A stretch of DNA of 64,000 nt, taken from the IMG/VR virus record IMGVR_UViG_3300034103_001027, positions 1-64,000 of that record, one strand, 5' to 3'. This document shows positions 1-64,000 of this stretch, in pieces (within the stretch, counting starts at the first letter, position 1; each line of letters starts with the position of its first letter). Origin of the DNA: a virus. Below the pieces are notes generated by a model. That model was given only the letters and a program-made list of their open reading frames with translations. It did not search any database and was not told the origin of the DNA. Made by a program: the position numbers and the translations under genes.

Positions 1-925
1 GAGAACTCCTAGCCTCAGCGCCAAGTTCCACATGCCTTGCGCCATCGGCCATCCCAACGTAGCGGCAGTACAGACCTGTCTCTTTTGGTTCGATCCACAC
101 GCCAGTAGCTTCATTTGTCGAGATGGCTGCGGTGTGTCGCAGGAAATCCACCATCTGGTCACGATGCACATTCCAGGAGTTCTCGACCCACTTTGCACTT
201 ACCTTCGCCAGCGCAGGCGGCTTTGATCCGGTTGTCTCAAGCGATACGGCTATCGACCCTCCTTGAGTCGAGAAGCATGCACGAGCGTCATCGACGCAGA
301 TGTCAACTTCATCGGACAACGCACAGAATTTATGCAGTGACTGAATCGCCTGCTTCGATATGACGACATCGAACTCTTCAGACGATGTACACTCCATCCA
401 GGAGTAAGCGCCATACGTTGGAATGACAGCAGCGAACTCCAGCTTGTTGCCGCAGGCCGTGAATCGAACTCCGTCAGCGTATTTGACGCCAAAGTCAAAT
501 CCAACTGACTCTGATATTCGGACGCACCTTAGCAGTTCCTTAGTGCCAGCAGTTACCATTGGCTTTGTGGACATCTTAGGAACGGATATCCACTGATCAT
601 ACGCAGGGATATCTATAGACGGGCCAGCGCCCTTGAGCCTGATCTTGTTCTTTAGAGATGAAATACTAATGTCATCGCCAGATATTAGACTGGCGGTCTT
701 GCTGAGGAGGTCACAGTTGACTATGGCCTCCTCAGCTTCGCCTTCGCATAGGACTTTAAGGTCACACCCTCCATGGATGCCGGAAGACTGCACTCGAATA
801 GCACCATCTACCGGAACTACCCTAACGCACTGTCTCGGCAGCGCCGGGCTTCTTGGGTTTGCGAATCGAGAGGCAACCCCAAGCGCAAGAACCATTTCCT
901 TCTTATTGACCCTAAAGCTACCCAT
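1..925 (-). CDS. dnaN: DNA polymerase III beta subunit (sliding clamp)-like protein, 3'-truncated by the window edge
   Basis: Not in the ORF track because it runs off the window. Translated by hand from the ATG at 925: MGSFRVNKKEMVLALGVASRFANPRSPALPRQCVRVVPVDGAIRVQSSGIHGGCDLKV...VKYADGVRFTACGNKLEFAA... The frame is open to base 1. The residue pattern follows DnaN domains 1-2 (F.V.+..L...L....., then the xxY..GV.F....N.L segment). Confidence 0.65.
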   Translation of the reverse strand, partial: MGSFRVNKKEMVLALGVASRFANPRSPALPRQCVRVVPVDGAIRVQSSGIHGGCDLKVLCEGEAEEAIVNCDLLSKTASLISGDDISISSLKNKIRLKGAGPSIDIPAYDQWISVPKMSTKPMVTAGTKELLRCVRISESVGFDFGVKYADGVRFTACGNKLEFAAVIPTYGAYSWMECTSSEEFDVVISKQAIQSLHKFCALSDEVDICVDDARACFSTQGGSIAVSLETTGSKPPALAKVSAKWVENSWNVHRDQMVDFLRHTAAISTNEATGVWIEPKETGLYCRYVGMADGARHVELGAEARSS

Positions 926-933
926 GATCACAC

Positions 934-1134
934 CTAAGCAAAAGGATTCACTTCACTGCCGCCAGCACCGGGAGCAGCGCCAGGAGGTGTCGGCTTCGAC
1001 ATCTTCTTGGCTGTTGGACCTTCTTCGCCGTAGATCACGCATCCATTTCGGATACACGTTTCTGGCTCGATGCAGTCCTTGCCGCATTCCAACTCTTCCT
1101 CTGGAACCTCACCACGAATTTCATTCGGAACCAT
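934..1134 (-). CDS. small hypothetical protein
   Basis: 66-aa ORF packed between neighbouring minus-strand genes, with GGAG just upstream. Confidence 0.55.
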   Translation of the reverse strand: MVPNEIRGEVPEEELECGKDCIEPETCIRNGCVIYGEEGPTAKKMSKPTPPGAAPGAGGSEVNPFA

Positions 1135-1136
1135 TA

Positions 1137-1439
1137 CTAAACTCCTAACTCTTTAACGAACACACCATCAACCAATCGTCCGCGACGATCCTTAATTTCA
1201 TCCCACGCCGTTTCCTGGCATTCGCTCAAACTTGAATCCAGCTGCTTGGCCATAACCGTCAAGACGACGCAAGCATCGCCTATGCCATCCAGAGCGCCGT
1301 CGTAATCTCCGATAGCCACCGCTGTGGCGAGTTCACCGATTTCCTCGAGTAACTTTGATAACTGCAACGCCGCTGTGGATCCTTTAATTAGATTGCGATC
1401 TTCAGCCCACTTCTCAACTCGTTCTTGCCAGCTCGACAT
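1137..1439 (-). CDS. MazG-like nucleotide pyrophosphohydrolase
   Basis: WAEDRNL...QLSKLLEEIGELA...DGIGDACVVL...AWDEIKDRRG...FVKE is typical of phage MazG-like proteins. Start placed at ATG 1439, after GAGG. Confidence 0.85.
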   Translation of the reverse strand: MSSWQERVEKWAEDRNLIKGSTAALQLSKLLEEIGELATAVAIGDYDGALDGIGDACVVLTVMAKQLDSSLSECQETAWDEIKDRRGRLVDGVFVKELGV

Positions 1440-1498
1440 TTGATACCTCTCTTTTGTTAAGGAAAACAGAACACATTGGGATATTATCAGACTTCGGA

Positions 1499-1509
1499 TA
1501 TATGGCAAG
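1499..1509 (-). promoter_or_regulatory. CTTGCCATATA motif; putative promoter TTGCCA-N16-TAATAT
   Basis: Exact 11-mer also found at 32801, 59804, 62289 and 63779. This copy is intergenic, upstream of the MazG-like gene. Confidence 0.55.
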
Positions 1510-1569
1510 TCAAGGATATCAGAAAATCATGAAAAATCTTTTAGCTTACAGCGGCCTTCCGGTCCATCA

Positions 1570-1794
1570 CTAAAAAGGAATCTGATCGCGGATGAGCGGG
1601 CTGCTGATGATTTCGTTAGGCTCCCATTTGACATCCGACTTGACGACAGTTTCTACCGCCTCGAGAACCGTGAACTCCTCCCCTGGGTTGAGTCTTGCCA
1701 ATCTCTCAGCTTCATCCCGCGCTGCCTGCTTCGATTGATGTCTATAGCATGGCATTCCTTCGCCAAGTACCATCCAGAATTTCGCTCTACTCAT
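1570..1794 (-). CDS. conserved phage hypothetical protein
   Basis: 74 aa with FWMV...H.S...A..EAERLA..NPG..F.VLEA, a pattern common in phage small proteins. AAGGTG RBS upstream. Confidence 0.7.
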   Translation of the reverse strand: MSRAKFWMVLGEGMPCYRHQSKQAARDEAERLARLNPGEEFTVLEAVETVVKSDVKWEPNEIISSPLIRDQIPF

Positions 1795-1807
1795 AAATCA
1801 CCTTTAT

Positions 1808-1888
1808 TTAGATTGTGTCTTTGACCTTCAGCCTGTTCGCGCGCTCAATGCCACGATCAATAGCCGATATCTCGATCTCAACCGCCAT
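1808..1888 (-). CDS. possible 26-aa peptide MAVEIEISAIDRGIERANRLKVKDTI
   Basis: Translated by hand. It fills the gap between two genes and has GAGG shortly upstream. Confidence 0.35.
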   Translation of the reverse strand: MAVEIEISAIDRGIERANRLKVKDTI

Positions 1889-1891
1889 GCA

Positions 1892-2740
1892 CTACCTCGC
1901 TATAATAGAGTCCACTTCCAAGACGTTACTGGAGTACTTCACCTGTCCAGCGTACTGGCCATCGATAGTCACCTTCACTCCACTATCGATAACCGAGCAT
2001 TCGATTTGATGCCTGCTCATCCACTCGTCGCTAGCATCTGAACCAGGCGCTGCAACCCCAAGCACTAGCTTGACTCCAGAAGCAATAGCCCGCTTAATTA
2101 TCTTCCCAAACACCGCCATATTCGCTTCAGGATTGGGATGCTCTAGCGAGACCGCCTCATGAAGCGCTTCGGCCCACTTGTAGAGATCCTCTTTTGATCC
2201 ATCATTCTCTACAGTGAAGGTCTTTCGATTGAACACGTTCCCAGCGTCCGACACATGGTCGTTCACGGGACCAACTCCTGGGCGCTCTACTAGGGCAAGC
2301 ACCCCGTTGATTGATTCCAATGCATCAACCTCGTTGTCAAATCTGCAATTTGTGATAACGACGTTAGTCCCGTTTCTTATGTGATTCTTGATCGTAGGCA
2401 TTGCAGCGTCCACCCAGACATCATCACCAATGATAGCGCGCATGACATCTGTTCCTAGCCATTGCAGATACTTCCTGACGCTTGGTATCCTCTTAGCTTC
2501 GATCCATCCTCTTTGCCTTACTACAGACCGGAGTCTCCTCGGTATCCATCCGACCCAGACGATTGGATCGATTTCTAGGGCGATGTCGCAAAGCTTGTCA
2601 CTCCAGCCGACCTTCACGTACCCAAATTTCTCGACGAGAATATCAGCGACAGCATCTTTGCCTGCGGTCGCGTACCCAGTAAGCCCAATGACCTTACCTT
2701 TAACCTTGTTCGCTTCAACTTGCATCCGAAACTCTTCCAT
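1892..2740 (-). CDS. deoxynucleoside monophosphate kinase with a C-terminal extension
   Basis: P-loop IGLTGYATAGKD, R.YLQWLGTD..R, VVITNCRFDNE, HVSD. Start placed at the MEEFR ATG, which overlaps the upstream stop. Confidence 0.85.
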   Translation of the reverse strand: MEEFRMQVEANKVKGKVIGLTGYATAGKDAVADILVEKFGYVKVGWSDKLCDIALEIDPIVWVGWIPRRLRSVVRQRGWIEAKRIPSVRKYLQWLGTDVMRAIIGDDVWVDAAMPTIKNHIRNGTNVVITNCRFDNEVDALESINGVLALVERPGVGPVNDHVSDAGNVFNRKTFTVENDGSKEDLYKWAEALHEAVSLEHPNPEANMAVFGKIIKRAIASGVKLVLGVAAPGSDASDEWMSRHQIECSVIDSGVKVTIDGQYAGQVKYSSNVLEVDSIIAR

Positions 2741-2742
2741 GG
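2710..2742. repeat. 33-bp direct repeat, copy 1
   Basis: TCGCTTCAACTTGCATCCGAAACTCTTCCATGG, 31/33 identical to 3236-3268. Confidence 0.9.
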
Positions 2743-3266
2743 ATAGGGGCAGCTCCTTTCTCGATTTCACTTGTCGGCACTCCGATAAACCTATTCCAGC
2801 ATGCAGCCAGTCTCCTGGCTTCCTCTCGACGAAAGATCGTGCCGCTACATTCTTCACGACTATCCGACAGGCATTCGCCATTAAATCCGCAGGCATGTTC
2901 ATGGTCGCGGTGGCATGAAAAAGGAACCAACGCAGTAACATCTCCAGATGCTATTCTTCGATTTGAAATCACCGCATATCGATCACATAAACAAACCCCA
3001 ACCAAATCGACTGACTCTCGAATAACGCAGAACTCAATCCTAGGCTGACCAGCTTTCATTGCGTCATAAACTACACTTGAATCCACTGGCACATCGCCTG
3101 CATGCCATTTGGATCTTTTAATCATCCCAATAGATTGAGCCCCGCGAGTCCAGCGCTTATTAGACTTAACAGTAACCCCAGATACCATGAGTTCTATAAG
3201 CATCTCACAATCGACGATGCGGCTGTTGTTGTTAGTCGCATCAACTTGCATCCGAAGCTCTTCCAT
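2715..3266 (-). CDS. hypothetical protein bounded by direct repeats
   Basis: ORF starting MEELRMQV. It ends HGRVSDAS, nearly the same as the end of the upstream gene (HGRASDAS). Contains an EEARRLAACWN motif. Confidence 0.7.
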   Translation of the reverse strand: MEELRMQVDATNNNSRIVDCEMLIELMVSGVTVKSNKRWTRGAQSIGMIKRSKWHAGDVPVDSSVVYDAMKAGQPRIEFCVIRESVDLVGVCLCDRYAVISNRRIASGDVTALVPFSCHRDHEHACGFNGECLSDSREECSGTIFRREEARRLAACWNRFIGVPTSEIEKGAAPIHGRVSDAS

Positions 3267-3268
3267 GG
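3236..3268. repeat. 33-bp direct repeat, copy 2
   Basis: TCGCATCAACTTGCATCCGAAGCTCTTCCATGG. Confidence 0.9.
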
Positions 3269-4119
3269 CAGTTCTCAACCTCCTCCAGTCTCCTCACCGA
3301 TAGATCAATCTGACTTTCGCGAATATCCACCCCAATCGACTGCCGACCATGATTCTCAGCGACAGCCATTGTCGTTCCACTGCCACAGAAGCAATCTAAG
3401 ACAATGCCTCCAGGCTTGCAGAACGAAAGAATAAATGCCGCAGCTAGAGCCTCGGGAAATGGGGCTTCGTTTTCATGCGAAAGCATGCTGCCCATACGAC
3501 CTCCACCGACCTTGCACTTAATCACATTCCCTGGATTGGCAATTTTAGGTGGGTTATATCCTTGCTGCCGCTTACCATCGGCATCTGCTTTCGTGTGTAA
3601 CTTATGTACTCGACGACCATTAGCCATGCGATGCGAAGGCTCTCCACCAGGAGCCCATTTAGGAGGCTTCCCAGTGGCTGTATTGTCACTCCAAGGCAAC
3701 TTCCCTTTACTGGAGCACACAACAAACTCGTAGTCATTTCGCCACCAATCAGGACCACCACTTCCTGGGATGCCGATACGATTAAATACTGGCGGCTTGC
3801 GAAGTCGGACACCAGCGCGATGCAGATCCGCCATGAGCAGTGCCGGTGTTGCAGACCACCGAAACTTCCTGGTCTGACCCTCAACGACCCACGCGACCAA
3901 GCCCTTGCATATTCTGTCGCACTCCATGTATCTTTCCACAGCCCAATCAACCCAATCCTGCCCGCGCAAGTTAAACCCAACGCCATAGGTTCGCGCTGCC
4001 TCATACGGAGGCGAGCACAAGACTAGGTCCACTGAATTGTCTGGCATGCTACGCATGAAATCCAGGCAATCTGCACGCACAAGCAGTGTCTTAGTTTCAG
4101 ATGCTTCAATAGCCACCAT
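3241..4119 (-). CDS. N4-cytosine/N6-adenine DNA methyltransferase (beta class)
   Basis: Catalytic motif DLVLCSPPY near the N-terminus and SAM-binding motif VLDCFCGSGTT near the C-terminus, with APFP between them. Confidence 0.9.
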   Translation of the reverse strand: MVAIEASETKTLLVRADCLDFMRSMPDNSVDLVLCSPPYEAARTYGVGFNLRGQDWVDWAVERYMECDRICKGLVAWVVEGQTRKFRWSATPALLMADLHRAGVRLRKPPVFNRIGIPGSGGPDWWRNDYEFVVCSSKGKLPWSDNTATGKPPKWAPGGEPSHRMANGRRVHKLHTKADADGKRQQGYNPPKIANPGNVIKCKVGGGRMGSMLSHENEAPFPEALAAAFILSFCKPGGIVLDCFCGSGTTMAVAENHGRQSIGVDIRESQIDLSVRRLEEVENCHGRASDAS

Positions 4120-4125
4120 CGCATC

Positions 4126-5289
4126 TCACTTACTTGGAGTGGGCCTGTAGACGCATCTTGCAATCTCTAAATCCTCTACGTGATACACGATGGCCTGCAT
4201 CCCACGACGCGATAGCCACCCACCATGCGCCGAATAGCTATCCCTGGCAGCAAGAGTCGGATGACACTCAATCGTGGCTGTAGGCGTCTCTATGATGGAT
4301 TGTGTATGCAGGTGCCCCGTATGAATCGAGGTGTGCGTCGTCCCGGCCATGAGGTGCCTGAATTGCCCACACACAAGATCAGCCAGTTCCTTGCCACGCT
4401 TCTTGTGTCCGTGCGTGAATGTCAAAAGATTCTTCCCATGCACGTTCGCATAGTAAGGAAGTGGACTCTGCACCACCTCAGCGCGAGGCTCGTTCTCATA
4501 TAAAACGCCAAAAGCTGATTGCATCCATAGCGCAGAGACCATATCGTGATTACCCTGAGCATTAACTAGGACCACCCTGTCGTGATAACTAAGGAGAGAC
4601 TGCATGGTCCTCCGAATGACCCTAATCGCCGTTCGAATCACTCGGTGCTGTCGACTGTCTTGGTCTAGCACATGATGATTCGTTGGCGTAACGGGCCAGA
4701 TCGAGTCAGAGTGCAGGAGGTCTCCGAGGTTCAGCAAGATCGCAGTACTGGCCTCAGGAGTGTTAGTCACGAGATAATCGAAGGCACTGTCAATCGTCGC
4801 TTCAGCAATCTTCAGGTCCCAATTGTTTCCACCCTCTTCGTGGTGGGCATACATGCCCAGGTGCGCGTCAGTGAGGACATAGAGATTCAATAGATCCTTG
4901 TCGCATCGCACCTGAAGCTCCCTATTAGGCTCCTCTGGTGTCACAAGCTGCGACATCTCCTCGACCATCGCTCTTGCTGCTTCAAGCGTCTGCTGCTGAT
5001 CTTGACGTGTCTTGACCCATCTTGCCTTAACGGCCCCAGCGTCGTCATACAGCGTAGAGACGCCATGCAGCAACTGATTCGGAGCCTGGAGGTCGTGAAG
5101 TCCAGTGTCCGGAGAGTAGCCCCTCGTTGCTGCGTAAGACTTGAGCCGAGACAGTCGCTCATTGAGGTATGATTGACTGATTCCTACAGCCTTAGCTGCC
5201 TTGCGCTGCGATCCCTCCGAGGACATTGCGCGGCACACTTTTTCATCGAGCGCACAAGAAGCGAAAGTACCAAGCTTGTCGTAATCCAT
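4126..5289 (-). CDS. calcineurin-like metallophosphoesterase with an N-terminal HTH
   Basis: Motifs TDAHLG, LGDLLH, GNHD, THGH and TGHLH. N-terminal SQRKAAKAVGISQS resembles an HTH. Confidence 0.85.
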   Translation of the reverse strand: MDYDKLGTFASCALDEKVCRAMSSEGSQRKAAKAVGISQSYLNERLSRLKSYAATRGYSPDTGLHDLQAPNQLLHGVSTLYDDAGAVKARWVKTRQDQQQTLEAARAMVEEMSQLVTPEEPNRELQVRCDKDLLNLYVLTDAHLGMYAHHEEGGNNWDLKIAEATIDSAFDYLVTNTPEASTAILLNLGDLLHSDSIWPVTPTNHHVLDQDSRQHRVIRTAIRVIRRTMQSLLSYHDRVVLVNAQGNHDMVSALWMQSAFGVLYENEPRAEVVQSPLPYYANVHGKNLLTFTHGHKKRGKELADLVCGQFRHLMAGTTHTSIHTGHLHTQSIIETPTATIECHPTLAARDSYSAHGGWLSRRGMQAIVYHVEDLEIARCVYRPTPSK

Positions 5290-5304
5290 GACATGAGGCT
5301 CCTA

Positions 5305-6750
5305 TTAACGTAAACCAACAGACTCCATAAAAGCTTCTATGAACGTCGCGGCAACTTGCGGGACGATAGCATTTCCCAGTCCACGCAACTGAGCCACTCG
5401 TCCGGGTATCCCATGAGCCAACGGGTGAAGTCCGGGTTTAGTTGGCCTACATTTCTCGTCTCGGCAGTAGAGGTACTCGACATCATTCCAGTAGCCATCT
5501 CCGCTGCCTTCGCCAGTGTCGGGTTGCCACCCTGGTAAGTCGTGCTCTGATCTGGCCGTTGTGATTTCGGAGTCGGCCAACCGGCTATCTTTGCAGCATC
5601 CACCAACGTCGTTCCTGCATGGTGCCTGCTCTCTGGATTGGACCGACTTGCTGTTGCGTTGCAAGCGCCTTTCGCATCCCCCACCGTCGCTGTAGGCCAC
5701 CCAGAAAAGCCTTTGACGGATGTGCGGCGAGCCGACGCCCGCAGCGCACAAATCGGCGGCCCCGACTGCATACCCCAATGCTTCCAAGTCAGCACGTACA
5801 GCGGTGAATGATGTTCGGAGGTCAAACGCTCTTTCAATCTGGCCTCCAAAGCCGCTTGCAGAGATGCCGACCGCGAACTTCTCTCCGCACGAATCGCAGC
5901 GGCAATCTCCAATATCTTTGACGGCCCCCAGACGTTCGCCATCACGTTTACGCAATACAGGGTCACTCTGACATTTCCAGAATCGTAACCTTTGCTGTTG
6001 TCGACCCTGTCCAACGAAGGACTGTCCCAAGTCTTGCCACCATCCAGATTGAAAGGGATACCCGTTAGTTCGCAGTGCCCACGGGAGAGCATTAACTGAA
6101 CTTCTTCCACGGAGATGTTCGATGATAAACCTTTCTTCTTCGCTCTGTACTTCGCCACGTTCAGCAAGACTTTCGCCCGCTCTGTTTTGCGGTAGTTCCT
6201 GAACTTCTCCGACTTTACCGCAGCAGGGACAGCATCCTTCCGCTTCTTCTCTTCCAATCGACAGCAGGGCTTGCATTTTGCCCTGTAGCCCTGGCGAGAT
6301 GACTTGGCCTTGTAAAATTCGCTCAATGGTTTGTCGATCCCGCATTCGCTGCACTTGCGCATCACCAGTGAGCCATTTTCTTCCCTCTGCACTGGCGACT
6401 TGCTCGCCAAAGATCGCTGGAGGTCGACACTCGTCAATGAGTCGCAAGAATTCTGGCCACAGGTGCCGTTCGTCTTTAACCCCCTTTCGCTTTCCTGCTG
6501 AGCTAAATGGCTGGCAAGGGCATGACCCTGTCCACACGGGGATATCTTTTGACCATCCGGCCATTTCGAGCGCGAGTGGCCAACCGCCAATTCCAGCGAA
6601 GAAGTGGCATTGGTCGAATCCTTTAATGTCATCGCCTTTAACATCCTTGATAGAGCGAGTGTCAATTGAGTCGAACCGCATCGGAAGGCATCCCAGCCAG
6701 TGCGCCGCCTTCTTGTCGATTTCGTTGGCGTATACCGTGAATTTACTCAT
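5305..6750 (-). CDS. C5 cytosine DNA methyltransferase, alpha polypeptide (motifs I-VIII and X) with a ~188-aa off-frame insertion
   Basis: Motif I FFAGIGG, IV GSCPCQPFS, VI FGEQV, VIII PHIRQRLF, X QLRGLGNAIVPQVA. Motif IX is absent from this frame. Confidence 0.88.
   Translation of the reverse strand: MSKFTVYANEIDKKAAHWLGCLPMRFDSIDTRSIKDVKGDDIKGFDQCHFFAGIGGWPLALEMAGWSKDIPVWTGSCPCQPFSSAGKRKGVKDERHLWPEFLRLIDECRPPAIFGEQVASAEGRKWLTGDAQVQRMRDRQTIERILQGQVISPGLQGKMQALLSIGREEAEGCCPCCGKVGEVQELPQNRAGESLAERGEVQSEEERFIIEHLRGRSSVNALPWALRTNGYPFQSGWWQDLGQSFVGQGRQQQRLRFWKCQSDPVLRKRDGERLGAVKDIGDCRCDSCGEKFAVGISASGFGGQIERAFDLRTSFTAVRADLEALGYAVGAADLCAAGVGSPHIRQRLFWVAYSDGGGCERRLQRNSKSVQSREQAPCRNDVGGCCKDSRLADSEITTARSEHDLPGWQPDTGEGSGDGYWNDVEYLYCRDEKCRPTKPGLHPLAHGIPGRVAQLRGLGNAIVPQVAATFIEAFMESVGLR
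5337..6665 (-). CDS. overlapping-frame methyltransferase beta polypeptide (motif IX) fused to an HNH-type endonuclease
   Basis: A 442-aa ORF nested in another frame of the same strand. It carries CSECG...CKPC, CELTG, SLDRVDNSKGY..GNV.....VN (HNH/EndoVII-like), WPT repeats and LNPDFTRWLMGYP (motif IX). Alternative start at ATG 6362 (MRKCSEC). Confidence 0.8.
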   Translation of the reverse strand: MTLALSRMLKAMTLKDSTNATSSLELAVGHSRSKWPDGQKISPCGQGHALASHLAQQESERGLKTNGTCGQNSCDSLTSVDLQRSLASKSPVQREENGSLVMRKCSECGIDKPLSEFYKAKSSRQGYRAKCKPCCRLEEKKRKDAVPAAVKSEKFRNYRKTERAKVLLNVAKYRAKKKGLSSNISVEEVQLMLSRGHCELTGIPFNLDGGKTWDSPSLDRVDNSKGYDSGNVRVTLYCVNVMANVWGPSKILEIAAAIRAERSSRSASLQAALEARLKERLTSEHHSPLYVLTWKHWGMQSGPPICALRASARRTSVKGFSGWPTATVGDAKGACNATASRSNPESRHHAGTTLVDAAKIAGWPTPKSQRPDQSTTYQGGNPTLAKAAEMATGMMSSTSTAETRNVGQLNPDFTRWLMGYPDEWLSCVDWEMLSSRKLPRRS

Positions 6751-6778
6751 TGCAGAATAAGTGATGGGGTTATCGAAG

Positions 6779-6794
6779 TTGCCATGTATGGCAA
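6779..6794. promoter_or_regulatory. near-palindrome TTGCCATGTATGGCAA between divergent genes
   Basis: Two inverted copies of the TTGCCAT motif in the divergent intergenic region. Confidence 0.55.
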
Positions 6795-6817
6795 GTCGTG
6801 TATCCTGATAATAAGAA

Positions 6818-6837
6818 GTTTGACACTGTCGTCAAAC
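6818..6837. promoter_or_regulatory. palindrome GTTTGAC-N6-GTCAAAC
   Basis: Related to the sites at 7174 and 8097. Confidence 0.45.
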
Positions 6838-6870
6838 GAGAGTGACCACGTTTTTAGCGAAGGATTGAAA

Positions 6871-7128
6871 ATGCCAAACAGCAACCCGAGAAAGGGCAAG
6901 GAGAAGGTCAAGATCACCTCGACCGGCAAGAAAGTCTCTTACGGCGAGAAAGGCGCTGATGTTCGACCAGGAACAGCCAAAGGTGATTCTTACTGCGCCA
7001 GAAGCGCCGGAATCAAGAAAGAGATGCTCGCCAAGGGCGGTAAGTCGGCAGAGAAAGCCAAGGACCCGAACTCGCCAAATAATCTCAGCCGTAAACGCTG
7101 GCGATGCAAAGGAGACAAGAGCGTCTAA
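6871..7128 (+). CDS. basic phage protein (DUF6321-like)
   Basis: GTAKGDSYCARS...DPNSPNNLSRKRWRC, a motif recurrent in aquatic phages. One of the few plus-strand genes. Confidence 0.7.
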   Translation: MPNSNPRKGKEKVKITSTGKKVSYGEKGADVRPGTAKGDSYCARSAGIKKEMLAKGGKSAEKAKDPNSPNNLSRKRWRCKGDKSV

Positions 7129-7173
7129 TTAGACCGCACTGCAAATCTCGTGCCAAGTACGTCTCTGTCAGAA

Positions 7174-7194
7174 ATTTTGACACGATGTCAAAAT
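7174..7194. repeat. palindrome ATTTTGACA-CGA-TGTCAAAAT
   Basis: The 19-bp core is the exact reverse complement of 8097-8115. Confidence 0.85.
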
Positions 7195-7207
7195 GAAGCC
7201 CGAAATG

Positions 7208-7435
7208 CTATTTGGCACGGGAGTTGCTAGAGCCGCCGCAACATCCTGCTCCACCGCTGCAATTGCACCAATCGCAACACTTGGCAAGCTCATTGCAGTT
7301 GCAGTCGGTGCATTGGCAGCTTGGGGAGCAATGGCACTTCTCGTCCCTGGCTGACTGAGTGTTGTACGAGACGACCGCTAGCGTGACTGACAGTGCTAGC
7401 AGGAACAATGTGGTTGTTATCTTCTTCTGGTCCAT
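7208..7435 (-). CDS. secreted or membrane-anchored metallothionein-like Cys-rich peptide
   Basis: Hydrophobic N-terminus (KKITTTLFLLALSVTLAVV), then 12 Cys arranged as CxC and CC pairs. AAGGA RBS upstream. Confidence 0.7.
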   Translation of the reverse strand: MDQKKITTTLFLLALSVTLAVVSYNTQSARDEKCHCSPSCQCTDCNCNELAKCCDWCNCSGGAGCCGGSSNSRAK

Positions 7436-7464
7436 GGCACATCCTTGTGGGTGGTTGTTTTGAG

Positions 7465-8030
7465 AGGGTCCCGCGCTATTGATTCTTACTGTTTCTTTAT
7501 GTTTCTTGTTGATTCTTAGCTAAGTCTGCGCGGACCGGCAGCTTTACATCCCTAAGTGAGATAAGGGTATTCCGATTCTGGGATCGTATTGAATCAGTGA
7601 TCAGCCTTGTGATACTTCTGAGCTGAGAATCAAATCTCACTTGAGGTCGAGGGTCACTGCTAAGTGTTGCCCTCACATTATTGTGCTCTTTAGTATCTTT
7701 GCATCATTGCGCCGGGGACAATGACTCATCCAAGGTTCATGCGCTAGTCTGATTCGATCCAGGAGCTCAACCCCGAAAACCGTAATTCCCAACACGGTAG
7801 GATCATTTGAATCAGGCATGTCACACTAACTGACACTGGCCGGTGCTCCTCATGGGCCGCCAATTTAACGAGCTTGAAACAAGGAGGTTTCCTTGAATCA
7901 CCCTTATTTGTGTCAGAGACTCAACTTTCAACTATTAGTCCAGCTAGACTTCGCTGGTTTCTGGGTGCAACCAGTCCATTAAGAACCAATCACAACACAC
8001 CACGCAACCGCTTATCGGGTTGCCATATAT
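7465..8030 (-). ncRNA. candidate large structured ncRNA (~570 nt)
   Basis: No credible ORF. Many nested helices, G-U pairs that favour the minus strand, and a long-range pairing of 7561-7572 with 7895-7907. Boundaries are approximate. Confidence 0.65.
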
Positions 8031-8034
8031 GGCA
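8020..8034. promoter_or_regulatory. palindrome (T)TGCCATATATGGCA
   Basis: Full palindromic form of the recurrent TATATGGCAAG motif, located at the 5' end of the candidate ncRNA. Confidence 0.55.
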
Positions 8035-8096
8035 TGCATCTCGTCATATAGCACATTCCGAAAGACTCTGCAACTAAAAGTTCCAAAAATCTGAAA

Positions 8097-8115
8097 TTTT
8101 GACATCGTGTCAAAA
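8097..8115. repeat. palindrome TTTTGACA-TCG-TGTCAAAA
   Basis: Exact inverted copy of 7175-7193. Confidence 0.85.
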
Positions 8116-8139
8116 AACCACCTAACCGGAGGGTAGCAT

Positions 8140-11100
8140 TCACTCAGATGGAGTAGATGCGGCAGCCTTAAGGTTCTCTAGTTGCGCTTTCTTTTTATTC
8201 TCTCGAGACTCTTTTTTTATCTCGTTGACCATTTGCTGCAAAAGCTCCATTCTGCGCCTTTCAGCTTCACTCATGCGTTGCTTTTGCCACTCTGGTACGT
8301 AAGTGATACCCATCTCTCGGGCCCCGAGGTCTTTCATTTCCTCGTTGACTCGATTCATGATGATTCGATTCTTGGCTTCTTCGTTGACGGTGTTGACCTT
8401 GAAGCCTGTGGCGAGATTTAGGAGCTTATCCACAGCGGATTTCCGGTCATCGAATGCCTGATTGACCGAGGAGACCAGTCGAGACGTCGGTAGCTTTCCA
8501 GCCAGGACTTCGAGGCTCTGGGACCCCGCAATAGGCTCTGAGAGTCCCTTTCCGGATTGTCCTATCAGGTTATCGCGCAGGCGACCTAACTGCGGGTCCA
8601 TGTCCCTGAAGTCTCGGCCAAAGAAGGCCGAGCGCCCGAAGGCTAGTTCAGCGAATCCTTGGGCTTCTGGTCTGAGTTTCGAGAACAGCGAGGATGCTGT
8701 TCCTTGTACGTCCCCGTGCATGAAGCTCATTAGCTCAATTGGATCCTCCCACGCGAGGCCGAAACCACTGAGATAACGATCTTCACCACCGGGTCCTTGA
8801 GGCAAGGGGATGGCTACGCCTTTTCGGATATGTTCTGGGATGGCGGCTTCTCGGTCCTGGAGTCTATTGGTTCCTCGGATCACCCAAGCCTGCTTCCCGG
8901 CAGGATTTGTGATCAGGTCTCCTAAGGTGAGTTTAAGTGCCTTAGAGGTGAACGTATAGAACGGGATGAGTTGCTTCATATAACGGCGTTCAAAGTCACT
9001 TAAATTCGAGTAGTCAAACTGAATCATATTGACTCTTTTTGCCGCTTCTTCAGGCGTTACGCCTTGCTTGAGGAAGGCGATGTACGGCATGATACGGTTG
9101 GCGTTTTCGACGAACAGGCTCATCTCTTCACCGATCCGGCCAGCGACGAACGTGGTATCCTCTGTTCTTTGTAGGCCCAACTTGCGACGGCCTTCGCCAG
9201 GGGCCTTTTGGAACGAAGGGGTCAATGAGCCTTGTATACCAATGGGGTTTGCTTTGCCCTTAGCTGAGGTTGTCTTGTCGAATATGGCGGGTTTTAGGCC
9301 GTACCAGTTTTCTGCGTTACGTTTGATTGCTCCAGGGTTCTGGCTGACTAGGCTCGAGACGGTGTCGCCGATTTTCTCAGCGGCCTGCCCTTGCTTGTCG
9401 CCGGTTAGGCCAAACCGGAAGACTCCCTGTCGAACCCAGTCAGTGACCAGTTCATCCCCCTCCGGGGTGCCAATCATTTCGTCTGGAATGTTTAGGTCGT
9501 CATCCCATAGGAATCTAGGAATCTCCTTTGAAATCCCCTTAGCGACATTTCCATTGCTGATGGAGACGGCCTGCCTTAATGGCTTGATATGACCCAATAC
9601 GGGACTGTAGATCCCTCCGATTGTTGCTGTTGGGTCATAAGCGCCGTAGAACACGTTCTGCATCATGCCAGAGATGAAGTTCCTACTATGGAAGGATGGG
9701 AATGGCAGCGTAACTAAGGATTTGAATGTGTTCAGTGCAGCGCCAGAGATCTGTACTAAGGTGCTGATCTGAGGTGGCGTGGTCCATGTTCTCAGGAAGT
9801 GCGTAGCTGACTCGTGGATTTCCTTGGGAACGGAGAGCTTGATCTTGTCAGCGTAAATTTTGGATAGGTGCTTAGCTTCGATGAATTCGTCGAGAGTCTT
9901 AAAGTCCTGTGGCTTCTTCGTGTGTTTGTAAGTGTAGCCAGTGATTTTTCCGTTTGCGTCTCGGTTGACTGACAGCTTTTTGTCTTTGATTAGCTTCTTG
10001 ATCTTTTCATCGACGAACTGCTTGTATCCAGGGAAGTTATCTGTGCCGCGCAGGACGTTTAGGTAGGCGTTGTGGTTGTCTAGGGCTGTCGCCTGGAATA
10101 GGCTTGAGACTAGGTATTTTTGTTCGCCCTTGTATGTAGCTGAGCGAGTGACTAGGTCTTGGACCGTAAGTCCGACGGCATTCTTTGTGTGGTGAGATTC
10201 AGCGTAGGCCGCGAAGTCTCGCAAGAAGTTGTGACCAAACATCGGGACGCCCTCGGTGATATGGTCCTCGGGGAGCTTGGCTATCGATGTTATGAGGCGA
10301 TTGACCTTGGCTTTGCCTTTTTTAGTTAGCTTCCCGTCTTTGTAGAATCCGTGAATAGGGTCTGAAGACAGGATGTTGTGTAGTCCGTATTTTGCGATGG
10401 CGTGCTTGCGGGCTGCAGTGAGGGTTTCTTTGCTCAGTTTGTTCTTGAGAATTTCCTCCTTGTGCGCGATGCCGCTCAGCTTTGGATCCAATGACATCTC
10501 GTTAATCAGCGCGCGCCCTCCTGGTATATGCCGGTACGCCTCGTCTCGCTGCCTTTGAGAGTCCATCTTGGTGCTCATTAGAGCCTCACCATCAGTTCTA
10601 GACCTAAGATGCTTTCCAGGTTCTGTGTAGTTTCTGGGGTAGTATGGCACTTCAGTATCGAATAGTGCGGATCCGCTTAAGCCGTTCTTGCGCTGTTCAT
10701 CCAGCATTCTCGGAAAGGCGTCTTTGAGGCTTTGCAGCATTGTCTCTAGTTTATCTAGATCAATATCTGTGTCTTTGAATACCTCTGGCGATAGGTGATA
10801 TAGCTTCTCTGGTTTTGCTTCAAAGAATCTAATGATCTCGTTGTTCCGCGCGTTGATGATTGCCTTAGCTTTAGTGAGTGCTTCCTCGCGCGGGAGCTTG
10901 GCGTTGTCAATCAGGTTCGTAGCGATGGCCTTCAGGTCGAACAGTTGAGTCTCCCCGATGTACCGGCTGATTGGGTACAGCATTGCGCGAAACTCATAAA
11001 TGGATTGCTCGAATGCTTGGAATCGCAGTCTAGCTAGTTCCTGCGTGTCGTGATCGTAAGCGCCCATGACTGAGCGGTCGAATAACTGCAGGAACATCTT

Positions 11101-14100
11101 TGCTCCAGGTGTGGCGTAGAATAGATTCTCACCTGCGTCGAGAGCCTGCAGGACAGTCGTGATGATGCTGTCACCCTTAACGTGCTCGTAGATTTCATTC
11201 CAAATGGGTCGCGCCAGCTTGTGTGATATTTTGGCGGCTTGAGTTTCAGCAGCGGATCGAGTCTGATTGACAATGAACATCTTTCCGTTAGCGCCGAGAG
11301 TAGCTCTTTCGATGAGTTTATTCCATATCGCATTAAACTGCTCGAGGCCGATTCTGTTTTTATCGAAGAGTTTGGAGGCAAGATGTGCCGACGCGAGTGC
11401 CATTTCATAATCTTGGCTGTTGCTTCTGTTTAGAAGGGCACTGTTTGGGTCGTCGAGCATCTTCTTATTAAGAAGTGTATCCAGGACCAATTTCTCGTTG
11501 GTGGATAATGATCCTTGGAATTCATCGCCCAGCATGTATTCAGCTAGATTGCGTGCGCTGATTGAGTGCTCAAGTGTCTCATCTACTGCGCTCACAGATA
11601 TCATGTCAACGCCTGGGGTCTCTATTCCCTTGGCAAAATCCTTACGCGCTGCGTCTCGGATTGTTTGCATGATGGTCTCTATATGGCGGTTGCCTTTATC
11701 TGTGGCAAATTTATTTACCGTGTAGTCTGGATCTTTCTCAATCTTGTTCAGCAATTCTTGATACTCATCCCTGTCGGCTTGTTCGCTGAGGTATTTGAGG
11801 TTGTCTGGTGTATGCGATATCTTGACATTGACCATCGGCCCTTTATTGTTTTTTAAGAATCGATTCTTGATTAGCGTGTGGCCGATGTCGCGAAACTGCC
11901 CGTTCTTGTCGATGAACTCGTGGTTCTCGATCATTTTAATAACTTCAGGTTGGTCAATAAAATCACTTGCGCGACTAGCGTCATTGAATGCTGCGGATGT
12001 GGCAGCTTTTCTGACAGAGATCTGCATTCTTTTAAGTATCTCGTTCCTTGCTTGCTGGGCGAGCGACTCTAGGCTGTCCTTTGTGGCTTGGTCTATATTT
12101 TCTTCGGCAATAACCTGCCGGAACTTATTCATGCTAAGGAACAGTTCCTCTAAGGTTTTCTTATTGTCTTTTTGAGGTTCTGGGCCTATGGCTTTTTTGA
12201 TCAGCTTGTTGTATTCGTTTAAGCCATTGCTCCTGGAGTCCAGCTCTTCCTTTTGTGCGGAAGTTGGGTTCTTTCCAGTCTTCTTTTTTCTCAGTGAGAT
12301 CTTTCTTTGCAAGCTAGACAATTCTGATTCTGCTTGCGACTTTTGACTAATAAGATCTTGGGCTTGCGTGATCCTTTCGTTTAGCTCTGCGATCTCTCGC
12401 GTGTTGTCTTCTGCAGCATCACCCTTAAGCGACTTGCCTTTATCGCGCAATTGCTGCACTTGCTGCTTAAGCGCCTCAAGTCCGCGTTGCTCAGGAGTGG
12501 CATCTAGAGCCTCAAGGACCGCCTTGGCGTCTTGCAGCGACATGTCTCTGACGGCCTGTCCACCTTGATATTTGACTTCTTTTGCGGCTTCTTTTACTGT
12601 CTCTACAGGCGCTGCGGCTTTTGATATTTTAGCCTTGGCTTTTTTGCTTGTTTCTGTAGGTGACTTTAGATATCGTTTGATGATGTCGATATCAGTGTCG
12701 GTGATTGAGGCGTCTGCTTTTTTGAGTGCATCAATCGCTTCGTCGCTAAGCTCCGTCACGTCCTCAAGTTTTTGTGCTCCACGGATCGTGTCTAGGTTAT
12801 TCAGGATGATGCTGGACACCTTGTCTGCAGCGTGTTTCTTTGCCAACTTGTCAGGTCGCTTGGTTTTCATTGTTACCTGAAGCGCTTCATTGACTGCGCC
12901 AGCCAGTGACCCTAAGAAGTCCTTGTCACCTGTGATGCCAAGCTTGTTGCTTAATGTTTCAGTGATTCCGTGTACTTTGATGTACTTGTTGATGAATTGC
13001 TGGTCGAGATCCTGCAGTAGCTTGATAGCTTCTGGAATGTCTGCATCTGGAATGGATTCATTGATATTCTTGACTAAGTTAGTCATGAATTCTTGGTATT
13101 GTTCCGGAGTGCTTACGTTTGCCAGGTCAAAGCGCACCTGCTCCATATTGTCTCTTAGGTATGGCAGCTGATCTGCTTCGAATATCTCGATGCCTTCAGC
13201 TTCATCTGGGTCAAGAATCTGCTTGAGTCTCTTGGTTCTCTTGGCTGGATCTGCTGCTTGCTCTGCGACTTGTTCTGCAGTAGCCTTCTCTGCGGCAGTT
13301 TTCCTTTTGCGAAGTTCCACTGGACCGACTGGCATTTGCTTGGGGATGGCGGTAGTCGGTTCTTGGGTCTTCTTGGGTTTTCTGGTGTCTACGGATTTTG
13401 TGCCAGGTGTCTCTGTGATAACTCGCTTGCTGCTTTGGCTCCTTTGGGCCATACGGGACAGAATATTGTCTGCTGGCCTGTCGTCTATTGGATTTAGCGG
13501 CAGTTCCAACTGTCCTGGACTAGGCTTCAGCGCGGGAGGTTCTACGGGAGCGGCTGCTTCTTCGAGTGCATTGCGAGGCTTATTGCTTGTCGCGTAATCT
13601 TCGCCATCGAACAGTCCAAGCTGCCCTCTTCTCGGGGTGCCTTGAGCTGTATCTAGCAGTGTGTTTTTGTTTTGCGATAGCGGCTTTTTATTCTTGCCGA
13701 GCATCTCGTCGAATACCTGCTTCAGATCGTCATTGATCTTGGCATTTATCTCTGGGCTGACTTTAAGTGTCTTGTATACAGACCGCATCATTCTCTTGAT
13801 GACGGCAAAGACTTCCTTCAGTGCAGTTGTTGGCGCTGTGCCGTCTAGCATGTACTTTTCGAATAGCCGAGCCCACACTTCCTCAGCTTCGCGAGTCCAA
13901 TTGCCGTTTGCGTCTTTCAGTTCAGCAGACGCAATGCCACCGAGTATGTTCCTTAGTGTGTCAGCGTCTTTAAGCTGATGCCCAATGGCCTTGTCGGCCT
14001 TGGACATAAGGTCTTCGCTTAGATTCCTGCGGAATACGTGCGACAGTTCGTGAATAACAGTTGATGCATCACCTTCTCCGGTTAGTATCTTGATTGCTGC

Positions 14101-17100
14101 TTCGCCTGTTTCCTTGAATGAAACAACGCCCTTGCCCTTCTGCTCAAGTCGATCCAGTATCTTGATGTCTTTGTCGTCGAACACAACAAAGTTATAGTAG
14201 CCCTGCTTATTGCCTCCTCTTAGGAAGTTTTCTGGAACGGCATTGCCTTTGATGCCGACGCTATGGAGGTCCTTTGATGCTGCCTTCTTGGCTTGGAAGT
14301 CAGTTAGCTCGAATCCACGTGAGATAGACTCTACTATGCTTTTCGCCTTGTCTATTGGTACCCCGTGATCATTAAGGAGGAATGCTGCCGCATATGGATT
14401 CCCGTCATTAATGGCATGCTCGACGGAGTCAATGACTTCTTGCTTGGTTCTTAGCTTCAGATCGCCGCTGGCAAGATCATCTACGATTTGCTCCAAAATC
14501 TCTTCGTGTGTTTTCCCATAGTAGTATGCAGCACTTTTTTGCCCTTGCTCGCTGATGAAGTATCCCAACTTTACATTGTATTCCCCAGCCACTTTCTCTG
14601 AAGCCATCTCTTTGATATCATCCAAGCTTGGCGCTGAGTCGTATACCTTTAGGAGTGGCCCAGCTTGATCTTCGACAGCTTTCTTAACGGAGAAGTTCGA
14701 GGACTTCGAGGCGTGTTCTTGCCTCGCCTTCTGCATCAACTGCTCATAGATTTCCTGGCCTTTAAGGCCTTTGTATGGGTAGTCCTCATCTAGGATCTTT
14801 TTAGCTTCATCCAGCGAGTTTGCGTACGAGACAGGGGTGTTTTCATGCGGAATGTGGGCGTACCACTTATCTTTGACAATGCTTTCGATCCACTCTGTCG
14901 CTTCTTCTTTTGTTTGAAAATACTCATCAAAGTCGTCATCGAAGATGTTGAATATTTCTGCGTGAAATTTATCGCCACGCTTTGTTATAACTCCAGAAAG
15001 AGGATCTTCGCCAGTCCCGAACCACCACTCGTTAGGCTGTGTGCCATTAAGGTTTTCTAGTTGCTTTATTAGGTCATCTTCGCTGGAGGCTGCGTCTACG
15101 ATGACCTCTCCTTGCCTGCCTCCATTCATGACAACAGCGTACCACCCCGAGCCGTCCTTTCTGACTTCTAAGTCGCCATTTTCGATTGCCTCTCTAGATA
15201 TATATTTATCCAGCGAGTCGTCGCGCCACTCTTGATTGATCTTCCTGACGTAATGCCCATCAAATCTTTCTAGCCGCAGCTCTCTTGAGTTGTAGTGATT
15301 GTGCGGAGTTTCTTCCCACTGTGTCTCTGCTGAGATCCCTAGCTTCTTAAGCCCCTCTTGCACCTTAGGTGGCTGCTCGCTGAATGGCTTATCCCAGAAC
15401 ATAAGATCATCGTTGTCTGGTACTTCCAGCTTGTAGAGAGCGCCTTGTGTTCCTATTTGAATGTCACCATCTTTTAGGCTGTCAAGCGTCCTTAATGCTT
15501 CTCCGTAGTTGTGTTGAAATTTTGCTTCGGCGAGATCTCTTCCATACTTTTCGATTCTTCCTAAGAGTTCCCTCGCGGCCACATGTTGCTGGAGTGCCCA
15601 TAGATCCTCCGGGGTGATCATCTTTCTTCTGTCTATGGTCCTTGTTAGGTACTTGCGCTTTTTGATTTCTATCTCAATTGACTCATTGGTGAATACATTG
15701 GATAGTTTTTTTATCGCGTCCTCTACAGAAACAGCTCCTTCTCTCCAGTCGCTCTGGTTTTTAGGTACTTCGACTATTGGTTTTATTTCATCAAACACAA
15801 TGTCCATGAGTTTCACTGCATCATTCGGAATAGCCGCTATCCCTGGTGGGTGTCTTCTAGCTATCTTCTCGATGAGTTCAACTGCCTCTTTATTGTTGAC
15901 CCCCACCAATTTAAGATACTCTTTAGCGTCTACTTCGAACGCAGAGATAATTGGCTTGAGATCTAATAATGCCCTTATCTCTATAGCATCTACGCTACTT
16001 CGCTTCCTCGATAGGATATTTTCTTTGATTCGGTCGACGATTTCCGCTAGGCCGCTTTGGGATTTCTGTTTGCGAATGTCTTCTGCAACAGCCCTGATGA
16101 TATAGTGAGCTTGCGATATAGGTTTTCCTTTGTATGTATCCGGAGCACCATTACCAGCCAGAGCTTCCTTGTATCTCCTGCCCAGTCCCTCTCGCTGGGC
16201 TGAATAACCACCAAATCCATGCGCTTGACCTGCACCTTCAACACCTCTTCCTTCACCTGTGCTAACACGGCTCAAGTCAAATCGACCGAGCGGGAAGTTT
16301 TGGAGTGTCTCAGCACCTTCTGGAATAGCCTCTCCTGCTTCGAGATACCTCTCAGATCCATCTGGCATTCGAACAAGCATTTCTGGTGCGAATACGTGCG
16401 GAGTTCCGTGGTATGCTATTTGCAGTAATTCATTCACTGCACCATTTGCATCTCCAGCGATTCTAGAGGCAAAGCCAGCGGCTTCTTCCGGTGACATTGA
16501 CTCGATGGTAGTGAGTAATACTCTTTCATTGCCGCCAGCCTTAACGAATTCTCTGATCAATGGAACCATAGCATCAGCCGCATCTTTATTGACTGTCCTT
16601 TCGATGCTTTGATGCAATCGGTTCAGTTCGGTGTTATGCTTCGCGTTGTCGCTGAACTTCTTGGGTGGGTCGTTTTTTCTGGCTGTATCTAGCAGTAGAT
16701 TGCCAGTTGTTGCTTCTGGCTTCTTAGTGAACATGCCATCGAACAGGTTTTGCTTCTCATCGCTCCAATCGCGACTCAGTGGCGAGTTTTTGATTCTTTT
16801 GTATATGCCACTTATCCACTGCTTCATCTTGGCGAATATCGCCGTAAGGTCGCTTGTTGGAGCCTTGCCTGTTGCGAGGTACTTCTCGAAGTCTCGAGCA
16901 AAAGCCTCTTCTTGTTCTCTAGTCCACTTGCCGTCTTTGACTTTGTATATCTTCTCAGCTAAGTCTTGTAGGTCCTTGCGGAGTCGTCTGCGCGCAATGT
17001 GTCCTAGTTCGTGGGCAACTGTAGAGATGTTCGCGTTTTCGAATAGAAATACTTTCGCGAATGCATCAGGTTCGTTGAATCGAACTGCGCCACGGACTAG

Positions 17101-20100
17101 TTCCTTGCCTTTCGTTCCTGTTCGCTGATAGAGTTCTTGGCTTAGCTCTGGGTGTGCTATTTCCCACCCAGTAACAAACGGCGTGTCGTTATTTTTAATT
17201 AAAGTTAGTAGAGCCTTCCTTTGACTGATCGGAGTTCCTTTTATCTCTCGGTTTATCAGTCTCATTATTTTTTTATCGTCAAAGCTGCTCCATTCCTGTA
17301 TTTGAGACATTGGCCATTCTGATTTTAGCCACGCCTTGTGCGATTCGCTTCCGAAGAATATTTCTGCAGCGTCCCTAGATGATTGGCTTGCTGAGTTTGG
17401 AAGTTGCTTTTCTATGGTTCCTATCGCTTCTATGAATTCGTCTTCTTGCTTGAACCCAGCAGCAAAGTCCATTAATTCGGAAACGATTTTCATTGATCTA
17501 GGAGATCTGTCGTATCCGACTACTTTCGCTATGATATCGGAGATTCCTTCCCACATTCTTGCGATTAGATCTGCGATTCCTTGGTTTTGGAATGACGTTT
17601 TGTGGATCAGGTTGTCGGCGAATAATTGCGCAAACATTTCATCTACGCTGCTGGAGTAGTAGTCTGCGGCTGATGTTCCGTCTGGACGCTTCAGTCTTTC
17701 GTAGATATCTTTGAAGTATTTCTTTCCTTCTCCTGTCTGTGCAAATTGGGATATGATACTCCTGGATAGGTGTCTCATTTTTGAGTCCATGGAGTAATAT
17801 GCGATGTGCCCTAGTTCGTGCATTAATACAATTGCCCTTCTCTTGGACCGTGGGTTTAATTGTATCTTTTGCCCTCCGAGCATAGGTCGACCGTACTTAT
17901 CCAGTTCCATTATCGGGTACGCACTTGCCCAGCCAGCCATTTCCATGGAACTGTTTAGTTCGACTGCGGCGTTTGCGTGGAAGTGCTTGGCATCTTTGAA
18001 TGCTATTTCTAGGAAGTTTATTTCATCGCTGCTTAGGTAACCTTGTTTCTTGAGGTAGTCCAAGTGGTATCCGAACTTATCTCGGAATGCTGTTATCTGT
18101 TGTGGCGAGGCTTCTGCTTCAGATTGAAACAGGATATTCGGATTCGTGGCGTCGAACGTGCCTTTGTTTGCTGTGGCTGATTTGATTTGGGATGGCTCGA
18201 AGGCAACGATTTCGCTTTCGGCAAGTCGCTTGTTTTCTTTGCCAGCACTAGCAGCAACGCTCCTGTCGTATATCTCTCCGTCATATCCGGCATCCTCTAG
18301 TGCTCTTCGTCTTGCTACTGCGAAGTTGCGAGCGTACTCATCCACGTCTGCCTTGGCTGCCCTAGTTATCCTGTTTAATCTCTCTAGTTCTTCTAGCCCC
18401 TTACTAATAATGGATGGGTCGTTTGTTATTCCGTGTATAAATGGCTTCTTCAGGTTCAGGTAGACTGGAATAACTCCTCTCTTGTCGCCTACGCTAAACA
18501 TGGCATACTCTGAGGCTAGGTCCGAGCTTTTGGTGAAATAAGATCCAGCAGCAATGTAACCTTCGTCGTTAGCGCCAAAGGCTGCTGTATTGAATGCAGG
18601 TGTTTCACTTAGAGGCATTAAGTAGCCTCTGTATGTAGGCTGTGGCGGTATCGATGCAATCTCCTCATCTATCGCAAGCTTTAGTCTTTTAATGTCCTGG
18701 TGCTGGTCAAATAGTCGGATGTAAGCATCATGGCTTATCGCGTCACGAGAAGTCCCAGGGAAGTTCTGCCAGAACCTCATTGCTTCTTGCTTGTTATCTG
18801 CGACGTGTATTGCTCCGGCTATTCTGTCGGCAATGTATTTATTTTCGACCAACTCAGATACTTTAGCGAGGATATCTTGCTCGGCAGCTTCATCCGCTTT
18901 GTTTCTGTCTAATCGAAGTTGTTCTTTCCTCTTTTGATATGTGCTGTTCCACGCCTGATCGTCGGCTTTATATTGTTCAAGCTTACGGTTATGCGCGGCG
19001 GCCTCCTGCGTGCCTAGGTCAGAGAACCCTGTTCCATGATAAACAGCCAGTGGCTCTCCAGTATTGGGGTCCACGACCTTACTGGCATTAACTGGGTCAT
19101 TCTCCCAGTCTCCAAACCACTTTTTGAATGCTGGCGTCCTAACTTCAACCCACTGTCGGTAATTCAGGTTGGTCTTTCCGGCTGCTTTCGCTGCATTGTA
19201 GGCAGTCCTCCCGCCAATGCGTGATTCTGTGGCTGTAAACTCTGCGCTAGTAATCTCATCCTGATGTAAGATTCCTTGTAGTAAGTCGCCTTCCTCTTGG
19301 GTTTTCAGAAAATCTTCGTAGCTTGTGCTGGAGAACTCTGCACGCAGGTAGTCGTCTGGTTTTTGGTCTGCGGCATCCGCAAGAGCCCTTACGATTGCTT
19401 CGTAGTTGTCGGCTATTTCGTCTACATTTGCTTCGTTGCTGTATCGCTCCTTGATGGCCTTTCGTAGCGACTGCAGTGGTGTTTGCGTTTCAGTTGCTGC
19501 GTCCGCTGCTTTGGTGGTGTTTTTTAGCTTGGCTGATGCGATGTAATTTTGCGGGCTCTTCATCGCCTCTGCAAAACTTATATCCAGAGCCTTGCCTGTG
19601 GCTCTGCTGGAGAATGTTATATTCTCTTTGCCCAATAGGGAGCCTAGCGCCCCTAGTGCTGATTGGTTGGTGAAGTGACCAGAAATGGAGGTTGGGTTGT
19701 ATTGTGAGGACTTTTCGATGATTTCATTGAGCAGTGCCTTTCCAGATCCTTTCGGTGCATTGTCGTTTTTGCCGAATGCGTCGACGTAGATCGAGGATTC
19801 GTCTCCGGAGAACCTGAGCGTAGCTTCTGCGGATCCGGTTTCTTGTTGGACCTTTAGTCCGTATGAATCGTCGCCGTAATTGACCCACTCTCCTGCTGGC
19901 TGTGGTGTATCTTGCTTCTGTGGAATGTCCGGATTTGTCCGGATCGTGTCCGGATTAGTTGATACCGGATCTGGTATATTTTCAGACCTTGGCTTTCTGT
20001 ATTTCTCGGCGGACTTCTGGTACTCACGTTTCCAGTTATTCATCTTTGAAGGATTGCCCGCTCCACCAGTTGCCTCATCTGCGGCAGCCTTCTGCGGTTT

Positions 20101-22314
20101 GGTGATATTCTCAAAGAACCTCCTTAGCTTATTCTCCTCCTTGCTCTTGCCGGTGATGGACTTGGCGATATTGCTCAACAGATTCTTGACGTGTTCCCAG
20201 AATCCAGGTTCAGCTTGTTCGCGATTTGCGAACTCCTGGAATCCATCTGCAAATGCTTCGCTTGCCTGCGTATTCCACTTACCGCTACCTGGCTGGAACA
20301 TCGGGGCGTCCGGGCCTAGTCTCTGATTGATCGCATCGGTCATATCCTGCAGATACGGCGTGCCCTCAAACATCTTCTCGATGTCATGCCCGATCTCATG
20401 GAAGAAGCTCCCGGCGTTCGCCTCCTGGGATGCCGCCAATATAAACCTCTCTCCTGTATCCAAGTTGGCCCTATACTGCGCAAGAGTCCCCTTGTCAGCC
20501 AAATCCACTGATTGAACCCTAAGAGTCCTAAAGTACTCATCAGGATCGATATTGCCATGTATGGCACTCCAGGTTCGCGAGATTGCCTCTAGAATCGCGA
20601 AATTCTTTACGATGCGTTCTGGTTCACCGAACGTCCTGATCGCTTCATAGAGCGTCCTGGTGGCTTCTGGGCCTACATTGCTTTGTACCAGCTTGCCCTT
20701 AGCGTCAATAAGCCCCATGGCACCGAGTCTTCCTTGTAGTGCCTTAGGGCCGGAAGACGCGATAGAAGCGACTTCTGTGTCACTTAACCCGGACTTAATC
20801 AATGCTTCCCTAGCCGCTGCGTCATCGACCTTGATGGTCTTAGGTGGCTTTACTGTACTTTTGTTCAGTAGTGGGTTCGGTTGAGGCGCAGGTTGACCCG
20901 TTTGGGCCCCTGGAATGGAAGGGCCTTGCGGGGCATCTGGGGTGATGGCGGCAGGGGTCGGCCCTTGTGGTTTGTTTGGCCCTTGTGGGTCAATAGGCGT
21001 CGATGGCGTGTCTCCAGCTTGTGACGCAGGCGGCGTTGGTGGCTGTGGAGGGGTTGGTCTTTCTGGGGCGTCAGGCTGCTTCTTCATCCAGTCATCCCAG
21101 CGGGTGTCTGGATTGGCGAGGGTCTTCTCGTAGGCTGGTCTTGAGAGTGGCAGACCGACACTGACCAGGCTGCGCATTGGCTTAGCCATGTCTTTGGCTA
21201 GAGCTTCGGCTAGTTGTTCCTCTGAGAGGGTCTTTCCGTACAGGTGCTGGTAGATTCCCTTGATCTTGTTTTCCATGCCAGCGGGTGTCATCTTAAGGAC
21301 AGAGCCTTGCAGGGTGTTCATTGCGGCGCGTGTTCCTTCCGCATCAACTTCCCACTGGTCGGTTTCCTTTGCTTTCTTGTACACCGCGAACGTGCCATCG
21401 TTGTCCACGAGGGCCCATTCGTTGGACTTGGCGACCGTTGTTGGCGCTTCGTCGATTGACTTGAAGGCGCTGCTGGCGCTCTCGCTCTTGACTTGCTTGC
21501 CGTCCACAAACTGCCCTACACGGGTAGCTACTCTCGATTTGGTGAACTTATTGACATGTTCGAACACCTTGTTGCCGGTAACGGAAGCCTTGGCGAATTG
21601 CCCTCCGACCCAGCTTGGATTCTTTCCGGCTTTTCCGGATAGTTCAGCCATTTCTTTGGCGAGCGGTCGCAGCTTCTTGACGCCCATATTGGCGAAGACT
21701 TGCCCGATCTTCGTTAAGCCGAACGAACCAAGGTAGGTTAGTGGGTCTGTAGCCACTTCTAGTGCTAGTCCAGCGCCGAAGTTGGCCCATGTATCTTCCT
21801 TTTTGTCGGCCAGGCCCCAATCTCGCAGCATCTGCCTGCCTTCGACTCGGTTCTCTTGGAAGTTCCTTCCGAACGGATCTAGCAATTGATCGAATGGGTT
21901 CCTTGGCGTCGTGCCTCCGGGAAGCCAAGTAAGCACATCTCGCGCCATTGACCCTGGCAGGTCTAGAGCATTACCAACTGCAGCTACCGAGTTAAGAGCC
22001 ATCATGCCAGCCTTGCCAGCTAGTGACATGTCTTCTGGCTTCTCTTGGGTCGGCTCAGCAGTAGGGAACACGTTGGGGTTAGAAGCGGATTCTATGGCGC
22101 TTTGGCTCTGCCTGGATGTTGGTAATCCCTGAGGGTCATTGCGCTGGTAGGCGGTCTTCCTGGTTGTCACGCGAGACCCAACTGGATTGTAGTCTTGGTT
22201 GGGCTCTTCCTCTCGCTGGCTGGAGGTTCTGCGCGAGCCTCTAGCGGCAGCAATAGCCGCAGTTCTTGGAGATGGAAGGTTGCCGTATGCTGCTTCGTAT
22301 AATGGATTACTCAC
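8140..22314 (-). CDS. giant polyvalent (probably virion-injected) protein with four zincin-like HExxH modules, a GNAT-like domain, two ADP-ribosyltransferase-like domains and an LPD38-like C-terminus
   Basis: 4724 aa. HExxH motifs: FFHEIGH, LMHELGH, VAHELGH, VIHELSH. GNAT-like: KGSGKALL. First ART-like domain: VRTPAFKKWFGDW...GEPLAVYHGT...YFT...VYLNLKKP...GYDG...EIVAFEPSQIKS. Second: AYHGTPH...FDLS.V.TGEG...GALY.LE..D...NFVVFDD. C-terminal: QFDYSNLS.FER...LIPFYTF. Confidence 0.85.
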   Translation of the reverse strand: MSNPLYEAAYGNLPSPRTAAIAAARGSRRTSSQREEEPNQDYNPVGSRVTTRKTAYQRNDPQGLPTSRQSQSAIESASNPNVFPTAEPTQEKPEDMSLAGKAGMMALNSVAAVGNALDLPGSMARDVLTWLPGGTTPRNPFDQLLDPFGRNFQENRVEGRQMLRDWGLADKKEDTWANFGAGLALEVATDPLTYLGSFGLTKIGQVFANMGVKKLRPLAKEMAELSGKAGKNPSWVGGQFAKASVTGNKVFEHVNKFTKSRVATRVGQFVDGKQVKSESASSAFKSIDEAPTTVAKSNEWALVDNDGTFAVYKKAKETDQWEVDAEGTRAAMNTLQGSVLKMTPAGMENKIKGIYQHLYGKTLSEEQLAEALAKDMAKPMRSLVSVGLPLSRPAYEKTLANPDTRWDDWMKKQPDAPERPTPPQPPTPPASQAGDTPSTPIDPQGPNKPQGPTPAAITPDAPQGPSIPGAQTGQPAPQPNPLLNKSTVKPPKTIKVDDAAAREALIKSGLSDTEVASIASSGPKALQGRLGAMGLIDAKGKLVQSNVGPEATRTLYEAIRTFGEPERIVKNFAILEAISRTWSAIHGNIDPDEYFRTLRVQSVDLADKGTLAQYRANLDTGERFILAASQEANAGSFFHEIGHDIEKMFEGTPYLQDMTDAINQRLGPDAPMFQPGSGKWNTQASEAFADGFQEFANREQAEPGFWEHVKNLLSNIAKSITGKSKEENKLRRFFENITKPQKAAADEATGGAGNPSKMNNWKREYQKSAEKYRKPRSENIPDPVSTNPDTIRTNPDIPQKQDTPQPAGEWVNYGDDSYGLKVQQETGSAEATLRFSGDESSIYVDAFGKNDNAPKGSGKALLNEIIEKSSQYNPTSISGHFTNQSALGALGSLLGKENITFSSRATGKALDISFAEAMKSPQNYIASAKLKNTTKAADAATETQTPLQSLRKAIKERYSNEANVDEIADNYEAIVRALADAADQKPDDYLRAEFSSTSYEDFLKTQEEGDLLQGILHQDEITSAEFTATESRIGGRTAYNAAKAAGKTNLNYRQWVEVRTPAFKKWFGDWENDPVNASKVVDPNTGEPLAVYHGTGFSDLGTQEAAAHNRKLEQYKADDQAWNSTYQKRKEQLRLDRNKADEAAEQDILAKVSELVENKYIADRIAGAIHVADNKQEAMRFWQNFPGTSRDAISHDAYIRLFDQHQDIKRLKLAIDEEIASIPPQPTYRGYLMPLSETPAFNTAAFGANDEGYIAAGSYFTKSSDLASEYAMFSVGDKRGVIPVYLNLKKPFIHGITNDPSIISKGLEELERLNRITRAAKADVDEYARNFAVARRRALEDAGYDGEIYDRSVAASAGKENKRLAESEIVAFEPSQIKSATANKGTFDATNPNILFQSEAEASPQQITAFRDKFGYHLDYLKKQGYLSSDEINFLEIAFKDAKHFHANAAVELNSSMEMAGWASAYPIMELDKYGRPMLGGQKIQLNPRSKRRAIVLMHELGHIAYYSMDSKMRHLSRSIISQFAQTGEGKKYFKDIYERLKRPDGTSAADYYSSSVDEMFAQLFADNLIHKTSFQNQGIADLIARMWEGISDIIAKVVGYDRSPRSMKIVSELMDFAAGFKQEDEFIEAIGTIEKQLPNSASQSSRDAAEIFFGSESHKAWLKSEWPMSQIQEWSSFDDKKIMRLINREIKGTPISQRKALLTLIKNNDTPFVTGWEIAHPELSQELYQRTGTKGKELVRGAVRFNEPDAFAKVFLFENANISTVAHELGHIARRRLRKDLQDLAEKIYKVKDGKWTREQEEAFARDFEKYLATGKAPTSDLTAIFAKMKQWISGIYKRIKNSPLSRDWSDEKQNLFDGMFTKKPEATTGNLLLDTARKNDPPKKFSDNAKHNTELNRLHQSIERTVNKDAADAMVPLIREFVKAGGNERVLLTTIESMSPEEAAGFASRIAGDANGAVNELLQIAYHGTPHVFAPEMLVRMPDGSERYLEAGEAIPEGAETLQNFPLGRFDLSRVSTGEGRGVEGAGQAHGFGGYSAQREGLGRRYKEALAGNGAPDTYKGKPISQAHYIIRAVAEDIRKQKSQSGLAEIVDRIKENILSRKRSSVDAIEIRALLDLKPIISAFEVDAKEYLKLVGVNNKEAVELIEKIARRHPPGIAAIPNDAVKLMDIVFDEIKPIVEVPKNQSDWREGAVSVEDAIKKLSNVFTNESIEIEIKKRKYLTRTIDRRKMITPEDLWALQQHVAARELLGRIEKYGRDLAEAKFQHNYGEALRTLDSLKDGDIQIGTQGALYKLEVPDNDDLMFWDKPFSEQPPKVQEGLKKLGISAETQWEETPHNHYNSRELRLERFDGHYVRKINQEWRDDSLDKYISREAIENGDLEVRKDGSGWYAVVMNGGRQGEVIVDAASSEDDLIKQLENLNGTQPNEWWFGTGEDPLSGVITKRGDKFHAEIFNIFDDDFDEYFQTKEEATEWIESIVKDKWYAHIPHENTPVSYANSLDEAKKILDEDYPYKGLKGQEIYEQLMQKARQEHASKSSNFSVKKAVEDQAGPLLKVYDSAPSLDDIKEMASEKVAGEYNVKLGYFISEQGQKSAAYYYGKTHEEILEQIVDDLASGDLKLRTKQEVIDSVEHAINDGNPYAAAFLLNDHGVPIDKAKSIVESISRGFELTDFQAKKAASKDLHSVGIKGNAVPENFLRGGNKQGYYNFVVFDDKDIKILDRLEQKGKGVVSFKETGEAAIKILTGEGDASTVIHELSHVFRRNLSEDLMSKADKAIGHQLKDADTLRNILGGIASAELKDANGNWTREAEEVWARLFEKYMLDGTAPTTALKEVFAVIKRMMRSVYKTLKVSPEINAKINDDLKQVFDEMLGKNKKPLSQNKNTLLDTAQGTPRRGQLGLFDGEDYATSNKPRNALEEAAAPVEPPALKPSPGQLELPLNPIDDRPADNILSRMAQRSQSSKRVITETPGTKSVDTRKPKKTQEPTTAIPKQMPVGPVELRKRKTAAEKATAEQVAEQAADPAKRTKRLKQILDPDEAEGIEIFEADQLPYLRDNMEQVRFDLANVSTPEQYQEFMTNLVKNINESIPDADIPEAIKLLQDLDQQFINKYIKVHGITETLSNKLGITGDKDFLGSLAGAVNEALQVTMKTKRPDKLAKKHAADKVSSIILNNLDTIRGAQKLEDVTELSDEAIDALKKADASITDTDIDIIKRYLKSPTETSKKAKAKISKAAAPVETVKEAAKEVKYQGGQAVRDMSLQDAKAVLEALDATPEQRGLEALKQQVQQLRDKGKSLKGDAAEDNTREIAELNERITQAQDLISQKSQAESELSSLQRKISLRKKKTGKNPTSAQKEELDSRSNGLNEYNKLIKKAIGPEPQKDNKKTLEELFLSMNKFRQVIAEENIDQATKDSLESLAQQARNEILKRMQISVRKAATSAAFNDASRASDFIDQPEVIKMIENHEFIDKNGQFRDIGHTLIKNRFLKNNKGPMVNVKISHTPDNLKYLSEQADRDEYQELLNKIEKDPDYTVNKFATDKGNRHIETIMQTIRDAARKDFAKGIETPGVDMISVSAVDETLEHSISARNLAEYMLGDEFQGSLSTNEKLVLDTLLNKKMLDDPNSALLNRSNSQDYEMALASAHLASKLFDKNRIGLEQFNAIWNKLIERATLGANGKMFIVNQTRSAAETQAAKISHKLARPIWNEIYEHVKGDSIITTVLQALDAGENLFYATPGAKMFLQLFDRSVMGAYDHDTQELARLRFQAFEQSIYEFRAMLYPISRYIGETQLFDLKAIATNLIDNAKLPREEALTKAKAIINARNNEIIRFFEAKPEKLYHLSPEVFKDTDIDLDKLETMLQSLKDAFPRMLDEQRKNGLSGSALFDTEVPYYPRNYTEPGKHLRSRTDGEALMSTKMDSQRQRDEAYRHIPGGRALINEMSLDPKLSGIAHKEEILKNKLSKETLTAARKHAIAKYGLHNILSSDPIHGFYKDGKLTKKGKAKVNRLITSIAKLPEDHITEGVPMFGHNFLRDFAAYAESHHTKNAVGLTVQDLVTRSATYKGEQKYLVSSLFQATALDNHNAYLNVLRGTDNFPGYKQFVDEKIKKLIKDKKLSVNRDANGKITGYTYKHTKKPQDFKTLDEFIEAKHLSKIYADKIKLSVPKEIHESATHFLRTWTTPPQISTLVQISGAALNTFKSLVTLPFPSFHSRNFISGMMQNVFYGAYDPTATIGGIYSPVLGHIKPLRQAVSISNGNVAKGISKEIPRFLWDDDLNIPDEMIGTPEGDELVTDWVRQGVFRFGLTGDKQGQAAEKIGDTVSSLVSQNPGAIKRNAENWYGLKPAIFDKTTSAKGKANPIGIQGSLTPSFQKAPGEGRRKLGLQRTEDTTFVAGRIGEEMSLFVENANRIMPYIAFLKQGVTPEEAAKRVNMIQFDYSNLSDFERRYMKQLIPFYTFTSKALKLTLGDLITNPAGKQAWVIRGTNRLQDREAAIPEHIRKGVAIPLPQGPGGEDRYLSGFGLAWEDPIELMSFMHGDVQGTASSLFSKLRPEAQGFAELAFGRSAFFGRDFRDMDPQLGRLRDNLIGQSGKGLSEPIAGSQSLEVLAGKLPTSRLVSSVNQAFDDRKSAVDKLLNLATGFKVNTVNEEAKNRIIMNRVNEEMKDLGAREMGITYVPEWQKQRMSEAERRRMELLQQMVNEIKKESRENKKKAQLENLKAAASTPSE

Positions 22315-25153
22315 TGTCTAACCAGCCTTCCTTGATGCCTTCTTGTATGAGCGTGTTGGTTAGGAGGATTGGATAAGCTAGTGGCACGTTCATGATGTTT
22401 TGTAGCATCGGTCCTGAGGATGTGTATGCTTTGAACTGTTTAGACTGCAAGTCTCGCACCATTCTCTTGTATGTCTCGGGCCGTATGCTCGACTTAAGTA
22501 GTTCGATAGCTGCCTTATTTGTTTCCATGTGATTTCTGCTGGCAGCCATGGCGTCGTCACTTCCTGATGCTATGATTCCGGCTCCATCCTCACCTGCTTT
22601 TTTGGCCTCTTCAACAACTTCATCGAATATCTCGCTGAGTTTATTTTCTGCTTCTCTTGGATCAGCGAACTCATTCCCGAATACCCTAGCCAGAACCTCC
22701 TTCTTCTCGTCCATTGTCAGGTCGGTGGTTCCAAGTTGTCGTACTGCAGATCGGAATCCTCCTGGTTGGTCTGGGTTGATTGTTTCGGAAATCTTTTGTT
22801 CCCAACGATTAACCGAAGCATCGCGGAGTGGTTGTTGCTGAGGCTGTGCGGCCTGATTGGGTTGAGTTGCATTTGTAGGCTGTGCGGCTACTGCCTGTTG
22901 AGTTTCAGGCGGGTCTGGCACTATAGGAGGCAAGTTCGTTCCGTTTATTGCATTGTAAGCTGCGATAGCTTGATTGGCTGATGCCGCCTCTCTCGTGCCT
23001 GCCTTAGGCGGAGCGTCGGTCGTTGGATCGGAATACCTCTTGAGTGTTTGTTCGTAGTGAAGTTGCGCTGCTTGATTCTCAGCGGACTTGACTTCACGTT
23101 CCTTTAGCTTGTACATTCGTTCCGCAGCTGCTTCTTCATCTCGTCGAGACATCTCGTCTGAGTAATGCTTAGATGCCATTTCGTAGGCTTGGGGTATTGG
23201 GACCCCTGTCATCGCTAGCCCGCGAGCCATTTCGTCGATATTTAAGTTGCTGCCTTGCTGGTCTTTTTTCTGATCGACCACCATAGCTGCTTGCGCTGGT
23301 GTGTATCCTCTATTGACCAATTGTGCCATTCGCTGCCCTCTGGCCTGGGCGGTCTCTTGTGCTTTAGCTTTGCTTTCAGTCCGATCCTTGCGTATCCCTT
23401 GTGCGTAGGAGTCGAAGGCGGTATTAGCGTCACCGTAGCGCTTGTCGATTTTTTCTGATTCTGGTGCGGATCCTGGCGAATAGAAGTCGTATCCATGCAG
23501 GGCCGTGAGCAGCTTTGGCACGTCAGAGTCGACTTGCATTTCGTTGCTATTGATCTTTGCCTGTACTAGTTCCTTTAGACTGATTGGTGTGCCTGCACGT
23601 TGTCGGTTTTGAACCTGCGCTGTCAGTTTAGCGATTTCGCTCTGTGCCTTGCGAGGTTCTTGTATTCCAAGGTATTCATTCTGCGCTGCGTACCTCGCAT
23701 CTCGATTCTGTTCCCATTGGCCGAATCGTTGGTTGTATTCGTCCAGGTTCTTTTGCTTAGCTGCTGCTTCTTTTGCTGCCAGCGAGTTGATAGCCCCAGC
23801 TTCAGCTCTGCTTGTCTCCGTTGATGGGGTGCCATAGATACGTGCGTATCGAGTATTTGGGTCGTCTCTTCGCATCTCAGACAGTTGCTGATCAGCGCGG
23901 TCAGCGCGGGACTTGGCATCATTGGCGTACATGTCAGTCTTCTGCATGTAATCTGATGCGTCGTAGTTCAGCTTGGTTGTAGCATCTATTTCAGCCTGCC
24001 TTTGCGACACTTCCTCAGGGGTCAGTCCTGACTTCCAGTCGCTGATTGGTCCGTGTTGCTTTTCCCAGTCATAGATCCTTTGTTGCTGCCTGTCTTTCCA
24101 GCCTGAGGCTGTGGCAGGGCTTCCTGCGGCAGTTCGCTCTTGCGAGTGCGCCATTTCGATATCAGCGCGAGTCATTCCAGATAGTACTGGATCTTGTGCG
24201 ATTTGTGATTGCGCGTTTTTGTTGGCCAGGCTTCTGTTGTAGTACTCGACTGCCTCCCGAGGTGACATCGTGTGCTTGCCTTGGTGGCTTGCGTTGATGT
24301 ATTTCTGGATGTAGTCGGCTGGTATCTGATTCTTCATCCAGTCTAGTTCCGACCTCCATGCTGTGTCGTCCATCCCGTGTTTGGTGGCGATGCCTCGCGG
24401 AGTGACTTCGCGAGACTTTGTGCTGGTCCAGTATTGAGCGGCTTGTCGTGGAGACATTGCAGTTCGGCCAGACATCGCGCGGTTGAGGTAGGTGTTATAT
24501 TGCTCCTCGGGCACAGTGCCGCGCAGTGCGGATAGTTCCTTGTTCCACTCGTTGTTGATTTCGCCTTCTGATAGATTTCTCTTTTCGTAGTTTTTCCTGG
24601 CCCAGTCAGGCGGTTGGCTACCAAACGGCACTTTACTAACCTCAAGACCACCGTACATTCTTGGCATGTATGGTTCAGACACCTTCGCGTCTTCTGGGGC
24701 TCCGTACATTCTAGGAGTGTATGGTTCGGCTATAATACTTGCCTCTGGATTCGCATTCCTGATTGGTGACTGTTGTGGTTGCGATACTGGACTGGTAGGC
24801 GTTTTTTGTTGCGGCATTTCACCCCATGCCTTAGCAACGCTTTGCTGTGCCCCGAGCATGTTATTCCATGCGTTGCCTATTGCACCAAAGAATCCTGGTT
24901 GTATTTGTGGTTGCGTTGCTTTGCGTGCCTGTGGTTGAGTGGAATTGTATAGTTTTTCCGTGTCAAGTGACCCCTTGACTGGCTTCATTGGCGGCTGAGC
25001 AGCTTTAATCGGTGGCTGGATTTTGGGGCCTGGTTGTCCGTTGTTGCCTGGGTCGTTCAGGATGGTGAAGGCACCACTAGGCTGAAGCGTCTTTGATTTC
25101 CAGCTTAGTAGCTGTTGCCCTGTTAGTGGTACATTGTCTTGTTTTTGGCGCAT
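22307..25153 (-). CDS. putative internal virion (ejection) protein, Gln/Ala-rich
   Basis: 948 aa, helical and low-complexity, with internal repeats. Directly upstream of, and overlapping, the giant gene. Confidence 0.6.
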   Translation of the reverse strand: MRQKQDNVPLTGQQLLSWKSKTLQPSGAFTILNDPGNNGQPGPKIQPPIKAAQPPMKPVKGSLDTEKLYNSTQPQARKATQPQIQPGFFGAIGNAWNNMLGAQQSVAKAWGEMPQQKTPTSPVSQPQQSPIRNANPEASIIAEPYTPRMYGAPEDAKVSEPYMPRMYGGLEVSKVPFGSQPPDWARKNYEKRNLSEGEINNEWNKELSALRGTVPEEQYNTYLNRAMSGRTAMSPRQAAQYWTSTKSREVTPRGIATKHGMDDTAWRSELDWMKNQIPADYIQKYINASHQGKHTMSPREAVEYYNRSLANKNAQSQIAQDPVLSGMTRADIEMAHSQERTAAGSPATASGWKDRQQQRIYDWEKQHGPISDWKSGLTPEEVSQRQAEIDATTKLNYDASDYMQKTDMYANDAKSRADRADQQLSEMRRDDPNTRYARIYGTPSTETSRAEAGAINSLAAKEAAAKQKNLDEYNQRFGQWEQNRDARYAAQNEYLGIQEPRKAQSEIAKLTAQVQNRQRAGTPISLKELVQAKINSNEMQVDSDVPKLLTALHGYDFYSPGSAPESEKIDKRYGDANTAFDSYAQGIRKDRTESKAKAQETAQARGQRMAQLVNRGYTPAQAAMVVDQKKDQQGSNLNIDEMARGLAMTGVPIPQAYEMASKHYSDEMSRRDEEAAAERMYKLKEREVKSAENQAAQLHYEQTLKRYSDPTTDAPPKAGTREAASANQAIAAYNAINGTNLPPIVPDPPETQQAVAAQPTNATQPNQAAQPQQQPLRDASVNRWEQKISETINPDQPGGFRSAVRQLGTTDLTMDEKKEVLARVFGNEFADPREAENKLSEIFDEVVEEAKKAGEDGAGIIASGSDDAMAASRNHMETNKAAIELLKSSIRPETYKRMVRDLQSKQFKAYTSSGPMLQNIMNVPLAYPILLTNTLIQEGIKEGWLDSE

Positions 25154-25160
25154 GATTCAC

Positions 25161-26123
25161 CTATGCAAATGTTACTGTTATTTCGCTTGTGTCTTTGTCT
25201 GGCTTCCCAGCTACAAGATGGAATGGTACATCTAGGAAGCTTCGCCCAGTAATGTTGGGGTGCTGGACTTTTGTATTCTGCATGTCTTTGAGGTTGAACT
25301 CAACTACTGTGTTTGCTTTATATTCTGCGTCTGGCGGATCGTCTGGTTCGAGTAGTCCAAATTGGAGGTTTACATCCAAGGTTAAGTTAGGTGACCCGTC
25401 TAGTAGTTGAATCGCGTTTATGTTACTGTCGGCCTTGCCGGATAGCGCAACCCCCCTTCCTCGCGATCTGAATTTCTGCGGGCCTATGCTTTGTTTCATT
25501 ACCGGGTAGAAATTGTTCTTAATCGACAGAGCGACCTTCTGTAGAAGAATCTCGTTTTCGTCTATTCCTTCAATCATTCTCGCGTCGTAGAGCATGTATG
25601 GGATAGAGCTTTCTAATGTATCTATTGCTGGTGCTGGGCTAGGCCAGGATGCTGTAAGCAAGAAGCTAGATGCCAATATATGTATAGCTATGAGCATAAG
25701 CCCTTCTTCTTGCCCGTAGACGGACATCTCATTTACCACGCAGTCACGGTATCTGTAACTAAGCGACCCTTTGCGTATCATTATGTCAAACATGAATGAC
25801 TCTGGGGCGTATTCGCTTTCGATTGTCCCAGTGTCATGCAGCGCCCTTGGCAGCCACGCTTGAAGGTTGCCGCGACTGCATTCGAGGATTAGCATTCCCT
25901 CGTACATGATCGTGTCAACCCTGCGGGCTGACGTCATGTTTGTGGAGTACCCTTTTCGCTGGCCTATCTCACCTATTCCGTACTGCATCCCGGAGTAAGT
26001 TATTGCCGGGTTCATGCCTTCTGTGATTACTGCGTATCTCTCGCTTCCAGAAGAGAATGTTCTTGGCGTGCTACCACCTTGAACGAGTAATGTGCAGAGT
26101 GATCCGACGATGCCGCATGTCAT
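25161..26123 (-). CDS. tail-tube-like protein (paralog of 27921-28874)
   Basis: Shares G.L..LL...G..PRTF...S.R, W.PR, FD....R....+RY.D.VV and WP...PA with the 317-aa protein. Confidence 0.55.
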   Translation of the reverse strand: MTCGIVGSLCTLLVQGGSTPRTFSSGSERYAVITEGMNPAITYSGMQYGIGEIGQRKGYSTNMTSARRVDTIMYEGMLILECSRGNLQAWLPRALHDTGTIESEYAPESFMFDIMIRKGSLSYRYRDCVVNEMSVYGQEEGLMLIAIHILASSFLLTASWPSPAPAIDTLESSIPYMLYDARMIEGIDENEILLQKVALSIKNNFYPVMKQSIGPQKFRSRGRGVALSGKADSNINAIQLLDGSPNLTLDVNLQFGLLEPDDPPDAEYKANTVVEFNLKDMQNTKVQHPNITGRSFLDVPFHLVAGKPDKDTSEITVTFA

Positions 26124-26125
26124 GG

Positions 26126-26863
26126 TTATAGTATTGGCAGTACTCTTGGCATGGTGATGTCGTCAAAGCCTGGGAGCCTGTATACGTATTTCCATGTGAC
26201 CGTATAGTGAACTCTACCTTTGGGGTAGTGTCTTGGTGATATATGCCTGACCTGTCGCTGATGCAGCATTTCAAACGGCGCTGGGTATAGTGGCGGATTG
26301 GGGAGTGGGTATCCTATGGCTCCAATAGCATGTCCCTCTTGGACGAATTCTTGTATTGATGTGGGGGATTTTAGGATTGGGTGATGGCCCCATATTGGGT
26401 TCTTTACCCAGTCGTATTCCGCTCCACCATTTCCCGTCCTGGCAATTGTTTCTGAGTAGTCCAGTATGTTTGTTGGTGCCATGAAATACATACTGGCGAC
26501 AGTGAAGTTAAATTTCTTCCCTGTCACTCCTTCACCATTGATTGATTGCGGTGACGAATGCCCGATTACCTGTACGTCGGTTACATTCCTTGGGTCTTGC
26601 GAGTGATTTGGCATCCACTGTGGCGACTCTGCTCCTGAGTCGTATTTTAGGCCGCAGCTTCTTCCGTCGTACATAAATGCATTGAAGATCGTGTTGACAC
26701 GAGATCCGACTGAACTCTCGTCTTGACCTACAACTTCAATATCGAAGGTATACACTAGATTATGGAATGTCTTATATCCTCTGGCGCTTTTTTCGAAAGA
26801 CACCTGAGATCCTAATGAGCATTCCCATGGCTCAAAATTGAATGATCCGTATGAACAGTACAT
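26126..26863 (-). CDS. putative tail structural protein
   Basis: 245 aa, aromatic and beta-rich, within the tail cluster. Confidence 0.5.
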   Translation of the reverse strand: MYCSYGSFNFEPWECSLGSQVSFEKSARGYKTFHNLVYTFDIEVVGQDESSVGSRVNTIFNAFMYDGRSCGLKYDSGAESPQWMPNHSQDPRNVTDVQVIGHSSPQSINGEGVTGKKFNFTVASMYFMAPTNILDYSETIARTGNGGAEYDWVKNPIWGHHPILKSPTSIQEFVQEGHAIGAIGYPLPNPPLYPAPFEMLHQRQVRHISPRHYPKGRVHYTVTWKYVYRLPGFDDITMPRVLPIL

Positions 26864-27919
26864 CTAAACTGAAGCCTCCTCGATTGTCCTCTCTATGGAC
26901 TTCAGTCTGTTGGACAGGTCTATAGAAAGCTGCGCGAGTGTACTGATGACGCTAACGAGAGATGCGGCAGCTTCGTCTGTGCTTGACTCTAATTCTGTTC
27001 TTCCGTCCGCAAACGATATCTGGCCTGACGCATTATTGAATGTCGTTGAAGCACCGCCAAGTGCGTTGGGGATTGGCTTTGGCATCTTGATTGACGCGAT
27101 GCTGTCTCGCCACGCTTGCAGGAATTCCCCTTGGATCGGTGGTCCGTCCTGGCTGACTTTGCCTTTTTCGTAATCCTCTCGTATCTTGTCTCGGTACTTC
27201 TCGAAGCGAATGCGGCTGTCGCTTTTTTCTCGCTTGGGCGCGCTTGCCTTATCGCCTTGCGGCTGCTGTGCGTCAGGTTTGGCTGTTTTGAACTCCGGAT
27301 CCATGGCTCTCCATGGACTCTGTGGTTCCATGCTCTGCTGCGAGCGAGGCTCTAGTAGGCCGGATTCGTCAAATTCTGTGTCACCAATTGGAGTTTGTGC
27401 GTTAAACTCGAACTTAGTGTCTTGCTGTGGCGCTTGCGCAGGTTGAACTGATGTGGGTTCAGTTATCTGTTGTGGCGATTGCACTTGTGCAGTTGGTGGC
27501 TGCTCATTGGTTGGTTGTAACTCTAGGGCTGCTTGAGTGATTTCAGGCTCAAAAACCACTTGGGTTGCTGATGCAGCCTGGGTAGGTATAGACTCTGGTG
27601 TTGGCTGCGGCGTTTGTGCAGCTTGTGTCGGCAGTAGAGGCGGATCTTGTGCAGCTATTGACTCTTGCTGATTAGTTGGTGCAGAGTACTCTGGAACAGG
27701 ATCAGGCTCTTGTTCGCGACCGGCTTGCTCGAAAGGATCTGCTTCATCGGCAGGCGTGTCGCCAGACGCTACCCTTAGCGATGTGATCCTATCTTGGATC
27801 AGCTTCGTTATTGGGCTGTCTGGATTGGGTATGAGATTGTGCCGCTTGAGGTCTTCCAGGTGGTCCGCAAGTATGCGAGCCTCCGCTTCATCCCTGAGCT
27901 GCTGATCTGATTTTGACAT
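26864..27919 (-). CDS. acidic Gln/Pro-rich protein with a C-terminal coiled coil
   Basis: 351 aa, mostly low-complexity. Occupies the position after the tail tube gene. Confidence 0.6.
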   Translation of the reverse strand: MSKSDQQLRDEAEARILADHLEDLKRHNLIPNPDSPITKLIQDRITSLRVASGDTPADEADPFEQAGREQEPDPVPEYSAPTNQQESIAAQDPPLLPTQAAQTPQPTPESIPTQAASATQVVFEPEITQAALELQPTNEQPPTAQVQSPQQITEPTSVQPAQAPQQDTKFEFNAQTPIGDTEFDESGLLEPRSQQSMEPQSPWRAMDPEFKTAKPDAQQPQGDKASAPKREKSDSRIRFEKYRDKIREDYEKGKVSQDGPPIQGEFLQAWRDSIASIKMPKPIPNALGGASTTFNNASGQISFADGRTELESSTDEAAASLVSVISTLAQLSIDLSNRLKSIERTIEEASV

Positions 27920-27920
27920 A

Positions 27921-28874
27921 TTACGGCGCGAAGTCTTGAGCGATTTGAACCAATCCGACAGTGCTGCTTGTTGCGTATGGCTTGATCTTCATCTTCAGCG
28001 GCACGTAAGTCTTCCCTGGGATGGTCGGCGTGTAGAATACGGTTCGAGACTTTGGGAATGTAAATCTCGTGTGCATGTTCGTCGTGTTAAAGTTAAGTTC
28101 CGTGTCGAGAGCTGTCGTGTTGAGAGTTAGGGATGCTCCCATTGCTTGGCATGTAAATGGCAATTGGAAATCTATTTCAATTGACCGACCCATTGACCTA
28201 ACGCATGTTGGCGTCTGTTTGTTATTGAGCCTGTAGTCGACCATGTTGTTTACGACCATTGTGAATGAGTCGTATTCAATTTCCGCGTTATTTACCTCTA
28301 GTGACGATTCCCAGAATGCATATGGAGCGTATGCGTTAGTTGTTCCAAGTGCCGGTTCTGTGCCTGGCCAATCCCCGGCTGCATCTTCTTCTTGCGTGAT
28401 GGTTTCTGATTTTGCGATTAGTTGCACGATCAGATCGATGAATTCGACGCTCTCTGAAGTTTTTCCTGACTTACCCCTGATTACAGCTTGCGCCACGACA
28501 GCGTCGGTGTACCTGAAGATTCCGTTTTCTCGGTAAACAATGACATCGAATTCTGGTAGTGTGTTTGATACGTAGTCGCTGCCTGTTGCGGCACCGAATA
28601 TCCTTGGTATCCATCTGCTGAATTCAATGGGCGATGCCTGCATGGCGATAGCCCCTTGTGGGATATACGGCTTGTTTCTGACTGAAGTGAATAGCGGCTG
28701 GAGCGTGCCGTTGATGGCATTGCTCTCCTGTAGTCCTCTTTCCGATCCCAGTGTTTCGTATAGGAATTCATGCCGAAACGAACTTGCGTCGAATGTTCTC
28801 GGCGACGTGCCATCTTCAGTGAGGAGTTTACCTAGCGCGCCAATTGCTGCGCAGTTGCATTGTACTGTTGACAT
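27921..28874 (-). CDS. putative tail tube protein
   Basis: 317 aa and beta-rich. It follows a terminator-sized gene and has a pattern (FLYETL, YTDAVV...I.G, F.M.VNN, G R.I...F) resembling phage tail tube proteins. Confidence 0.55.
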   Translation of the reverse strand: MSTVQCNCAAIGALGKLLTEDGTSPRTFDASSFRHEFLYETLGSERGLQESNAINGTLQPLFTSVRNKPYIPQGAIAMQASPIEFSRWIPRIFGAATGSDYVSNTLPEFDVIVYRENGIFRYTDAVVAQAVIRGKSGKTSESVEFIDLIVQLIAKSETITQEEDAAGDWPGTEPALGTTNAYAPYAFWESSLEVNNAEIEYDSFTMVVNNMVDYRLNNKQTPTCVRSMGRSIEIDFQLPFTCQAMGASLTLNTTALDTELNFNTTNMHTRFTFPKSRTVFYTPTIPGKTYVPLKMKIKPYATSSTVGLVQIAQDFAP

Positions 28875-29311
28875 TATGGATTATCCCTTGACTCCCTAAC
28901 TGTCGACATAATTCGCACGACAGTTACGCTATTGTTGTTTCTGGTCCAAGCCTCTGGGATGGCGAATTGGCCTGTTTCCATGCGGTTGTATGTGACGCAT
29001 GTGTTGTCTATATTGATTCGCTTGTGATGAAAAATCCTGCGAAGCTGGTCTCTGAAGTGAGACTTTTGAGAGAGGTCATCGCTGTTCAGTGCGTGTGTTG
29101 ACCTGACTATTGTTGTCACGTACTCAATGTCGTCGCGTTCGTTTGTTCCGGTTAGTTCGGTCTCGCCCGTTGGGGAGATTGTTATCCCCTCACTGAGTGG
29201 CTCGCTGTCGACGTAGTCTCTGACTCGAATCTCGTCATACGGGAATCCGGATAGATTGTCCGTTAGAAGCTCTTCTATCTTGTCAGCGACTTCTCTGTGT
29301 CTGTCTGCCAA
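28874..29311 (-). CDS. putative tail terminator/completion protein
   Basis: 145 aa, acidic, immediately upstream of the tube-like gene. Confidence 0.45.
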   Translation of the reverse strand: MADRHREVADKIEELLTDNLSGFPYDEIRVRDYVDSEPLSEGITISPTGETELTGTNERDDIEYVTTIVRSTHALNSDDLSQKSHFRDQLRRIFHHKRINIDNTCVTYNRMETGQFAIPEAWTRNNNSVTVVRIMSTVRESRDNP

Positions 29312-29628
29312 TTAACCGGCCCCTTCAGGAGAGTTCTGGTCGTTTTATCTTTCAGTGTTGCCGAGAGCCGGTACACGCTTGACTGATTGTCCTCGGCCCA
29401 TTGTCGCTCTTGATCGGACAGTCTTAGGTGTGCTCCTGGAGACAACTCCACGGGCCTGCTAAGTGTCTTATTGCCACTCATAAGAACTAAAGCCAGTGAC
29501 TCGACATCTGAGATGTTGTCAAACTCAATGTTAACAATCAGGTCTTCACTGCTGCTAATGCACCCGCTCACTCTCGAGCCTGTATTTTTAATGGCCCCGG
29601 TTTCTTGAACTAAGCTATCTAGTAGCAC
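29275..29628 (-). CDS. hypothetical protein
   Basis: 117-aa ORF overlapping both neighbours. Confidence 0.55.
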   Translation of the reverse strand: MLLDSLVQETGAIKNTGSRVSGCISSSEDLIVNIEFDNISDVESLALVLMSGNKTLSRPVELSPGAHLRLSDQERQWAEDNQSSVYRLSATLKDKTTRTLLKGPVNWQTDTEKSLTR

Positions 29629-29857
29629 ACTGTATCTCCGTTTGTGACTGAATTGCGCACTTGTCGGAAATTGCCGACATGATCTCTTCTAGTGCCACCT
29701 TGACTCTTGTGTCTTCAATGTGTTCCCGAATCACTCTGTTGGTGTTAGAGGAGATGTAGTTATTGGCCGTTATGGCGCATAGGCAGCAGAAGATCAGCCC
29801 CACCTTGACTGTGGAGACTATCACGAACTCTTTTCGAGTCACTACGTCTTCTTGCAT
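29615..29857 (-). CDS. small membrane protein
   Basis: One hydrophobic segment (FVIVSTVKVGLIFCCLCAITA). Stop/start coupled to the upstream gene. Confidence 0.55.
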   Translation of the reverse strand: MQEDVVTRKEFVIVSTVKVGLIFCCLCAITANNYISSNTNRVIREHIEDTRVKVALEEIMSAISDKCAIQSQTEIQCATR

Positions 29858-30222
29858 TACTTGATTCTTTCCACGACCTTGACGGCGTTCTCAAGTGAAA
29901 CGGCAATTCTCTCGTTGGCAAGTGAAGCCTTCTCTATGGAGGTTGACGTCTGCTCTATCGCGCGCACCATTGTCGTCATGCTCTGCAGTATCTCTCGCTG
30001 GGCCTCTACGACCTTTTCGCTCCTTGCGAAGTCGACAGCCTGCCTCTCGAGTTGCGGCGACACAATCGTGTACCAGATGATTAGCAGGCTAGCCACACCG
30101 AAGGCGTAAGGCCCGTATACGGTTGCTATGAGTTGTATGATGCGATTGTCTGATACATGCATGACAGATTCTTCTCTGTCCTCGTCATGACTAGAGTTTG
30201 GCATGGAAGTCTTCCATCTCAT
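29857..30222 (-). CDS. holin-like membrane protein
   Basis: TM segment YGPYAFGVASLLIIWYTIV followed by a coiled coil. Confidence 0.5.
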   Translation of the reverse strand: MRWKTSMPNSSHDEDREESVMHVSDNRIIQLIATVYGPYAFGVASLLIIWYTIVSPQLERQAVDFARSEKVVEAQREILQSMTTMVRAIEQTSTSIEKASLANERIAVSLENAVKVVERIK

Positions 30223-30270
30223 GGGTAGTGCTCAAGGTGTGGTACGCCCAGGGGATGGCGGGCGTTGGCA

Positions 30271-30618
30271 TTACCGGCACGATCTGATGATTACTCGCAC
30301 TGGAGCAGTAGCGACCTTCGTGGCTGCCTTAGTGACAGTGGCTGTTGCCTTGACCGCTGTCTTAACTGTCGCCTTAGCCGCTACTACTGGTACTTTAGCT
30401 ACGCCGCGCACGCAACTACACGCCACTCGAGCGGTGTTTCGAATCGGCTGTCCACGAACCAGGACGGCACTGTCGCTCCATGGTGATGCGACTGAGAAGA
30501 CCACTAATCCACTTGTTGCACTAGTAGCGTGCGATGCGTTGTCGCTGGCGATTGCATTGGGAGCTACAAAGGCAACGAAAAGGATCAATAGGGTCATGGT
30601 TGATACGATGTTTTTCAT
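30271..30618 (-). CDS. secreted protein with an RGQPIRN motif
   Basis: Signal peptide MKNIVSTMTLLILFVAFVAPNAIA, the motif LVRGQPIRN, and a KAT/VKT-repeat tail. Confidence 0.65.
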   Translation of the reverse strand: MKNIVSTMTLLILFVAFVAPNAIASDNASHATSATSGLVVFSVASPWSDSAVLVRGQPIRNTARVACSCVRGVAKVPVVAAKATVKTAVKATATVTKAATKVATAPVRVIIRSCR

Positions 30619-30640
30619 TTTGACTTTCCGTGATGTGTGT

Positions 30641-31330
30641 TTACAAGCCAGCGACAATTGCCCGGACGGCGTCCAGGTAGTCTGGCATGTTAGTTACTGT
30701 CTTTTCCTTCATGTGAGCATTGTTGCTTCTGCGCCAGGTGTCCCAGCCAGAGAAGCGGTCGCTGCGAACTAGGAGCGCATTGTCAATGGCTTTTGTGACC
30801 TCAGCCTGCGCTTGAGGCAGCCCAGGGCACTTACTAGCCTCGCACTGCTTCTTGATGGCATCTAGTGCCGAGTTAATGCTGATCTTAAGCGCCGCCCTGG
30901 TGGTTGGGTCGTTTACGCGATCAGCGCCTGCGCGACTAATGCCAATCATGTCGGCCCACTTTCCTGGGGCCGGTGGTGGCGGCTCAACGGGTGGTCCAGG
31001 TGTAATTGGCCTTCCGATGCTTACTGAGTGTTTTGCATATGAGATGCCAGCAGACTTGTCGGCAACTATGAGGATGAACTCATACACACCCTCTCTGGTT
31101 GTCGAGAAGAACAGTTGCTGATCCATCATCTCGCATCCAGCCTGGATCGCCGACAGTCCGTCAGGCTTGATCCAGATCAGGTTGTCACCTACTGAGCCGG
31201 TTGATGAAATGGCGGTTAGTTCGCCAGCCGGAACTTGCGTTGGTCCAGTGATTTTTGCCACTGGCTGCGCAATGGCGGTCGACGCCAGGAGCAGTACCGA
31301 TAATATTGAGAGTCGAAACATATTAAGCAC
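30641..31330 (-). CDS. secreted protein: Ig-like N-domain, Pro linker, helical C-domain
   Basis: Signal peptide ending AIA, ITGP...G.YEF.L.V (PKD/Ig-like), PGPPVEPPPPAP linker. Confidence 0.65.
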   Translation of the reverse strand: MLNMFRLSILSVLLLASTAIAQPVAKITGPTQVPAGELTAISSTGSVGDNLIWIKPDGLSAIQAGCEMMDQQLFFSTTREGVYEFILIVADKSAGISYAKHSVSIGRPITPGPPVEPPPPAPGKWADMIGISRAGADRVNDPTTRAALKISINSALDAIKKQCEASKCPGLPQAQAEVTKAIDNALLVRSDRFSGWDTWRRSNNAHMKEKTVTNMPDYLDAVRAIVAGL

Positions 31331-32318
31331 CCATATCCAAGTCTTTTAGGATCGCCTCTGCCAGGAAATTGTCACCAGGAACCCCCCACCCAAACCGAAC
31401 GTCAAACCCTTCAGCGCCAGCGTCCTTAAGGACTTGCTTGAAGTAGTTCCTTAGGTCCTCGGCTGACCTAAAGGCAGGTCGCCCCTGTCGCAGCCATAGC
31501 TCCATTAAGCACGCCAGGAAACCAGCCCCTTGGGGTGTTGCCATGGAGGTTCCGCTGAGGGTTCTCCAGCCACTCCCGCTGTTCGAGAACGAGATGACAT
31601 TCGACCCTGGGCAGGCCCAATCGATCTCTCGCCCGCCAGAGCTGAAGTTAGATATCTTTCCGCCCTCAGCGTAGGAGCCTGTACATAGGCAGTTTTCGTA
31701 CTTAGCTGGCCAGCCAATCGTATTTGAGCCGTTATACCCTGCGTTGCCAGCGGCTGCCGTTACGATACAACCCTTAGACCAGGCGTAGTCAATAGCATCG
31801 TTGGTTGGCTTATACGATCCGCCACCACCAAGTGACATGCTGATGATGTGCGCGCCTTGATCAGCAGCCCACCTGATGCCCGCTGCAATGCCGTCAGAAC
31901 CGCCTGAACCTCCGTTAGACAATACCTTGCCGACGATGAGGTCTGCATCAGGCGCTAAGCCAAGCGAGTTACCTGCAGTATCCCTGCGGCACATGACACT
32001 ACCTATGCAGTGACTACCGTGGCCCGACCGTAGATCCTCAGTTGACTCGCCAGAGATGAACGACTTCTTGGCGATTGGCTCTGGCCCGAAGGCGTGCTTT
32101 GTGTATCCAGTGTCCAGTACGGCTACACGGATATCCTTGCCGGTGGCAACTTGCCATAGCTTCTCCTTGATCCAGTCGAACCGATGCCACGCATCTGGAA
32201 CCGTACTGGCCTCATGGACGAAGAGTGGCCCAATTACATCGTCTGGGGGGAGCGATACAATTGGACCACCGAATTCAGGACCGTCATAAATGTCTTCCAT
32301 GACAGAATGTTCCTTCAC
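31323..32318 (-). CDS. subtilisin-family (S8) serine protease
   Basis: Catalytic triad motifs VAVLDTG, GHGSHC and LSGTSMATP, plus the oxyanion motif AAAGN. Confidence 0.95.
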   Translation of the reverse strand: MKEHSVMEDIYDGPEFGGPIVSLPPDDVIGPLFVHEASTVPDAWHRFDWIKEKLWQVATGKDIRVAVLDTGYTKHAFGPEPIAKKSFISGESTEDLRSGHGSHCIGSVMCRRDTAGNSLGLAPDADLIVGKVLSNGGSGGSDGIAAGIRWAADQGAHIISMSLGGGGSYKPTNDAIDYAWSKGCIVTAAAGNAGYNGSNTIGWPAKYENCLCTGSYAEGGKISNFSSGGREIDWACPGSNVISFSNSGSGWRTLSGTSMATPQGAGFLACLMELWLRQGRPAFRSAEDLRNYFKQVLKDAGAEGFDVRFGWGVPGDNFLAEAILKDLDMGA

Positions 32319-32380
32319 TCGCCATATAAGGCGAGCCTAAATCGAAAAAAACAGCAAAAAAGATAAGAACTAGCGACCTG

Positions 32381-32701
32381 CTAACTCTTTCGGCGACTCA
32401 TGATCCACTGAATGATTGCGATCATGATTGGAATGTATGGAAGTGGGTTGAAGTTCGGGTCCGCAGTGTTGGCCGAGAACTCCAGCGACTCCAACTCCTT
32501 GATGGCGGCATCGATTTCAACTTCTGTGTCACTATCCTCCATAACCGAGAAGATAGGGCCCTTTTCGAGCAGGGCACCGATTTCGCCGACCGCAGCCCCG
32601 GCGAGCTTTAGTAATTGCCCGCGAGGCGGGTCTCCAGCGCGGACCAGGCGGATTGCTGCTAGGACGTGATCAATTGGTAGGCGAGCTTCGAAAGCGTACA
32701 T
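32381..32701 (-). CDS. hypothetical protein with a C-terminal hydrophobic helix
   Basis: 106 aa, AAGGA RBS, ends PYIPIMIAIIQWIMSRRKS. Confidence 0.65.
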   Translation of the reverse strand: MYAFEARLPIDHVLAAIRLVRAGDPPRGQLLKLAGAAVGEIGALLEKGPIFSVMEDSDTEVEIDAAIKELESLEFSANTADPNFNPLPYIPIMIAIIQWIMSRRKS

Positions 32702-32800
32702 AACTGTTCCTTGTGTGGTTTAGGGGACTACTTGAGCGAAGTGCTCTCTATTTATTCTCATTTGAAAAGATTTTTGTTTTGCCACTCCGTGTGAGTGTGG

Positions 32801-32811
32801 TATATGGCAAG
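32801..32811 (-). promoter_or_regulatory. CTTGCCATATA motif
   Basis: Exact intergenic copy, with an inverted TTGCCA 20 bp away. Confidence 0.5.
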
Positions 32812-32814
32812 GTT

Positions 32815-33270
32815 CTAGCGGTCAAAAATGGATCGCTTGAGGATTACGGCATTGATGGCCATTCTGATTGCCGTCTCCCCCCACGGGACGCCCATCTTCA
32901 CAGCGGTCTTGTGGATCTTATGGATGATTTGCTCCTTTTGGTTCTTAACCTGATCTAGGGTCATTGCGTTCATGGCATCTTGTGTACCGGAGCAGCCGCA
33001 TCCTTCCTTCTTCTTGATTAACACTCCAAATATCTTGGATAGATCGTCGCCTATGGAGCTGCCGCCAAGCTCCATAGATTCAATAGCCGCCTCGATCTTA
33101 TCCTCTGGTAGTAGTGAGATATTGTGCTCATTGAGCCTCTTGGGTCTACTGCAGCTTAGGCATGCCTGACATGTATCCTGTTTTGCGTTGATTGCCTGCG
33201 AAGCAATTAACGACAAGATCTCGCAGTTGCCATCGGAGAGGTGCTCGCACTCAATTGGGGCATTGCTCAT
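32815..33270 (-). CDS. Cys-rich hypothetical protein
   Basis: 151 aa. G..L.K+......GC.C......MN segment shared with 36454-36942. Confidence 0.65.
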   Translation of the reverse strand: MSNAPIECEHLSDGNCEILSLIASQAINAKQDTCQACLSCSRPKRLNEHNISLLPEDKIEAAIESMELGGSSIGDDLSKIFGVLIKKKEGCGCSGTQDAMNAMTLDQVKNQKEQIIHKIHKTAVKMGVPWGETAIRMAINAVILKRSIFDR

Positions 33271-34260
33271 TTACTTGCTGGTTCTATAGCCATGGGGGTG
33301 GTCCCTGTGCCATCTCCAGGCCGTTTCGATTGTTTCTTTTATCGATGTGTATCTGGGGTTCCATGCTAATACTCTCCTGGCTAGCGCGCAGTCGGCTACT
33401 AACTGCGGAGGGTCTCCGGGTCTTCTTGGTGCGACTCTTGTTGGGATGTCATTGCCAGTTACGTCCTTGCATGCCGATATCACTTCTAGGACACTGTGCC
33501 CAGTGCCAGTTCCGAGGTTCAACTGAATGTGCTTACTGGGTTCAAGTACATTGATTGCATTTATGTGCGCTTCGGCTAAGTCGCTTACATGTACGTAGTC
33601 TCTAATGCATGTTCCGTCGTGAGTCTCGTAGTCGTCTCCTAGTATGTCTATATGGTCCAGTTGTCCTAGTGCGACTTTTAGTGCCAGTGGGATCAGGTGG
33701 CTTTCCGGCGAGTGGTCTTCTCCGATTCTTCCAGATTCACTTGCTCCAACTGCATTGAAATACCGAAGTGATGCTGCTGCGAATCCGTATGCGAGTGAGT
33801 AATCTGTCAGGGCCTGCTCTATTGCGAGCTTAGTGAATCCGTATGGGCTTTGAGGTGTCTTGCGTGTCGTCTCTGTTATTTTGCTTGAGCCTACTGTTCC
33901 ATATACAGCGGCTGAACTGGATGAGACAATCATGCGGACGCCCGTCTCTCGCATTGCGTCCAGTAGGTTGAGTGTGAATGTGAGGTTGTTTGAGTAGTAC
34001 CTTCCGGGGTCGGCCACTGACTCGCCAACGCTCGTTAAAGCCGCAAAGTGGATCACGGCTTCAATGTGGTTGTTCCTGAGTATCTTAGTGATCCTACCTT
34101 TGTCGCTTAAGCATCCTTTAGCTAAGATTCCTCGTGGTATGCTTTCTTTGTGTCCAGTGCAGAGGCTGTCATACACGGTTGTGTTGTGTCCGCAGTCTAT
34201 TAGTCGCTCCACAGTGTGCGACCCAATGTATCCTGCGCCGCCAGTTACAAGGATGTTCAT
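33271..34260 (-). CDS. galE: UDP-glucose 4-epimerase
   Basis: ILVTGGAGYIGSH, HFAA...VGES, SSSAAVYG, PYG.TK, LRYFN, DGTCIRDYVHV.DLA. Confidence 0.95.
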   Translation of the reverse strand: MNILVTGGAGYIGSHTVERLIDCGHNTTVYDSLCTGHKESIPRGILAKGCLSDKGRITKILRNNHIEAVIHFAALTSVGESVADPGRYYSNNLTFTLNLLDAMRETGVRMIVSSSSAAVYGTVGSSKITETTRKTPQSPYGFTKLAIEQALTDYSLAYGFAAASLRYFNAVGASESGRIGEDHSPESHLIPLALKVALGQLDHIDILGDDYETHDGTCIRDYVHVSDLAEAHINAINVLEPSKHIQLNLGTGTGHSVLEVISACKDVTGNDIPTRVAPRRPGDPPQLVADCALARRVLAWNPRYTSIKETIETAWRWHRDHPHGYRTSK

Positions 34261-34275
34261 ATGTCTGTCGAGAGA

Positions 34276-35439
34276 TTAGAGTTTTGCCATTGCGCAGCAG
34301 TCCTCTAGGATTGCGAGTCTTGCCTTTCCGTGCATGCCGATTATGTGCTGCATCCATGAATCATGGCTGTATGACCCCCAGAATGTTGATGGCGCAATGT
34401 GATGGACATCTTCGAGGAGTATGTTATCGTTCGCTCTTGGTGATAATATCTTTGTCAGCGCCCCTTCTTCGTGAGGATACCGCCGAGCGTACTCTCTGTA
34501 GTTAAGTGATCTATCAATGACTTCTCGCATGTGTGGCTGAGTTCGCACTCCAAACCAGCATGTGTTTAGTAGTCCTTCGTAGAATCCTTGTATTTTGTAT
34601 GCACCGCCGATTAAATCGAATCCATGTAGTGACCATATGTGAAGAGGTATTGGGTTTGTGAATACGATATCAGCATCTATCCACCATATGATTTTTTTTT
34701 CTGGATACATGTCCCATGTTTTTTGTATTGCGGATATTTTAGACCACTGTGGATCAGTGCCTGGTGGTGGGGGGAGCGACATCGCTTCATAAGTGTATCC
34801 AAAGTGTTCGCAATATTTCCTGTGGTTGTCTTTAATGCAGTCTGGCCAGAAGTTTCCATGAAAGTTAGATATCACTACAATCTCGTCTGGTGTATAGTAA
34901 CCTCGTTTTAGTATGTACCAGTCTAGTCCGTCAGATGTCCTAAATAAGGCGAGGTTGTTTTTTTTTGTGAAATCCATTACGGCTTGTGATACTGCGAACC
35001 AAGTGCTCTTATCCTCGCTTAATCCCGTCCGGAAGTCGTCGCCAGCCAGTATCCCTCCGTCTGCCACTTTAGGCCACCATGCGTTCAGTTCTTGAGTGAC
35101 GTGCCGGTAGCCATGGTTTGAGTCTAAGTATACACAGCCAACGCTACCGTCCTGGAATGATGATGATGCCAGTATACTATCATCTCGAATTATTCTGTGC
35201 CTCTCTGAGACCGATGCGAATATTTTATCAAAGTGCGATTGCGATACATTGCTGCCGTCTGGGTACTGGTGATCTGACTGAGATTTGTATGTGTCAATTC
35301 CAATGCACTCGCCTCCCCAGATTGACTTAACGTGATCTATGTGGTGGCCTTCAAATACACCGCACTCTACGTATGGTAGGGTTATATTGAGGTTCTTCAT
35401 CATCCACGGTAGGTGCTCTCTATGTTCGTACCACGACAT
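34276..35439 (-). CDS. class I SAM-dependent methyltransferase fused to a GT34-like glycosyltransferase
   Basis: N-terminal half: VECGVFEG, GIDTY, VYLDSNHGY, GGILAGDDF. C-terminal half: YCEHFGY, WSKI, WWIDADIVFTN, LNT, HEE. Confidence 0.8.
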   Translation of the reverse strand: MSWYEHREHLPWMMKNLNITLPYVECGVFEGHHIDHVKSIWGGECIGIDTYKSQSDHQYPDGSNVSQSHFDKIFASVSERHRIIRDDSILASSSFQDGSVGCVYLDSNHGYRHVTQELNAWWPKVADGGILAGDDFRTGLSEDKSTWFAVSQAVMDFTKKNNLALFRTSDGLDWYILKRGYYTPDEIVVISNFHGNFWPDCIKDNHRKYCEHFGYTYEAMSLPPPPGTDPQWSKISAIQKTWDMYPEKKIIWWIDADIVFTNPIPLHIWSLHGFDLIGGAYKIQGFYEGLLNTCWFGVRTQPHMREVIDRSLNYREYARRYPHEEGALTKILSPRANDNILLEDVHHIAPSTFWGSYSHDSWMQHIIGMHGKARLAILEDCCAMAKL

Positions 35440-35458
35440 GTCTATTTCCTTATTGTTT

Positions 35459-36457
35459 CTATTTTGCCTGTTCTTCTATGTCTTCCACAGATCCTGCACT
35501 GTCAATTGCTATCCACTCTACATCTGGCAAGCATTCCTTAAGCTCATCCAGTGTCACTTCTGGGTGGTACAGTGCCGGTATTCTTCCTGACTCATAAGCT
35601 TCTCTTGAGACAAAGCCCCACCAATAATTAAATGCCCTGGCTGGGTTCTTCATTTGGGCCGCTGCTTCTATTGATATGTCGATACCATTCGCACCAATGT
35701 TGTTTCCGAAGTGTAAGAAGTGTACGCAGTCCTTACGGAATGCAGGGTTAGCCCGATACAGTATGCATTTATTGGGTATCTTTTCGTTTGAGGCATATTT
35801 TTCTGGGTTTGTAAAAAAGGCGACACCTTCTTCTTTACCGGAAATGTCAGACTTAAAGCCGTGCTGGCCTACGTACCACTTGTTAGGGCAGTATACTGCA
35901 TTTCTTGCATCTTCATGGAACCTTCCCAGGTGGTGGTCAATATGGAATGAGTGTTCGAATGGTAGGTGCGAGCAGTGCTGGTAGATAGCAATCATTCCTG
36001 GCCTATTCACAGCAAAGCAGTGGGTTCTGTTTACGTTGTATGGCCTAAGTACGTGTTCGTTTATCCTCTTGGGCCGGTGCGAGTTGACGTGCATCAGTTG
36101 TCCGCCAAGGTACGCCTGCTGCCAGTGGTCTGGTAGGTTGTCGAGGAATATATTGGCTTGATCGAAATCATCATGGAACTGAGCGTCATCCTCGAATACA
36201 ATGTAGGAGGATATTCTGTTGTTGAGGCAGTACTCGAGGATTTGCATGTGCGACCTGTAGCATCCCCACGCCCCGCCACCAGCCTTCCAGTTATCAGGTG
36301 GTGGGCACATCGTTCCGCTGATTGCTGGCCACACTTCAACTTCAGGCAGCCAATCGCATTTTGGCAGGCCATCCAGAAAGCTCTTGAGCCTCAATGGCCT
36401 GTCTTTGAGGCTTATGACGAAAGCTTTTTCGAGTGTCATTTTGTTTGGTGAGTTCAA
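35459..36457 (-). CDS. glycosyltransferase family 25
   Basis: FVISLKDRPLR, GAWGCYRSH, IVFEDDA, YLGG, THCFAVN, HID. Confidence 0.85.
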   Translation of the reverse strand: MNSPNKMTLEKAFVISLKDRPLRLKSFLDGLPKCDWLPEVEVWPAISGTMCPPPDNWKAGGGAWGCYRSHMQILEYCLNNRISSYIVFEDDAQFHDDFDQANIFLDNLPDHWQQAYLGGQLMHVNSHRPKRINEHVLRPYNVNRTHCFAVNRPGMIAIYQHCSHLPFEHSFHIDHHLGRFHEDARNAVYCPNKWYVGQHGFKSDISGKEEGVAFFTNPEKYASNEKIPNKCILYRANPAFRKDCVHFLHFGNNIGANGIDISIEAAAQMKNPARAFNYWWGFVSREAYESGRIPALYHPEVTLDELKECLPDVEWIAIDSAGSVEDIEEQAK

Positions 36458-36942
36458 TTACTCGCTCCGCTATTGCAACTTCCCATTTTTGTTCTAGCCT
36501 TATTAATGGCTCTTTTGACGATTAACTCCGACACGAATCTGGAGAATGGTAGCCCTCTTTGGTGCGATGCCTCCTTTAGTCGATGGCAAATGTAATCCAT
36601 CTGTTTTTCGCACATATCAGGCCCCCACCTATTCATTTTAGCTTCGAGATCTTGGCATGGCTTGCATCCATGTTGGTTTGGGATAGGGAACCATGATATG
36701 ATCTTCTTGAGTTCCGTTCCAACCATGCCAGTTTCGCTGGTTGCCATGCTGCTGGTTGACATGCTATTAATCGGTTCGCTTGGTAGGTCCGGGTACTCAT
36801 TCTTAATGTTGAGGTACTCGTCTGGCTCTATGTAGAAGAACTCGTCGTCAGGTACTGTCGATGACGATTGAAGTCTCTCTATGTATCCACTTGCCTTGCG
36901 GTCCTGTTTTGATGCAGCCAGTGACTTTCGGATCTTCATCAT
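36454..36942 (-). CDS. hypothetical protein with a CxxC motif
   Basis: VGTELKKII...GCKPC......MNRWG, related to 32815-33270. Confidence 0.65.
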   Translation of the reverse strand: MMKIRKSLAASKQDRKASGYIERLQSSSTVPDDEFFYIEPDEYLNIKNEYPDLPSEPINSMSTSSMATSETGMVGTELKKIISWFPIPNQHGCKPCQDLEAKMNRWGPDMCEKQMDYICHRLKEASHQRGLPFSRFVSELIVKRAINKARTKMGSCNSGASN

Positions 36943-37742
36943 GGAGGTAGCTCCTCGTCACATTCTAGGCAGGTTACGTAGAAGTATTTTAGACACCCAT
37001 CAAACATTGCGATGTAGTGTTCGGCTGTACCAGTCCCGCACCCAATAAAATCAAGCTCGACCCACATATCAAGAGTTCCGCCCGGAGGTATGGATATATT
37101 GGTGGAGTCTCTATTGAAGTTTATACCAGTTGGGTAGCCTCCAACGTAACCGTGAGACGCCGCAACCACATGGCCAAGCAAGCAATTTTGCTGCACTGGT
37201 GCAAACTCACAGTTGAAACTCGAAGGGTCAGACTCCCCTGCTCTACATGGCGGAGCACCTGCTTGGCAGTCCTCGCCATCTATTGGGTGTGTTGTCCATG
37301 TGCATAATCCATCGTTGAATATCGTCCAGGATATTCTGACTCTTGCTGGTATCTTATTACCATCACTATCTATAGTGGAGCAGGCTCTTTCGGGACTCAT
37401 TGCAGGTGGTGGATCATTTGAGACTCCTCTAGGTGCTCGACAGATTGAGTCAAAAATAGGTCCGCAGAATTCGTTAGGGAAGGCAGTATATCCATCCCAC
37501 GCAATGCAGCAATTACATGGCGCGGAACTAGAACTGGAACTAGAACTGGAGCTAGAACTGGAACTAGGGCTGGAACTAGGTCTGGAACTAGGGCTGGAAC
37601 TAGAACTGGAACTAGAACTAGAACTGGAACTGGAACTGGAACTAGAACTGGAACTAGAACTGGAACTGGAACTGGAACTGGAACTAGAGCTAGAACTGGA
37701 ACTGGAGCTAGAGCTACCGCAGCAGCAGAATCTTGTTGGCAT
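36939..37742 (-). CDS. poly-serine, Cys-rich protein (candidate glycosylated virion appendage)
   Basis: MPTRFCCCG, then a tract of about 60 Ser, then APCNCC and a Cys-rich domain. Confidence 0.75.
   Translation of the reverse strand: MPTRFCCCGSSSSSSSSSSSSSSSSSSSSSSSSSSSSSSSSSSSSSSSSSPSSRPSSSPSSSSSSSSSSSSSSAPCNCCIAWDGYTAFPNEFCGPIFDSICRAPRGVSNDPPPAMSPERACSTIDSDGNKIPARVRISWTIFNDGLCTWTTHPIDGEDCQAGAPPCRAGESDPSSFNCEFAPVQQNCLLGHVVAASHGYVGGYPTGINFNRDSTNISIPPGGTLDMWVELDFIGCGTGTAEHYIAMFDGCLKYFYVTCLECDEELPP
37524..37716. repeat. hexanucleotide tandem repeat (GAACTR)n encoding poly-Ser
   Basis: About 32 units of GAACTG/GAACTA/GAGCTA. On the minus strand these are alternating AGY and TCY codons. Confidence 0.95.
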
Positions 37743-37788
37743 CTTATAGAGTCGCCGCCATGATTAAATATTGCTTTGGCATGTTTTG

Positions 37789-38142
37789 TTAATTGCCAGC
37801 GCAGCACCTATTGAATGCCGTCCATTCTGGCACGCCACTAACGCCAACCGTCCTATGTGCCCACAAGTACACACCGCTAATGTCTTCATCATTGATGCAC
37901 CCAGACGGATCTTTAACTAGGACTGCAGACCCAATCAAATGCGATGCTATTTGAGATGCCCTTGACACCATCAGGTTAACTCCACCTTCTGCCTGTGACA
38001 CGACCAATCCCTCAATGGTTCCGTAGCTCTCTGCTGTTGGATAATACCATAGCGGCAGCGGGATCTGATTCAGCGGGGACATTACTTGCCCCCTGTGAGT
38101 TATGTCGCCTCCGCCAAGATGGCGATTGACTGCGTCAACCAT
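37789..38142 (-). CDS. hypothetical structural protein
   Basis: 117 aa, ends RCCAGN, within the virion gene cluster. Confidence 0.6.
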   Translation of the reverse strand: MVDAVNRHLGGGDITHRGQVMSPLNQIPLPLWYYPTAESYGTIEGLVVSQAEGGVNLMVSRASQIASHLIGSAVLVKDPSGCINDEDISGVYLWAHRTVGVSGVPEWTAFNRCCAGN

Positions 38143-38147
38143 TTGCT

Positions 38148-38555
38148 TTATGGCTTGAGTGTGTTGGTTACGAGCGGATTGAACATTAGCGTCGATGAAT
38201 CCGTTGCCGCGCCAAGTATCGTTAGGTAGTTACTAGGTGCAAGATCGGCGATTGGTGCGATTGCACCAGCTGTAGCGCTGAGAATGTATGTCTCGCCGAC
38301 AGTGAGTGTGGCACCGAGGTCTATCCTTGATCCAGGGAGTGCGTATATTACTGTCCCGCCAGATGTTGCTGGTGTTAGCGATATACCGACAACGACAGCT
38401 TTATCGATTCCGTCGTTGTTGTCGCACAGGAGTAACTGACCGCCTGATTCGTACAATGGCTGGCCCTGTGTTATCGTCGCACCGGCGACTCCAGAACCAA
38501 ACGGTCCCTGGTTTTTGAGTTTAACATTTGCTGCTGTTTGTGATAGGTTCGCCAT
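38148..38555 (-). CDS. putative capsid cement or fibre-like protein
   Basis: AGATITQGQPLY...LTVGETYILSATAGAI, a Gly/Ala/Thr-rich beta protein. Confidence 0.55.
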   Translation of the reverse strand: MANLSQTAANVKLKNQGPFGSGVAGATITQGQPLYESGGQLLLCDNNDGIDKAVVVGISLTPATSGGTVIYALPGSRIDLGATLTVGETYILSATAGAIAPIADLAPSNYLTILGAATDSSTLMFNPLVTNTLKP

Positions 38556-38567
38556 TTGGTGCTATTG

Positions 38568-39056
38568 TCAGTCGGACAATCCCTGTATTGAGCTGAAGTT
38601 GATTTTTCTTTTCGTTGTTTTATTTGAAATCGATACTGGTAGCGTGTAAGTGCTATCCATAAAGCCTATCTCAGGGTAGAAGACATCCCACCCATCATCC
38701 CTGTCTATGCACCTAACGACATAGTGGACAGTCTCACCAAACCCAGACCCCCTGTTCTCTAGGCCGTTGGATATGATCTTACTTATCCACGCCTGGCCCT
38801 CGCCCCATCCTCTCCAATCGCCTGAGTTTATTGAGTTGATTTCGTTTCTAAATTGGCTGTCACTGTACGACTTGAACTTGAAAATGTGAAAGACAGCCAC
38901 TGCTACAGGTTCCATCAGTGGCAGTATTGGGAGTTTATTTCCGGATGTTCGTATTGGCGTCCCATTTGAGGTTTTCCAAGCAGGCAGCCATATCACTTCG
39001 GAGGACCGAGTGATGATGGCTGGCTTGTTGGAGATGTTAGGGGCGCTGAACGACAT
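38568..39056 (-). CDS. hypothetical structural protein
   Basis: 162-aa ORF in the structural cluster. Confidence 0.6.
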   Translation of the reverse strand: MSFSAPNISNKPAIITRSSEVIWLPAWKTSNGTPIRTSGNKLPILPLMEPVAVAVFHIFKFKSYSDSQFRNEINSINSGDWRGWGEGQAWISKIISNGLENRGSGFGETVHYVVRCIDRDDGWDVFYPEIGFMDSTYTLPVSISNKTTKRKINFSSIQGLSD

Positions 39057-39071
39057 CTTCTGGCGGTCTTA

Positions 39072-39191
39072 CTACTTGGCAGGTTTCTTGGTGGGTGACT
39101 TCTTCTTGTCATCCTTCTTCATTAGCCACGGTGGCATCTTGCCGCTTGGTTTGGTGGACTTGCCAGATGTTTTGCATGAAGACTTTTTCAT
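39072..39191 (-). CDS. 39-aa Lys-rich peptide MKKSSCKTSGKSTKPSGKMPPWLMKKDDKKKSPTKKPAK
   Basis: Translated by hand (below the track cutoff). AAAGGA RBS and a tandem TAG TAA stop. Confidence 0.55.
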   Translation of the reverse strand: MKKSSCKTSGKSTKPSGKMPPWLMKKDDKKKSPTKKPAK

Positions 39192-39256
39192 TGCGATTCC
39201 TTTTGAGTGAATGATCTGCCTCTCTGTGTATTATTCCCGTTGCGAAAGATTTTCTT

Positions 39257-39616
39257 TTAAGACTTCCACATCAGGAAGATTACGCAGTCGGCATTGACTG
39301 TACCACTGAGCTTGATCTTTGCGTGGCCAACTGCAGCCACTTCAGCGATCTCGCTTGATGTAAGCGACACTGCACCAGCGGCTGCTACGTTTTTAGCTGC
39401 TGATAGCAGGTCTGTCTCTGGGAATGTTGCCGATGCGGACTGTGGAGGGTCACCAGCGACTGCTGTTATCTGAATTGCCTTTCCAATGACTGGGGAGCTT
39501 GTCGGTATGAGGAATGTCCCAAAGGCTCCGCTGCGCAGGTCGATTCTCCCGCTGACGGACTCTCCGTTCTTAAATGAAATGGGGATCACTTGATGCGTTC
39601 TTTCTGTGTACGACAT
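39257..39616 (-). CDS. hypothetical structural protein
   Basis: Start placed at MSYTERT, directly after the upstream stop. Confidence 0.6.
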   Translation of the reverse strand: MSYTERTHQVIPISFKNGESVSGRIDLRSGAFGTFLIPTSSPVIGKAIQITAVAGDPPQSASATFPETDLLSAAKNVAAAGAVSLTSSEIAEVAAVGHAKIKLSGTVNADCVIFLMWKS

Positions 39617-39617
39617 G

Positions 39618-41423
39618 TTAGTCTTCCGTTGGTAAGTTGGTTGCGTCTGATTTGTATATTTGCCAAGATGGAGATCCAGCATCCATCGCATGGTCTCCTA
39701 CCCGCCTGTCCCTGCTCATTGCTTCTCTTAGGCTCTTCTTGGCCATCTCTGAAGCAATGACGGATTTAGCGTGATCGTGATTCTTGGTGTACTGGTAGAA
39801 TGCCTCGTCCTCGAGTGCTTCGAGCATTACGCTAGCTTCAATGTCGATTGGCGAGCTTATCGCGTATCCTCTAGCTGATATTGTCTCTGGCAACGCCTCT
39901 GAGAGTGTAAGTGTCGTTGCTGTGGGTGCTGCGATAATGAATGACTGGAAGTCCCAGTTGTCTGAGTCAAGGTCCGTTGGTGTTGTGGAGTTACTCGAGA
40001 CTCGAATGATGCACCCAACAAGTCTCTTGTGAAACGCAGCGCCAGCACTCGTGACTGTATCTGAGTTTGCCGATCCAGCTAGATTGCTTCCTGTGACGGA
40101 ATGTATGGATGGCGTTATCGGGAGGACTGATGCGCTAACCTCGATTGTTTCCTCTTCGGTCGGCGCTGGATGCAGGATGAATTCGCACCCGCCAAACTTG
40201 CCGCCATGGTTTTGCCATGAGAAGCATCTTGAGTGTCCATTGATCGTGCTGGAGAATGTTGATGCATTGAACTCAGCGAATGGAATTGATGTCAGCGGTC
40301 TGTTGTTCGTTATATTGTGCGCGTACTCTATTTTTAGCACTTCCCTGCCGAATGTGTATGCGCGGCGTCTCCAGGTGGCATCGCCTTCGTAGTCCGACAT
40401 CATGGCGCTGTCTGGCTCGAGCGTTGCTGTCGTGTTGGACAGTCTTCTGTGTACCTTGTAGAAGTTGCCTCCGATAAGGATTTCACCCATTGCAGCGTCT
40501 GCTGGCCAGTTGTCTCCGTCGGTGATTGTGACTAGTCGTTCGCTTGCGCCGCCAGTGCGGTCGTATTCGATAGTCATGGACCTTTCGGCTGACGTTGTGA
40601 ATCGCGTTTGTGCCTTGTAGTAGTTCCATCCGTGCTTTGTGTGTAGAGACCTAATTGCAGACTGGATAGCCTTGACGATTCTTGCGTTGTGTCTCTCTGA
40701 CGGGGTGCCACCCGTCCTGAGGGTCATTGAGTGAACCATGTCTTGCAGTGTCAGCACTTCATGTCCTGCTAATCCGCCCCATGATGGCATCCATGGATTG
40801 CTTGGAGGCGATATGGTGCTTGTGCTTTGCTTAAATCGCCAGTCCTTGCTTGCGATCTGCTTTTTGGCTAGCGTGACTGTTGAGGCAGTGCCCTGCTTCG
40901 TGTAAGTGCCTAGCGGTGAGGCGACTGTTGGACCTAAGAAAAAAGTCAGGCCGTCCCATTCGATAACCCACCTATCAGTTCCATCTGGCACGTCCGAGCG
41001 AAACAGGACGCAATCCTTCGTTGCTACAGTCCATGCCCATAGCCGAGTATTCCCGCTGCCAGATACGGCAATCCCGATATCGGCTGTATATACGTCTGGA
41101 GTTACACCGCTGCCAGTCACTGCAAACCGATTGAATGAATCAATCATCGTTGCGGTGTCGTACTGCTCAGTAAGCGCGCCCTGCGCCAAGTCGATAACGA
41201 CATGGTTATTGTCTGAGGTAGTTGGATTGCTAGCACCTAGGAATACCCACCACTTAGTATATTCAGTGTCATCTAGCGTGATTGTGAATGTGCCTAGTTG
41301 CGATACGCTTTCCGTAGCAGCAATTCCGTAATCCGCATAGTGACTAAATGGAATCGAAGTATCGGCTGGAATAGCCCTGGCTGTGCTGCCTGTTGGTGCT
41401 GAGAATATGATAGTGTGAAGCAT
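39618..41423 (-). CDS. putative head-tail adaptor with an N-terminal extension
   Basis: The segment LTLQDMV...AIQSAIRSL....WNYY...F.T and ILHPAP resembles podovirus-type adaptors. It also contains repeated T.TL beta-barrel inserts. Confidence 0.45.
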   Translation of the reverse strand: MLHTIIFSAPTGSTARAIPADTSIPFSHYADYGIAATESVSQLGTFTITLDDTEYTKWWVFLGASNPTTSDNNHVVIDLAQGALTEQYDTATMIDSFNRFAVTGSGVTPDVYTADIGIAVSGSGNTRLWAWTVATKDCVLFRSDVPDGTDRWVIEWDGLTFFLGPTVASPLGTYTKQGTASTVTLAKKQIASKDWRFKQSTSTISPPSNPWMPSWGGLAGHEVLTLQDMVHSMTLRTGGTPSERHNARIVKAIQSAIRSLHTKHGWNYYKAQTRFTTSAERSMTIEYDRTGGASERLVTITDGDNWPADAAMGEILIGGNFYKVHRRLSNTTATLEPDSAMMSDYEGDATWRRRAYTFGREVLKIEYAHNITNNRPLTSIPFAEFNASTFSSTINGHSRCFSWQNHGGKFGGCEFILHPAPTEEETIEVSASVLPITPSIHSVTGSNLAGSANSDTVTSAGAAFHKRLVGCIIRVSSNSTTPTDLDSDNWDFQSFIIAAPTATTLTLSEALPETISARGYAISSPIDIEASVMLEALEDEAFYQYTKNHDHAKSVIASEMAKKSLREAMSRDRRVGDHAMDAGSPSWQIYKSDATNLPTED

Positions 41424-44284
41424 TATTCGTTTGCCACCGTCAGATTGTTGGAGTTGTCGATGCTGATACGCGCAAAAGAGCCGTTGGGCTTTCGGACTAA
41501 TAGTCCGTGCGTCTTCGTATCACCCCAGATGCGCCCACCCGCTGTCGTAAGGTAAGGAAGTGTTGCTGGCCATTGGACCTTATTGCGCCCCATAAAAGCC
41601 AGTAGGTTGACCGTCTGCGATTTATCCTTTACTCCGACCAGTCGTAGCCTGACTTCTGAAGTATTGTTTTGGTTGAACCCGTCGAAAACCAAAAACTTCT
41701 GACTGGAGTTCAATAGCGATTGCGTGACAGTTAGGGCTGAGAATCCTGGAGATGGACCTGTTACCCTTACTTCAACACTCTTGGGTGTGTTGGTCGAACC
41801 GATCAAAAGGTAGAGCGATAGTAGCTCCAGATCGGTAGGCTCGATGATGATATCGACCGTGCCGCTATCGACATTGAATCCCGAGTTATAGGTGATTGTC
41901 GTGCCGGAAGAGTTGTTTGAGAACAGGTTGGGCAAGCCACTAATCGAGCCGTCAGTGTGCGACGATGTGACTGTATATTTTTGATCAGCCAGATAGAGCA
42001 CGTTTTCTAGGTGTCGAATAAAGCCCGTTTTTCCACCACTTGTCCCAGCGTCAACCAGGTAGAGGCTATTCGGATTGTGCATGTACGCGGTGGTTGGATC
42101 AATTTGCCCAATAATGTTAACGTGACCTAGCTTCACGCTGGCCATTGAGTCTGGACCTGGCCTATTTAGTGAACCATTGTTGGCCCAAGCCTTTTTGTTA
42201 GTTCGATAGGTTGGCAGTGAGTCATTACCCTTATCCAGATCGACCGTATGAAAGTTAAAATCAACGTCTGCGCCGTTCAAGGTTGTCAATGGCAGATCGT
42301 ACTCAGCGGAAGACAGCACGTTACCAGTCTGCTGGAATCCAGAGAGCCTGCCAGAAGTCCAGGTGTCAATCAGACACGCCTGCTTGCAGCCGATGGACGT
42401 GAAGTTTTCAAAGTGATTCGCAGTCGCTAAACACGGCAGAAAGACCTTTAGCGAAGTCATGTTCTGATTAGACCGCAACCGAAATGCTTGGTTTGACCCA
42501 CCTGGCAGAGATTCGGCTTTGAAGGCTGGTACTAGGCTCTGTGTGGTATCGAGCGAATAACCAGCATTGGCTATCGCCTCATTGATTCGATCTATAATGC
42601 TGCCGGACATCGTGATCCTGAACGACAGTATGCTCGATGCTCCCCACTTTATAGTGAAGAATCGCCGCACGTTTGCGGCTACCGCATAGCTATTTGAACT
42701 GGCCATTGTGTAGGTGGTTGGTGACGTTCCGCTATCTGTTGTGGAACTCGACACGAGGAACCCACCTGAACTTGCATGACCATAGGCTGCTGCTGGGTAC
42801 GACTGATAAGGCTCCTCTAGGCTTGCCATCAACGATCTGTTAAGGTAGATGCCTTTGACGTTATTACATTTGACGTAGTGCATTTCCCCAAAACCAGTTG
42901 GGAAGCCTACCTTTGGATCACCTGGGTAGTCATTCGAGCAATCAACAGAGATACCGAAGTGCCCCCCATTGGTGTCTCGTGTCGCCGTTTCGCTTCCAAT
43001 CAGTGCGATATCTCGAATCTCACCGCTTTGTATCAGGTTGTAGAAGTAGCAGTATTTGATCAAAGATGGCGGACAGTAGTATGGGTCTGTTCGATTGCTG
43101 TAGACAGCGTTGCGACATTCGAGAGCGCCGCCACGAATGGTAACGCCCTCTGAGAATATGCGGATCATGTCGACCGCTGCCGAACCACTATAGAGGCAGC
43201 CTACAGTACCGTTAGTGATTCTCTTGGATAAGTTAGCTTCACCCTTGAGAAACACGTTCTTAGGTTTGGCTATTGTCAGTGTACTTAGTACGCAATAGCA
43301 CCCATCGATATAAGCATCGTACTCGGAGTCAAATAAGTATTGGACTATCGCCGTCGCATCAACTGCCGAGGAGTAGTTGAGTGTGCTTAGCTGCCTGGAA
43401 GCGCCGAGGTTCTGCGGAGTTACCCAATTGTTAGTCGGAGCGATCTTCCACAACTTGTAAGTGGCCCCGCTACCAAGTTTGATAATGTCCTTACCGTTGG
43501 AAATGTCTTCAGCGTCTGGGTAGCTAACCGTCTCGCCCTCAGTCATGCCGTCCGGCGTGCCGTTCTCGAAGTTCTTATAGAACGTAAGTGGGGAGCCTCC
43601 TACCGTTGCACCCTGAATACGAAAATCGCGATAGTGCGTGATCGTCCCGCTATAGTACGCACCAAATACAATCTTTTGGGCAGACGTAATCGTAAACTCT
43701 GTTTTGACTCGAACCGTTACCAAGTACCATACGTTTTTCGCTAGATTCTCCTGGTCTTGAAACGTGCCGTCTTCCGTTTCAACAGAAACGACTTCAATCT
43801 TGGCTGTAGATACGTTGAATCTGATGAAACCGCTGGAAGTACGAAAACCAAAAATCTGGTCATGCAAATACACGTCACCCGCTGCACCTGTTAAGGAAGA
43901 ACTAGAGTCAATCCTACACCAGGCTTGAATTACCGCGCCAACTGGTAGTGTCACAGTTCCGCCTAGCGTGCTGCCTGCGATCTCTACACGGTTCCCTGTG
44001 TAACTGCCGCCTGAACTGCCAGCGACTCGTAGATACTTACCGACCGTGTTGCGCAATAGACGGAAGTTACAGCCGCGATCTCGAACGTACGCCTCAGTAT
44101 TCAATGGAACATCTAGCCCGAGAGCGTCTACAGTGGCGACTTGCTGGACCGCGCCAATCAGTTCTGGCTCTAATTCCACCGAGTCAAACAGATCGCCCAG
44201 CCGTTCTTCTACGACGGCTTCAGCAATGGGTCTTGGGTTTGGAATGACTGTCATAGCGTCACCCCCGAGCGAGCCGCTAACCAA
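41423..44284 (-). CDS. tail spike / receptor-binding protein (LamG-like domain plus predicted beta-helix)
   Basis: 953 aa, rich in G/S/T/N. WYLVTV is LamG-like; VTPQNLGA...DATAIVQ resembles the start of a pectin-lyase-like beta-helix. Confidence 0.65.
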   Translation of the reverse strand: MVSGSLGGDAMTVIPNPRPIAEAVVEERLGDLFDSVELEPELIGAVQQVATVDALGLDVPLNTEAYVRDRGCNFRLLRNTVGKYLRVAGSSGGSYTGNRVEIAGSTLGGTVTLPVGAVIQAWCRIDSSSSLTGAAGDVYLHDQIFGFRTSSGFIRFNVSTAKIEVVSVETEDGTFQDQENLAKNVWYLVTVRVKTEFTITSAQKIVFGAYYSGTITHYRDFRIQGATVGGSPLTFYKNFENGTPDGMTEGETVSYPDAEDISNGKDIIKLGSGATYKLWKIAPTNNWVTPQNLGASRQLSTLNYSSAVDATAIVQYLFDSEYDAYIDGCYCVLSTLTIAKPKNVFLKGEANLSKRITNGTVGCLYSGSAAVDMIRIFSEGVTIRGGALECRNAVYSNRTDPYYCPPSLIKYCYFYNLIQSGEIRDIALIGSETATRDTNGGHFGISVDCSNDYPGDPKVGFPTGFGEMHYVKCNNVKGIYLNRSLMASLEEPYQSYPAAAYGHASSGGFLVSSSTTDSGTSPTTYTMASSNSYAVAANVRRFFTIKWGASSILSFRITMSGSIIDRINEAIANAGYSLDTTQSLVPAFKAESLPGGSNQAFRLRSNQNMTSLKVFLPCLATANHFENFTSIGCKQACLIDTWTSGRLSGFQQTGNVLSSAEYDLPLTTLNGADVDFNFHTVDLDKGNDSLPTYRTNKKAWANNGSLNRPGPDSMASVKLGHVNIIGQIDPTTAYMHNPNSLYLVDAGTSGGKTGFIRHLENVLYLADQKYTVTSSHTDGSISGLPNLFSNNSSGTTITYNSGFNVDSGTVDIIIEPTDLELLSLYLLIGSTNTPKSVEVRVTGPSPGFSALTVTQSLLNSSQKFLVFDGFNQNNTSEVRLRLVGVKDKSQTVNLLAFMGRNKVQWPATLPYLTTAGGRIWGDTKTHGLLVRKPNGSFARISIDNSNNLTVANE

Positions 44285-45009
44285 GATTCTACGGCGGTCA
44301 GATCATCACCCGCCAGAATCTCTGTGAACAAGAGTAGTGCGTAGATGTTACCAGTCAGCGTTCTGATACCGTCAGAAGTCCTGCCGGATATTCGTACATT
44401 CGCATTCCCCCATGTGCCCGCGCCTTGGCTCGATGTCGTGGCTGTGCCGTTGACTCCGTTTATCCTGGTTTGCAATAAAGCAGAAGACCTACGAAAAAAG
44501 CCAGTAACAATTTCGGTATAGGGTTGTGCGGAAACGTTTTGTGGTGAAGTCTGCCGTGTCGTGCCGACATTCGATCCCGCAACAATCGCTGGAGCTGTAT
44601 TGTACTGCATGGAGAACCCAGGATTGACAGAACCATTATTTTGATTGATCAGCATTATATCCGTACCCGCCTCTCGACGAACAGCAGCACAGATAGTCAT
44701 GGCATTCAGCGAACTCATATCCAGCGTGCTATCTAACCTCTTGCCAGTGAACACGAGATACTTTAGCCCACCCGCTTCGGTGTATGTCGGAGCATTAGTA
44801 GCTTCGGTGAATAGCGTTGCGTTCGCTGTTTTGTCGCGCCAAGCCTTTACTGTTTGACCTGAAGCCGTAACCGCTGTAGTTGCCGCAGTATCAGTAAATA
44901 GCGTCGACATATCGGAAGCGTCCAGGCAAAGCCGACACGAGGCTATATTGAGAGGGGACCACTCCTCCTCGCCGCCAGGTATGTTCATGATAATGTTGGA
45001 TACACTCAT
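44251..45009 (-). CDS. LamG/concanavalin-like virion protein
   Basis: WSP......LDASD...V.AW.DK, RINGV, G.IY.LLLF...L......VESWL. Confidence 0.7.
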   Translation of the reverse strand: MSVSNIIMNIPGGEEEWSPLNIASCRLCLDASDMSTLFTDTAATTAVTASGQTVKAWRDKTANATLFTEATNAPTYTEAGGLKYLVFTGKRLDSTLDMSSLNAMTICAAVRREAGTDIMLINQNNGSVNPGFSMQYNTAPAIVAGSNVGTTRQTSPQNVSAQPYTEIVTGFFRRSSALLQTRINGVNGTATTSSQGAGTWGNANVRISGRTSDGIRTLTGNIYALLLFTEILAGDDLTAVESWLAARSGVTL

Positions 45010-45578
45010 TGTTTTACTGGCCTTCCGTGCTTCTTTTCCACATAGGACTTCAGCTCTTGCTTGGTCATAGACCCAGCTTCGCCAGTCTTCGTGTAGTGAT
45101 CCATCATTCTCTTTGTGACTTTTGGGTTGAGTGCTTTTTGCTTAGGTATCTTGTTTGGATCCGGCGCGACGTACAGTCCCGGCATGTCGCAGCCCTTGCC
45201 TGACTTCTGAAGCCTGCGCTTCATCTCGGATAAGCCCTCTCCGGGCTTGAAGAATGCGTCAGGGTTCCCGCCTTTGTCGTCGTCGAGTTGTCCGATGTAA
45301 ACGTCATTCGCCCCTACGGTGTAGCCGCGCTTCCTCGCCTGGGATGCTATGTGATTAGTCCAGTTGACGTCGCCTTCCAGTTGGTCAAGCAGTGTTCCCC
45401 TGCCAGCATGGAACTGCGTATCGCTCCTGTGTCCAGGCGGCTTACGGCTCTCAAGCATATCTTGGCATTTGCTCATGAACTTTTTAGCTAGAGACTCAGG
45501 CAGTGGCGGGAAGTAGACCTTTTGTCCGTCAACAATATTGACGCTGTACTTCGTGCCGTTAATCGTCATGAAAAACAT
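45006..45578 (-). CDS. hypothetical protein
   Basis: Directly downstream of the portal gene. Start placed at MFFMT. Confidence 0.6.
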   Translation of the reverse strand: MFFMTINGTKYSVNIVDGQKVYFPPLPESLAKKFMSKCQDMLESRKPPGHRSDTQFHAGRGTLLDQLEGDVNWTNHIASQARKRGYTVGANDVYIGQLDDDKGGNPDAFFKPGEGLSEMKRRLQKSGKGCDMPGLYVAPDPNKIPKQKALNPKVTKRMMDHYTKTGEAGSMTKQELKSYVEKKHGRPVKQ

Positions 45579-45588
45579 CTGGGGGTTC

Positions 45589-47670
45589 CTATTCGTAGAA
45601 GCCTGTATCTTCTTCCATGTCTTCATCTGGAGCCGGATTAAATCCATCCAGCTGCTCAGGTGCAACACCGATACCTTCAACCATCATCTTGTGAGCCTTC
45701 TCTGCGTTGTTAAGCTGTAGCTTGCCAATGGCAGCCATCTGCTTCGCCTTGGCCATCTCTCGATCTTCTTGCATCGCAGCGATCTCTTCCTCAGATGGCC
45801 CTTGTTGCTGCTGTTGCACAGGTGGGTACTCCCAGGAACTGGTATCCTGGTCGATGGACTTGCCGATAGCACGAATCAAGCTGTTGAGAGGTTCTGTATT
45901 GCCAGTTGTTCCTGCGTACCATTGTGCCACTGGCAGCATGAAGGCCGACATTTGTTGCATGTTCTGAGCCTCTCTGGCCTTATTTGGTCGTCGGGTGGAC
46001 CCAGCTTCGATCATGATGGTCATCTCGCGGAAGTACACATCAGGGTCCGCCTTGGTGATTAGTTCGGTCCACAGTTCTGACCCGAATGGGCCAAGAAGAG
46101 GCTTAAGAGTCGGGCCTTCTACGGAGTAACCAGCAGCGATGCGCTCGACGTTCGCGATGTCTGACTGCCACTCCTCCACTCTGGAAGCCATAAACTCCGG
46201 TCTTACTGCGACAGCCTCGCCCTTGATATTCGCGTCTGCTGCCGTTCTTGTAACCTTACCCCCAGGATTCAGGCCGTACATTAGGTCGGTTAATCCTACG
46301 GCCTTATCGAAGCTGGCGCTCATGATCTCAACCATGCGCCAGACATCCATATTTAGCGGCTGCCTCTTAACACTGGAGATGAATTGGTCTATGGCCTCTC
46401 CAGCTGATGGATTGAGCGAGATGACCTCATGCCTCAGGCTGAGGATCTTAGAGACTGTGTCGCTATCCAGGACGTTACTGATGGCTATCTTGTCCAGGCT
46501 GTCCCTGTACGCCTTCTCTGCAATGGAGCAGAGGATTAAATTCATGATGGTCAACTGGCCAAGTCCAGCGCTGACTGTGGCGATAGGCCAGCATGTCTGC
46601 GGGTTATCCCAGAAGTCCAGGAGGCACACGGGCCATCTGCCATCCCTGTAGTACGGGATCGGCCAATCCATTCTCGCCTTGAGTTGCGAAAGCTCGATAG
46701 TAGAGGCTTCATCGTTTCTCAGGTTCAGTAATTCATTGACACCTGGACATACACAGAGGTAAGCTTCATCTCCTACCTCATCCTCAAACGCCTGATGCCA
46801 TTCCTGCGCGCCTGAGCCATTGAATCGCGTCCCAACGCCACATAGGCTGAATATCTCGTACCAGACAGTCAAGTCATTGACATTCCTGGGGGCCTTATTC
46901 ATCTTGCTGACTTCAGCGCCCATTCGAGAGGCTACCGATGCGCCTTTGCCCTTAAGGCTGTTGCGAGGCCAGTTGAACCGTCTCTCGACTTCCCAGTGCG
47001 GATCGCAATGCTTGATGGCAACCCACTTGCATCCAGAGAGATCCCCTTGTTTGCAATTGGGGTCAATGAACAGGTCGTCGACATTGATCCTGAAGCCACC
47101 TGTAAGCTCGTAGTTGGCTCCATGGGGCTTGTACGTGTCAATCTTGATCACTCCACGCCCCTTAATCAGGGCATCAAGGATCGCAAGCCTGCTCTGAGCC
47201 TTCAGGCCGCCTCCAGGCTGCTCTCGCTGGGAGTAATTGAGATATCGCTCCATGATCTTGCATGTAGCGTCATTGATGGCCCTGGTTTGTGCCTGCTCCA
47301 TAAGGAACTGTTGTGCCATTGGCGCAGCTTCGGGCGATTGCAGGTCTATGCCCCTTAGCGCCAGTGGCACAGAAGGGTCAATGTCCAGCGCGGAATACAT
47401 TGAAGCGTACCGTCCCGCATCGGCCCACATAAGGGACGGGCCAACAATGGACGTAAGCTCGAAGGTTTTGTTAAGGGTCAATCGAAACTGAGGCGCAGGT
47501 AATCCACCAAGAAACCTGGATCGAAATGAATCGTTCCACATTGCGTCCATGGAGCCGGTAAAGAAGGTCTGGCAGATCTCAGCAGTCTTGCTGAATGGTG
47601 CCTTAGCTTCTTCTGCGGCCTTGATGGCAGCGGACCAGATTTTTGGTAGAGCGCCTAGATCGACTTGCAT
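45589..47670 (-). CDS. portal protein
   Basis: 693 aa, downstream of TerL. DALIKGRGVIK, DLFIDP and TAADANI segments plus a Gln-rich tail are as in P22-like portals. Confidence 0.8.
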   Translation of the reverse strand: MQVDLGALPKIWSAAIKAAEEAKAPFSKTAEICQTFFTGSMDAMWNDSFRSRFLGGLPAPQFRLTLNKTFELTSIVGPSLMWADAGRYASMYSALDIDPSVPLALRGIDLQSPEAAPMAQQFLMEQAQTRAINDATCKIMERYLNYSQREQPGGGLKAQSRLAILDALIKGRGVIKIDTYKPHGANYELTGGFRINVDDLFIDPNCKQGDLSGCKWVAIKHCDPHWEVERRFNWPRNSLKGKGASVASRMGAEVSKMNKAPRNVNDLTVWYEIFSLCGVGTRFNGSGAQEWHQAFEDEVGDEAYLCVCPGVNELLNLRNDEASTIELSQLKARMDWPIPYYRDGRWPVCLLDFWDNPQTCWPIATVSAGLGQLTIMNLILCSIAEKAYRDSLDKIAISNVLDSDTVSKILSLRHEVISLNPSAGEAIDQFISSVKRQPLNMDVWRMVEIMSASFDKAVGLTDLMYGLNPGGKVTRTAADANIKGEAVAVRPEFMASRVEEWQSDIANVERIAAGYSVEGPTLKPLLGPFGSELWTELITKADPDVYFREMTIMIEAGSTRRPNKAREAQNMQQMSAFMLPVAQWYAGTTGNTEPLNSLIRAIGKSIDQDTSSWEYPPVQQQQQGPSEEEIAAMQEDREMAKAKQMAAIGKLQLNNAEKAHKMMVEGIGVAPEQLDGFNPAPDEDMEEDTGFYE

Positions 47671-48017
47671 TAGACTTCGACTTTCTTGCCCTGCAGCGCC
47701 TTGATTCGTTTTTCAATGTACTGCTTCGCTAGTGGGGCAGGCTCCCAACAACCTTTGCGAGATGCTGCAGTGCTGATATTCCCTCGAGAGTCAAACACTC
47801 TTCGGTCGCCGATATGGAATACGCCGTCTTGATACATGGCGGACCCATCGGTGTCTGGGAAGAAATTGATGTCAGCTTGGCCTTGATCCCACCCCTTGTG
47901 GATGATTCCGTTGAGCGGAGTTGCGTTTGGGTCAACGCGGCCACCTGGCCAGTAGAGGACGGGGATTCCGGTTTCTGGTACTTCGGAGTAGTGATCTGGC
48001 TGTGTTTCTGGGGTCAT
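47670..48017 (-). CDS. hypothetical protein
   Basis: 115-aa ORF between the terminase and portal genes. Confidence 0.6.
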   Translation of the reverse strand: MTPETQPDHYSEVPETGIPVLYWPGGRVDPNATPLNGIIHKGWDQGQADINFFPDTDGSAMYQDGVFHIGDRRVFDSRGNISTAASRKGCWEPAPLAKQYIEKRIKALQGKKVEV

Positions 48018-48027
48018 GTTCTTTCCG

Positions 48028-49716
48028 TTAGTAAAAGGTTCCTATTGAGACTGTTGGTCTCTCCGTGTTTTGCCCAAACTTTTTCATGTATCGCTGATAC
48101 GCTGGGCTCGCATCCTCGATGGTTGGCTTGATAAAGAAGTAATACGGTTTCGATCCTGCAAAGTATCCGAGCGCGTCAGCTACGTCGCTTGGCTGCCCGT
48201 CCGCTTTGCGTTCATCGACAGCTTCTTTTTGAATCACTTTCTTCTTCAGTTTGGTTAGCTGGACGCAAAGGTTTGGGCATCTGTGTGTCACGATCCTTAA
48301 CCTGGGAAGCCCTTTTTGATTCGGATGCATCCAGCCGTTGATAATCATTTGCCTACCGCCGACATCATCGCTGCCAGGGCGGAACCTGTGTTTCGTTGAG
48401 AAGCATGTTAGGCCAGCTAGCAAGAAGGCCCTTTCGTACTCATCTACAATCCGGCACCCAAAACCCATCGGCGTCTGTCGGGATGCCCTATGGTCAATAA
48501 TGAACTTGAAGAATTTCTCATCCTGAGCCTCTCGCTTGATCAACTGAGCGAGCTGAACCGCATCAGCTCTTCCCGGATAAAATTCTTGATACGGGACGAA
48601 GTATTCACCAAACTCCGGTGGAGGGACTGCACACAAAAGAGCAGCGGGTGCAGAAGTTCCTGGATCGACGATAAGGTATTTAGTCCATGTATTAGGAGGA
48701 AGCCCATCACGAGAACGAAGAGTCCGACTAACCACATCTTCACGATCCTCATCATCAATAATTGCTGAGTGAACATACTTATCAAACAGTGGGTACATCC
48801 TAAGGTTTGCAGAGACAAATAGTCCCTTGTCTCGAGCCATCGCTTCTTCTGGTGTCGAGCACCCCGCAAGAAACTCGGCTATCGCCTTCCGGCCTAAATG
48901 CCTGTTGCCAGACATTGTTAGCATGACCTTGCGGGCGATGTGGTGATTACCGGCCTCGATCTCCCGGTCAATCATGTCCACGTATTTCTTCAAGTCCTCG
49001 CTGTCCTCGTCAGGCCATGACGACCACATGAGCCGTCCATCCCTATCGAGCAGTCGAGCCTTGGCTTCATCCACATACCCGTCGATATAGCACCGCTCGT
49101 CAATCCATATTTCATCAACCGGATCTCCAGGCTGCGGTGCGCCACGACTTGAAAATGCGAATATCTCTGCAAGGTCTTCTCCGGTCGACGGGTCCTTGAT
49201 AATGACCTTATTGAAGATGTTCTCGCTCTTAACATTCCATGAGATACTCTTAATGAATCTCTTGGGTATCAGAGGCGGACTATCCTTCGGCTTAAGCCCC
49301 TTGTCTTTGTCTGGGTCGTATGCTCTTAGCTCTTTAGTCAGTGGGTCGGTGACGACCTTGAATAGTCCTGACTTGAAGAGAACTCTGTGTATTGTTCTTC
49401 CTATGGCGGATTCGTCGAATGCCACGATATACATTCGCAGGCATCTACCCTTCTGCCACGGCTCTCTGAGGTCAACTGTCCGTCCGTCTGCTAGTGTTAC
49501 TGGCGTGTCCGTCGCTATCGCAGCGAACACATGAGCTAGTACAACTGTTTTTCCCGCGCGGTTCCCGCCTTGGCAGCAAGTATACTTGGCCCTTGGCATG
49601 TCATATAAAGGCTCTTGCTTGTCGGTTGGCCTGAATATCCTGATGGCCATCCTGGATCGCTCGACGAGTTCTACGGCTGCTGCTGCTTCTACTGCAGTGA
49701 AGTTCAGCCCTGCCAT
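48028..49716 (-). CDS. terL: terminase large subunit
   Basis: PTDKQ adenine-binding motif, Walker A GGNRAGKT, Walker B EIWIDE, nuclease motifs IVDPG and D..DALGY. Confidence 0.9.
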   Translation of the reverse strand: MAGLNFTAVEAAAAVELVERSRMAIRIFRPTDKQEPLYDMPRAKYTCCQGGNRAGKTVVLAHVFAAIATDTPVTLADGRTVDLREPWQKGRCLRMYIVAFDESAIGRTIHRVLFKSGLFKVVTDPLTKELRAYDPDKDKGLKPKDSPPLIPKRFIKSISWNVKSENIFNKVIIKDPSTGEDLAEIFAFSSRGAPQPGDPVDEIWIDERCYIDGYVDEAKARLLDRDGRLMWSSWPDEDSEDLKKYVDMIDREIEAGNHHIARKVMLTMSGNRHLGRKAIAEFLAGCSTPEEAMARDKGLFVSANLRMYPLFDKYVHSAIIDDEDREDVVSRTLRSRDGLPPNTWTKYLIVDPGTSAPAALLCAVPPPEFGEYFVPYQEFYPGRADAVQLAQLIKREAQDEKFFKFIIDHRASRQTPMGFGCRIVDEYERAFLLAGLTCFSTKHRFRPGSDDVGGRQMIINGWMHPNQKGLPRLRIVTHRCPNLCVQLTKLKKKVIQKEAVDERKADGQPSDVADALGYFAGSKPYYFFIKPTIEDASPAYQRYMKKFGQNTERPTVSIGTFY

Positions 49717-50447
49717 TATTCCTCCGTGTACTCGTCAGCTTTGGGGTCGTATTCAGTATCTTCCCCTGTATTATTCTCTTCTGGAAATTTTTCTATTTCC
49801 GAATACTCGGCATCGATAATGACGCCGCCCTTTTCGAGGATCTCAGTGACAAGTGACGGGTCGGCTTTGATGCACGCCAGAAACACTTTCCTTCTTATGC
49901 CTCTGTCTGATACGGCTTGCGCGATGACTGCCGTTTGCAGTGCTGGGTCTTCCGAGAACGCCTTGAGTGCGATATTAGCGAGGATTGACTCTAGATCCGC
50001 TTCATCCAGTGATCCAACATCGAGTTGCTTATCAGCGTCAGCGGCCTTGGCGTGTCGCGAGATCAGGTCAAACCAGTCCTTTCGGAGGTTGAGGCTTGGC
50101 TCGTAGAATTCCTTCTCCTCGATGGATAGGCCATTGCCGAGAGCTTTTTGGAACTCTTCATGCATCAGCTTGGCAAAGCCTTCATGCCCGCCAACTTCGG
50201 CAAAAAAAGAGGACATGACCATTGGCATGGCCTGTCCGTCTTTGCCTTTATCTTTTAGTGCTGCTAGAAGCTTCGTTGCAGCGCGGGTGCGGACCCTGCT
50301 TTCGGATCTGGTGATTATGCCTTTGGCTTGGTCGTTGTGATCCATAATACAATCTCGGCACAGTCCACTTGTTAGTTCGGCATTCCTGAAGACAAAGCCG
50401 CACGTCATGCAGTGCGAGTGCTGTTTATCTACCTTGGGCCAAACCAT
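49716..50447 (-). CDS. candidate terminase small subunit with an N-terminal Zn ribbon
   Basis: Coupled to the terL start. CMTC...CRDC at the N-terminus and an acidic tail. The assignment is positional only. Confidence 0.4.
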   Translation of the reverse strand: MVWPKVDKQHSHCMTCGFVFRNAELTSGLCRDCIMDHNDQAKGIITRSESRVRTRAATKLLAALKDKGKDGQAMPMVMSSFFAEVGGHEGFAKLMHEEFQKALGNGLSIEEKEFYEPSLNLRKDWFDLISRHAKAADADKQLDVGSLDEADLESILANIALKAFSEDPALQTAVIAQAVSDRGIRRKVFLACIKADPSLVTEILEKGGVIIDAEYSEIEKFPEENNTGEDTEYDPKADEYTEE

Positions 50448-50458
50448 GTTTCTTCCAG

Positions 50459-50490
50459 AAAAAAAGGCGGGCAGCAACGAGCCACCCGCC
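50459..50490 (-). terminator. rho-independent terminator after the capsid operon
   Basis: GGCGGG-loop-CCCGCC followed by T7 on the minus strand. Confidence 0.8.
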
Positions 50491-50539
50491 CTCTAGCGGC
50501 TTTCGTTACCGATTTAGCCGCCATCCCCAGATTGTGTGA

Positions 50540-50740
50540 TTAGCTGTTGCCCTTCATGCCCTGCATTTTCAGCGGGCTTGACGACAGAGAGCCAATCGGT
50601 TCTGTTCCGACCTTATTTGGGAAGCCAGATGGCCGTGGAATCACGTTCTGGACCTTTCCCTTAGACAGGGCGACTTTCGCGTCTGCACGATTGGAATCGT
50701 TCAGCTTCGCGCCGCCCAGGTTCATTTTTCCATTAGCCAT
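50540..50740 (-). CDS. small basic hypothetical protein
   Basis: 66 aa, AAGGA RBS, last gene before the terminator. Confidence 0.6.
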   Translation of the reverse strand: MANGKMNLGGAKLNDSNRADAKVALSKGKVQNVIPRPSGFPNKVGTEPIGSLSSSPLKMQGMKGNS

Positions 50741-50757
50741 GAGGTACTTCCTTGTTG

Positions 50758-51678
50758 TTAGGCTGCGACGAGTTCGTAAGTAATTAGCGCATGAACTGCA
50801 GTTGCGCCAGTCAAGTCACCACCATCCTTAATGATGGTGATTGCAGTGTTTGCGTCACATGCAGCAAAGCTCGCGCCGTCAGCCAGGACTAGGCCGTTGG
50901 TGGCTGTTCCAATTCGCAGCACTACACTGCGACCCAGACCGGCAATCTTAGCGTCCATGAGCGATACGGGTGACGAGGATTGCGTTCCACGCACCAGTAT
51001 CCCAGTGATTCCTGCGGTTGTTCCGCCGACCGCAATCAATGACAGGTCGTGCAGTCTGTATTTATATCCAGGTACTGCTGGTAGCAGTGTTGCGCCAGCA
51101 TTGACATTTGCAGTGGTCGTCTCGACCCTAGCAGTCTGGACTACACCAGCAGCGGCTGCTGGTCGTGCTGTACTGAAGTCGCACGAGACGTCCGATAGCA
51201 CATTGTTGGCCACTGCTTCGAGAGCCACGATGTTTCCTGCTGTTCCAGCCACCAGCTTGCCGCTGGTGCCGCACACGAGGTTTGCGCCTTTAGATACGGT
51301 CGCACCGCCAAGTCCTTCAATGCGGCTGGCCTTGGTGATGATCAGGAATAGCTCGTCGTCTGCAACGTCGGATGTTAGGAATGGATCGACGATGCCGCAT
51401 GGGGCAGTGCCCGTGGTGCATTGAACGACATCGGTGTCCATGCGAGTTCCGGAGGTGTCAGGTGTTACCAGAGACCCTGGCTTCAGCGCACCACCGCTCG
51501 TATTCTTAACCCACTTGGTCTTAACTCGGCCACTATTCAAGACATAGAATATGTCGTTGGCTGAGTCATAACGCATTGCGACATCATCGCGCTCGTCACC
51601 AAGCAAGCCTGGTTCTTGAGCGGAGTCAGCCGCCGCTACTTTCTGCCCGAGGGCATATCTTCCGTGAAAACTAGACAT
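50758..51678 (-). CDS. capsid decoration/cement protein
   Basis: Immediately downstream of the major capsid gene. WVKNTSG.AL.PG and G.VDPFL motifs; strong AAGGAG RBS. Confidence 0.6.
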   Translation of the reverse strand: MSSFHGRYALGQKVAAADSAQEPGLLGDERDDVAMRYDSANDIFYVLNSGRVKTKWVKNTSGGALKPGSLVTPDTSGTRMDTDVVQCTTGTAPCGIVDPFLTSDVADDELFLIITKASRIEGLGGATVSKGANLVCGTSGKLVAGTAGNIVALEAVANNVLSDVSCDFSTARPAAAAGVVQTARVETTTANVNAGATLLPAVPGYKYRLHDLSLIAVGGTTAGITGILVRGTQSSSPVSLMDAKIAGLGRSVVLRIGTATNGLVLADGASFAACDANTAITIIKDGGDLTGATAVHALITYELVAA

Positions 51679-51705
51679 TTTGTATATTGCTCCTTGATTG
51701 ACTGG

Positions 51706-52815
51706 TTATGCTGCGTAGTAAGCGCCGGTGTACTTGGGCTGATGGACATAGTTGCCCAAGAAGCCTACTAGGAATTGACTCAACTGGCTTTCTGTGGACC
51801 AATCAGTGTCAGTGAAGAACAGGTCGCTGTGTACTGAGTACAGGGCTGACGTTGATGGGTTGATCGCAAAGCCTTGACCTGCTGGGCAGTCAAAGTCGCT
51901 GGTGATCAAGGATCCACCGTAAGTCAGCGTGTCAGGGAAGCCTAGATTAGAGGCGTAATCGCTAACGCGAGTTCGCTCTCGTTCTTCCAGTCTGTCCTCG
52001 ACGGCGCTGTACAATTCTTGCGACAGCAACTGAACGACAGGAGCAGCGCCTTCGCCACCAGTGTGACGGATTGACTGAGTCATTCGTCGCATCGCTTTCA
52101 AGCAGTTAGCTGCCCATCCTGTCGATGCGCCGATGCTGGCCGAGACGTTCATGATCTTGGGACTGTTGTAGTCATAATCGCTGGAGCCAGAACCAAGTGG
52201 CCAGTCAGTAAGTAGCGCGGCGCATGGACGGCCTGATCCAATATTGTTGGACCATGTCCCGCCAATGGCTCCAAGAGCGATTGACAGTCCACCGTAGGTG
52301 GTTCCTGCGGTTGGCTTCATGATCCACTCAGTGGATGGTGAGCCAGGCGTGTCACCCTTCAAGAAGCTCTTGATCCCAGTCATGTACTGAGAGTTTGCTC
52401 CACTGTTGTCGATGTAGAACTGGCCGTTCAACTTGCGAGTCATCGCTCGAACCAAGCGGTCCATCTTCTTGCCAGCTTCGTCAACGATTGCTTGAGGCGA
52501 ATCGCTGTTGATCATTTGGAATCGACGACGCATAGTGTCGGTTGACTCTAGTTCGGCGTGCGAAATTCGCAGTTGCTCGTAAACTTGGGTTTCGTCCCAT
52601 ACGTGACGGTCGCTGCCAGTGATGGCACGAACCTTTGGCTCGCGTACTTCGATGTCCCAGACCATTTCTGGAGCCTTCATGTTCAGGATAACATTACCCT
52701 GGATTTCCATGAGCTTCAGCAAAAGGCGATTTCGGATGGTGTGATCGGTGGCTTCCTTAAAGTAGGCTGGCACCGTTACTTTGAGCGCGGCTAGCGCTTC
52801 AGCAATGGCATTCAC
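51706..52815 (-). CDS. major capsid protein
   Basis: 369 aa, downstream of the scaffold gene. M.G+.S, TYGG, LGF..L.Y.G..I..D.DCP and L.N.....P segments are consistent with an HK97-fold capsid protein. AAGGAG RBS. Confidence 0.8.
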   Translation of the reverse strand: MNAIAEALAALKVTVPAYFKEATDHTIRNRLLLKLMEIQGNVILNMKAPEMVWDIEVREPKVRAITGSDRHVWDETQVYEQLRISHAELESTDTMRRRFQMINSDSPQAIVDEAGKKMDRLVRAMTRKLNGQFYIDNSGANSQYMTGIKSFLKGDTPGSPSTEWIMKPTAGTTYGGLSIALGAIGGTWSNNIGSGRPCAALLTDWPLGSGSSDYDYNSPKIMNVSASIGASTGWAANCLKAMRRMTQSIRHTGGEGAAPVVQLLSQELYSAVEDRLEERERTRVSDYASNLGFPDTLTYGGSLITSDFDCPAGQGFAINPSTSALYSVHSDLFFTDTDWSTESQLSQFLVGFLGNYVHQPKYTGAYYAA

Positions 52816-52880
52816 AGGTTGATACTCCTTACTGTGTTATGTTGCCTGGCCAGCCTCATGCCGACCAATGGGGTTGTCCG

Positions 52881-54122
52881 CTAGTTTCTCCACCCGCTGA
52901 CCCGCTCGGCGTTCTCTGGATTCATTCGAACCATATTTGCCAGGCGAAGCGTTGGGAGAGTTTTCGATACATGCCCAACGTCTGCCGCTGGGGTTTGTTG
53001 ATTTGGTACTGGCTGTCTGTTGTCAGCCAAGAGTCGTTTTTGCTGCGCCTGAGTTAGGACGGGTGCTGGCTCGGCGACTGCTGCTTGTGCTTGTGCTTGT
53101 TGAGTCCCTGCTGTCGCGAACTCAAGTGCGAGTTGTCGCAGTGTGATTTCTGGAGCGCCGGGAAGTTGTGTTCGCAATTGCGAAAGCTTGTTCTTGAAAG
53201 TGCTTCCCGCTTTAGTCCAGGCAACGTCGCCGGATCCGAAGAAGTCTTGTTTTGGCTCGCCGTTTGCGTCCAAGTGGAACAGGACAGACTTGTTTACTTC
53301 GTGCCACTGCTGGAGTGACTGCCTGCTCTGTCGCTCTTGCTCGGCCTGGACGTAACTCTGTCGCTCTTGCTCGACTCGGGAGTTCATCTCAGCAAACCTG
53401 GCTTCGATGATTCTCTGTGCCTTTTCCTCGGCGATTTTCTCGATAATCTCTTTGCTGTCTTCGACTACTGCCATCGGGTTCCGTAGGAGCATGTCAGCCT
53501 GCTCTCGGGATGCCCTTTCGTACTCGTTGATTGTACGGGCTGCATCGATACTCACCGCGCCGAATGAAGTAATTGGCTTGGCGTAACCACTGTCATCGCG
53601 TTCGACGTAGTTTTCCAGTAGTGGATCATACTTCTGCAGCTCACGGAACCGTCTCGCGATTTGTTGCGATTGAGTCTCTGGTCCCGTTGGTTGAGAATGT
53701 CCTGTTGTGTCCTGAGGGGCAGCCGCAGACTGAGCGGGTTGACTCTGAGAAGCTCTAAGCTGTTCTAACTCGTCCCTGAGTCGCGCTGCTTCCGACATAG
53801 CTTGCGAACCCGCCAAAGCGCGAGAGATGACGCTTTCGTAGAGTTCTGCAGGATCAGTCCCTTCATCGACAGTGATACCCTTCTGTCTGAGAAGGTCTTC
53901 AAACCTGATGGCCGCCTCTGAAGGCTGGCCCTGCCCCTGGTCTAAAACTGAAGCGGCATCCGTGCCTTCTACTGTCTCTATTCCCGGCGACAGTGCTTCA
54001 GTTGTAACCTGCGATACTTCCTCGCTAACCGTTGTAGCTGCAGTATCGCTTGTTTGAGTTGTGTCTGCTTGTGTTTTGCTGCTGGACATAAAGTCCGCAA
54101 AACGAAGTTCTTGGGATGTCAT
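52881..54122 (-). CDS. putative capsid scaffolding protein
   Basis: Acidic, rich in Q/A/E, coiled-coil, directly upstream of the major capsid gene. Confidence 0.65.
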   Translation of the reverse strand: MTSQELRFADFMSSSKTQADTTQTSDTAATTVSEEVSQVTTEALSPGIETVEGTDAASVLDQGQGQPSEAAIRFEDLLRQKGITVDEGTDPAELYESVISRALAGSQAMSEAARLRDELEQLRASQSQPAQSAAAPQDTTGHSQPTGPETQSQQIARRFRELQKYDPLLENYVERDDSGYAKPITSFGAVSIDAARTINEYERASREQADMLLRNPMAVVEDSKEIIEKIAEEKAQRIIEARFAEMNSRVEQERQSYVQAEQERQSRQSLQQWHEVNKSVLFHLDANGEPKQDFFGSGDVAWTKAGSTFKNKLSQLRTQLPGAPEITLRQLALEFATAGTQQAQAQAAVAEPAPVLTQAQQKRLLADNRQPVPNQQTPAADVGHVSKTLPTLRLANMVRMNPENAERVSGWRN

Positions 54123-54127
54123 TTGTA

Positions 54128-54197
54128 CTCTACTGGGGGATAGTGTCGCTTTGCCATCGCTCGGGTGGCTTTAATGCGATTTATTCCCCAAGTGGAG
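54128..54197. other. long imperfect hairpin in the divergent intergenic region
   Basis: Nested pairings CTCTACT/AGTGGAG, GGGGGATAG/TTATTCCCC, GTCGC/GCGAT and GCCATC/GGTGGC. Confidence 0.6.
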
Positions 54198-54294
54198 TCA
54201 GTGACTAGAAAGCTCCCGAATTGAGTATCAAAAAAATAAAAAAATCGAAAAAGGAATAATGTGTAGGCAATGGTTCTTTTTAAGAAAGGTGTTT

Positions 54295-54507
54295 ATGGAC
54301 AGTATTCCTCCAACGGAAGAGTGGCTATCAGCTAAGGAAGTGGCGGCAATCTTTGGCGTCAGCGTGTCTCGGGTTTATTTTGCGCATAGTACTGGACGCA
54401 GGAATTCGTCTGGATCGCTAGTGCGGCTGACTATGTTTCGGACTCTGTCCGGACTGGCTACGACCAGGAAGCTCGTGGATGAGTTCCTGCTGAAGCTGAA
54501 TGGTTAG
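54295..54507 (+). CDS. excisionase-like winged HTH protein (DUF1580-like)
   Basis: WLSAKEVAAIFGVSVSRVY...G......V.L...R......TT...V..F. AAGGTG RBS. Confidence 0.7.
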   Translation: MDSIPPTEEWLSAKEVAAIFGVSVSRVYFAHSTGRRNSSGSLVRLTMFRTLSGLATTRKLVDEFLLKLNG

Positions 54508-54694
54508 AAGCCCATGCACTGGAAATTGTATCTTATGTGATACAATATGCATTGGCTGTGGCAGGACTCTCGATGAGATATTTCGATGGCGCGCTATGCG
54601 CGACTGCGAGAAGCTCGAGGTTTTGAGGCGGACGGGAGCACTGGACTGTGAGTCCACTTCCAGCGATGAATCAGCCGAAGGTGATCCGCGCTAA
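54500..54694 (+). CDS. DUF1289 family Cys-rich protein
   Basis: SPCTGNC.....CIGCGRTLDEI..W..M. Confidence 0.8.
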   Translation: MVRSPCTGNCILCDTICIGCGRTLDEIFRWRAMRDCEKLEVLRRTGALDCESTSSDESAEGDPR

Positions 54695-56021
54695 ATGGCT
54701 TCTTGAGGCTGAGTCTTGCCTTGTGTTTGCACTTGCCCCACAAGCTGCTGCCAATCATCTCGTGCATGATGTCTATCTGTCTCAGCCTGCGCTGCACATA
54801 GGATCGCTTGAGCATTGTCAGATTGGCCTTGACGCCTAGTTCCCTGGCCTTGATGGCTATGATCATGTCCTCGATTTGAGTGGTAGACAATCCGAGTTCG
54901 TACTTCATGACCCATATCTGACCGGCTTGAAGCAGTTGCTTCTTATCGACAGCCAGTCTCTTTTGGTGTTCGCTAATCTGTTCTATTTTGAATCCAGCGC
55001 GAGGGAGTCCATTTGGCCTTCCGTTTGCTTGGCACCATGCAGCAGTTTCCTTGTTTCGATTAGACTTCATCTGGCTTTCTAATTGTGCAATTGAAGCCAT
55101 CAGCGATATCCATTCCTTACCCTGCCCTGTGTCTGTCCTGATTCGCTCGCAGACGAAGTGAACGTAAGCGCCTTTTCGCTGTATCTCGGCTATTGTCTTC
55201 ATGGCGTCCAGGGTATTTCGCCACCCTCGATCCATTCGGTAGATAACGACGTCATCCCCTGGCTGCAGGTCGTTCATAAGCCGCTTACCGGCCTCTCGCT
55301 CCATAAATGGCACTGAGAAGGCGCTAATGGCAGGATCGGAGTAAACTGGCCCTACAGGGCACTGTAGCTTCTCTGCGAGGTCCTCTGCGTATTTGGCATT
55401 GGCAGTGCCTTGCCACTTCAGGCCGAGCCCTGAGACGTACTGTGGCTCTGTGGATACACGTTCGTACATGCGGATCGTGCCTGTTGGTCGCTCCGTTTTG
55501 ATCTTTTGAGGCAGGACGAATTCGCTATTCATCCATTTGACTTTTGGCTTCGTGTTTGACGATTGCGAGTTTTGAAGCCTCTTGATTAGTAGTGCTTCTC
55601 TAATTCGCTCGCTTGTCACATCAGAAGCGTATTGAGCCATAGCGGCTAGGATATTCGCCTGTAGCTTCCCGGAGGCTGTGGTCGTGTTGATCTGGTTGTT
55701 GATGAAATGCACGAAGATACCCTTCTCCTCGAAGAAGTGCATCAAGTTGCAGAAGTCTCTCAGGTTTCTGCATAGTCGGTCGATCTGCAAGCATATAACG
55801 TGGTCGCCCGGCTTTACCTGCTCGATGATGCGACCACCACCTGGGCGGCCCGCAAAGGATTTGCTCCATGCGCTGACGCCAGCATCAGTAACCACAACTT
55901 GCTCAGCCTCTGGTATAACCGAAGTGGCATAATTGGTTGTCCTGACCATTTGGTCTGGTATACTGATGTCAGAGGCTTTGGAGTCCTTATGGCTAACGCG
56001 ATTGTAAAGGAATGCTTTCAT
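54594..56021 (-). CDS. serine recombinase with two tandem resolvase catalytic domains
   Basis: Domain 1: YNRVS...D.GVSA...RP...PGD....IDRLCRN...SERI. Domain 2: YERVS...D.AISA...R.....PGD....MDRGWRN...SNR.K. Confidence 0.9.
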   Translation of the reverse strand: MKAFLYNRVSHKDSKASDISIPDQMVRTTNYATSVIPEAEQVVVTDAGVSAWSKSFAGRPGGGRIIEQVKPGDHVICLQIDRLCRNLRDFCNLMHFFEEKGIFVHFINNQINTTTASGKLQANILAAMAQYASDVTSERIREALLIKRLQNSQSSNTKPKVKWMNSEFVLPQKIKTERPTGTIRMYERVSTEPQYVSGLGLKWQGTANAKYAEDLAEKLQCPVGPVYSDPAISAFSVPFMEREAGKRLMNDLQPGDDVVIYRMDRGWRNTLDAMKTIAEIQRKGAYVHFVCERIRTDTGQGKEWISLMASIAQLESQMKSNRNKETAAWCQANGRPNGLPRAGFKIEQISEHQKRLAVDKKQLLQAGQIWVMKYELGLSTTQIEDMIIAIKARELGVKANLTMLKRSYVQRRLRQIDIMHEMIGSSLWGKCKHKARLSLKKPFSADHLRLIHRWKWTHSPVLPSASKPRASRSRA

Positions 56022-56709
56022 GGGTAAACGTCGAAAAGGAGGGATGTTTTCACCGAGTCCCTATGTGACTGGTGCGAAGCAAATGTCAACTGGAGAGGAA
56101 TTGCAAGCGATTGCCGTATACCAGAAGACGAGAGATGGTAGTTTAGCGGAATCGGTACTTAAGTCAAGGGCCTCTTGGGTGCAGAGTATCATTGCTAATA
56201 TACCCATGCCCAGCTTTGCTGACATGGATACGGTGTTTTCTGATGTCATGCTGGCCGTCTATGAGTCGCTCTCGAACTACGATGAATCCAAGGCGGCCCT
56301 GTCCACATACCTCTGGAGGGTTATCTATAATTCTGCACTGACCAGCGCCAAAGAGCAGGATACAAATGCTGAGCAGTTTACCCCTGAACTGATCGTCGAT
56401 GAGGCCGTTGATTACTCTGAGTGCATCGAAAACGCCCGAAAGGTCATCTTGAATACACCCCCCGAGATGCTCAATGAGCGATCCAGAAAGGTTGCGCACA
56501 TGATGCTCAAGGGTTACTCCGTTCAGGAGATAGCAAGCACCTTAGACGTGACCAAGTCCGTTGCCGGTGAGATAATCACCAGCATACGTCGATACATCGC
56601 TTGGTGCATGGTCAAGCAGAATCTATCTGCAGAGCCGGTCATTAGCGACAGCGATCTTATGGATCTGGCTGAGGAGCATGAGCGGGCCAATGTGACCAAA
56701 TGGCGGTAG
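56020..56709 (+). CDS. sigma-70 family (ECF-like) RNA polymerase sigma factor
   Basis: Region 2-like D.D.V..DV....Y..L..YD...AALSTYL..V..N. Region 4-like LNERSRKV..M...GYSVQEIA..L.V. The start codon is uncertain. Confidence 0.75.
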   Translation: MGKRRKGGMFSPSPYVTGAKQMSTGEELQAIAVYQKTRDGSLAESVLKSRASWVQSIIANIPMPSFADMDTVFSDVMLAVYESLSNYDESKAALSTYLWRVIYNSALTSAKEQDTNAEQFTPELIVDEAVDYSECIENARKVILNTPPEMLNERSRKVAHMMLKGYSVQEIASTLDVTKSVAGEIITSIRRYIAWCMVKQNLSAEPVISDSDLMDLAEEHERANVTKWR

Positions 56710-56712
56710 TGG

Positions 56713-57369
56713 TTAGTCCGGCCCTAATCTCTCTAGGATCAATGGGATCAATGGGTGCCTGACGCTACTGGCTATACTGGAGAAGTGAAAGTGCTGGATT
56801 CCATCTATCCCAGAGAGTAATGTGGCAGCCCGGAACAGGCCGCTGTCTCTGATGTCTGCTTGCTCAATGTCGCCGCACATGATCAGCTTGGATCCTATGC
56901 CTATTCGCGTCAGCAGTAGCCTCATTTGTCGTATATTGGCGTTCTGCGCCTCATCGACGACTAAGACGGTGTTCTTTAGCGTCCTGCCGCGCAAGTACGC
57001 CATAGCGACAATCTCTGATGCGATCTTTTGATCTGGTGCGTACTCCTTGATCGTGTCTGTCAGTGGATGCAAGAATGGCGACATCTTTTCGATGATGCCT
57101 CCAGGTATTGCCCCGATTTCTTCCCCGCAGGCTTCAACTGCCGGTCTTGTCAGTATCAGCTTCTTTCCCTCATGGGATAGGATGTAGTCAATTGCACAGG
57201 CTATTGCCGTGTATGTCTTTGAGCATCCTGCCGGTCCTGTCAGAAATGTTATGTCGTTTTTCTGACACGCTGCGTATGCATCTGCTTGTTCTTGAGTAAC
57301 TGGTCGAAAGTGCGGTCTGTTCACGGTGTGACCTTCCGTAGTCGAGTAGAGTTTCTTTCTCTTAGACAT
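56713..57369 (-). CDS. phoH: PhoH family ATPase
   Basis: GPAGCSKT, LTRPAVE, G.IPG...EK, AYLRGRTL, VDEAQN, LTRIG, GD..Q.D, RHPL. Confidence 0.92.
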   Translation of the reverse strand: MSKRKKLYSTTEGHTVNRPHFRPVTQEQADAYAACQKNDITFLTGPAGCSKTYTAIACAIDYILSHEGKKLILTRPAVEACGEEIGAIPGGIIEKMSPFLHPLTDTIKEYAPDQKIASEIVAMAYLRGRTLKNTVLVVDEAQNANIRQMRLLLTRIGIGSKLIMCGDIEQADIRDSGLFRAATLLSGIDGIQHFHFSSIASSVRHPLIPLILERLGPD

Positions 57370-57604
57370 TGTCGTCTTGTTCCTCTTGGATGTGCGCTGT
57401 TTGGAAGCTTTCTTTACACAGTGGGCACACCACGATGCTTGGGTGTGTTTCGACTATAGCGCCACCCCCGTCTTCTGATCTTGCGTTGTACTCGTTATTG
57501 AGCTGCTCCTCGGAGATGACTTTAATCACGGGATGAACGTAGTTCATTGTCCCGCAGCTATCGCATATCCATGCGAAGACTTCGAATAATTCTGCCACTC
57601 TCAT
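57362..57604 (-). CDS. zinc-ribbon protein
   Basis: WICDSCG...CPLC. ATGA overlap with the primase stop codon. Confidence 0.65.
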   Translation of the reverse strand: MRVAELFEVFAWICDSCGTMNYVHPVIKVISEEQLNNEYNARSEDGGGAIVETHPSIVVCPLCKESFQTAHIQEEQDDNV

Positions 57605-58380
57605 GCGCTTGCAATCCTTTGCTTTTCTTGATAGACCCGCCGAACCTTGGTGATAATCTCGTGGGAACTCCACGGTGGGGATACATTGCGACCATGCCAT
57701 AGGATTACTTCATGGATCGCTTCTGTTTCGCTTAATCCAGCCTCGATGCAGACCATCGTGGCGTGGTATGTTTTTACGTCTCTCTCGCCCTCGGATGCTC
57801 TGATTGTGCCTAGCACTGCCTGAGCGCTGCGAACGTGGTTGCCAATAACCGCATGAGACACGCCCGCTGACTCCGGTCTCCAGCCCATGTTGAACACTGG
57901 TAGGTTTCCTGGCATGATCCACTTTGCGTCAAGGTTGCCAGTGCAAATGCAGACTTGATACTGAAATCCCTTGACGATACTTGGCGGCATTAGGCAGTAG
58001 CTCTTGTCTCCCTTGACATCGTAGGTAAACCCTTCAGGGGCCTCGATCTTGGAGTTTGACTTAACGTAGATGCCTGGGTGCCGGTAATAGAAGTGCATTC
58101 CCTTGCGCGATCTTACTCTCAGTGGAGTTCTTGGCCTATGCTGCAGCCAGGACTTGTAAGATTCCTTTGTGTCGCAGTCGATGACCACGTATCCATTTTC
58201 TGCGCCGGTCAGCATTGCAATGTTGACGCCTCTGAATCTCCACTTCCTTAGCGGGTTGCCAATCAGGTTGCCCCATTCCGTAGTGGGTATTTTAGTCTCC
58301 ATGCCAATAGGGATGACGCTCATTCCTCGGCTTAGCATTAGGCTGGCCACTTCGCTGACTCTGTCGCATATCACAGACAC
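57601..58380 (-). CDS. bifunctional primase/polymerase (Prim-Pol) with a PriCT-like C-terminus
   Basis: G.SVIP....K.P, NIA.LTG...YVVIDCD, G.HFYY, DVKG..SY...PPS, EGERD. GTG start after GGAGG. Confidence 0.85.
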   Translation of the reverse strand: MSVICDRVSEVASLMLSRGMSVIPIGMETKIPTTEWGNLIGNPLRKWRFRGVNIAMLTGAENGYVVIDCDTKESYKSWLQHRPRTPLRVRSRKGMHFYYRHPGIYVKSNSKIEAPEGFTYDVKGDKSYCLMPPSIVKGFQYQVCICTGNLDAKWIMPGNLPVFNMGWRPESAGVSHAVIGNHVRSAQAVLGTIRASEGERDVKTYHATMVCIEAGLSETEAIHEVILWHGRNVSPPWSSHEIITKVRRVYQEKQRIASA

Positions 58381-58381
58381 A

Positions 58382-58801
58382 TTAAGCCTCCTTGTGTGTT
58401 CTTCGGAACGGAAGTGGTGGAGCCTTTCGGAATCTCCAGCCTGACCTGAACAGTATTGAATTGCCGCCCGGTGCATCTACAGCCGTGAAGTCGTTTTCCG
58501 CCAGGAATGTTACGGACTGCGTGTCGCTGACATCAACCACTGCCTCTAGTGACATTGATGGCCATGTCATCAGCCGTATATGTTCGATTAAGCTGGTTCC
58601 TATACCGAGCCTTCGCTTCCTATGATCCACTGCTACGTCGAGTATCTGATGTACGCACATATCCGATACAGAGCAAAGGTATCCTACTATATTTCCGCCA
58701 AGCTCTGCAACTAAGCAGATCGCTCCTGGGTCGCTTATATGGCACGCCACTAAGTCATGACTGCCACCTATAGCATCGATGAATTGCAAGTCAATTCGCA
58801 T
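58382..58801 (-). CDS. RimI-like GNAT acetyltransferase
   Basis: LVAE....IVGY, ILDVAVD...RRLGIGT.L, V...D.....FL....F. Confidence 0.85.
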   Translation of the reverse strand: MRIDLQFIDAIGGSHDLVACHISDPGAICLVAELGGNIVGYLCSVSDMCVHQILDVAVDHRKRRLGIGTSLIEHIRLMTWPSMSLEAVVDVSDTQSVTFLAENDFTAVDAPGGNSILFRSGWRFRKAPPLPFRRTHKEA

Positions 58802-59714
58802 TGCTCTGCGTACTGAAAGCTCGTTCAATTGGCAACCTCCTATCCAGTGTATGCAAGCTCCTTGCTGTCCAATAATCAAACTGCTTCATGGTTGCCCGAA
58901 TCTTTTCTGGTATGAAGTCCGAATGCATCGTGTCTATGAATGTCCCGCATGAAGACAGCAGGTCACTGGCAGTCTTGACTCCGATACCGCAAACTCCCTG
59001 CACTCCGTTCTTGCCTACCATGCAGAGCCAGTCAATCACTTGCGTCGGCTTGATCTTATGTGTCGCCAGTAGCCAGTTGGCCCCGTAGAACTCATCTTTA
59101 GCCCTTGAGTAGATCGATGTCTTAGGACCTAAGGACTGCCAGCAATCCTTATCCTCTGTGACCATCATGCATTCAGTGTCAAGTATCTGGCACTGCATGG
59201 CTACGCTAGCCAGTACATCATCGGCCTCCCTGCCGGTGTGTACCTCGACCTGCATGCCAGAATCCCTAAGGTGCTGTATCACCATGGGCCTGAGGCGATT
59301 TAATTCCTCTTTGATTGGGTCGTTTGGTCTGTCTGACTTAAATTCCGAGTAGAGTTTTCTTCGGAAGTTATTTGAGTCATCGAACCCAACAATGAAATGC
59401 TCTGGTTTATTCGTTGTTTTTAGCTTCTTGAGGCACGCATGAATCTTCTCGTGGATTCGATCTGTGCCTTTTGAAGCAAAGGCAACGGCACATGCTATCG
59501 CTTCACCATCTACCACTTGCGTCAGTCCGGCGCGAAAGCCTATATTCTGCGAGGCTCTACGCGCCTCCGTGACGCAAATAGGTACAACGCCCCTGACCTT
59601 GTGAAGCTGTGGGATCAATTGTAGCTTTGTCAGTAGTTCGTTCGCTGTCCTGCTGGCGTGCAGCTCGTTGCAGATATCGTTAACAACCTCTTCTGCCGTT
59701 ATTACGCTAGGCAT
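58791..59714 (-). CDS. 5'-3' exonuclease (PolA N-terminal / flap endonuclease-like)
   Basis: VDG, FD....FR..LY..FK..R, EADDV, T.DKD..Q, GV.GIG.KTA. Confidence 0.9.
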   Translation of the reverse strand: MPSVITAEEVVNDICNELHASRTANELLTKLQLIPQLHKVRGVVPICVTEARRASQNIGFRAGLTQVVDGEAIACAVAFASKGTDRIHEKIHACLKKLKTTNKPEHFIVGFDDSNNFRRKLYSEFKSDRPNDPIKEELNRLRPMVIQHLRDSGMQVEVHTGREADDVLASVAMQCQILDTECMMVTEDKDCWQSLGPKTSIYSRAKDEFYGANWLLATHKIKPTQVIDWLCMVGKNGVQGVCGIGVKTASDLLSSCGTFIDTMHSDFIPEKIRATMKQFDYWTARSLHTLDRRLPIERAFSTQSNAN

Positions 59715-61281
59715 AGGCTCGCTTCCTTTGTATCGCTAGTTCTCTTTCCTGGGCCCATCTGTGATACATGTCGTCCGGTGGGTATCCACCGTGTCTCTTG
59801 GCATATATGGCAAGTACCTGAGCGTCAGTTGGTGACTTCCCTGATCTTTTCCTCACGGAAAAGAATATCTGGCTGAGCCTCTTGAGTTCTTCAGGCTTGG
59901 GTGGTGGAGGTGGCTCGAATTGATCCATCTTGCGCTCCACGAGCCTTCCGTCCTTCTGGACGATGATTCGTGTCCTTGGATCTGCCTGGAACCCGCAGGC
60001 AGGGCATCTAAGGCCCTCAGCACGCACCGTACCGCACCTTGGGCATACAATGGGATTGGGAGCCTTACCTTCCTGCACGTCGCGTGTGCGCGATTCTGCG
60101 ATCTCCTTCTCGGTCATGGAGAACATGGCCTCCCAGTCGCGATTAGCGTTGGGAGAGCCATGTCGGATCATATTGGCTCCGTGATCCTGTATAACTGCGT
60201 GGGTCTTGCCTGATTCAGGACATGCTCTAATTACTCTTCCAACGCTTTGGACATAATTAGCCAGCGAGCCGTATGGCCTGGCTAGGATTAGGTGCCTTAG
60301 GTTAGGTATATCGATGCCCTCTTGCACGACTTGGCAGTGACATAGAACGTCAAAGTCCCCTGCCTTCATGTCGTTGAGCACTTGATTCCTGACTTTCCCC
60401 TCGGCATCGTTGTCGTAGGTCTCTCCGTTGACGATGACTTTCTTACAGTCAATGTGAGCGACTCGATGTCCCTTCTTGAGGAATAAGTCAGCAACCCAGG
60501 CTGACTCGTCGATTCCAGGTGAAGCGCAGAGGGTCGGTAATGCATCAGGATTGAGTCTTCGCCAGTCTTCGTAGATGTACCCAACGATGGCTTGGCTCCA
60601 ACATTCCTTAATGATGTCGCCGTCTGAGTATTCGCCCGTCTTTTCTGGCTTGATCTTGTCTACGTCCATTTCATGCACTGAGAAGCACTTTGCTGGCACG
60701 TGCGCGCCACAGGCCCTTAGTTCCGAATTGGTCGCAGCCACCACGACATCTCTATAGGCACCACTCATGCCTATTGGTGTTCCTGACATTCCCAGAACGT
60801 AGGCCCCTTTGGATAGGTATCTCTGGATCAGTTCAAGGGCCTTAGGTGACATGAGCATGTGAGCTTCGTCAATAATGACTAGATTCGCATCGAATAGCTG
60901 CCATCGCTCCTGGTTGATAACTCGCTGGATGTCAGTCTGGATCTGTGCTATCTGGATTCTCGCATTTGGATCGACCTTGTGTCGCATTGACGCTGCTCTC
61001 GCACCTGCCTCAATGCCATCTGATATGAGGCGATCCATCGACTGTTGCGTCAATAAGCGACGAGGGTTGTAGATAATTACCTTTCCGCCTTGTTTTTCAA
61101 GGAGATTCACTAATCCTGTAGTTATTAAGCCTTTTCCCGAGGCCGTAGGTGCGCCTAGAACAACTGATTTAATGCCGCTACTGAACTTGTCGCATATCTG
61201 CCGAATCGATCTTATCTGATGATCCCATGGTTCTCTTGTGAAAGAGCCGTAGATGTCGTTATTAGAGAATCTCCAATCCAT
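59707..61281 (-). CDS. superfamily 2 (DEAH) helicase with a C-terminal Zn finger
   Basis: APTASGK, IIDEAH, GMSGTP, EGIDIP, YVQSVGR, CPRC...CPACG. Confidence 0.92.
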   Translation of the reverse strand: MDWRFSNNDIYGSFTREPWDHQIRSIRQICDKFSSGIKSVVLGAPTASGKGLITTGLVNLLEKQGGKVIIYNPRRLLTQQSMDRLISDGIEAGARAASMRHKVDPNARIQIAQIQTDIQRVINQERWQLFDANLVIIDEAHMLMSPKALELIQRYLSKGAYVLGMSGTPIGMSGAYRDVVVAATNSELRACGAHVPAKCFSVHEMDVDKIKPEKTGEYSDGDIIKECWSQAIVGYIYEDWRRLNPDALPTLCASPGIDESAWVADLFLKKGHRVAHIDCKKVIVNGETYDNDAEGKVRNQVLNDMKAGDFDVLCHCQVVQEGIDIPNLRHLILARPYGSLANYVQSVGRVIRACPESGKTHAVIQDHGANMIRHGSPNANRDWEAMFSMTEKEIAESRTRDVQEGKAPNPIVCPRCGTVRAEGLRCPACGFQADPRTRIIVQKDGRLVERKMDQFEPPPPPKPEELKRLSQIFFSVRKRSGKSPTDAQVLAIYAKRHGGYPPDDMYHRWAQERELAIQRKRAYA

Positions 61282-61298
61282 GCCTCTCGTGTCTCCTG

Positions 61299-62252
61299 TT
61301 ACTCAGCTTTGAGTGAGTTTGCTTGCGTTAAGAATTGCTTCAGTGATACCCTGCACTGCGCCGTATTGAATCCTGCTGCGTCCAGATCGCTGAGCCTCTC
61401 CTCGATCCGCTCGCACAGCGGTGTGATTGACATGAGCGCGAATCTGAGTGACTCAGATGTCGACTTTGGTCTTATTTCGCCCTGGACTATCATCAGGCCC
61501 TGCTTGACACTGGTAACCTCTGGGTCCTCTAGGACTGATGAGAGCAGTTCCTGTTTTTCTGGAGCGAGGCTGGATAGTTTCTTGATGCTCTGGTGATCTG
61601 CTACTACAACGCCTGAGGCGACCCGTCTTTTAACTTCAGGGCTCATGTACTTGGATTTATTGATTGCCTCTAGATCGTCAGCCTTGGGGTTCCTTTTTGT
61701 CTTGGGTAGAGCGTCTCGCAGTGTCATATGCGGATTCTCTTTGATCCTTTGCTCGACAGCCGATGCCTCTAGTGGCTGCAGGGTGGAGAACTCCTCCCAG
61801 TCTTTCTTGCTGTTGATGATTTCGCCGGACAGGCACTTTTCCCTGAATCCCTTGGATGCCTTGTCCATCGAGTCAGCCATCTCGATGTCTCGGTAGACAG
61901 TTCGCTCGCTGACATCGAATGCCTCAGCGACCTCCGCTGGAGATGTCATCTTGGCCATTGTTCCACGGATATATGCGACTTCTGATTCAGACAGGTTTCT
62001 CTTGCCAACCTGATTCTTTAGGACCCACAGCCGAGCCTCTTCGATATCAGCGAACTCCATCTCTTTTGTATGGGTCGCAAGGTTGTGCTTCTTGGCTATC
62101 TTGAGCCTGTGGCGACCGTCGACCAAGTATCCATTCCATACCTTAATTTCATCTAGGACGCCATGCTCAAGGCAGTTCTCCTCGAGATCCTTGTACTCAT
62201 CCCTGGTTAACGCTCGAAGGGATTCGACTAATTCCATTTTATATTCTTGCAT
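61299..62252 (-). CDS. ParB-like domain protein with an HTH
   Basis: L...EY..L......G....I.VW...LVDGRHR, NQ.G+RNL, VAEAFDVSERTVYRD. Confidence 0.8.
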   Translation of the reverse strand: MQEYKMELVESLRALTRDEYKDLEENCLEHGVLDEIKVWNGYLVDGRHRLKIAKKHNLATHTKEMEFADIEEARLWVLKNQVGKRNLSESEVAYIRGTMAKMTSPAEVAEAFDVSERTVYRDIEMADSMDKASKGFREKCLSGEIINSKKDWEEFSTLQPLEASAVEQRIKENPHMTLRDALPKTKRNPKADDLEAINKSKYMSPEVKRRVASGVVVADHQSIKKLSSLAPEKQELLSSVLEDPEVTSVKQGLMIVQGEIRPKSTSESLRFALMSITPLCERIEERLSDLDAAGFNTAQCRVSLKQFLTQANSLKAE

Positions 62253-62288
62253 TTTGTCCTCCTTGAATTGTTTTATCTAAACTACTGG

Positions 62289-62299
62289 TATATGGCAAG
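62289..62299 (-). promoter_or_regulatory. CTTGCCATATA motif upstream of the replication operon
   Basis: TTGCCA-N17-TAAAAC, followed by an AAGGAGGA RBS. Confidence 0.55.
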
Positions 62300-62352
62300 T
62301 CTCGTGGCTAAGTGTATCGCATTAAATCTGCGCGGCGCAGGTTATGACGTTG

Positions 62353-62667
62353 TTATGCAGACCAGCCGTGCTCGACCATGAGTTCCTTTGTAATCTCAAA
62401 CCATGGTTCGCCAAACGAAACTTCTACTTGCAATGTGACTTCTCCAGTCTCCATGCACCAAGTGACCTCCGTTACCATCATTTCGTCCAATATCGTACAC
62501 TCCGACGATCTTAAGAATTGAATCACTAATCCTTCAAATGGTGCGAATGGAAGTTCAACCTTTCGCGTGACATAGTTTCCGTGTTCATCAATTCTAAACT
62601 CTAGCGTGACTGGATGCATAGCAATGTGTTCTACAAAAGTTGCCGGTAAGGTGTTTGGTTCGCTCAA
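62353..62667 (-). CDS. hypothetical protein
   Basis: 104-aa acidic ORF. Confidence 0.55.
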   Translation of the reverse strand: MSEPNTLPATFVEHIAMHPVTLEFRIDEHGNYVTRKVELPFAPFEGLVIQFLRSSECTILDEMMVTEVTWCMETGEVTLQVEVSFGEPWFEITKELMVEHGWSA

Positions 62668-62707
62668 AGTCGTCCGGCGGTAACTTTGTGACCACTACCG
62701 TTATAGA

Positions 62708-63271
62708 TCAATACAGTTCCGCGAGATTAAATCCTTCCAGTATCATTGCCCCGATATTTTCCCCGGTGAATCGTGGGCCAGACCTGATGGAGGCTTGTCT
62801 CGGCAGAACCAACTCTTGCGATGCTGTCTTTGTTGCACCAACAGTTTCTGCCGCAATGATCCCGCTGGTACTGTTCGCTTGCGTTAGGACATAATGCAGC
62901 CTATCGCTTGGCCTAACCCTACAGCCTGTATCTGCCCAGCCAGTATCCCCGAAACAAAACCAGTGATTAAACATCAGGTCTTCGTATCTAATGAAGGTAA
63001 AACCAAATGCGTCTGCTGGGTTTAGAAATGACTCCATTGACGAAGGCTCAAATCCGTGCAAAAAGCATTTCCCGCGACACCCCAGCTCGAATACAAGAAA
63101 ACTTACGTCCTCGTGCCCTGTATTGCCTGAGCCAACGCGGTAGTTACTCTCCGCAACTTCCTTATTAAATCCACTTGGATACTGCAAGTGCTCGCCGTCA
63201 TCATTCCGCAATCGCAAGAACGCCTTCCACTCTCCGCGAATTAAGCTCTCAACCTGATTTGACATACTCAT
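62708..63271 (-). CDS. hypothetical protein
   Basis: 187-aa ORF. Confidence 0.55.
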   Translation of the reverse strand: MSMSNQVESLIRGEWKAFLRLRNDDGEHLQYPSGFNKEVAESNYRVGSGNTGHEDVSFLVFELGCRGKCFLHGFEPSSMESFLNPADAFGFTFIRYEDLMFNHWFCFGDTGWADTGCRVRPSDRLHYVLTQANSTSGIIAAETVGATKTASQELVLPRQASIRSGPRFTGENIGAMILEGFNLAELY

Positions 63272-63274
63272 AAC

Positions 63275-63348
63275 CTACGAATCACGCAAGTTCCCGGTCT
63301 TGCGTTTTACCAAGAGAGAATCACGCTCGGGAACTGCGCGATTCGTAG
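63275..63348 (-). promoter_or_regulatory. ~21-bp stem-loop covering the translation start region of the downstream gene
   Basis: Arms CTACGAATCACGCAAGTTCCCG and CGGGAACTGCGCGATTCGTAG. Confidence 0.65.
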
Positions 63349-63359
63349 AGTTCACTGGA

Positions 63360-63671
63360 TCACTGCTCAACAGTGAATCCAAGTGTTTCAAAATGCTGCG
63401 ATGTTGCAAAGTCTGTCGCAAACGGGAAGTCCAGTTCACTAACCATGTCGCCATCGGCATCAACAACTGCGATTCCAGACCAATAGTCAACGTCCAGATA
63501 CGCAACCATTTCCTCACCTGGATTCAAGATCGGAGGGCTCCAGTTCGGTAGTACTACCTGCTTGAATCTCCCTGTATCTTTACAGATCTCGCACTGGTCG
63601 CAATCGCCGTGACACTTCGGGCATTCTTCCTCTGGAAATCCGACTCGCTTAATCGTGTCCAATCGTGACAT
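63360..63671 (-). CDS. hypothetical protein with a CxxC...CxxC Zn finger
   Basis: CPKCHGDCDQCEICKDTG. Confidence 0.6.
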   Translation of the reverse strand: MSRLDTIKRVGFPEEECPKCHGDCDQCEICKDTGRFKQVVLPNWSPPILNPGEEMVAYLDVDYWSGIAVVDADGDMVSELDFPFATDFATSQHFETLGFTVEQ

Positions 63672-63778
63672 GGCATTAACCCTTCTGTCTAACCTAACCA
63701 CTGTGCTTTATAAGCAGCTTGCTTGGCAGTTTCCATTAGTCTTGCCGCTCCGTCTCGGTCATTTTATTGAGTGTCTGG

Positions 63779-63789
63779 TATATGGCAAG
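63779..63789 (-). promoter_or_regulatory. CTTGCCATATA motif; putative promoter TTGCCA-N16-TAAAAT
   Basis: Exact intergenic copy with a good -10 hexamer. Confidence 0.6.
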
Positions 63790-63796
63790 CCACTAA

Positions 63797-64000
63797 TCAG
63801 AAAAAATCTAAATAGGGACTTGGTTTCTGGCTGTACATGACATGCAGCTGCTCTATGGTTCTTGTTATTGCAACATAAAACACTCGCAGCTCTTCGTCGC
63901 TTCCTCTTCCCTGAGGCCATTCGCCTTCGTTTAGGTGCGGCAGGATTACAATCGGCCACTCTCCACCCTTTGCCCAATGCACAGTCCCGACAGTGATCCC
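63797..64000 (-). CDS. UvrD/PcrA-like SF1 helicase C-terminus (5'-truncated by the window edge)
   Basis: TVHWAKGGEW..V, EG..P, EELRVFYVAITR, PSPYL. Confidence 0.85.
   Translation of the reverse strand, partial: GITVGTVHWAKGGEWPIVILPHLNEGEWPQGRGSDEELRVFYVAITRTIEQLHVMYSQKPSPYLDFF

Follow-up and report, generated by a model that had tools for sequence, protein, structure and literature searches.

A PacI-type HNH nuclease cassette in a nested phage C5 methyltransferase gene, probably a homing element fused to the beta chain and read through in the alpha chain

The window, i.e., the whole stretch of DNA analysed here, comprises the 64,000 nucleotides at positions 1 to 64,000 of the IMG/VR virus record IMGVR_UViG_3300034103_001027. 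It contains a C5 methylase gene of the Dcm family with two overlapping frames, designated alpha and beta. A sequence-only reading had described two overlapping ORFs on the same strand; both ORFs exist, but their strand had to be corrected to minus, which is the strand of the methylase gene in this window. In an ORF scan of the alpha gene, the beta frame showed no internal stop and the third frame showed 24. The features of the locus are the following, with coordinates in the window.

6808..6835, minus strand: promoter-like site TTGACG-16-TATTAT (10/12, a consensus match only), 58 nt 5' of the alpha start
5305..6750, minus strand: alpha ORF, predicted catalytic chain of a C5 cytosine methyltransferase, 481 aa plus stop (PF00145, phrog_363)
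6603-6583, 6519-6502, 6411-6397, 5727-5704 and 5376-5359, minus strand: alpha motifs I, IV, VI, VIII and X, respectively
5337..6665, minus strand: beta frame, +1 relative to alpha, 442 open codons leading from a leader through the HNH domain to the beta core
6364..6423, minus strand: upstream copy of a putative, once doubly coded segment, retaining alpha motif VI (PPAIFGEQVASAEGRKWLTG)
5806..6369, minus strand: inserted cassette, 564 nt, equal to 188 alpha codons, missing in uninserted homologs
6360..6362, minus strand: in-frame ATG, first codon of the HNH domain, a candidate internal start that is unconserved among other alleles
5868..6362, minus strand: beta-frame domain predicted to be a PacI-type HNH nuclease, with a Cys4 zinc ribbon and D118, Y126, N130 and N139
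5793..5861, minus strand: downstream copy of the same segment, retaining the beta N-terminal helix (LQAALEARLKERL...SP), just 5' of LTWK
5340..5864, minus strand: beta core, 175 aa, with LTWK, a WPTP-repeat recognition-like region and motif IX (phrog_1008, 4e-19)
5441-5403, minus strand: motif IX of beta, LNPDFTRWLMGYP, in the beta frame

With regard to alpha, the match to PF00145 (E 2e-16) reaches 60.8 bits, where the curated cut-off is 22, and phrog_363 matches residues 4-478 at 7e-73. The chain exhibits FFAGIGG (motif I), SCPCQPFS (IV), FGEQV (VI), PHIRQRLF (VIII) and GNAIVP (X), and these catalytic motifs are invariant or near-invariant across 51 homologs. Motif IX is absent from alpha and is carried by beta. 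The division of motifs between the two frames (I, IV, VI, VIII and X in alpha, IX in beta) had been read from the letters beforehand, and it was borne out by the motif reading and the PF00145 match. The window phage encodes a second DNA methyltransferase, at 3241-4119.

The nested organisation of alpha and beta is normal among the phage Dcm genes of this family, and is similar to that of M.EcoHK31I. Nested CDS pairs are annotated in phages K1ind1 and PhiXhv-18, the nested ORF of the former bearing the label 'Mte8'. In a set of roughly 80 IMG/VR loci, open stretches of 250-370 codons occur in the +1 frame, while 5-28 stops interrupt the +2 frame, and between motif I and motif VI the beta frame is free of stops in 63 of 65 loci (mean chance 0.22). 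The complex predicted for alpha and the beta core obtained a score of 0.89, which may be explained by its likeness to solved single-chain C5 methyltransferases; the best of three controls scored 0.00. Among solved complexes, 58 of 80 attain this mark, as do 2 of 110 mismatched pairs; the runs showed a contact agreement of at least 76%, with a partner pLDDT of 59 or more. The predicted interface with the beta core leaves out the insert, residues 129-315 of alpha. The sequence-only reading had raised a beta start at 6362 as a point to check, and a conserved start there is rejected. The ATG at this position is replaced by GTT, ACA or CTG in four of the five other alleles, leaving a start codon at the first HNH codon in two of six, and no convincing Shine-Dalgarno sequence was found 5' of it. 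As this ATG is unconserved, translation of beta probably starts upstream of 6362, near motif I.

The cassette comprises exactly 188 alpha codons (6369-5806), between RKWL and TAVRADLE. The insertion of about 564 nt that had been proposed is therefore real, since comparison with uninserted homologs shows that this segment is missing from them. The beta-frame reading of the insert matches the phage endonuclease profiles phrog_1035 (1.2e-26), phrog_3322 (1.6e-26) and phrog_3118, annotated 'HNH endonuclease' (3e-14); PHROGs alone gave matches, searches of Pfam and NCBIfam with the HNH-beta chain giving none. An earlier model of the whole HNH-beta chain, made with six sequences, was poor (pLDDT 49.5), whereas the AF2 model of the HNH domain, made with 112 sequences, reached a pLDDT of 96.6. 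Its top match in the PDB is PacI (3LDY, E 5.5e-5), followed by Gme HNH, the HNH of Cas9, Hpy99I, McrA and endonuclease VII. The profile matches and the HNH fold of the model agree with the zinc finger and HNH nuclease previously read in this frame. D118, Y126, N130 and N139 are invariant across the 112 sequences, the zinc ribbon cysteines C4, C7, C30 and C33 are conserved, and the residue following D118 is R, Q or K, never H. PacI uses Asp and Asn as metal ligands and a Tyr as general base (PMC4081073). On the basis of a weak HMMER alignment with PacI and of that publication, the HNH domain would likewise use Asp and Asn as metal ligands, with a Tyr instead of a His as general base. No stop separates the HNH domain from the beta core in any of the six diverged alleles, and among the top 149 cluster representatives, at least 45 are fusions of HNH and beta.

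The insertion appears to have duplicated a doubly coded segment of about 57 nt, with the upstream copy serving alpha and the downstream copy serving beta. In insert-free genes, alpha motif VI and the beta N-terminal helix share the same bases; in all six alleles they now flank the HNH domain on opposite sides, as the split perceived at the outset implied. Read in the beta frame, the upstream copy has lost the LQSSLESRL motif; read in the alpha frame, the downstream copy is degenerate (FGGQIERAF...). The degenerate duplication that had been suggested thus holds at the level of the motifs, but it is not significant at the level of the nucleotides, as the two copies share 30-36 of 63 positions and shuffled controls share about 30 on average.

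The alpha frame is kept open throughout the cassette. Codon usage predicts 5.2-13.5 alpha-frame stops in the insert per allele, and none is found in six diverged alleles; for the window allele, the probability of no stop, given the HNH protein and the local codon usage, is 1e-7. T-ending codons preceding AA, AG or GA amount to 0 of 207 in the six alleles, versus 129 of 555 elsewhere (Fisher p 2e-20), although these alleles share the ancestry of the cassette and are not fully independent tests. By comparison, six free-standing HNH homologs show 3-21 stops in the frame equivalent to alpha, and such T-ending codons in 91 of 326 cases. Proteins P0004 and P0005, the closest relatives that bear the insert, are likewise open across it. 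With HNH identities of 36-70%, the divergence among the IMG/VR alleles is too great for dN/dS, and stop avoidance was used in its place. The identity of the insert is 45.5% in the beta frame, 28% in the alpha frame and 31% in the non-coding frame. Selection on the synonymous sites of the HNH domain keeps the alpha frame free of stops, and the insert is probably a loop without sequence constraint in alpha. This is in line with the initial description of an insert that is stop-free but not protein-like in alpha: the lack of stops goes far beyond chance, and the peptide is unconserved.

The insert-bearing alleles form a small minority of the Dcm family and are scattered over its tree, which was built with a quick search. 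Six changes are needed to account for their distribution, of which at least five are forced by supported branches, and monophyly of these alleles is rejected (delta lnL 136, AU p 0.0047). The HNH domains of two of them (L006 and L008) are 70% identical on distant Dcm backbones. Free-standing relatives of the HNH domain occupy classic homing-endonuclease positions. This scattered distribution points to the cassette being a homing element.

Based on these observations, the explanation we favour, with a probability of about 0.7, is that a PacI-type HNH homing cassette inserted itself into a nested methylase gene, where it is fused to beta and read through as a loop of alpha. The alpha and beta chains would assemble into a methyltransferase, as in M.EcoHK31I. 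The cassette would have entered the most constrained, doubly coded segment, where alpha motif VI and the beta N-terminal helix coincide, and the host gene would survive because both frames stay readable. In the beta frame, as the cassette is stop-free, the nuclease would run on into the beta core and yield an HNH-beta fusion. In the alpha frame, as selection keeps the insert free of stops, the 188-residue loop would be translated straight through. The nuclease would be active, and homing would be directed at the motif VI segment of insert-free alleles. An intronless and inteinless homing endonuclease fused to beta had been one of the two options of the sequence-only reading, and the lack of an Rfam match, the stop avoidance, the lack of a stop between HNH and beta and the patchy tree all speak for it. 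Its other option, a nuclease-methylase complex, is a less likely alternative.

Since introns and inteins are the usual home of homing endonucleases, the insert could instead be removed before the protein functions, as a group I or group II intron or as an intein; a relative does lie inside a DNA polymerase gene annotated as two joined pieces in phage Bas89. We consider this barely credible, as a covariance search of both strands over 4800-7300 returned no Rfam family at E<=1, and the HNH ORF and the duplicated segment occupy the 564 nt, with no room for a ribozyme. The alpha-frame insert starts with TGDAQ and finishes with LRTSF before TAV, and it exhibits neither splicing blocks nor a domain match. 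Its peptide is unconserved, the HNH domain fills the 188 residues of the beta frame, and 188 residues are too short for splicing and HNH domains together. Moreover, splicing of the RNA would leave no reason for selection against alpha-frame stops. The absence of intron and intein features had also been remarked on from the letters, and it stands. A decaying or neutral relic, in which the methyltransferase is already inactive and the frames are open owing to a recent insertion or to base composition, is very improbable too. The second methyltransferase at 3241-4119 could make the nested methylase dispensable, but both frames remain open in all alleles despite HNH identities of only 36-70%, every alpha motif and the beta motifs are intact, and the stop avoidance (p 2e-20) is difficult to reconcile with neutrality.

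Another possibility is a domesticated nuclease-methylase, in which the HNH is a working domain of beta and is no longer, or not only, selfish. The recognition region of beta would take the nuclease to the sequences of methylated sites, and the locus would act like a restriction-modification or Type IIG system against unmethylated DNA of the host or of rival phages. This would agree with the lack of a stop between HNH and beta in all six alleles and in at least 45 cluster representatives, and with the four alleles of six in which the HNH has no start codon and would therefore be made only as part of beta. The invariance of the catalytic residues, the fact that PacI, the nearest relative of solved structure, is a restriction enzyme, and the predicted docking of the beta core on alpha, the score of which may reflect the likeness to single-chain enzymes, point in the same direction. 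Nevertheless, the host gene would need the fusion simply to survive, as any stop would cut beta short. In addition, the distribution is patchy, polyphyletic and confined to a small minority of the family, and the free-standing relatives resemble ordinary homing endonucleases. We therefore regard domestication as unlikely. A little more doubtful still is the idea that HNH-beta is a targeting device, in which the recognition subunit steers the PacI-type nuclease and 1.4 kb encodes both modification and restriction or homing with a shared specificity. If it were true, the enzyme that protects the phage DNA would also arm the phage against unmethylated host or rival-phage DNA, making the locus a minimal self-immunising restriction-modification or homing hybrid. 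More generally, a functional fusion would be a natural nuclease guided by the recognition module of a methyltransferase.

An HNH cassette hidden in a methylase gene has a close precedent in the ShiLan domain and the Pacc40 insertion, described as hidden out-of-frame HNH endonucleases in DNA methylase genes of actinobacteriophages (Arsenault, Gosselin and Gogarten 2025, PMC11855218). The principle is therefore not new. Both ShiLan and the cassette of the window are insertions in a phage methylase with a stop-free host frame and an HNH in another frame, without intron or intein signature and with a patchy, homing-like distribution, and in both the peptide of the host frame is predicted to form a loop that the methylase tolerates. 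In contrast, ShiLan encodes its HNH between a GTG start and a TAA stop of its own, both within the insert, as a separate 195-aa protein (PMC11855218), whereas the window HNH lacks a stop and continues into a second functional chain. The host gene of the window is itself doubly coded, so that two frames had to stay open, and the insertion appears to have duplicated a doubly coded segment and split its two roles. The window HNH also differs in being of the PacI type, with a Tyr base and no His.

The nested methylase also has a precedent, M.EcoHK31I, a heterodimeric C5 methyltransferase in which alpha contains beta in an alternative frame (Lee, Kam and Shaw 1995, as outlined in PMC2836561). In both cases beta lies wholly within alpha, on the same strand and in another frame, a likeness of architecture. 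The recognition domain of M.EcoHK31I is said to lie in alpha, whereas the WPTP-repeat region is found in beta here, and the beta of the window covers nearly the whole alpha gene and carries a nuclease. The out-of-frame HNH cassette and the nested methylase having each been published separately, we consider the locus a well-supported combined variant of the two.

With regard to the nuclease itself, R.PacI (PDB 3LDY/3M7K) is a rare-cutting HNH restriction endonuclease that shares with the window domain the N-terminal Cys4 zinc ribbon, the beta-beta-alpha-metal core and the D-R...G-Y...N...N pattern. However, the identity is only 19%, the TM-scores are only 0.37-0.42 and the profile match is weak (E 0.1). 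PacI is a free, intertwined homodimer of 142-aa chains from a restriction-modification system, whereas the window domain is embedded in a methyltransferase subunit. In phage Aeh1, mobE reportedly splits nrdA, a gene in pieces arising from a free-standing homing endonuclease. As in the window, a homing endonuclease resides in an essential or conserved gene with neither an intron nor an intein, and the function of the host gene would be retained; however, nrdA is cut into two polypeptides, whereas both host chains are continuous here.

The locus illustrates how far overlapping coding can go, with a putative selfish nuclease in the most constrained part of a two-frame gene. Three coding demands appear to have been reconciled: a local duplication separated the two host frames, stop-forming synonymous codons were purged and the nuclease was fused to a host chain. 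The locus carries the 'hidden HNH' finding of 2025 beyond actinophage methylases, into the Dcm genes of environmental phages, a large family that is mostly unannotated, and the missing T-ending codons before AA, AG or GA provide a clean statistical signature for read-through insertions elsewhere. Standard gene callers report one protein out of two or three. No insert-bearing allele occurs among 50,697 records of cultured phages, and a degenerate DNA pattern of the conserved KDIGDCRCDSCGE block had no match among viral contigs or genome contigs. Its sole match among metagenome contigs is an identical copy of the window phage (L004). At the protein level, a full HMMER search retrieved 71,722 relatives of the HNH domain, whereas a word-indexed search retrieved just five.

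A 106.8-kb IMG/VR viral contig holds the methylase gene on its minus strand, where it is the first gene downstream of a promoter-like site and stands at the head of a DNA-metabolism module. This module is formed by the exonuclease, second methyltransferase and dNMP kinase directly downstream of the methylase.

Features of the methylase locus and its surroundings (window coordinates)
6750-5305, minus strand: alpha, C5 cytosine methyltransferase, 481 aa
6665-5337, minus strand: beta, open in the +1 frame of alpha (third frame, 24 stops)
6808-6837, minus strand: best promoter-like site of the methylase operon, TTGACG-16-TATTAT, overlapping a hairpin/palindrome (6837-6818, 8-bp stem)
4126-5289, minus strand: SbcD-like DNA repair exonuclease, phrog_704 (5e-105)
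3241-4119, minus strand: SbcD-like DNA repair exonuclease, phrog_704 (5e-105)
1892-2941, minus strand: dNMP kinase, phrog_139
8140-22314, minus strand: single 4,724-codon ORF adjoining the module

The palindrome, which the sequence-only reading listed as a third occurrence of a palindromic site of 19 bp, could be an operator. A 21.6-kb JGI metagenome contig (Ga0208361_1000185, L004) carries the identical locus and neighbours and is a second record of the same phage.

Alpha scores 60.8 bits with PF00145 (cut-off 22), matches phrog_363 (7e-73) and contains motifs I, IV, VI, VIII and X. When beta is counted from ATG 6362, its residues 160-326 hit phrog_1008 (family annotation "DNA methyltransferase"), and its residues 1-165 match phrog_1035 (1.2e-26), phrog_3322 (1.6e-26) and phrog_3118, "HNH endonuclease" (3e-14). 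Phage endonuclease profiles thus match the region in which an HNH nuclease had been noticed (5850-6362). The 188 codons reported between KWL and TAVRADL of alpha agree exactly with the RKWL-to-TAVRADLE stretch, 6369-5806.

The two-frame layout is the norm for the family of this methylase. About 80 IMG/VR loci exhibit 250-370 open codons in the +1 frame, versus 5-28 stops in the +2 frame. Between motifs I and VI, beta-frame stops are absent in 63 of 65 loci; with the alpha protein and the codon usage of the locus taken as given, the mean chance of such an absence is 0.22. The conservation of the two subunits is complementary by region, alpha being poorly conserved exactly at the LTWK and WPTP-repeat region of beta. 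Phage K1ind1 has an "Mte8-like" CDS nested in a "C-specific methylase", and at the homologous position Xanthomonas phage PhiXhv-18 has a nested pair of CDS, both named "DNA methyltransferase". The layout agrees with that described for M.EcoHK31I, as previously proposed: its beta is wholly encoded in an alternative frame of alpha and provides motif IX (PMC2836561). The predicted complex of alpha and the beta core scored 0.89 (best of three controls, 0.00), with a contact agreement between runs of at least 76% and a partner pLDDT of at least 59; 58 of 80 solved complexes attain the mark for this score, as do 2 of 110 mismatched pairs. On the alpha side, the interface comprises the motif I, VIII and C-terminal regions and none of residues 129-315; on the beta side, it comprises the helix, LTWK/WPTP region and motif IX. 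This prediction supports binding of alpha to the beta core, although likeness to solved single-chain C5 methyltransferases may explain the pass.

The insert encodes an HNH nuclease domain of PacI type. Searching 1.84 billion representatives with a profile returned 71,722 relatives, and the model of the domain, built with 112 relatives, has a pLDDT of 96.6. In the PDB, the restriction enzyme PacI matches it best (3LDY, E 5.5e-5), followed by Gme HNH, Cas9 HNH domains, Hpy99I, McrA, colicin E9 and T4 endonuclease VII. The TM-scores with PacI, an intertwined dimer, are low (0.37-0.42). Residues C30, C33, C97, D118, G125, Y126, N130 and N139 are invariant in 112 sequences, and D118 is followed by R, Q or K, never H. 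PacI uses Asp and Asn as metal ligands and Tyr as general base (PMC4081073); the domain likewise has an Asp/Asn and Tyr set, without a His after the Asp. Free-standing relatives (about 30% identity) are found between terminase subunits, beside ribonucleotide reductase, and beside or inside DNA polymerase genes, which is typical of homing endonucleases. One, in Escherichia phage Bas89 (PQ850613.1 38246-39259), lies within a gene for DNA polymerase I whose annotation joins two pieces; here the same nuclease family sits in an intron-like gap. Among the best 149 of the 71,722 relatives (P0011-P0159), 37 proteins of about 270-370 residues have two PSLD-type HNH motifs and are probably tandem-duplicated PacI-like nucleases.

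Five more IMG/VR alleles (L005, L006, L007, L008, which equals L009, and L011) have the cassette in the identical position and keep both frames open, and two protein records (P0004, P0005) are open through it. An alpha-frame stop arises where a T-ending beta codon precedes a codon beginning with AA, AG or GA. From the HNH protein and local codon usage of each allele, 5.2-13.5 stops were expected and none was observed in the six alleles (P from 1e-7 to 3e-3). T-ending codons occupy 0 of 207 risky positions versus 129 of 555 positions elsewhere (Fisher p 2e-20); in six free-standing homologs, this frame contains 3-21 stops, and T-ending codons occupy 91 of 326 risky positions. By frame, the mean identity of the insert is 28% (alpha), 31% (non-coding) and 45.5% (beta), in line with the earlier description of a stop-free stretch that is not protein-like. 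Alpha therefore appears to read through the insert, with selection acting on its openness only and not on the peptide sequence. As this stop avoidance is accompanied by the lack of any Rfam match at the locus, RNA splicing is strongly argued against; intein features are absent from the insert.

The first HNH codon is ATG only in the window and L005, and is GTT in L006 and L008, ACA in L007 and CTG in L011. As these last four alleles have no ATG there, their HNH is only possible as an internal domain of a beta started upstream. Candidate upstream starts in the window are ATG 6644 and ATG 6632, the latter 11 nt past AAGGA. In L011 (3270-3290), the leader is broken by a TAA directly followed by ATG ATG, within the conserved NDERHLW codons of alpha. 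The leader peptide is thus dispensable, and this arrangement suggests a restart.

In insert-free genes, one segment of about 57 nt encodes both PP..FGEQVAS..G..WL.G of alpha and LQSSLESRL......GS of beta. Each of the six inserted alleles has the alpha motif ahead of the HNH and the beta motif behind it; the segment is therefore present twice. In the upstream copy, the codon choices required by beta are gone: CAG GTT GCG, read as R-L-R in the beta frame of insert-free alleles, is CAA GTC, read as K-S, in five of six inserted alleles (CAG GTG in L007). The downstream copy has lost the motif VI reading of alpha. The proposed degenerate duplication splitting two coding roles thus holds for motif order, but nucleotide likeness between the copies is hardly above shuffled controls, which points to an old or fast-diverging duplication. 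We infer the duplication from coding logic.

On a tree of 68 Dcm cores from which the insert had been removed, six changes are required to place the seven rows that bear it, and well-supported branches force at least five of these. The nearest relative of the window (L010) is insert-free, and forcing the seven rows into one clade lowers the log-likelihood by 136 units (AU p 0.0047). The HNH domains of L006 and L008 share 70% identity, yet their backbones are distant. HNH-beta fusions make up at least 45 of the best 149 cluster representatives of the 71,722 relatives, 35 of them with an upstream leader of about 95 residues; no inserted allele was found among cultured phage records. Stop avoidance, the lack of intron or intein features and the scattered distribution all favour the first option of the sequence-only reading, an intronless, inteinless homing endonuclease surviving through fusion to beta, to which we give a probability of about 0.7. 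A domesticated nuclease-methylase seems unlikely.

The principle has already been published: the ShiLan domain is an insertion in mycobacteriophage methylases through which the host frame stays open, while another frame conceals an HNH that begins at its own GTG and ends at its own TAA. Features of an intron or intein are lacking there, and the element apparently homes (Arsenault, Gosselin and Gogarten 2025, PMC11855218). New here are the double coding of the host gene itself, the fusion of an HNH without a stop to the second subunit, the duplication of the doubly coded segment and its sharing out between two frames, and the PacI type of the nuclease. Our literature search found no paper on this combination.

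Other insertions occur in the family. Two loci (L014:139-1608 and L062:2503-4095) have a different insertion of about 20 residues between alpha motifs VI and VIII (e.g. AAGGPEDCEIGIVCGDSPLEWERATLS), with the beta frame open through it. P0004 and L034:409-2040 have about 23 extra alpha residues immediately before motif X (GNAI), another tolerated site. On one contig (L051:2644-5200), a Dcm gene is joined, about 1.4 kb farther downstream, by the start of a distinct second member of the family with motifs in the other frame, so this phage has two two-frame methylases.

Follow-up and report, generated by a model that had tools for sequence, protein, structure and literature searches.

A non-coding gap behind the giant virion gene of a phage, possibly the structured leader of a lineage-specific, moron-like cassette

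The question raised by this locus is what 704 ORF-poor nucleotides (7436-8139) do in a freshwater phage genome between the stop codon of a giant virion gene (8140) and the start codon of a 75-aa ORF (7435), and whether they act as RNA, as DNA or not at all. The window analysed covers the first 64 kb of an IMG/VR virus record of 106,833 bp, whose estimated completeness is 77%. The minus strand carries nearly all genes of the 106.8-kb record, Shine-Dalgarno (SD) motifs lie upstream of about half of them, and the 4724-aa polyvalent giant (virion) protein is encoded at 8140-22314. The record also encodes a large terminase, a helicase, a resolvase-domain recombinase, a sigma-70 family protein and two DNA methyltransferases, one of which is of the N6/N4 type. 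The initial annotation had proposed that most of the gap is a highly structured minus-strand non-coding RNA with a long-range pseudoknot, belonging to a class of large phage RNAs such as ROOL and GOLLD or to a new one. The reading favoured here, held tentatively and with less than even confidence, is a lineage-specific cassette of moron-like type in which the gap would serve as a structured leader or as the segment between cistrons (Table 1).

By every test run, the gap is non-coding. Each of the six frames holds 11-17 stops of all three kinds, so the reassignment of a stop codon would open no frame, and the small minus-strand ORFs that tile the gap have codon scores no higher than the 8th percentile of genuine coding windows under a model trained on this phage's own genome. 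Two of these ORFs (7497-7676 and 7673-7819) have borderline codon scores and overlap by 4 nt. The small ORFs had no match in Pfam or PHROG even at E = 1, and six-frame tblastn of the gap returned no match in ~450 kb of related loci or in the remaining genome. A hidden protein gene or an alternative genetic code is thus ruled out by the stops, the codon scores and the empty searches, and the non-coding status that had been claimed for this stretch is upheld.

The claim that this is the only long gap holds within the 64-kb window and fails genome-wide, where another ORF-free gap of 742 nt occurs at 92376-93117. This second gap, located near a switch between minus- and plus-strand genes, lies in the part of the genome where GC-corrected folding is strongest, has no Rfam or tRNA match and is a candidate control or origin region. 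Between small minus-strand genes at 89310-93268 of the genome, the hairpin CCGTCTC-N5/6-GAGACGG recurs in ~10 copies, several of which abut an SD motif or start codon, and these hairpins look like phage-specific regulatory, terminator or processing elements of an early-looking region. A replication origin or attP at 7436-8139 itself is unlikely by position, given the better candidate for a control region at 92-93.7 kb and the absence of a long inverted repeat near the recombinase gene.

Table 1. Features of the gap and of the putative cassette around it (window positions)
Feature	Position	Strand	Remarks
Left palindrome, TTTTGACA-CGA-TGTCAAAAT	7175-7194		14 nt past the 75-aa ORF stop; local hairpin -6.8 kcal/mol
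75-aa orphan ORF	7208-7435	-	AAGGA SD 6 nt before the ATG; signal-peptide-like N-terminus; 17 Cys
Non-coding spacer, candidate structured RNA (leader/intercistronic)	7436-8095	-	Closed frames; folding z; pairs kept in L022
GC-rich 9-bp helix with 51-nt A-rich loop	7467-7536	-	Read from the sequence; duplex -14.9 kcal/mol
Hairpin GAGGG-CAA-CACU-UAGC-AGUG-A-CCCUC	7649-7674	-	In L022, 7656 A>G with 7665 T>C, compensatory (A-U to G-C)
Small hairpin with strand-specific compatible change	7818-7836	-	7819 T>C in L022
ECF-sigma-like GGAACTT-N16-TCGGA, candidate cassette promoter	8057-8084	-	12 nt inside the right palindrome, pointing into the spacer; post hoc lead only
Right palindrome, ATTTTGACA-TCG-TGTCAAAA	8096-8115		25 nt after the giant-gene stop; local hairpin -7.5 kcal/mol

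The gap does not belong to a known RNA family. Rfam covariance models at gathering scores had no match in the whole window or in the rest of the genome, and a search of 7000-8300 at E values up to 10 returned three noise matches, all in flanking coding sequence outside the gap. ROOL, GOLLD, OLE, raiA, HEARO and the other Rfam RNAs are rejected by this search, including the kinship with ROOL or GOLLD that had been considered for the gap. ROOL and GOLLD often adjoin tRNA genes or tRNA islands in phages and prophages, an arrangement that is common and not obligatory (Kretsch et al., doi 10.1101/2024.12.08.627333), and this neighbourhood is also absent here, as ARAGORN returned neither a tRNA nor a tmRNA gene across the 106.8-kb record.

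Nor is membership of a widespread class supported. Searches by blastn against 50,697 phage records and with an exact 20-mer of the gap against IMG/VR found no homologue, and none was reached by IMG/VR searches with the giant-protein C-terminus, P0002 and P0003; the latter two belong to a set of closer giant-protein relatives (P0002-P0006), encoded on contigs of 110-112 kb and with C-termini 43-70% identical to that of the giant protein. Alignment against the GTDB genomes returned only a distant contig from a Flavobacteriaceae MAG, in which the gap is absent, and the neighbouring 142-aa gene as a query led to 3 short contigs with a different context. The one homologue came from a single metagenome scan, which returned the contig L022, 99.3% identical over positions 2302-13577 of the window. 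In all 14 distant relatives of the giant gene whose downstream sequence extends for 1 kb or more, the next ORF begins within ~260 nt of the giant-gene stop and there is no gap at the junction, so the cassette is a lineage-specific insertion.

All ten helices on the initial list are complementary at their coordinates and in that sense exist, but the impression of a region filled with helices does not exceed chance, as the stem counts match those of dinucleotide shuffles. The gap contains 8 perfect stems of at least 7 bp (7.4 in shuffles), 4 of at least 8 bp (1.7 in shuffles, with 10% of shuffles reaching 4) and 1 of at least 9 bp (0.47 in shuffles). The two arms from which the long-range pseudoknot had been proposed, 7561-7572 and 7895-7907, are one of these chance-level 8-mers and form an ordinary nested helix in the minimum free energy (MFE) fold, where they close the central domain; no L022 variation falls inside them, and the pseudoknot is not retained. 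Globally, the minus strand alone folds better than expected by chance, and to a modest degree, with an MFE of -176.9 and z-scores of -2.52 and -2.84, compared to an MFE of -158.3 and z-scores of -0.94 and -1.03 on the plus strand. The ensemble diversity follows the same direction, at 69 on the minus strand (137 +/- 42 in shuffles, 7% of which are as low) and 164 on the plus strand (147 +/- 32 in shuffles). The strand preference that had been suggested from G-U pairs is therefore real. The description as highly structured is not supported: eleven sliding 120-nt windows have z-scores of +0.7 to -2.1, three further sub-windows have -0.3 to -1.6, and 11 of 187 other 566-nt windows of the genome (~6%) fold better on the minus strand after GC correction.

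Within the gap, TGATTC/GAATCA occurs 7 times in ~420 nt, in agreement with the about seven copies of the initial annotation, compared to 0.89 per kb window-wide; this is the densest such cluster in the window, and several of the longest stems consist of these words. Two short palindromes are also present, CUUAGCUAAG of 10 nt at 7516-7525 and GCCAUAUAUGGC of 12 nt at 8021-8032. The A-rich loop of the GC-rich helix contains four 10-nt units (nnAAGAAnCA) at 7480-7519, with two copies of UAAGAAUCAA; helix and loop are located 30-100 nt upstream of the start of the 75-aa ORF, the A-rich part is unpaired in the consensus fold, and the sub-window alone has a z-score of -0.3. An exact 12-nt repeat, TGATTCTTACTG, occurs both in this loop (7480-7491) and inside the convergent 142-aa gene (6984-6995), and an additional TGATTC/GAATCA word is present at 7010.

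Stem counts equal to those of shuffles, weak local z-scores and the ~6% of genome windows that fold as well are what would be expected if the gap were non-functional spacer, either the remnant of decayed genes or filler brought in with the small ORF, with folding and a compensatory pair that arose by chance. The borderline, overlapping pair of small ORFs would suit a decayed gene, and the lack of homologues elsewhere agrees with this reading. Conversely, 700 nt of filler is rarely retained in phage genomes, no frame shows a trace of protein homology, and the folding signal is specific to one strand.

Six substitutions separate L022 from the window within the gap, and none breaks a predicted minus-strand pair. 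Two of the six form the compensatory change in the hairpin at 7649-7674. A third, at 7819, converts a U-A pair on the minus strand to U-G, a change that on the plus strand would give a C.A mismatch, and the remaining three (7826, 7689 and 7580) are unpaired, the first of them within the loop of the hairpin at 7818-7836. The natural L022 variant has an MFE of -200.3, compared to -196.7 for the window sequence, and among random mutants with six substitutions of the same types only 5% are as stable as L022 on the minus strand, compared to 44% on the plus strand. In the adjacent ORF region, by contrast, 2 of 4 substitutions disrupt predicted pairing, at a cost of 6.5 kcal/mol in MFE, so the constraint is specific to the spacer. 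The divergence of the gap (0.85%) falls between the dN (0.28%) and dS (2.2%) of the surrounding genes, a comparison weakened by strong regional heterogeneity, with several neighbouring genes that have zero differences.

Collectively, these observations are suggestive of selection that maintains at least some of the minus-strand pairings, on the strength of one compensatory event in one near-identical homologue. The covariation check that had been recommended yielded this one compensatory pair, from the single homologue found. For the non-functional reading, a sample of six substitutions offers very little power, while the compatibility of all six with the structure, compensatory pair included, has a joint chance of roughly 1e-3 by a rough estimate, and the substitution rate of the gap lies below dS. 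A spacer without function is judged rather less likely than the preferred reading, and is the most probable of its rivals.

Two further differences between the strains occur outside the gap. The giant gene of L022 encodes 4024 aa instead of 4724 aa, with the middle modules replaced or deleted and near-identical flanks (window 13600-19900 compared to L022:6056-10305), which indicates probable modular turnover inside a polyvalent protein. The exonuclease-like gene at 4126-5289 has 25 synonymous and 0 non-synonymous differences next to neighbours with none and, judged by this pattern, is a sharply bounded, putative recombination patch.

The spacer and the 75-aa ORF lie between twin palindromes. 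The left palindrome repeats the right one in inverted orientation over 20 nt without a mismatch, and no perfect inverted repeat of the genome is longer, with ~0.005 expected by chance. The shared motif TTGACA-N3-TGTCAA has 2 sites in 106.8 kb, each located just after a minus-strand stop, and the same pattern in IMG/VR returned 5 unrelated sites, a chance-level result. On the minus strand, each palindrome is followed by AAAUUUC(A/U)GA, and the tails read UUUCAGAUUUUU at the right copy and UUUCUGACAG at the left. The two loops (CGA/TCG) match exactly as reverse complements, and the 7-nt flank is in direct orientation. As RNA, the two palindromes could form a duplex of -28.9 kcal/mol, and the whole 951-nt cassette has a z-score of -4.4 with its termini paired, most of which comes from the 20-nt terminal repeat alone. 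A terminator scan did not call either palindrome (the stems are AU-rich, with 2 G-C pairs each), and on the minus strand the same scan found nothing resembling a terminator hairpin where the gap gives way to the 75-aa ORF. Transcription of the spacer on this strand would therefore run on into the ORF. A leader or intercistronic reading is for this reason more natural than a stand-alone gene, and the independence as an RNA gene implied by the initial annotation is not sustained.

Signals for transcription initiation are less distinct. A scan for sigma-70-like promoters in the gap found none. The motif GGAAC-N16/17-TTCGGA has three exact copies in the genome (1103-1129, plus strand; 8057-8084, minus strand; and 58405-58431, plus strand), with no one-mismatch copy and no copy in the reversed genome, and may be an ECF-type promoter motif, though it was picked after the sequence had been seen. 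The genome encodes a divergent Sigma70_r2 protein (56020-56709, plus strand), which adjoins the gene for the 475-aa resolvase-domain protein (54594-56021); in the latter, two stretches match the Resolvase N-terminal domain, and a Pfam search at E <= 0.001 found no further family. A reading of the right palindrome as a Bacteroidetes-type promoter was dropped, as about half of the genes use an SD motif.

The status of the 75-aa Cys-rich ORF matters for the leader reading. Two protein searches, one of which covered 1.84 billion representatives, found no homologue, and no gene caller recorded the ORF. Compared to L022, it has 3 non-synonymous and 0 synonymous substitutions, with residue changes limited to S38N and D54N and no Cys affected, and the 3:0 pattern fits neutrality. 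An antisense hydrophobic ORF of 53 aa (7193-7354, plus strand) is open as well and has a better codon score than the 75-aa ORF. The 75-aa ORF is unconfirmed as a gene, and if it is not one, the term leader loses its meaning.

In the preferred interpretation, a cassette of ~900 nt (~7175-8115) would have been inserted between the end of the giant virion gene and the convergent gene. Its minus-strand transcription would depend on read-through from the late operon or on a promoter that lies immediately inside the right palindrome. The transcript would continue, without a terminator, into the 75-aa Cys-rich ORF, and the spacer would be a long 5' leader or intercistronic RNA. Selection would keep at least the hairpin at 7649-7674, and probably the central domain, and the selected hairpins could act on the downstream ORF by tuning its stability, its processing or its translation. 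A plausible binding site for the ribosome or for an S1/Hfq-type protein would be the single-stranded A-rich repeat that shortly precedes the SD motif. The unit would be delimited by the twin palindromes, which could act as weak hairpins or pair with each other into a 20-bp stem, a possible site for RNase III. The weak local z-scores, the genome windows that fold as well and the single covariation event all count against this interpretation, as do the negative scan for a sigma-70-like promoter and the unconfirmed status of the downstream ORF, and 650 nt is unusually long for the leader of a phage moron.

Much of the same evidence would serve a stand-alone RNA of ~600-900 nt that founds a new orphan class and acts in trans, for example by binding or sequestering a host factor, or by self-assembly via GAAUCA/UGAUUC words and palindromic loops. 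The minus-strand z-scores, the ensemble, the pairs kept in L022 and the mutant test do not distinguish such an RNA from a leader. In one version the whole cassette would perhaps be excised at the 20-bp stem of the twin palindromes, for which the paired termini and the inter-palindrome duplex can be cited; the strong enrichment of GAATCA/TGATTC, the two palindromes within the spacer and the orphan status of the neighbouring ORF, with no gene caller's record, are also in its favour. On the other side are the absence of an Rfam match and of a tRNA neighbourhood, and a homologue in one strain only, whereas ornate RNAs are widespread. Further, no terminator-like hairpin precedes the ORF, the local structure is weak, the stem counts are at chance and the z-score of -4.4 is mostly an effect of the terminal repeat. 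The ORF, for its part, has an SD motif, a predicted signal peptide and a conserved Cys scaffold. A stand-alone RNA is accordingly quite improbable, and its more specific form, a lineage-restricted phage RNA of ~650-900 nt that would be freed from the late transcript at the palindrome stem, pair through GAAUCA/UGAUUC alternatively or between molecules, and found a new class, is less probable again.

The least probable of the readings places the function in the DNA. The 20-bp inverted repeats would bracket an invertible or mobile cassette (inverton or pdif-like), or the phased 10-bp repeats and the GANTC cluster would constitute a protein-binding or methylation-controlled region, and RNA folding would be incidental. 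An inverted repeat of this length is hardly expected by chance, and reverse-complementary loops next to a flank in direct orientation suggest recombination or spacer inversion more than a pair of independent terminators. A serine recombinase of the resolvase/invertase type and the N6/N4 methyltransferase are encoded by the phage, GANTC reaches its top density in the window here, with 11 sites in 704 nt, and the four 10-bp units of the A-rich loop are in phase. However, the recombinase gene is 46 kb distant and is not flanked by comparable repeats, and the cassette has the same orientation in both available sequences, the window and L022. The TGATTC words are not arranged in close dyads, the region lies away from replication genes, and the region at 92-93.7 kb is the better candidate for control. 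The compensatory change, the wobble that is possible on the minus strand only and the strand-asymmetric folding point to RNA instead.

Taken together, the evidence extends to mild selection on a small number of hairpins, in a sequence seen in a single phage lineage so far, and constitutes a lead, not the discovery of a ROOL- or GOLLD-like RNA. The spacer resembles those RNAs in being phage-encoded and non-coding, in its size of 500-800 nt and in palindromic loops that could in principle support self-association. It differs in having no covariance-model match, no tRNA in the genome and no homologue family, and in its weak thermodynamic and covariation signals; the ornate classes typically feature many divergent homologues with helices and pseudoknots supported by covariation, a pattern that the spacer does not appear to share.

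Invertible segments of the Hin/Gin type provide a second comparison. As in an inverton, a long perfect inverted repeat brackets ~900 bp, the sites have two-fold symmetry and the phage encodes a recombinase of the resolvase family. Serine recombinases use a 2-bp crossover, whereas the centre of these sites is 3 nt; moreover, the recombinase is encoded at a distance, one orientation has been seen, and the cassette shows no evident gene fusion or promoter switch.

The two closest comparisons are with long bacterial leaders and with morons. The rpoS leader, a long structured bacterial 5' leader of ~570 nt, contains A-rich Hfq sites. The spacer has a similar length, directly precedes an SD motif and ATG without an intervening terminator, and allows alternative pairings among repeated complementary words; close to the ribosome-binding site it has an A-rich (ARN-like) tract that is single-stranded. 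It has no sequence or family relationship to that leader and no known partner sRNA or ligand. Phage morons are independent promoter-gene-terminator units between conserved genes, as in lambda and HK97. Unlike a typical moron, the cassette is non-coding over ~660 of 900 nt, its brackets are perfect inverted copies of each other, and the hairpins at its ends, which are rich in A-U pairs, are not called by a standard terminator scan, with no clear promoter found. Like a moron, it is a lineage-specific insertion at the end of a virion-gene block, absent at the same junction of the 14 distant relatives, bracketed by hairpin-forming sites, with a small exported-looking accessory ORF and a GC content of 0.483 compared to 0.501. 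Should the spacer prove to function as RNA, it would add a rare example of a structured leader of great length, or of a processed RNA, to what is found in phage accessory cassettes, here beside an exported-looking Cys-rich orphan peptide, and could show how accessory genes are controlled at the end of the virion operon in temperate or large freshwater phages.

Follow-up and report, generated by a model that had tools for sequence, protein, structure and literature searches.

A family of phage serine recombinases with two conserved catalytic domains in a single chain

Serine recombinases normally carry one catalytic domain per subunit and act as tetramers that exchange strands by subunit rotation. 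All the mechanistic models that we know of invoke four separate subunits with one active site each, one half of the tetramer rotating against the other. What is to be made of a protein in which two complete catalytic domains lie in the same chain? A tied pair of apparently active cores is hard to reconcile with the usual picture of strand exchange. How do tethered cores accommodate or limit rotation? How is a crossover site recognized with half the usual contacts? And what advantage has preserved the two centres throughout an entire phage clade?

The protein that raises these questions, P0001, is encoded by the ~107-kb genome of an uncultured phage (G000). The window that we analysed is a stretch of 64,000 nucleotides, positions 1 to 64,000 of IMG/VR record IMGVR_UViG_3300034103_001027, in which a first-pass annotation had described a double-headed serine recombinase from the sequence alone. 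Here we report that the two-domain architecture of P0001 is real and conserved. We tentatively predict, with a little less than even confidence, that P0001 is a genuine functional two-centre serine recombinase acting on the phage's own DNA.

Two resolvase domains in one reading frame

The recombinase gene lies at 54594..56021 on the minus strand (stop codon 54594-54596) and encodes 475 amino acids, in exact agreement with the open reading frame first proposed. The chain consists of a catalytic domain, a linker of ~30 residues, a second catalytic domain and a helical C-terminal DNA-binding region. A Pfam scan of the whole protein reports PF00239 (Resolvase) in two stretches, with 173 bits. When the halves are scanned separately, residues 1-167 score 101.3 bits and residues 168-350 score 77.8 bits against a cut-off of 23.3 bits, giving the two PF00239 matches that the first-pass annotation had anticipated. 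Each half spans nearly all of the 145-position model, and BLASTP aligns one half with the other at 31% identity (E 2e-22).

Domain 1 (aa 1-150; 55572..56021, minus strand) matches the catalytic domains of Sin and Gin (Z ~15). It carries Y6-x-R8-V-S10-H in beta1, D46/S50/R59, D81-R82-x-x-R85 and an E-helix at 116-150. Its predicted nucleophile is Ser10 (codon 55992..55994, minus strand), which is unsubstituted in 129 aligned copies of the domain and invariant in alignment A4. Domain 2 (aa 181-335; 55017..55481, minus strand) matches Sin and gamma-delta resolvase (Z 15-16) and carries Y186-x-R188-V-S190, D229/S233/R242, D264-R265-x-x-R268 and an E-helix at 299-332 that leads into a G-R-P arm; these motif residues are invariant in alignment A1. 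Ser190 (codon 55452..55454, minus strand), the predicted nucleophile of this domain, is serine in 147 of 147 aligned copies. All of the motifs read earlier from the sequence are present: YNRVS at S10, YERVS at S190, the two Asp/Ser/Arg sets just given, and DRLCRN and DRGWRN.

An AlphaFold2 model places a long E-helix in both domains and, together with the profile scores, bears out the claim of a full catalytic domain in each half. The model assigns low confidence to residues ~151-180, where the Pro/Lys-rich linker lies (aa 151-180; 55482..55571, minus strand; pLDDT <50 at 158-175). The proposed linker length of ~30 residues also fits the family, with a median of 31 aa and a 5-95% range of 24-51. 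Beyond domain 2 the model has a beta-hairpin and four helices at 344-440. The pTM of 0.47 leaves the relative placement of the two domains uncertain. A self-association prediction with two full-length copies (alignment A1, controls not run) scored 0.30 against a mark of 0.42.

The C-terminal region (aa 336-445; 54687..55016, minus strand) is predicted to comprise an arm, a beta-hairpin, 4-5 helices and an HTH-like unit that would bind DNA. In the model the protein terminates in short helices and a disordered tail; the tail (aa 446-475; 54597..54686, minus strand) is non-conserved, has low model confidence and is overlapped by an opposite-strand DUF1289 ORF. The earlier description of this region as helical, without a zinc ribbon or coiled coil, holds: in 28 family members Pfam finds no match to the zinc-ribbon or coiled-coil families, none to PF13408 and, at E<=1, none to PF07508, and residues 336-475 of P0001 contain one cysteine. 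Pfam likewise reports no resolvase HTH family for P0001 or the 28 members. When the C-terminal region is folded alone (VIA-align), the best Z is 5.3, with all rows tied and generic HTH matches; the longest alignments, which are weak, are to the recombinase domains of Bxb1 and LI (Z 4.4-4.5). Within the whole-chain alignment, residues 360-421 overlie the HTH of gamma-delta resolvase. Domain 2 and the C-terminal region together align over ~235 residues with Bxb1/LI-type integrases, and Atlas structure leads for the C-terminal region point to PF07508 clusters. In these models the C-terminal topology resembles a trimmed version of the 'recombinase domain' of large serine recombinases.

Might the chain instead be an artefact, either a duplicate in decay or two adjacent resolvase genes that an error in sequencing or assembly has joined? 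In a public gene call for this protein (P0002, 451 aa) translation begins at M25, so that S10 is missing, and several homolog entries in the databases begin within domain 1. Residues 1-24 of P0001, including Y-x-R-V-S-H, are however kept in every homolog with a full N-terminus, and we therefore take M1 as the true start. Both domains lie in a single open frame in 149 of the 151 family sequences checked, which come from independent assemblies, and the frame is open through both domains at all 13 loci examined as DNA. The length and motif of the linker are conserved, and both domains are strongly constrained. The locus is one gene, as first proposed, and not two; we give an artefact practically no credence.

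Conservation of the two active centres and origin of the tandem design

An exhaustive profile search finds 367 family representatives at E<=1e-30, and well over a hundred related phage proteins share the tandem design; P0001's own protein cluster has 6 member sequences on 7 contigs. The first-pass suggestion of a distinct class is upheld in the form of a conserved tandem family within the serine recombinases. Mean pairwise identity is 52% in domain 1 and 54% in domain 2, and 21% in the linker and 30% in the C-terminal region. The linker has a semi-conserved motif, [KR]-x-[KR]..W..S-[ED], in which W163 is kept in at least 90% of sequences. The most invariant stretch in the whole protein is the E-helix of domain 1.

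The equivalents of the nucleophilic serine, R8 and R68 show zero substitutions in either domain across the aligned copies, and neither domain consistently lacks its catalytic residues. The R71 equivalent is invariant in domain 1 and replaced in 8 of 151 rows of domain 2, and the equivalents of Y6 and D36 are nearly invariant. In domain 1 the catalytic residues are kept across identities down to ~21%. Judged by these alignments, we show that purifying selection on the two active centres is equally strong.

Does domain 1 nevertheless leave the DNA chemistry to domain 2? It could be a built-in structural or regulatory partner subunit that gates activity or fills out the interface of the dimer or tetramer, its catalytic residues being kept for structure or for a rarely used step. 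Consistent with this idea, domain 1 itself lacks a DNA-binding domain. In P0001's subfamily it also lacks the Q14 equivalent, with S-H-x-x-S in place of S-T-x-x-Q, a variant found as well in domain 2 of other subfamilies and in stand-alone relatives. The D67 equivalent, almost never replaced in domain 2, is the only frequent substitution in domain 1 (~24% of representatives). D67 is, however, the dispensable member of the catalytic set: mutagenesis of Tn3 resolvase found it 'not essential' and found Y6, R8, S10, D36, R68 and R71 critical (PMC2794168). Of these critical residues, S10, R8, R68 and R71 are unreplaced in all aligned copies of domain 1, Y6 and D36 are nearly so, and domain 1 is as conserved as domain 2. 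We consider it improbable that domain 1 is only such a partner, though we give the idea some weight.

How did the tandem design arise? In a tree of the domains, domain 1 is split from domain 2 by a branch with 97/84 support, and the two subtrees are broadly congruent. Domain 2 clusters with P0035 and L012p, which are stand-alone proteins of 275-280 aa, and domain 1 falls on the side of the large serine recombinases. A single ancient duplication or fusion as the source of the design is what this tree indicates. Residues 181-421 superpose on the whole chain of gamma-delta resolvase (2gm4_A, Z 15.7, 179 aligned, rmsd 3.0) and also on the NTD and recombinase domain of Bxb1 and Listeria-type integrases. 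An Atlas structure search matches residues 176-427 to 244-aa viral recombinases (TM 0.65). We show that domain 2 and its tail correspond to a complete short phage recombinase (~245-280 aa) and that domain 1 is an extra catalytic head, gained once and early in the family.

Genome setting, candidate sites and possible roles

The recombinase gene is divergent from a sigma-70-like gene (56020..56709, plus strand; Sigma70_r2 30.4 bits, phrog_1740), the longest ORF of which shares 2 nt with the start codon of the recombinase. L006, L007 and L008 have these two genes head to head as well. Convergent with the recombinase are two small plus-strand ORFs: an HTH_17-like ORF at 54259-54507, a weak match with homologs in L007, and the DUF1289 ORF at 54500-54694. 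Downstream and co-directional lie a scaffold-like gene (52881-54122, minus strand), which follows immediately, and the major capsid gene (51706-52815, minus strand). The recombinase is also directly upstream of, and co-directional with, scaffold, capsid, terminase and portal-like genes in L003, L005, L007, L008, L010, L032, L033, L034/L035 (where the capsid was not identified by homology) and L036, with a nearby variant of the arrangement in L051. Capsid identity across these phages falls as low as 25%. The recombinase gene is inherited vertically and belongs to the core genes of a clade of uncultured phages, of which it is a syntenic hallmark; the hosts are possibly Planctomycetes. It sits in a small strand-switch island that has the same orientation in all loci compared.

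Both G000 and a 97-kb relative are self-closing. An XRE-type regulator at 71.8 kb in G000 is transcribed against its neighbours; this gene and the HTH_17 ORF beside the recombinase are compatible with a temperate lifestyle. Searches of G000 for PF00589, ParB, ParA/CbiA, an S24 peptidase and a second site-specific recombinase found none.

Pattern scans of 185,579 species genomes for the recombinase and capsid found no integrated copies, although divergent prophages would escape such scans and the likely hosts are poorly sampled. The sole match is a free, circular, phage-sized contig, the 97-kb relative. No convincing recombination site was found that would tie P0001 to phage DNA as against host DNA. 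In G000, self-comparison and a search with the flanking non-coding DNA gave nothing above chance by way of a second copy of recombinase-adjacent sequence, and no repeat longer than 15 nt is common to the recombinase surroundings and the rest of the genome. The lack of a second copy of any gene-adjacent sequence is as expected for a reaction that uses one site per genome.

Several repeats were considered as sites and set aside. Close to the recombinase, inverted and direct repeats are short, imperfect and within coding regions. A 20-bp inverted repeat (7175-7194 and 8096-8115) lies 47 kb from the recombinase and is terminator-like, because its copies are 8-3-8 palindromes past the end of a minus-strand gene, followed by a T-rich run. 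An 18-bp palindrome family, CCGTCT-N6-AGACGG, has 15 copies in G000 with one mismatch allowed; it does not travel with the recombinase, because all the copies lie within 80.5-93.2 kb of G000 and the complete 97-kb relative has none.

What reaction might P0001 carry out? Integrase, resolvase and invertase had all been put forward in the first-pass annotation. As a phage integrase, P0001 would recombine an attP near its gene with a host attB, in integration and excision; the neighbouring HTH_17 protein could be the directionality factor, and the second catalytic head might replace the control exerted by the zinc ribbon and coiled coil of large serine integrases. Much is in keeping with this role. 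P0001 is the sole site-specific recombinase found in G000, its domain 1 falls, in the tree, with the catalytic domains of large serine recombinases, its C-terminal region yields structural leads that resemble their recombinase domain, and PHROGs classes its domains as 'integrase'. An excisionase-type HTH_17 ORF adjoins the gene in L005, in the corresponding position (28.4 bits), in L007 and, weakly, in the window, and the XRE-type regulator points the same way. Yet to our knowledge every characterised serine integrase uses a zinc ribbon and coiled coil to discriminate between att sites, and P0001 has neither. Unlike a swappable lysogeny cassette, the gene is a fixed core gene beside head genes across deep divergence; no S24-type repressor was found in G000, and the pattern scans of species genomes yielded only the free contig. 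The absence of integrated copies from these scans weakens the integrase role, and we regard integration as unlikely, though well worth keeping in view.

An invertase or deletion switch would act on two sites in the phage genome, around a regulatory or tail-fibre segment for example. Relatives are labelled 'DNA invertase Pin-like' by JGI and phrog_125 'DNA invertase' by PHROGs, and the gene lies within the strand-switch island. Moreover, an inverted repeat of 47 nt (E 6e-13) occurs in the 97-kb relative; one copy lies 42 bp past the recombinase stop codon, and the long and short half-sites of the pair are swapped as in attL/attR. The central triplet of this repeat is, however, in direct and not inverted orientation. 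Its core is also found alone, as a single palindrome, in five viral contigs that are unrelated and lack this recombinase, which weakens the case for the pair as a recombinase site, and no analogous pair exists in G000 or in two further genomes (G004, G005). The orientation of the island is identical in all loci, and G000 has no repeat of more than 15 nt linking the gene's surroundings to elsewhere. This part of the first proposal is disfavoured, since no repeated site occurs around the gene in G000, and we hold an inversion switch to be highly improbable.

The biological role is the least secure element of our interpretation. Action on the phage's own DNA is favoured over integration because the recombinase is a vertically inherited core gene and no integrated copies were found. 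With one site per genome copy, such a reaction might resolve replication multimers or concatemers, or cyclise the genome. That this is the biological role seems to us nearly, if not quite, as likely as not being so; some role other than those discussed is unlikely but deserves consideration.

How might two tethered centres carry out such an own-genome reaction? Both S10 and S190 would cut DNA, although residue conservation is no proof that they cut in the same reaction. One chain would then contribute both of the nucleophiles for which a dimer is normally needed, and so be able to break both strands of one crossover site, while specifically recognizing just one half-site of it. With two chains, the synaptic tetramer would have its usual four catalytic cores. 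The tether, long and rich in Pro and Lys, would permit one 180-degree exchange and disfavour repeated rotation; a single exchange need not be blocked, because the linker is long (median 31 aa). The first-pass annotation had proposed a covalent pseudo-heterodimer that could cut asymmetric sites, with rotation constrained by the tether. Perhaps the family is even a natural class of 'single-chain dimers', in which both serines cut one crossover site and the tether restricts rotation to a single step, a proposal of which we are rather doubtful. If so, a pair of chains would be a complete four-core exchange machine that reads one half-site per DNA, and the single-step tether would itself govern directionality or processivity, with no need for accessory sites, Fis-type enhancers, zinc ribbons or directionality factors. 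In a more extreme version, the enzyme would sit covalently on both 5' ends of the cleaved phage genome and reseal them in the next host.

The presence of a site-specific recombinase as a core gene beside head genes suggests an unrecognised step in the DNA metabolism of this clade, which the gene serves to mark among uncultured phages. The family may also be of practical use. In genome engineering, obligate heterodimers and single-chain recombinase designs have so far had to be engineered, and the P0001 family offers a compact, possibly self-contained recombinase scaffold.

Comparison with known recombinases

We found no description of tandem or double resolvase or serine-recombinase domains in the literature searched, no NCBIfam match above cut-off, no record at >=80% coverage among cultured phages and no tandem recombinase in 72,556 plasmids; within these sources the two-catalytic-domain architecture is undescribed. 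Its closest points of reference are of several kinds. With the small serine recombinases (gamma-delta/Tn3 resolvase, Sin, Gin/Hin), the halves of P0001 share the Resolvase fold, the R-x-S ... D-R-x-x-R set and the long E-helix. Those enzymes, however, have one catalytic domain in a chain of ~180-210 aa, whereas P0001 has two in 475 aa, and its C-terminal region is larger (~110-150 aa) and has no Pfam resolvase HTH match. No res-, hix- or gix-like site was found for P0001. The IS607-type serine transposases carry a MerR-like domain at the N-terminus, whereas P0001 begins directly with beta1 of domain 1, and IS607-like structural matches are limited to its catalytic core.

The large serine recombinases (Bxb1, PhiC31, TP901-1, Listeria A118-type) are likewise phage-encoded. 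Domain 1 of P0001 groups with their catalytic domains, and the sole alignment reported by hhalign between the two families joins these same domains (probability 99.6). Domain 2 and the tail align over ~235 residues with the NTD and recombinase domain (9iu2_A, 9dxd_A). P0001 differs from them in having no zinc ribbon, coiled coil or sequence-level PF07508 match, and in having an extra catalytic domain.

Two different serine-recombinase catalytic units are already known to cooperate in one reaction: CcrA and CcrB of SCCmec, both full-length, are distinct proteins that have DNA-binding domains of their own. In P0001, by contrast, the two units are fused and share a single DNA-binding region; the NCBIfam Ccr models match it weakly. 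The counterpart of domain 2 and the tail is found among short viral recombinases of ~245-280 aa (P0035, L012p; Atlas clusters of 243-262 aa), themselves uncharacterised as far as can be told. These proteins share the R-V-S-H variant of the nucleophile motif with the P0001 family. They have one catalytic domain; in the tandem family, domain 1 and the tether come in addition.

Two catalytic domains in one polypeptide

The tandem recombinase is a 475-residue protein encoded on the minus strand at positions 54594-56021 of the window. Pfam finds two resolvase (PF00239) stretches in it. Taken alone, residues 1-167 reach 101.3 bits and residues 168-350 reach 77.8 bits, where the gathering score is 23.3; each spans nearly all of the 145-position model, and the halves share 31% identity (E 2e-22). 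Both catalytic sets are full: Y6-x-R8-x-S10, D46, S50, R59 and D81-R82-x-x-R85 in the first domain (D1), and Y186-x-R188-x-S190, D229, S233, R242 and D264-R265-x-x-R268 in the second (D2). The first-pass annotation, which had proposed two complete resolvase domains in a single chain, was right on this point. A public gene call of the same protein starts at M25 and hence lacks S10; since residues 1-24 are conserved among homologs, the start at 56021 is correct. The AlphaFold2 model (28 homologs in the alignment, mean pLDDT 79.9) contains two resolvase cores, both bearing a long E-helix (116-150 and 299-332), a low-confidence linker between them, and a beta-hairpin and four helices after the second. 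Its pTM is 0.47, so the placement of the domains relative to one another is unreliable.

Could the two domains belong to two genes? A word-indexed search returned about 33 full-length relatives at 34-69% identity, and an exhaustive profile search, run against 1.84 billion cluster representatives, gave 367 proteins at E<=1e-30. Of these, the top 150 (E<=2e-58) are mostly 450-590 amino acids long; except in evident fragments, the match takes in both catalytic domains or the greater part of them. A family-derived domain HMM detected two domains in 149 of the 151 sequences checked; the remaining two are fragment-like. The reading frame is uninterrupted across both domains in 13 loci with DNA. The linker, rich in proline and lysine, has a median length of 31 residues (5-95% range 24-51) and a semi-conserved basic-W-x-x-S-[ED] motif. 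Open frames, paired domains and a conserved linker length together argue that this is one chain, as first read, and not two genes.

Nor is either domain consistently dead. Systematic mutagenesis of Tn3 resolvase identified Y6, R8, S10, D36, R68 and R71 as critical residues (PMC2794168). Among 149 two-domain representatives, the nucleophilic serine, R8 and R68 show zero substitutions in either domain, and Y6 and D36 are nearly invariant. R71 is invariant in D1 and replaced in 8 of 151 D2 rows. The same catalytic residues are invariant in an 89-sequence alignment reaching ~21% identity and across three subfamilies taken separately. Only the D67-equivalent of D1 changes often, being replaced in ~24% of representatives; D67 of Tn3 resolvase is not essential, and its mutants retain substantial cleavage and recombination (PMC2794168). 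Mean pairwise identity is 52% for D1, 54% for D2, 21% for the linker and 30% for the C-terminal region; on this measure D1 and D2 are under equal constraint. The most invariant stretch of the whole protein is the D1 E-helix. With the catalytic residues kept and the constraint equal, the claim that both domains are intact stands.

Genome and neighbourhood

The whole IMG/VR virus record (G000) is 106,833 bp long and labelled linear. Its ends share an exact 126-bp overlap (8-133 = 106708-106833, shifted 7 bases in from the start), so that, despite the label, the assembly is self-closing. This 'linear, 77% complete' record is probably a complete circular or circularly permuted genome of ~106.7 kb. 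Almost all genes lie on the minus strand. Upstream of the tandem recombinase is a replication block (helicase, 5'-3' exonuclease, prim-pol and PhoH); downstream are the scaffold, major capsid, terminase large subunit and a 693-aa portal-like protein. A single 4,724-aa ORF occupies window 8140-22314 on the minus strand; a contig of 97,272 bp (the 97-kb relative) has a 1,305-aa homolog, 29-36% identical in pieces. Tandem-repeat arrays lie inside coding regions at window 37524-37716 and G000 80970-81410 (units of roughly 6-12 nt and 60 nt).

A sigma-70-like gene stands head-to-head with the recombinase, their start codons overlapping (window 56019-56022). The same arrangement occurs in the related loci L006, L007 and L008, with start codons overlapping or abutting, so intergenic promoter space is absent between the two genes. 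The recombinase start has no Shine-Dalgarno sequence ahead of it. Within the sigma ORF, an internal ATG at 56044 follows a strong AAGGAGG. Two small ORFs converge on the recombinase, one encoding an HTH_17-like protein and the other a DUF1289 protein (window 54500-54694, plus strand; 64 aa, E 1e-13). The DUF1289 ORF overlaps the last ~33 codons of the recombinase gene, where the recombinase tail is non-conserved and of low model confidence.

Every related locus long enough to show the neighbours of the recombinase keeps it beside the head genes. In L003, L005, L007, L008, L010, L032, L033, L034/L035 and L036 the gene immediately precedes the scaffold, terminase and portal-like genes and is transcribed in the same direction. 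Homology identifies a capsid gene in each of them but L034/L035, where a 400-aa ORF without a detected match lies on the opposite strand at the capsid position. In L051 the arrangement is rearranged but nearby. This synteny is kept despite capsid identities of 25-39% and contigs of 47 to 118 kb; the tandem recombinase is a core gene of a phage clade. Judged by protein matches, the clade is far from cultured phages: 50,697 phage records contain no match to the portal-like protein, and PHROG gives weak matches for the terminase and capsid.

Role and DNA site

What does the enzyme act on? An integrase, a resolvase or an invertase had been suggested. No convincing recombination site was found, nor any repeat common to the gene's surroundings and another place in G000. 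The missing repeat argues against an inversion or deletion switch there; the invertase suggestion is disfavoured, and we regard inversion as highly improbable. A reaction with a single site in each genome copy, or with a partner located outside the phage, fits this result. Integration is unlikely: the clade is seen as free genomes only, with no prophage in pattern scans of one genome per species across 185,579 prokaryote species. Recombinase motifs had no match in these genomes, and capsid motifs hit one locus (L023), the 97-kb relative, which is also the contig of L010. It closes on itself by a 55-bp overlap, carries phage genes along its whole length and is binned into an uncultured Planctomycetaceae MAG, a weak hint of the host group. 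Because the scans were pattern-limited and the hosts may be poorly sampled, the missing prophage is moderate, not strong, evidence against integration, and the integrase suggestion is weakened to that extent. No tyrosine integrase, ParB, ParA/CbiA or S24 peptidase was found in G000. Its one XRE-type HTH (71822-71986, plus strand; PF01381, 32.7 bits) lies within a 128-aa ORF transcribed against its neighbours, a possible CI-like regulator. Our tentative preference is for action on the phage's own DNA, by resolution of multimers or concatemers or by cyclisation; some other role is a lesser possibility, on a par with integration. In the related genome G004 (70,085 bp, CheckV-complete; contig of L032), the ends (1-1133 and 68956-70085) carry imperfect direct repeats, about 86-96% identical over 0.1-0.7 kb, in contrast to the exact end overlaps of G000 and the 97-kb relative.

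Several palindromes were considered as sites. Two copies of an 8-3-8 palindrome, TTTTGACA-CGA/TCG-TGTCAAAA (window 7175-7194 and 8096-8115; 7.2 and 8.1 kb), each lie just downstream of a minus-strand gene end, ahead of a T-rich run. Between them are a 75-aa Cys-rich, secreted-looking ORF (7208-7435) and G000's sole long stretch of non-coding DNA. The two copies resemble paired terminators and appear unrelated to the recombinase. An 18-bp palindrome, CCGTCT-N6-AGACGG, occurs in 15 copies (one mismatch allowed) between early genes at G000 80500-93250 and nowhere else in G000; it too appears unrelated, the complete 97-kb relative having no equivalent family.

The strongest candidate lies in the 97-kb relative, which has a palindromic core exactly twice (centres 23688 and 69921, 46 kb apart), once 42 bp past the recombinase stop codon and once flanked by homologs of the G000 genes at 63797-65308 and 61299-62252. 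The copies share an 11-nt half-site core and form a 47-nt inverted repeat (E 6e-13), their long (29-nt) and short (15-nt) half-sites exchanged as in attL/attR. The same core is solitary in five unrelated IMG/VR viral contigs (L141-L145) lacking such a recombinase, and G000, G004 and a further genome, G005, have no comparable pair. These observations weaken the pair, which we keep only as a lead; the core is more likely an operator. Palindromes also lie shortly past the recombinase stop codon in L003 (10513-10531) and L051 (11557-11576). That of L003 is a perfect 9-1-9, GGTGCAAAG-T-CTTTGCACC, 32 bp from the stop, present once in that 46%-complete contig.

Origin, proposed mechanism and comparison with known recombinases

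In a maximum-likelihood tree of separated domains, read without a root, D1 and D2 fall on opposite sides of a branch with 97/84 support; the catalytic domains of large serine recombinases share the D1 side. The two subtrees are broadly congruent internally. The split and the congruence indicate that a single duplication or fusion preceded diversification of the family. D2 clusters with P0035 and the L012-L014 protein, which are stand-alone single-domain proteins 275-280 aa in length. Residues 181-421 align with the gamma-delta resolvase chain as a whole (Z 15.7, 179 residues, rmsd 3.0), D2 plus tail (~235 residues) with the catalytic and recombinase domains of Bxb1 and Listeria-type integrases, and residues 176-427 with whole 244-aa viral recombinases in the ESM Atlas. 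From the tree grouping and these alignments, D2 plus tail is a complete conventional enzyme, and D1 an extra head without a DNA-binding domain of its own.

The C-terminal region had been described as helical, without a zinc ribbon or coiled coil. This holds: the tail has a Pfam match in none of 28 family members and contains a single cysteine. Folded alone (pLDDT 80.8), it finds generic helix-turn-helix domains (Z ~5) in weak, tied matches; large-serine-recombinase recombinase domains give Z 4.4-4.5, also weak, yet with the longest coverage. The tail is predicted to be an HTH-containing DNA-binding region, possibly a recombinase-domain topology in trimmed form.

Serine recombinases bind as a dimer at each site, form a tetramer at synapsis, pass through 5'-phosphoserine intermediates and exchange strands by 180-degree subunit rotation. 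The tandem recombinase has two intact, equally constrained cores of one ancient origin, a single DNA-binding region, on the second core, and a long, flexible, basic tether between the cores. By the established mechanism, a single chain would supply both nucleophiles for the double-strand break at one site while reading just one half-site specifically, and two chains would furnish the four cores of the synapse. The tether might span the rotation interface, permitting one exchange and resisting further rounds, or it might join the two cores that rotate together.

How new is this arrangement? A full-text literature search, with most subscription journals outside its coverage, returned no account of a serine recombinase carrying two catalytic domains. 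NCBIfam offers no corresponding model, cultured phage records and 72,556 plasmid records have no example, and the large ESM Atlas clusters nearest to it are without exception single-domain; public domain-architecture listings may already show the arrangement uncommented. We rate the tandem recombinase a new architecture class within a known kind of enzyme. Large serine recombinases have a zinc ribbon and a coiled coil, whereas its tail has neither; gamma-delta resolvase, as a whole chain, resembles its residues 181-421.
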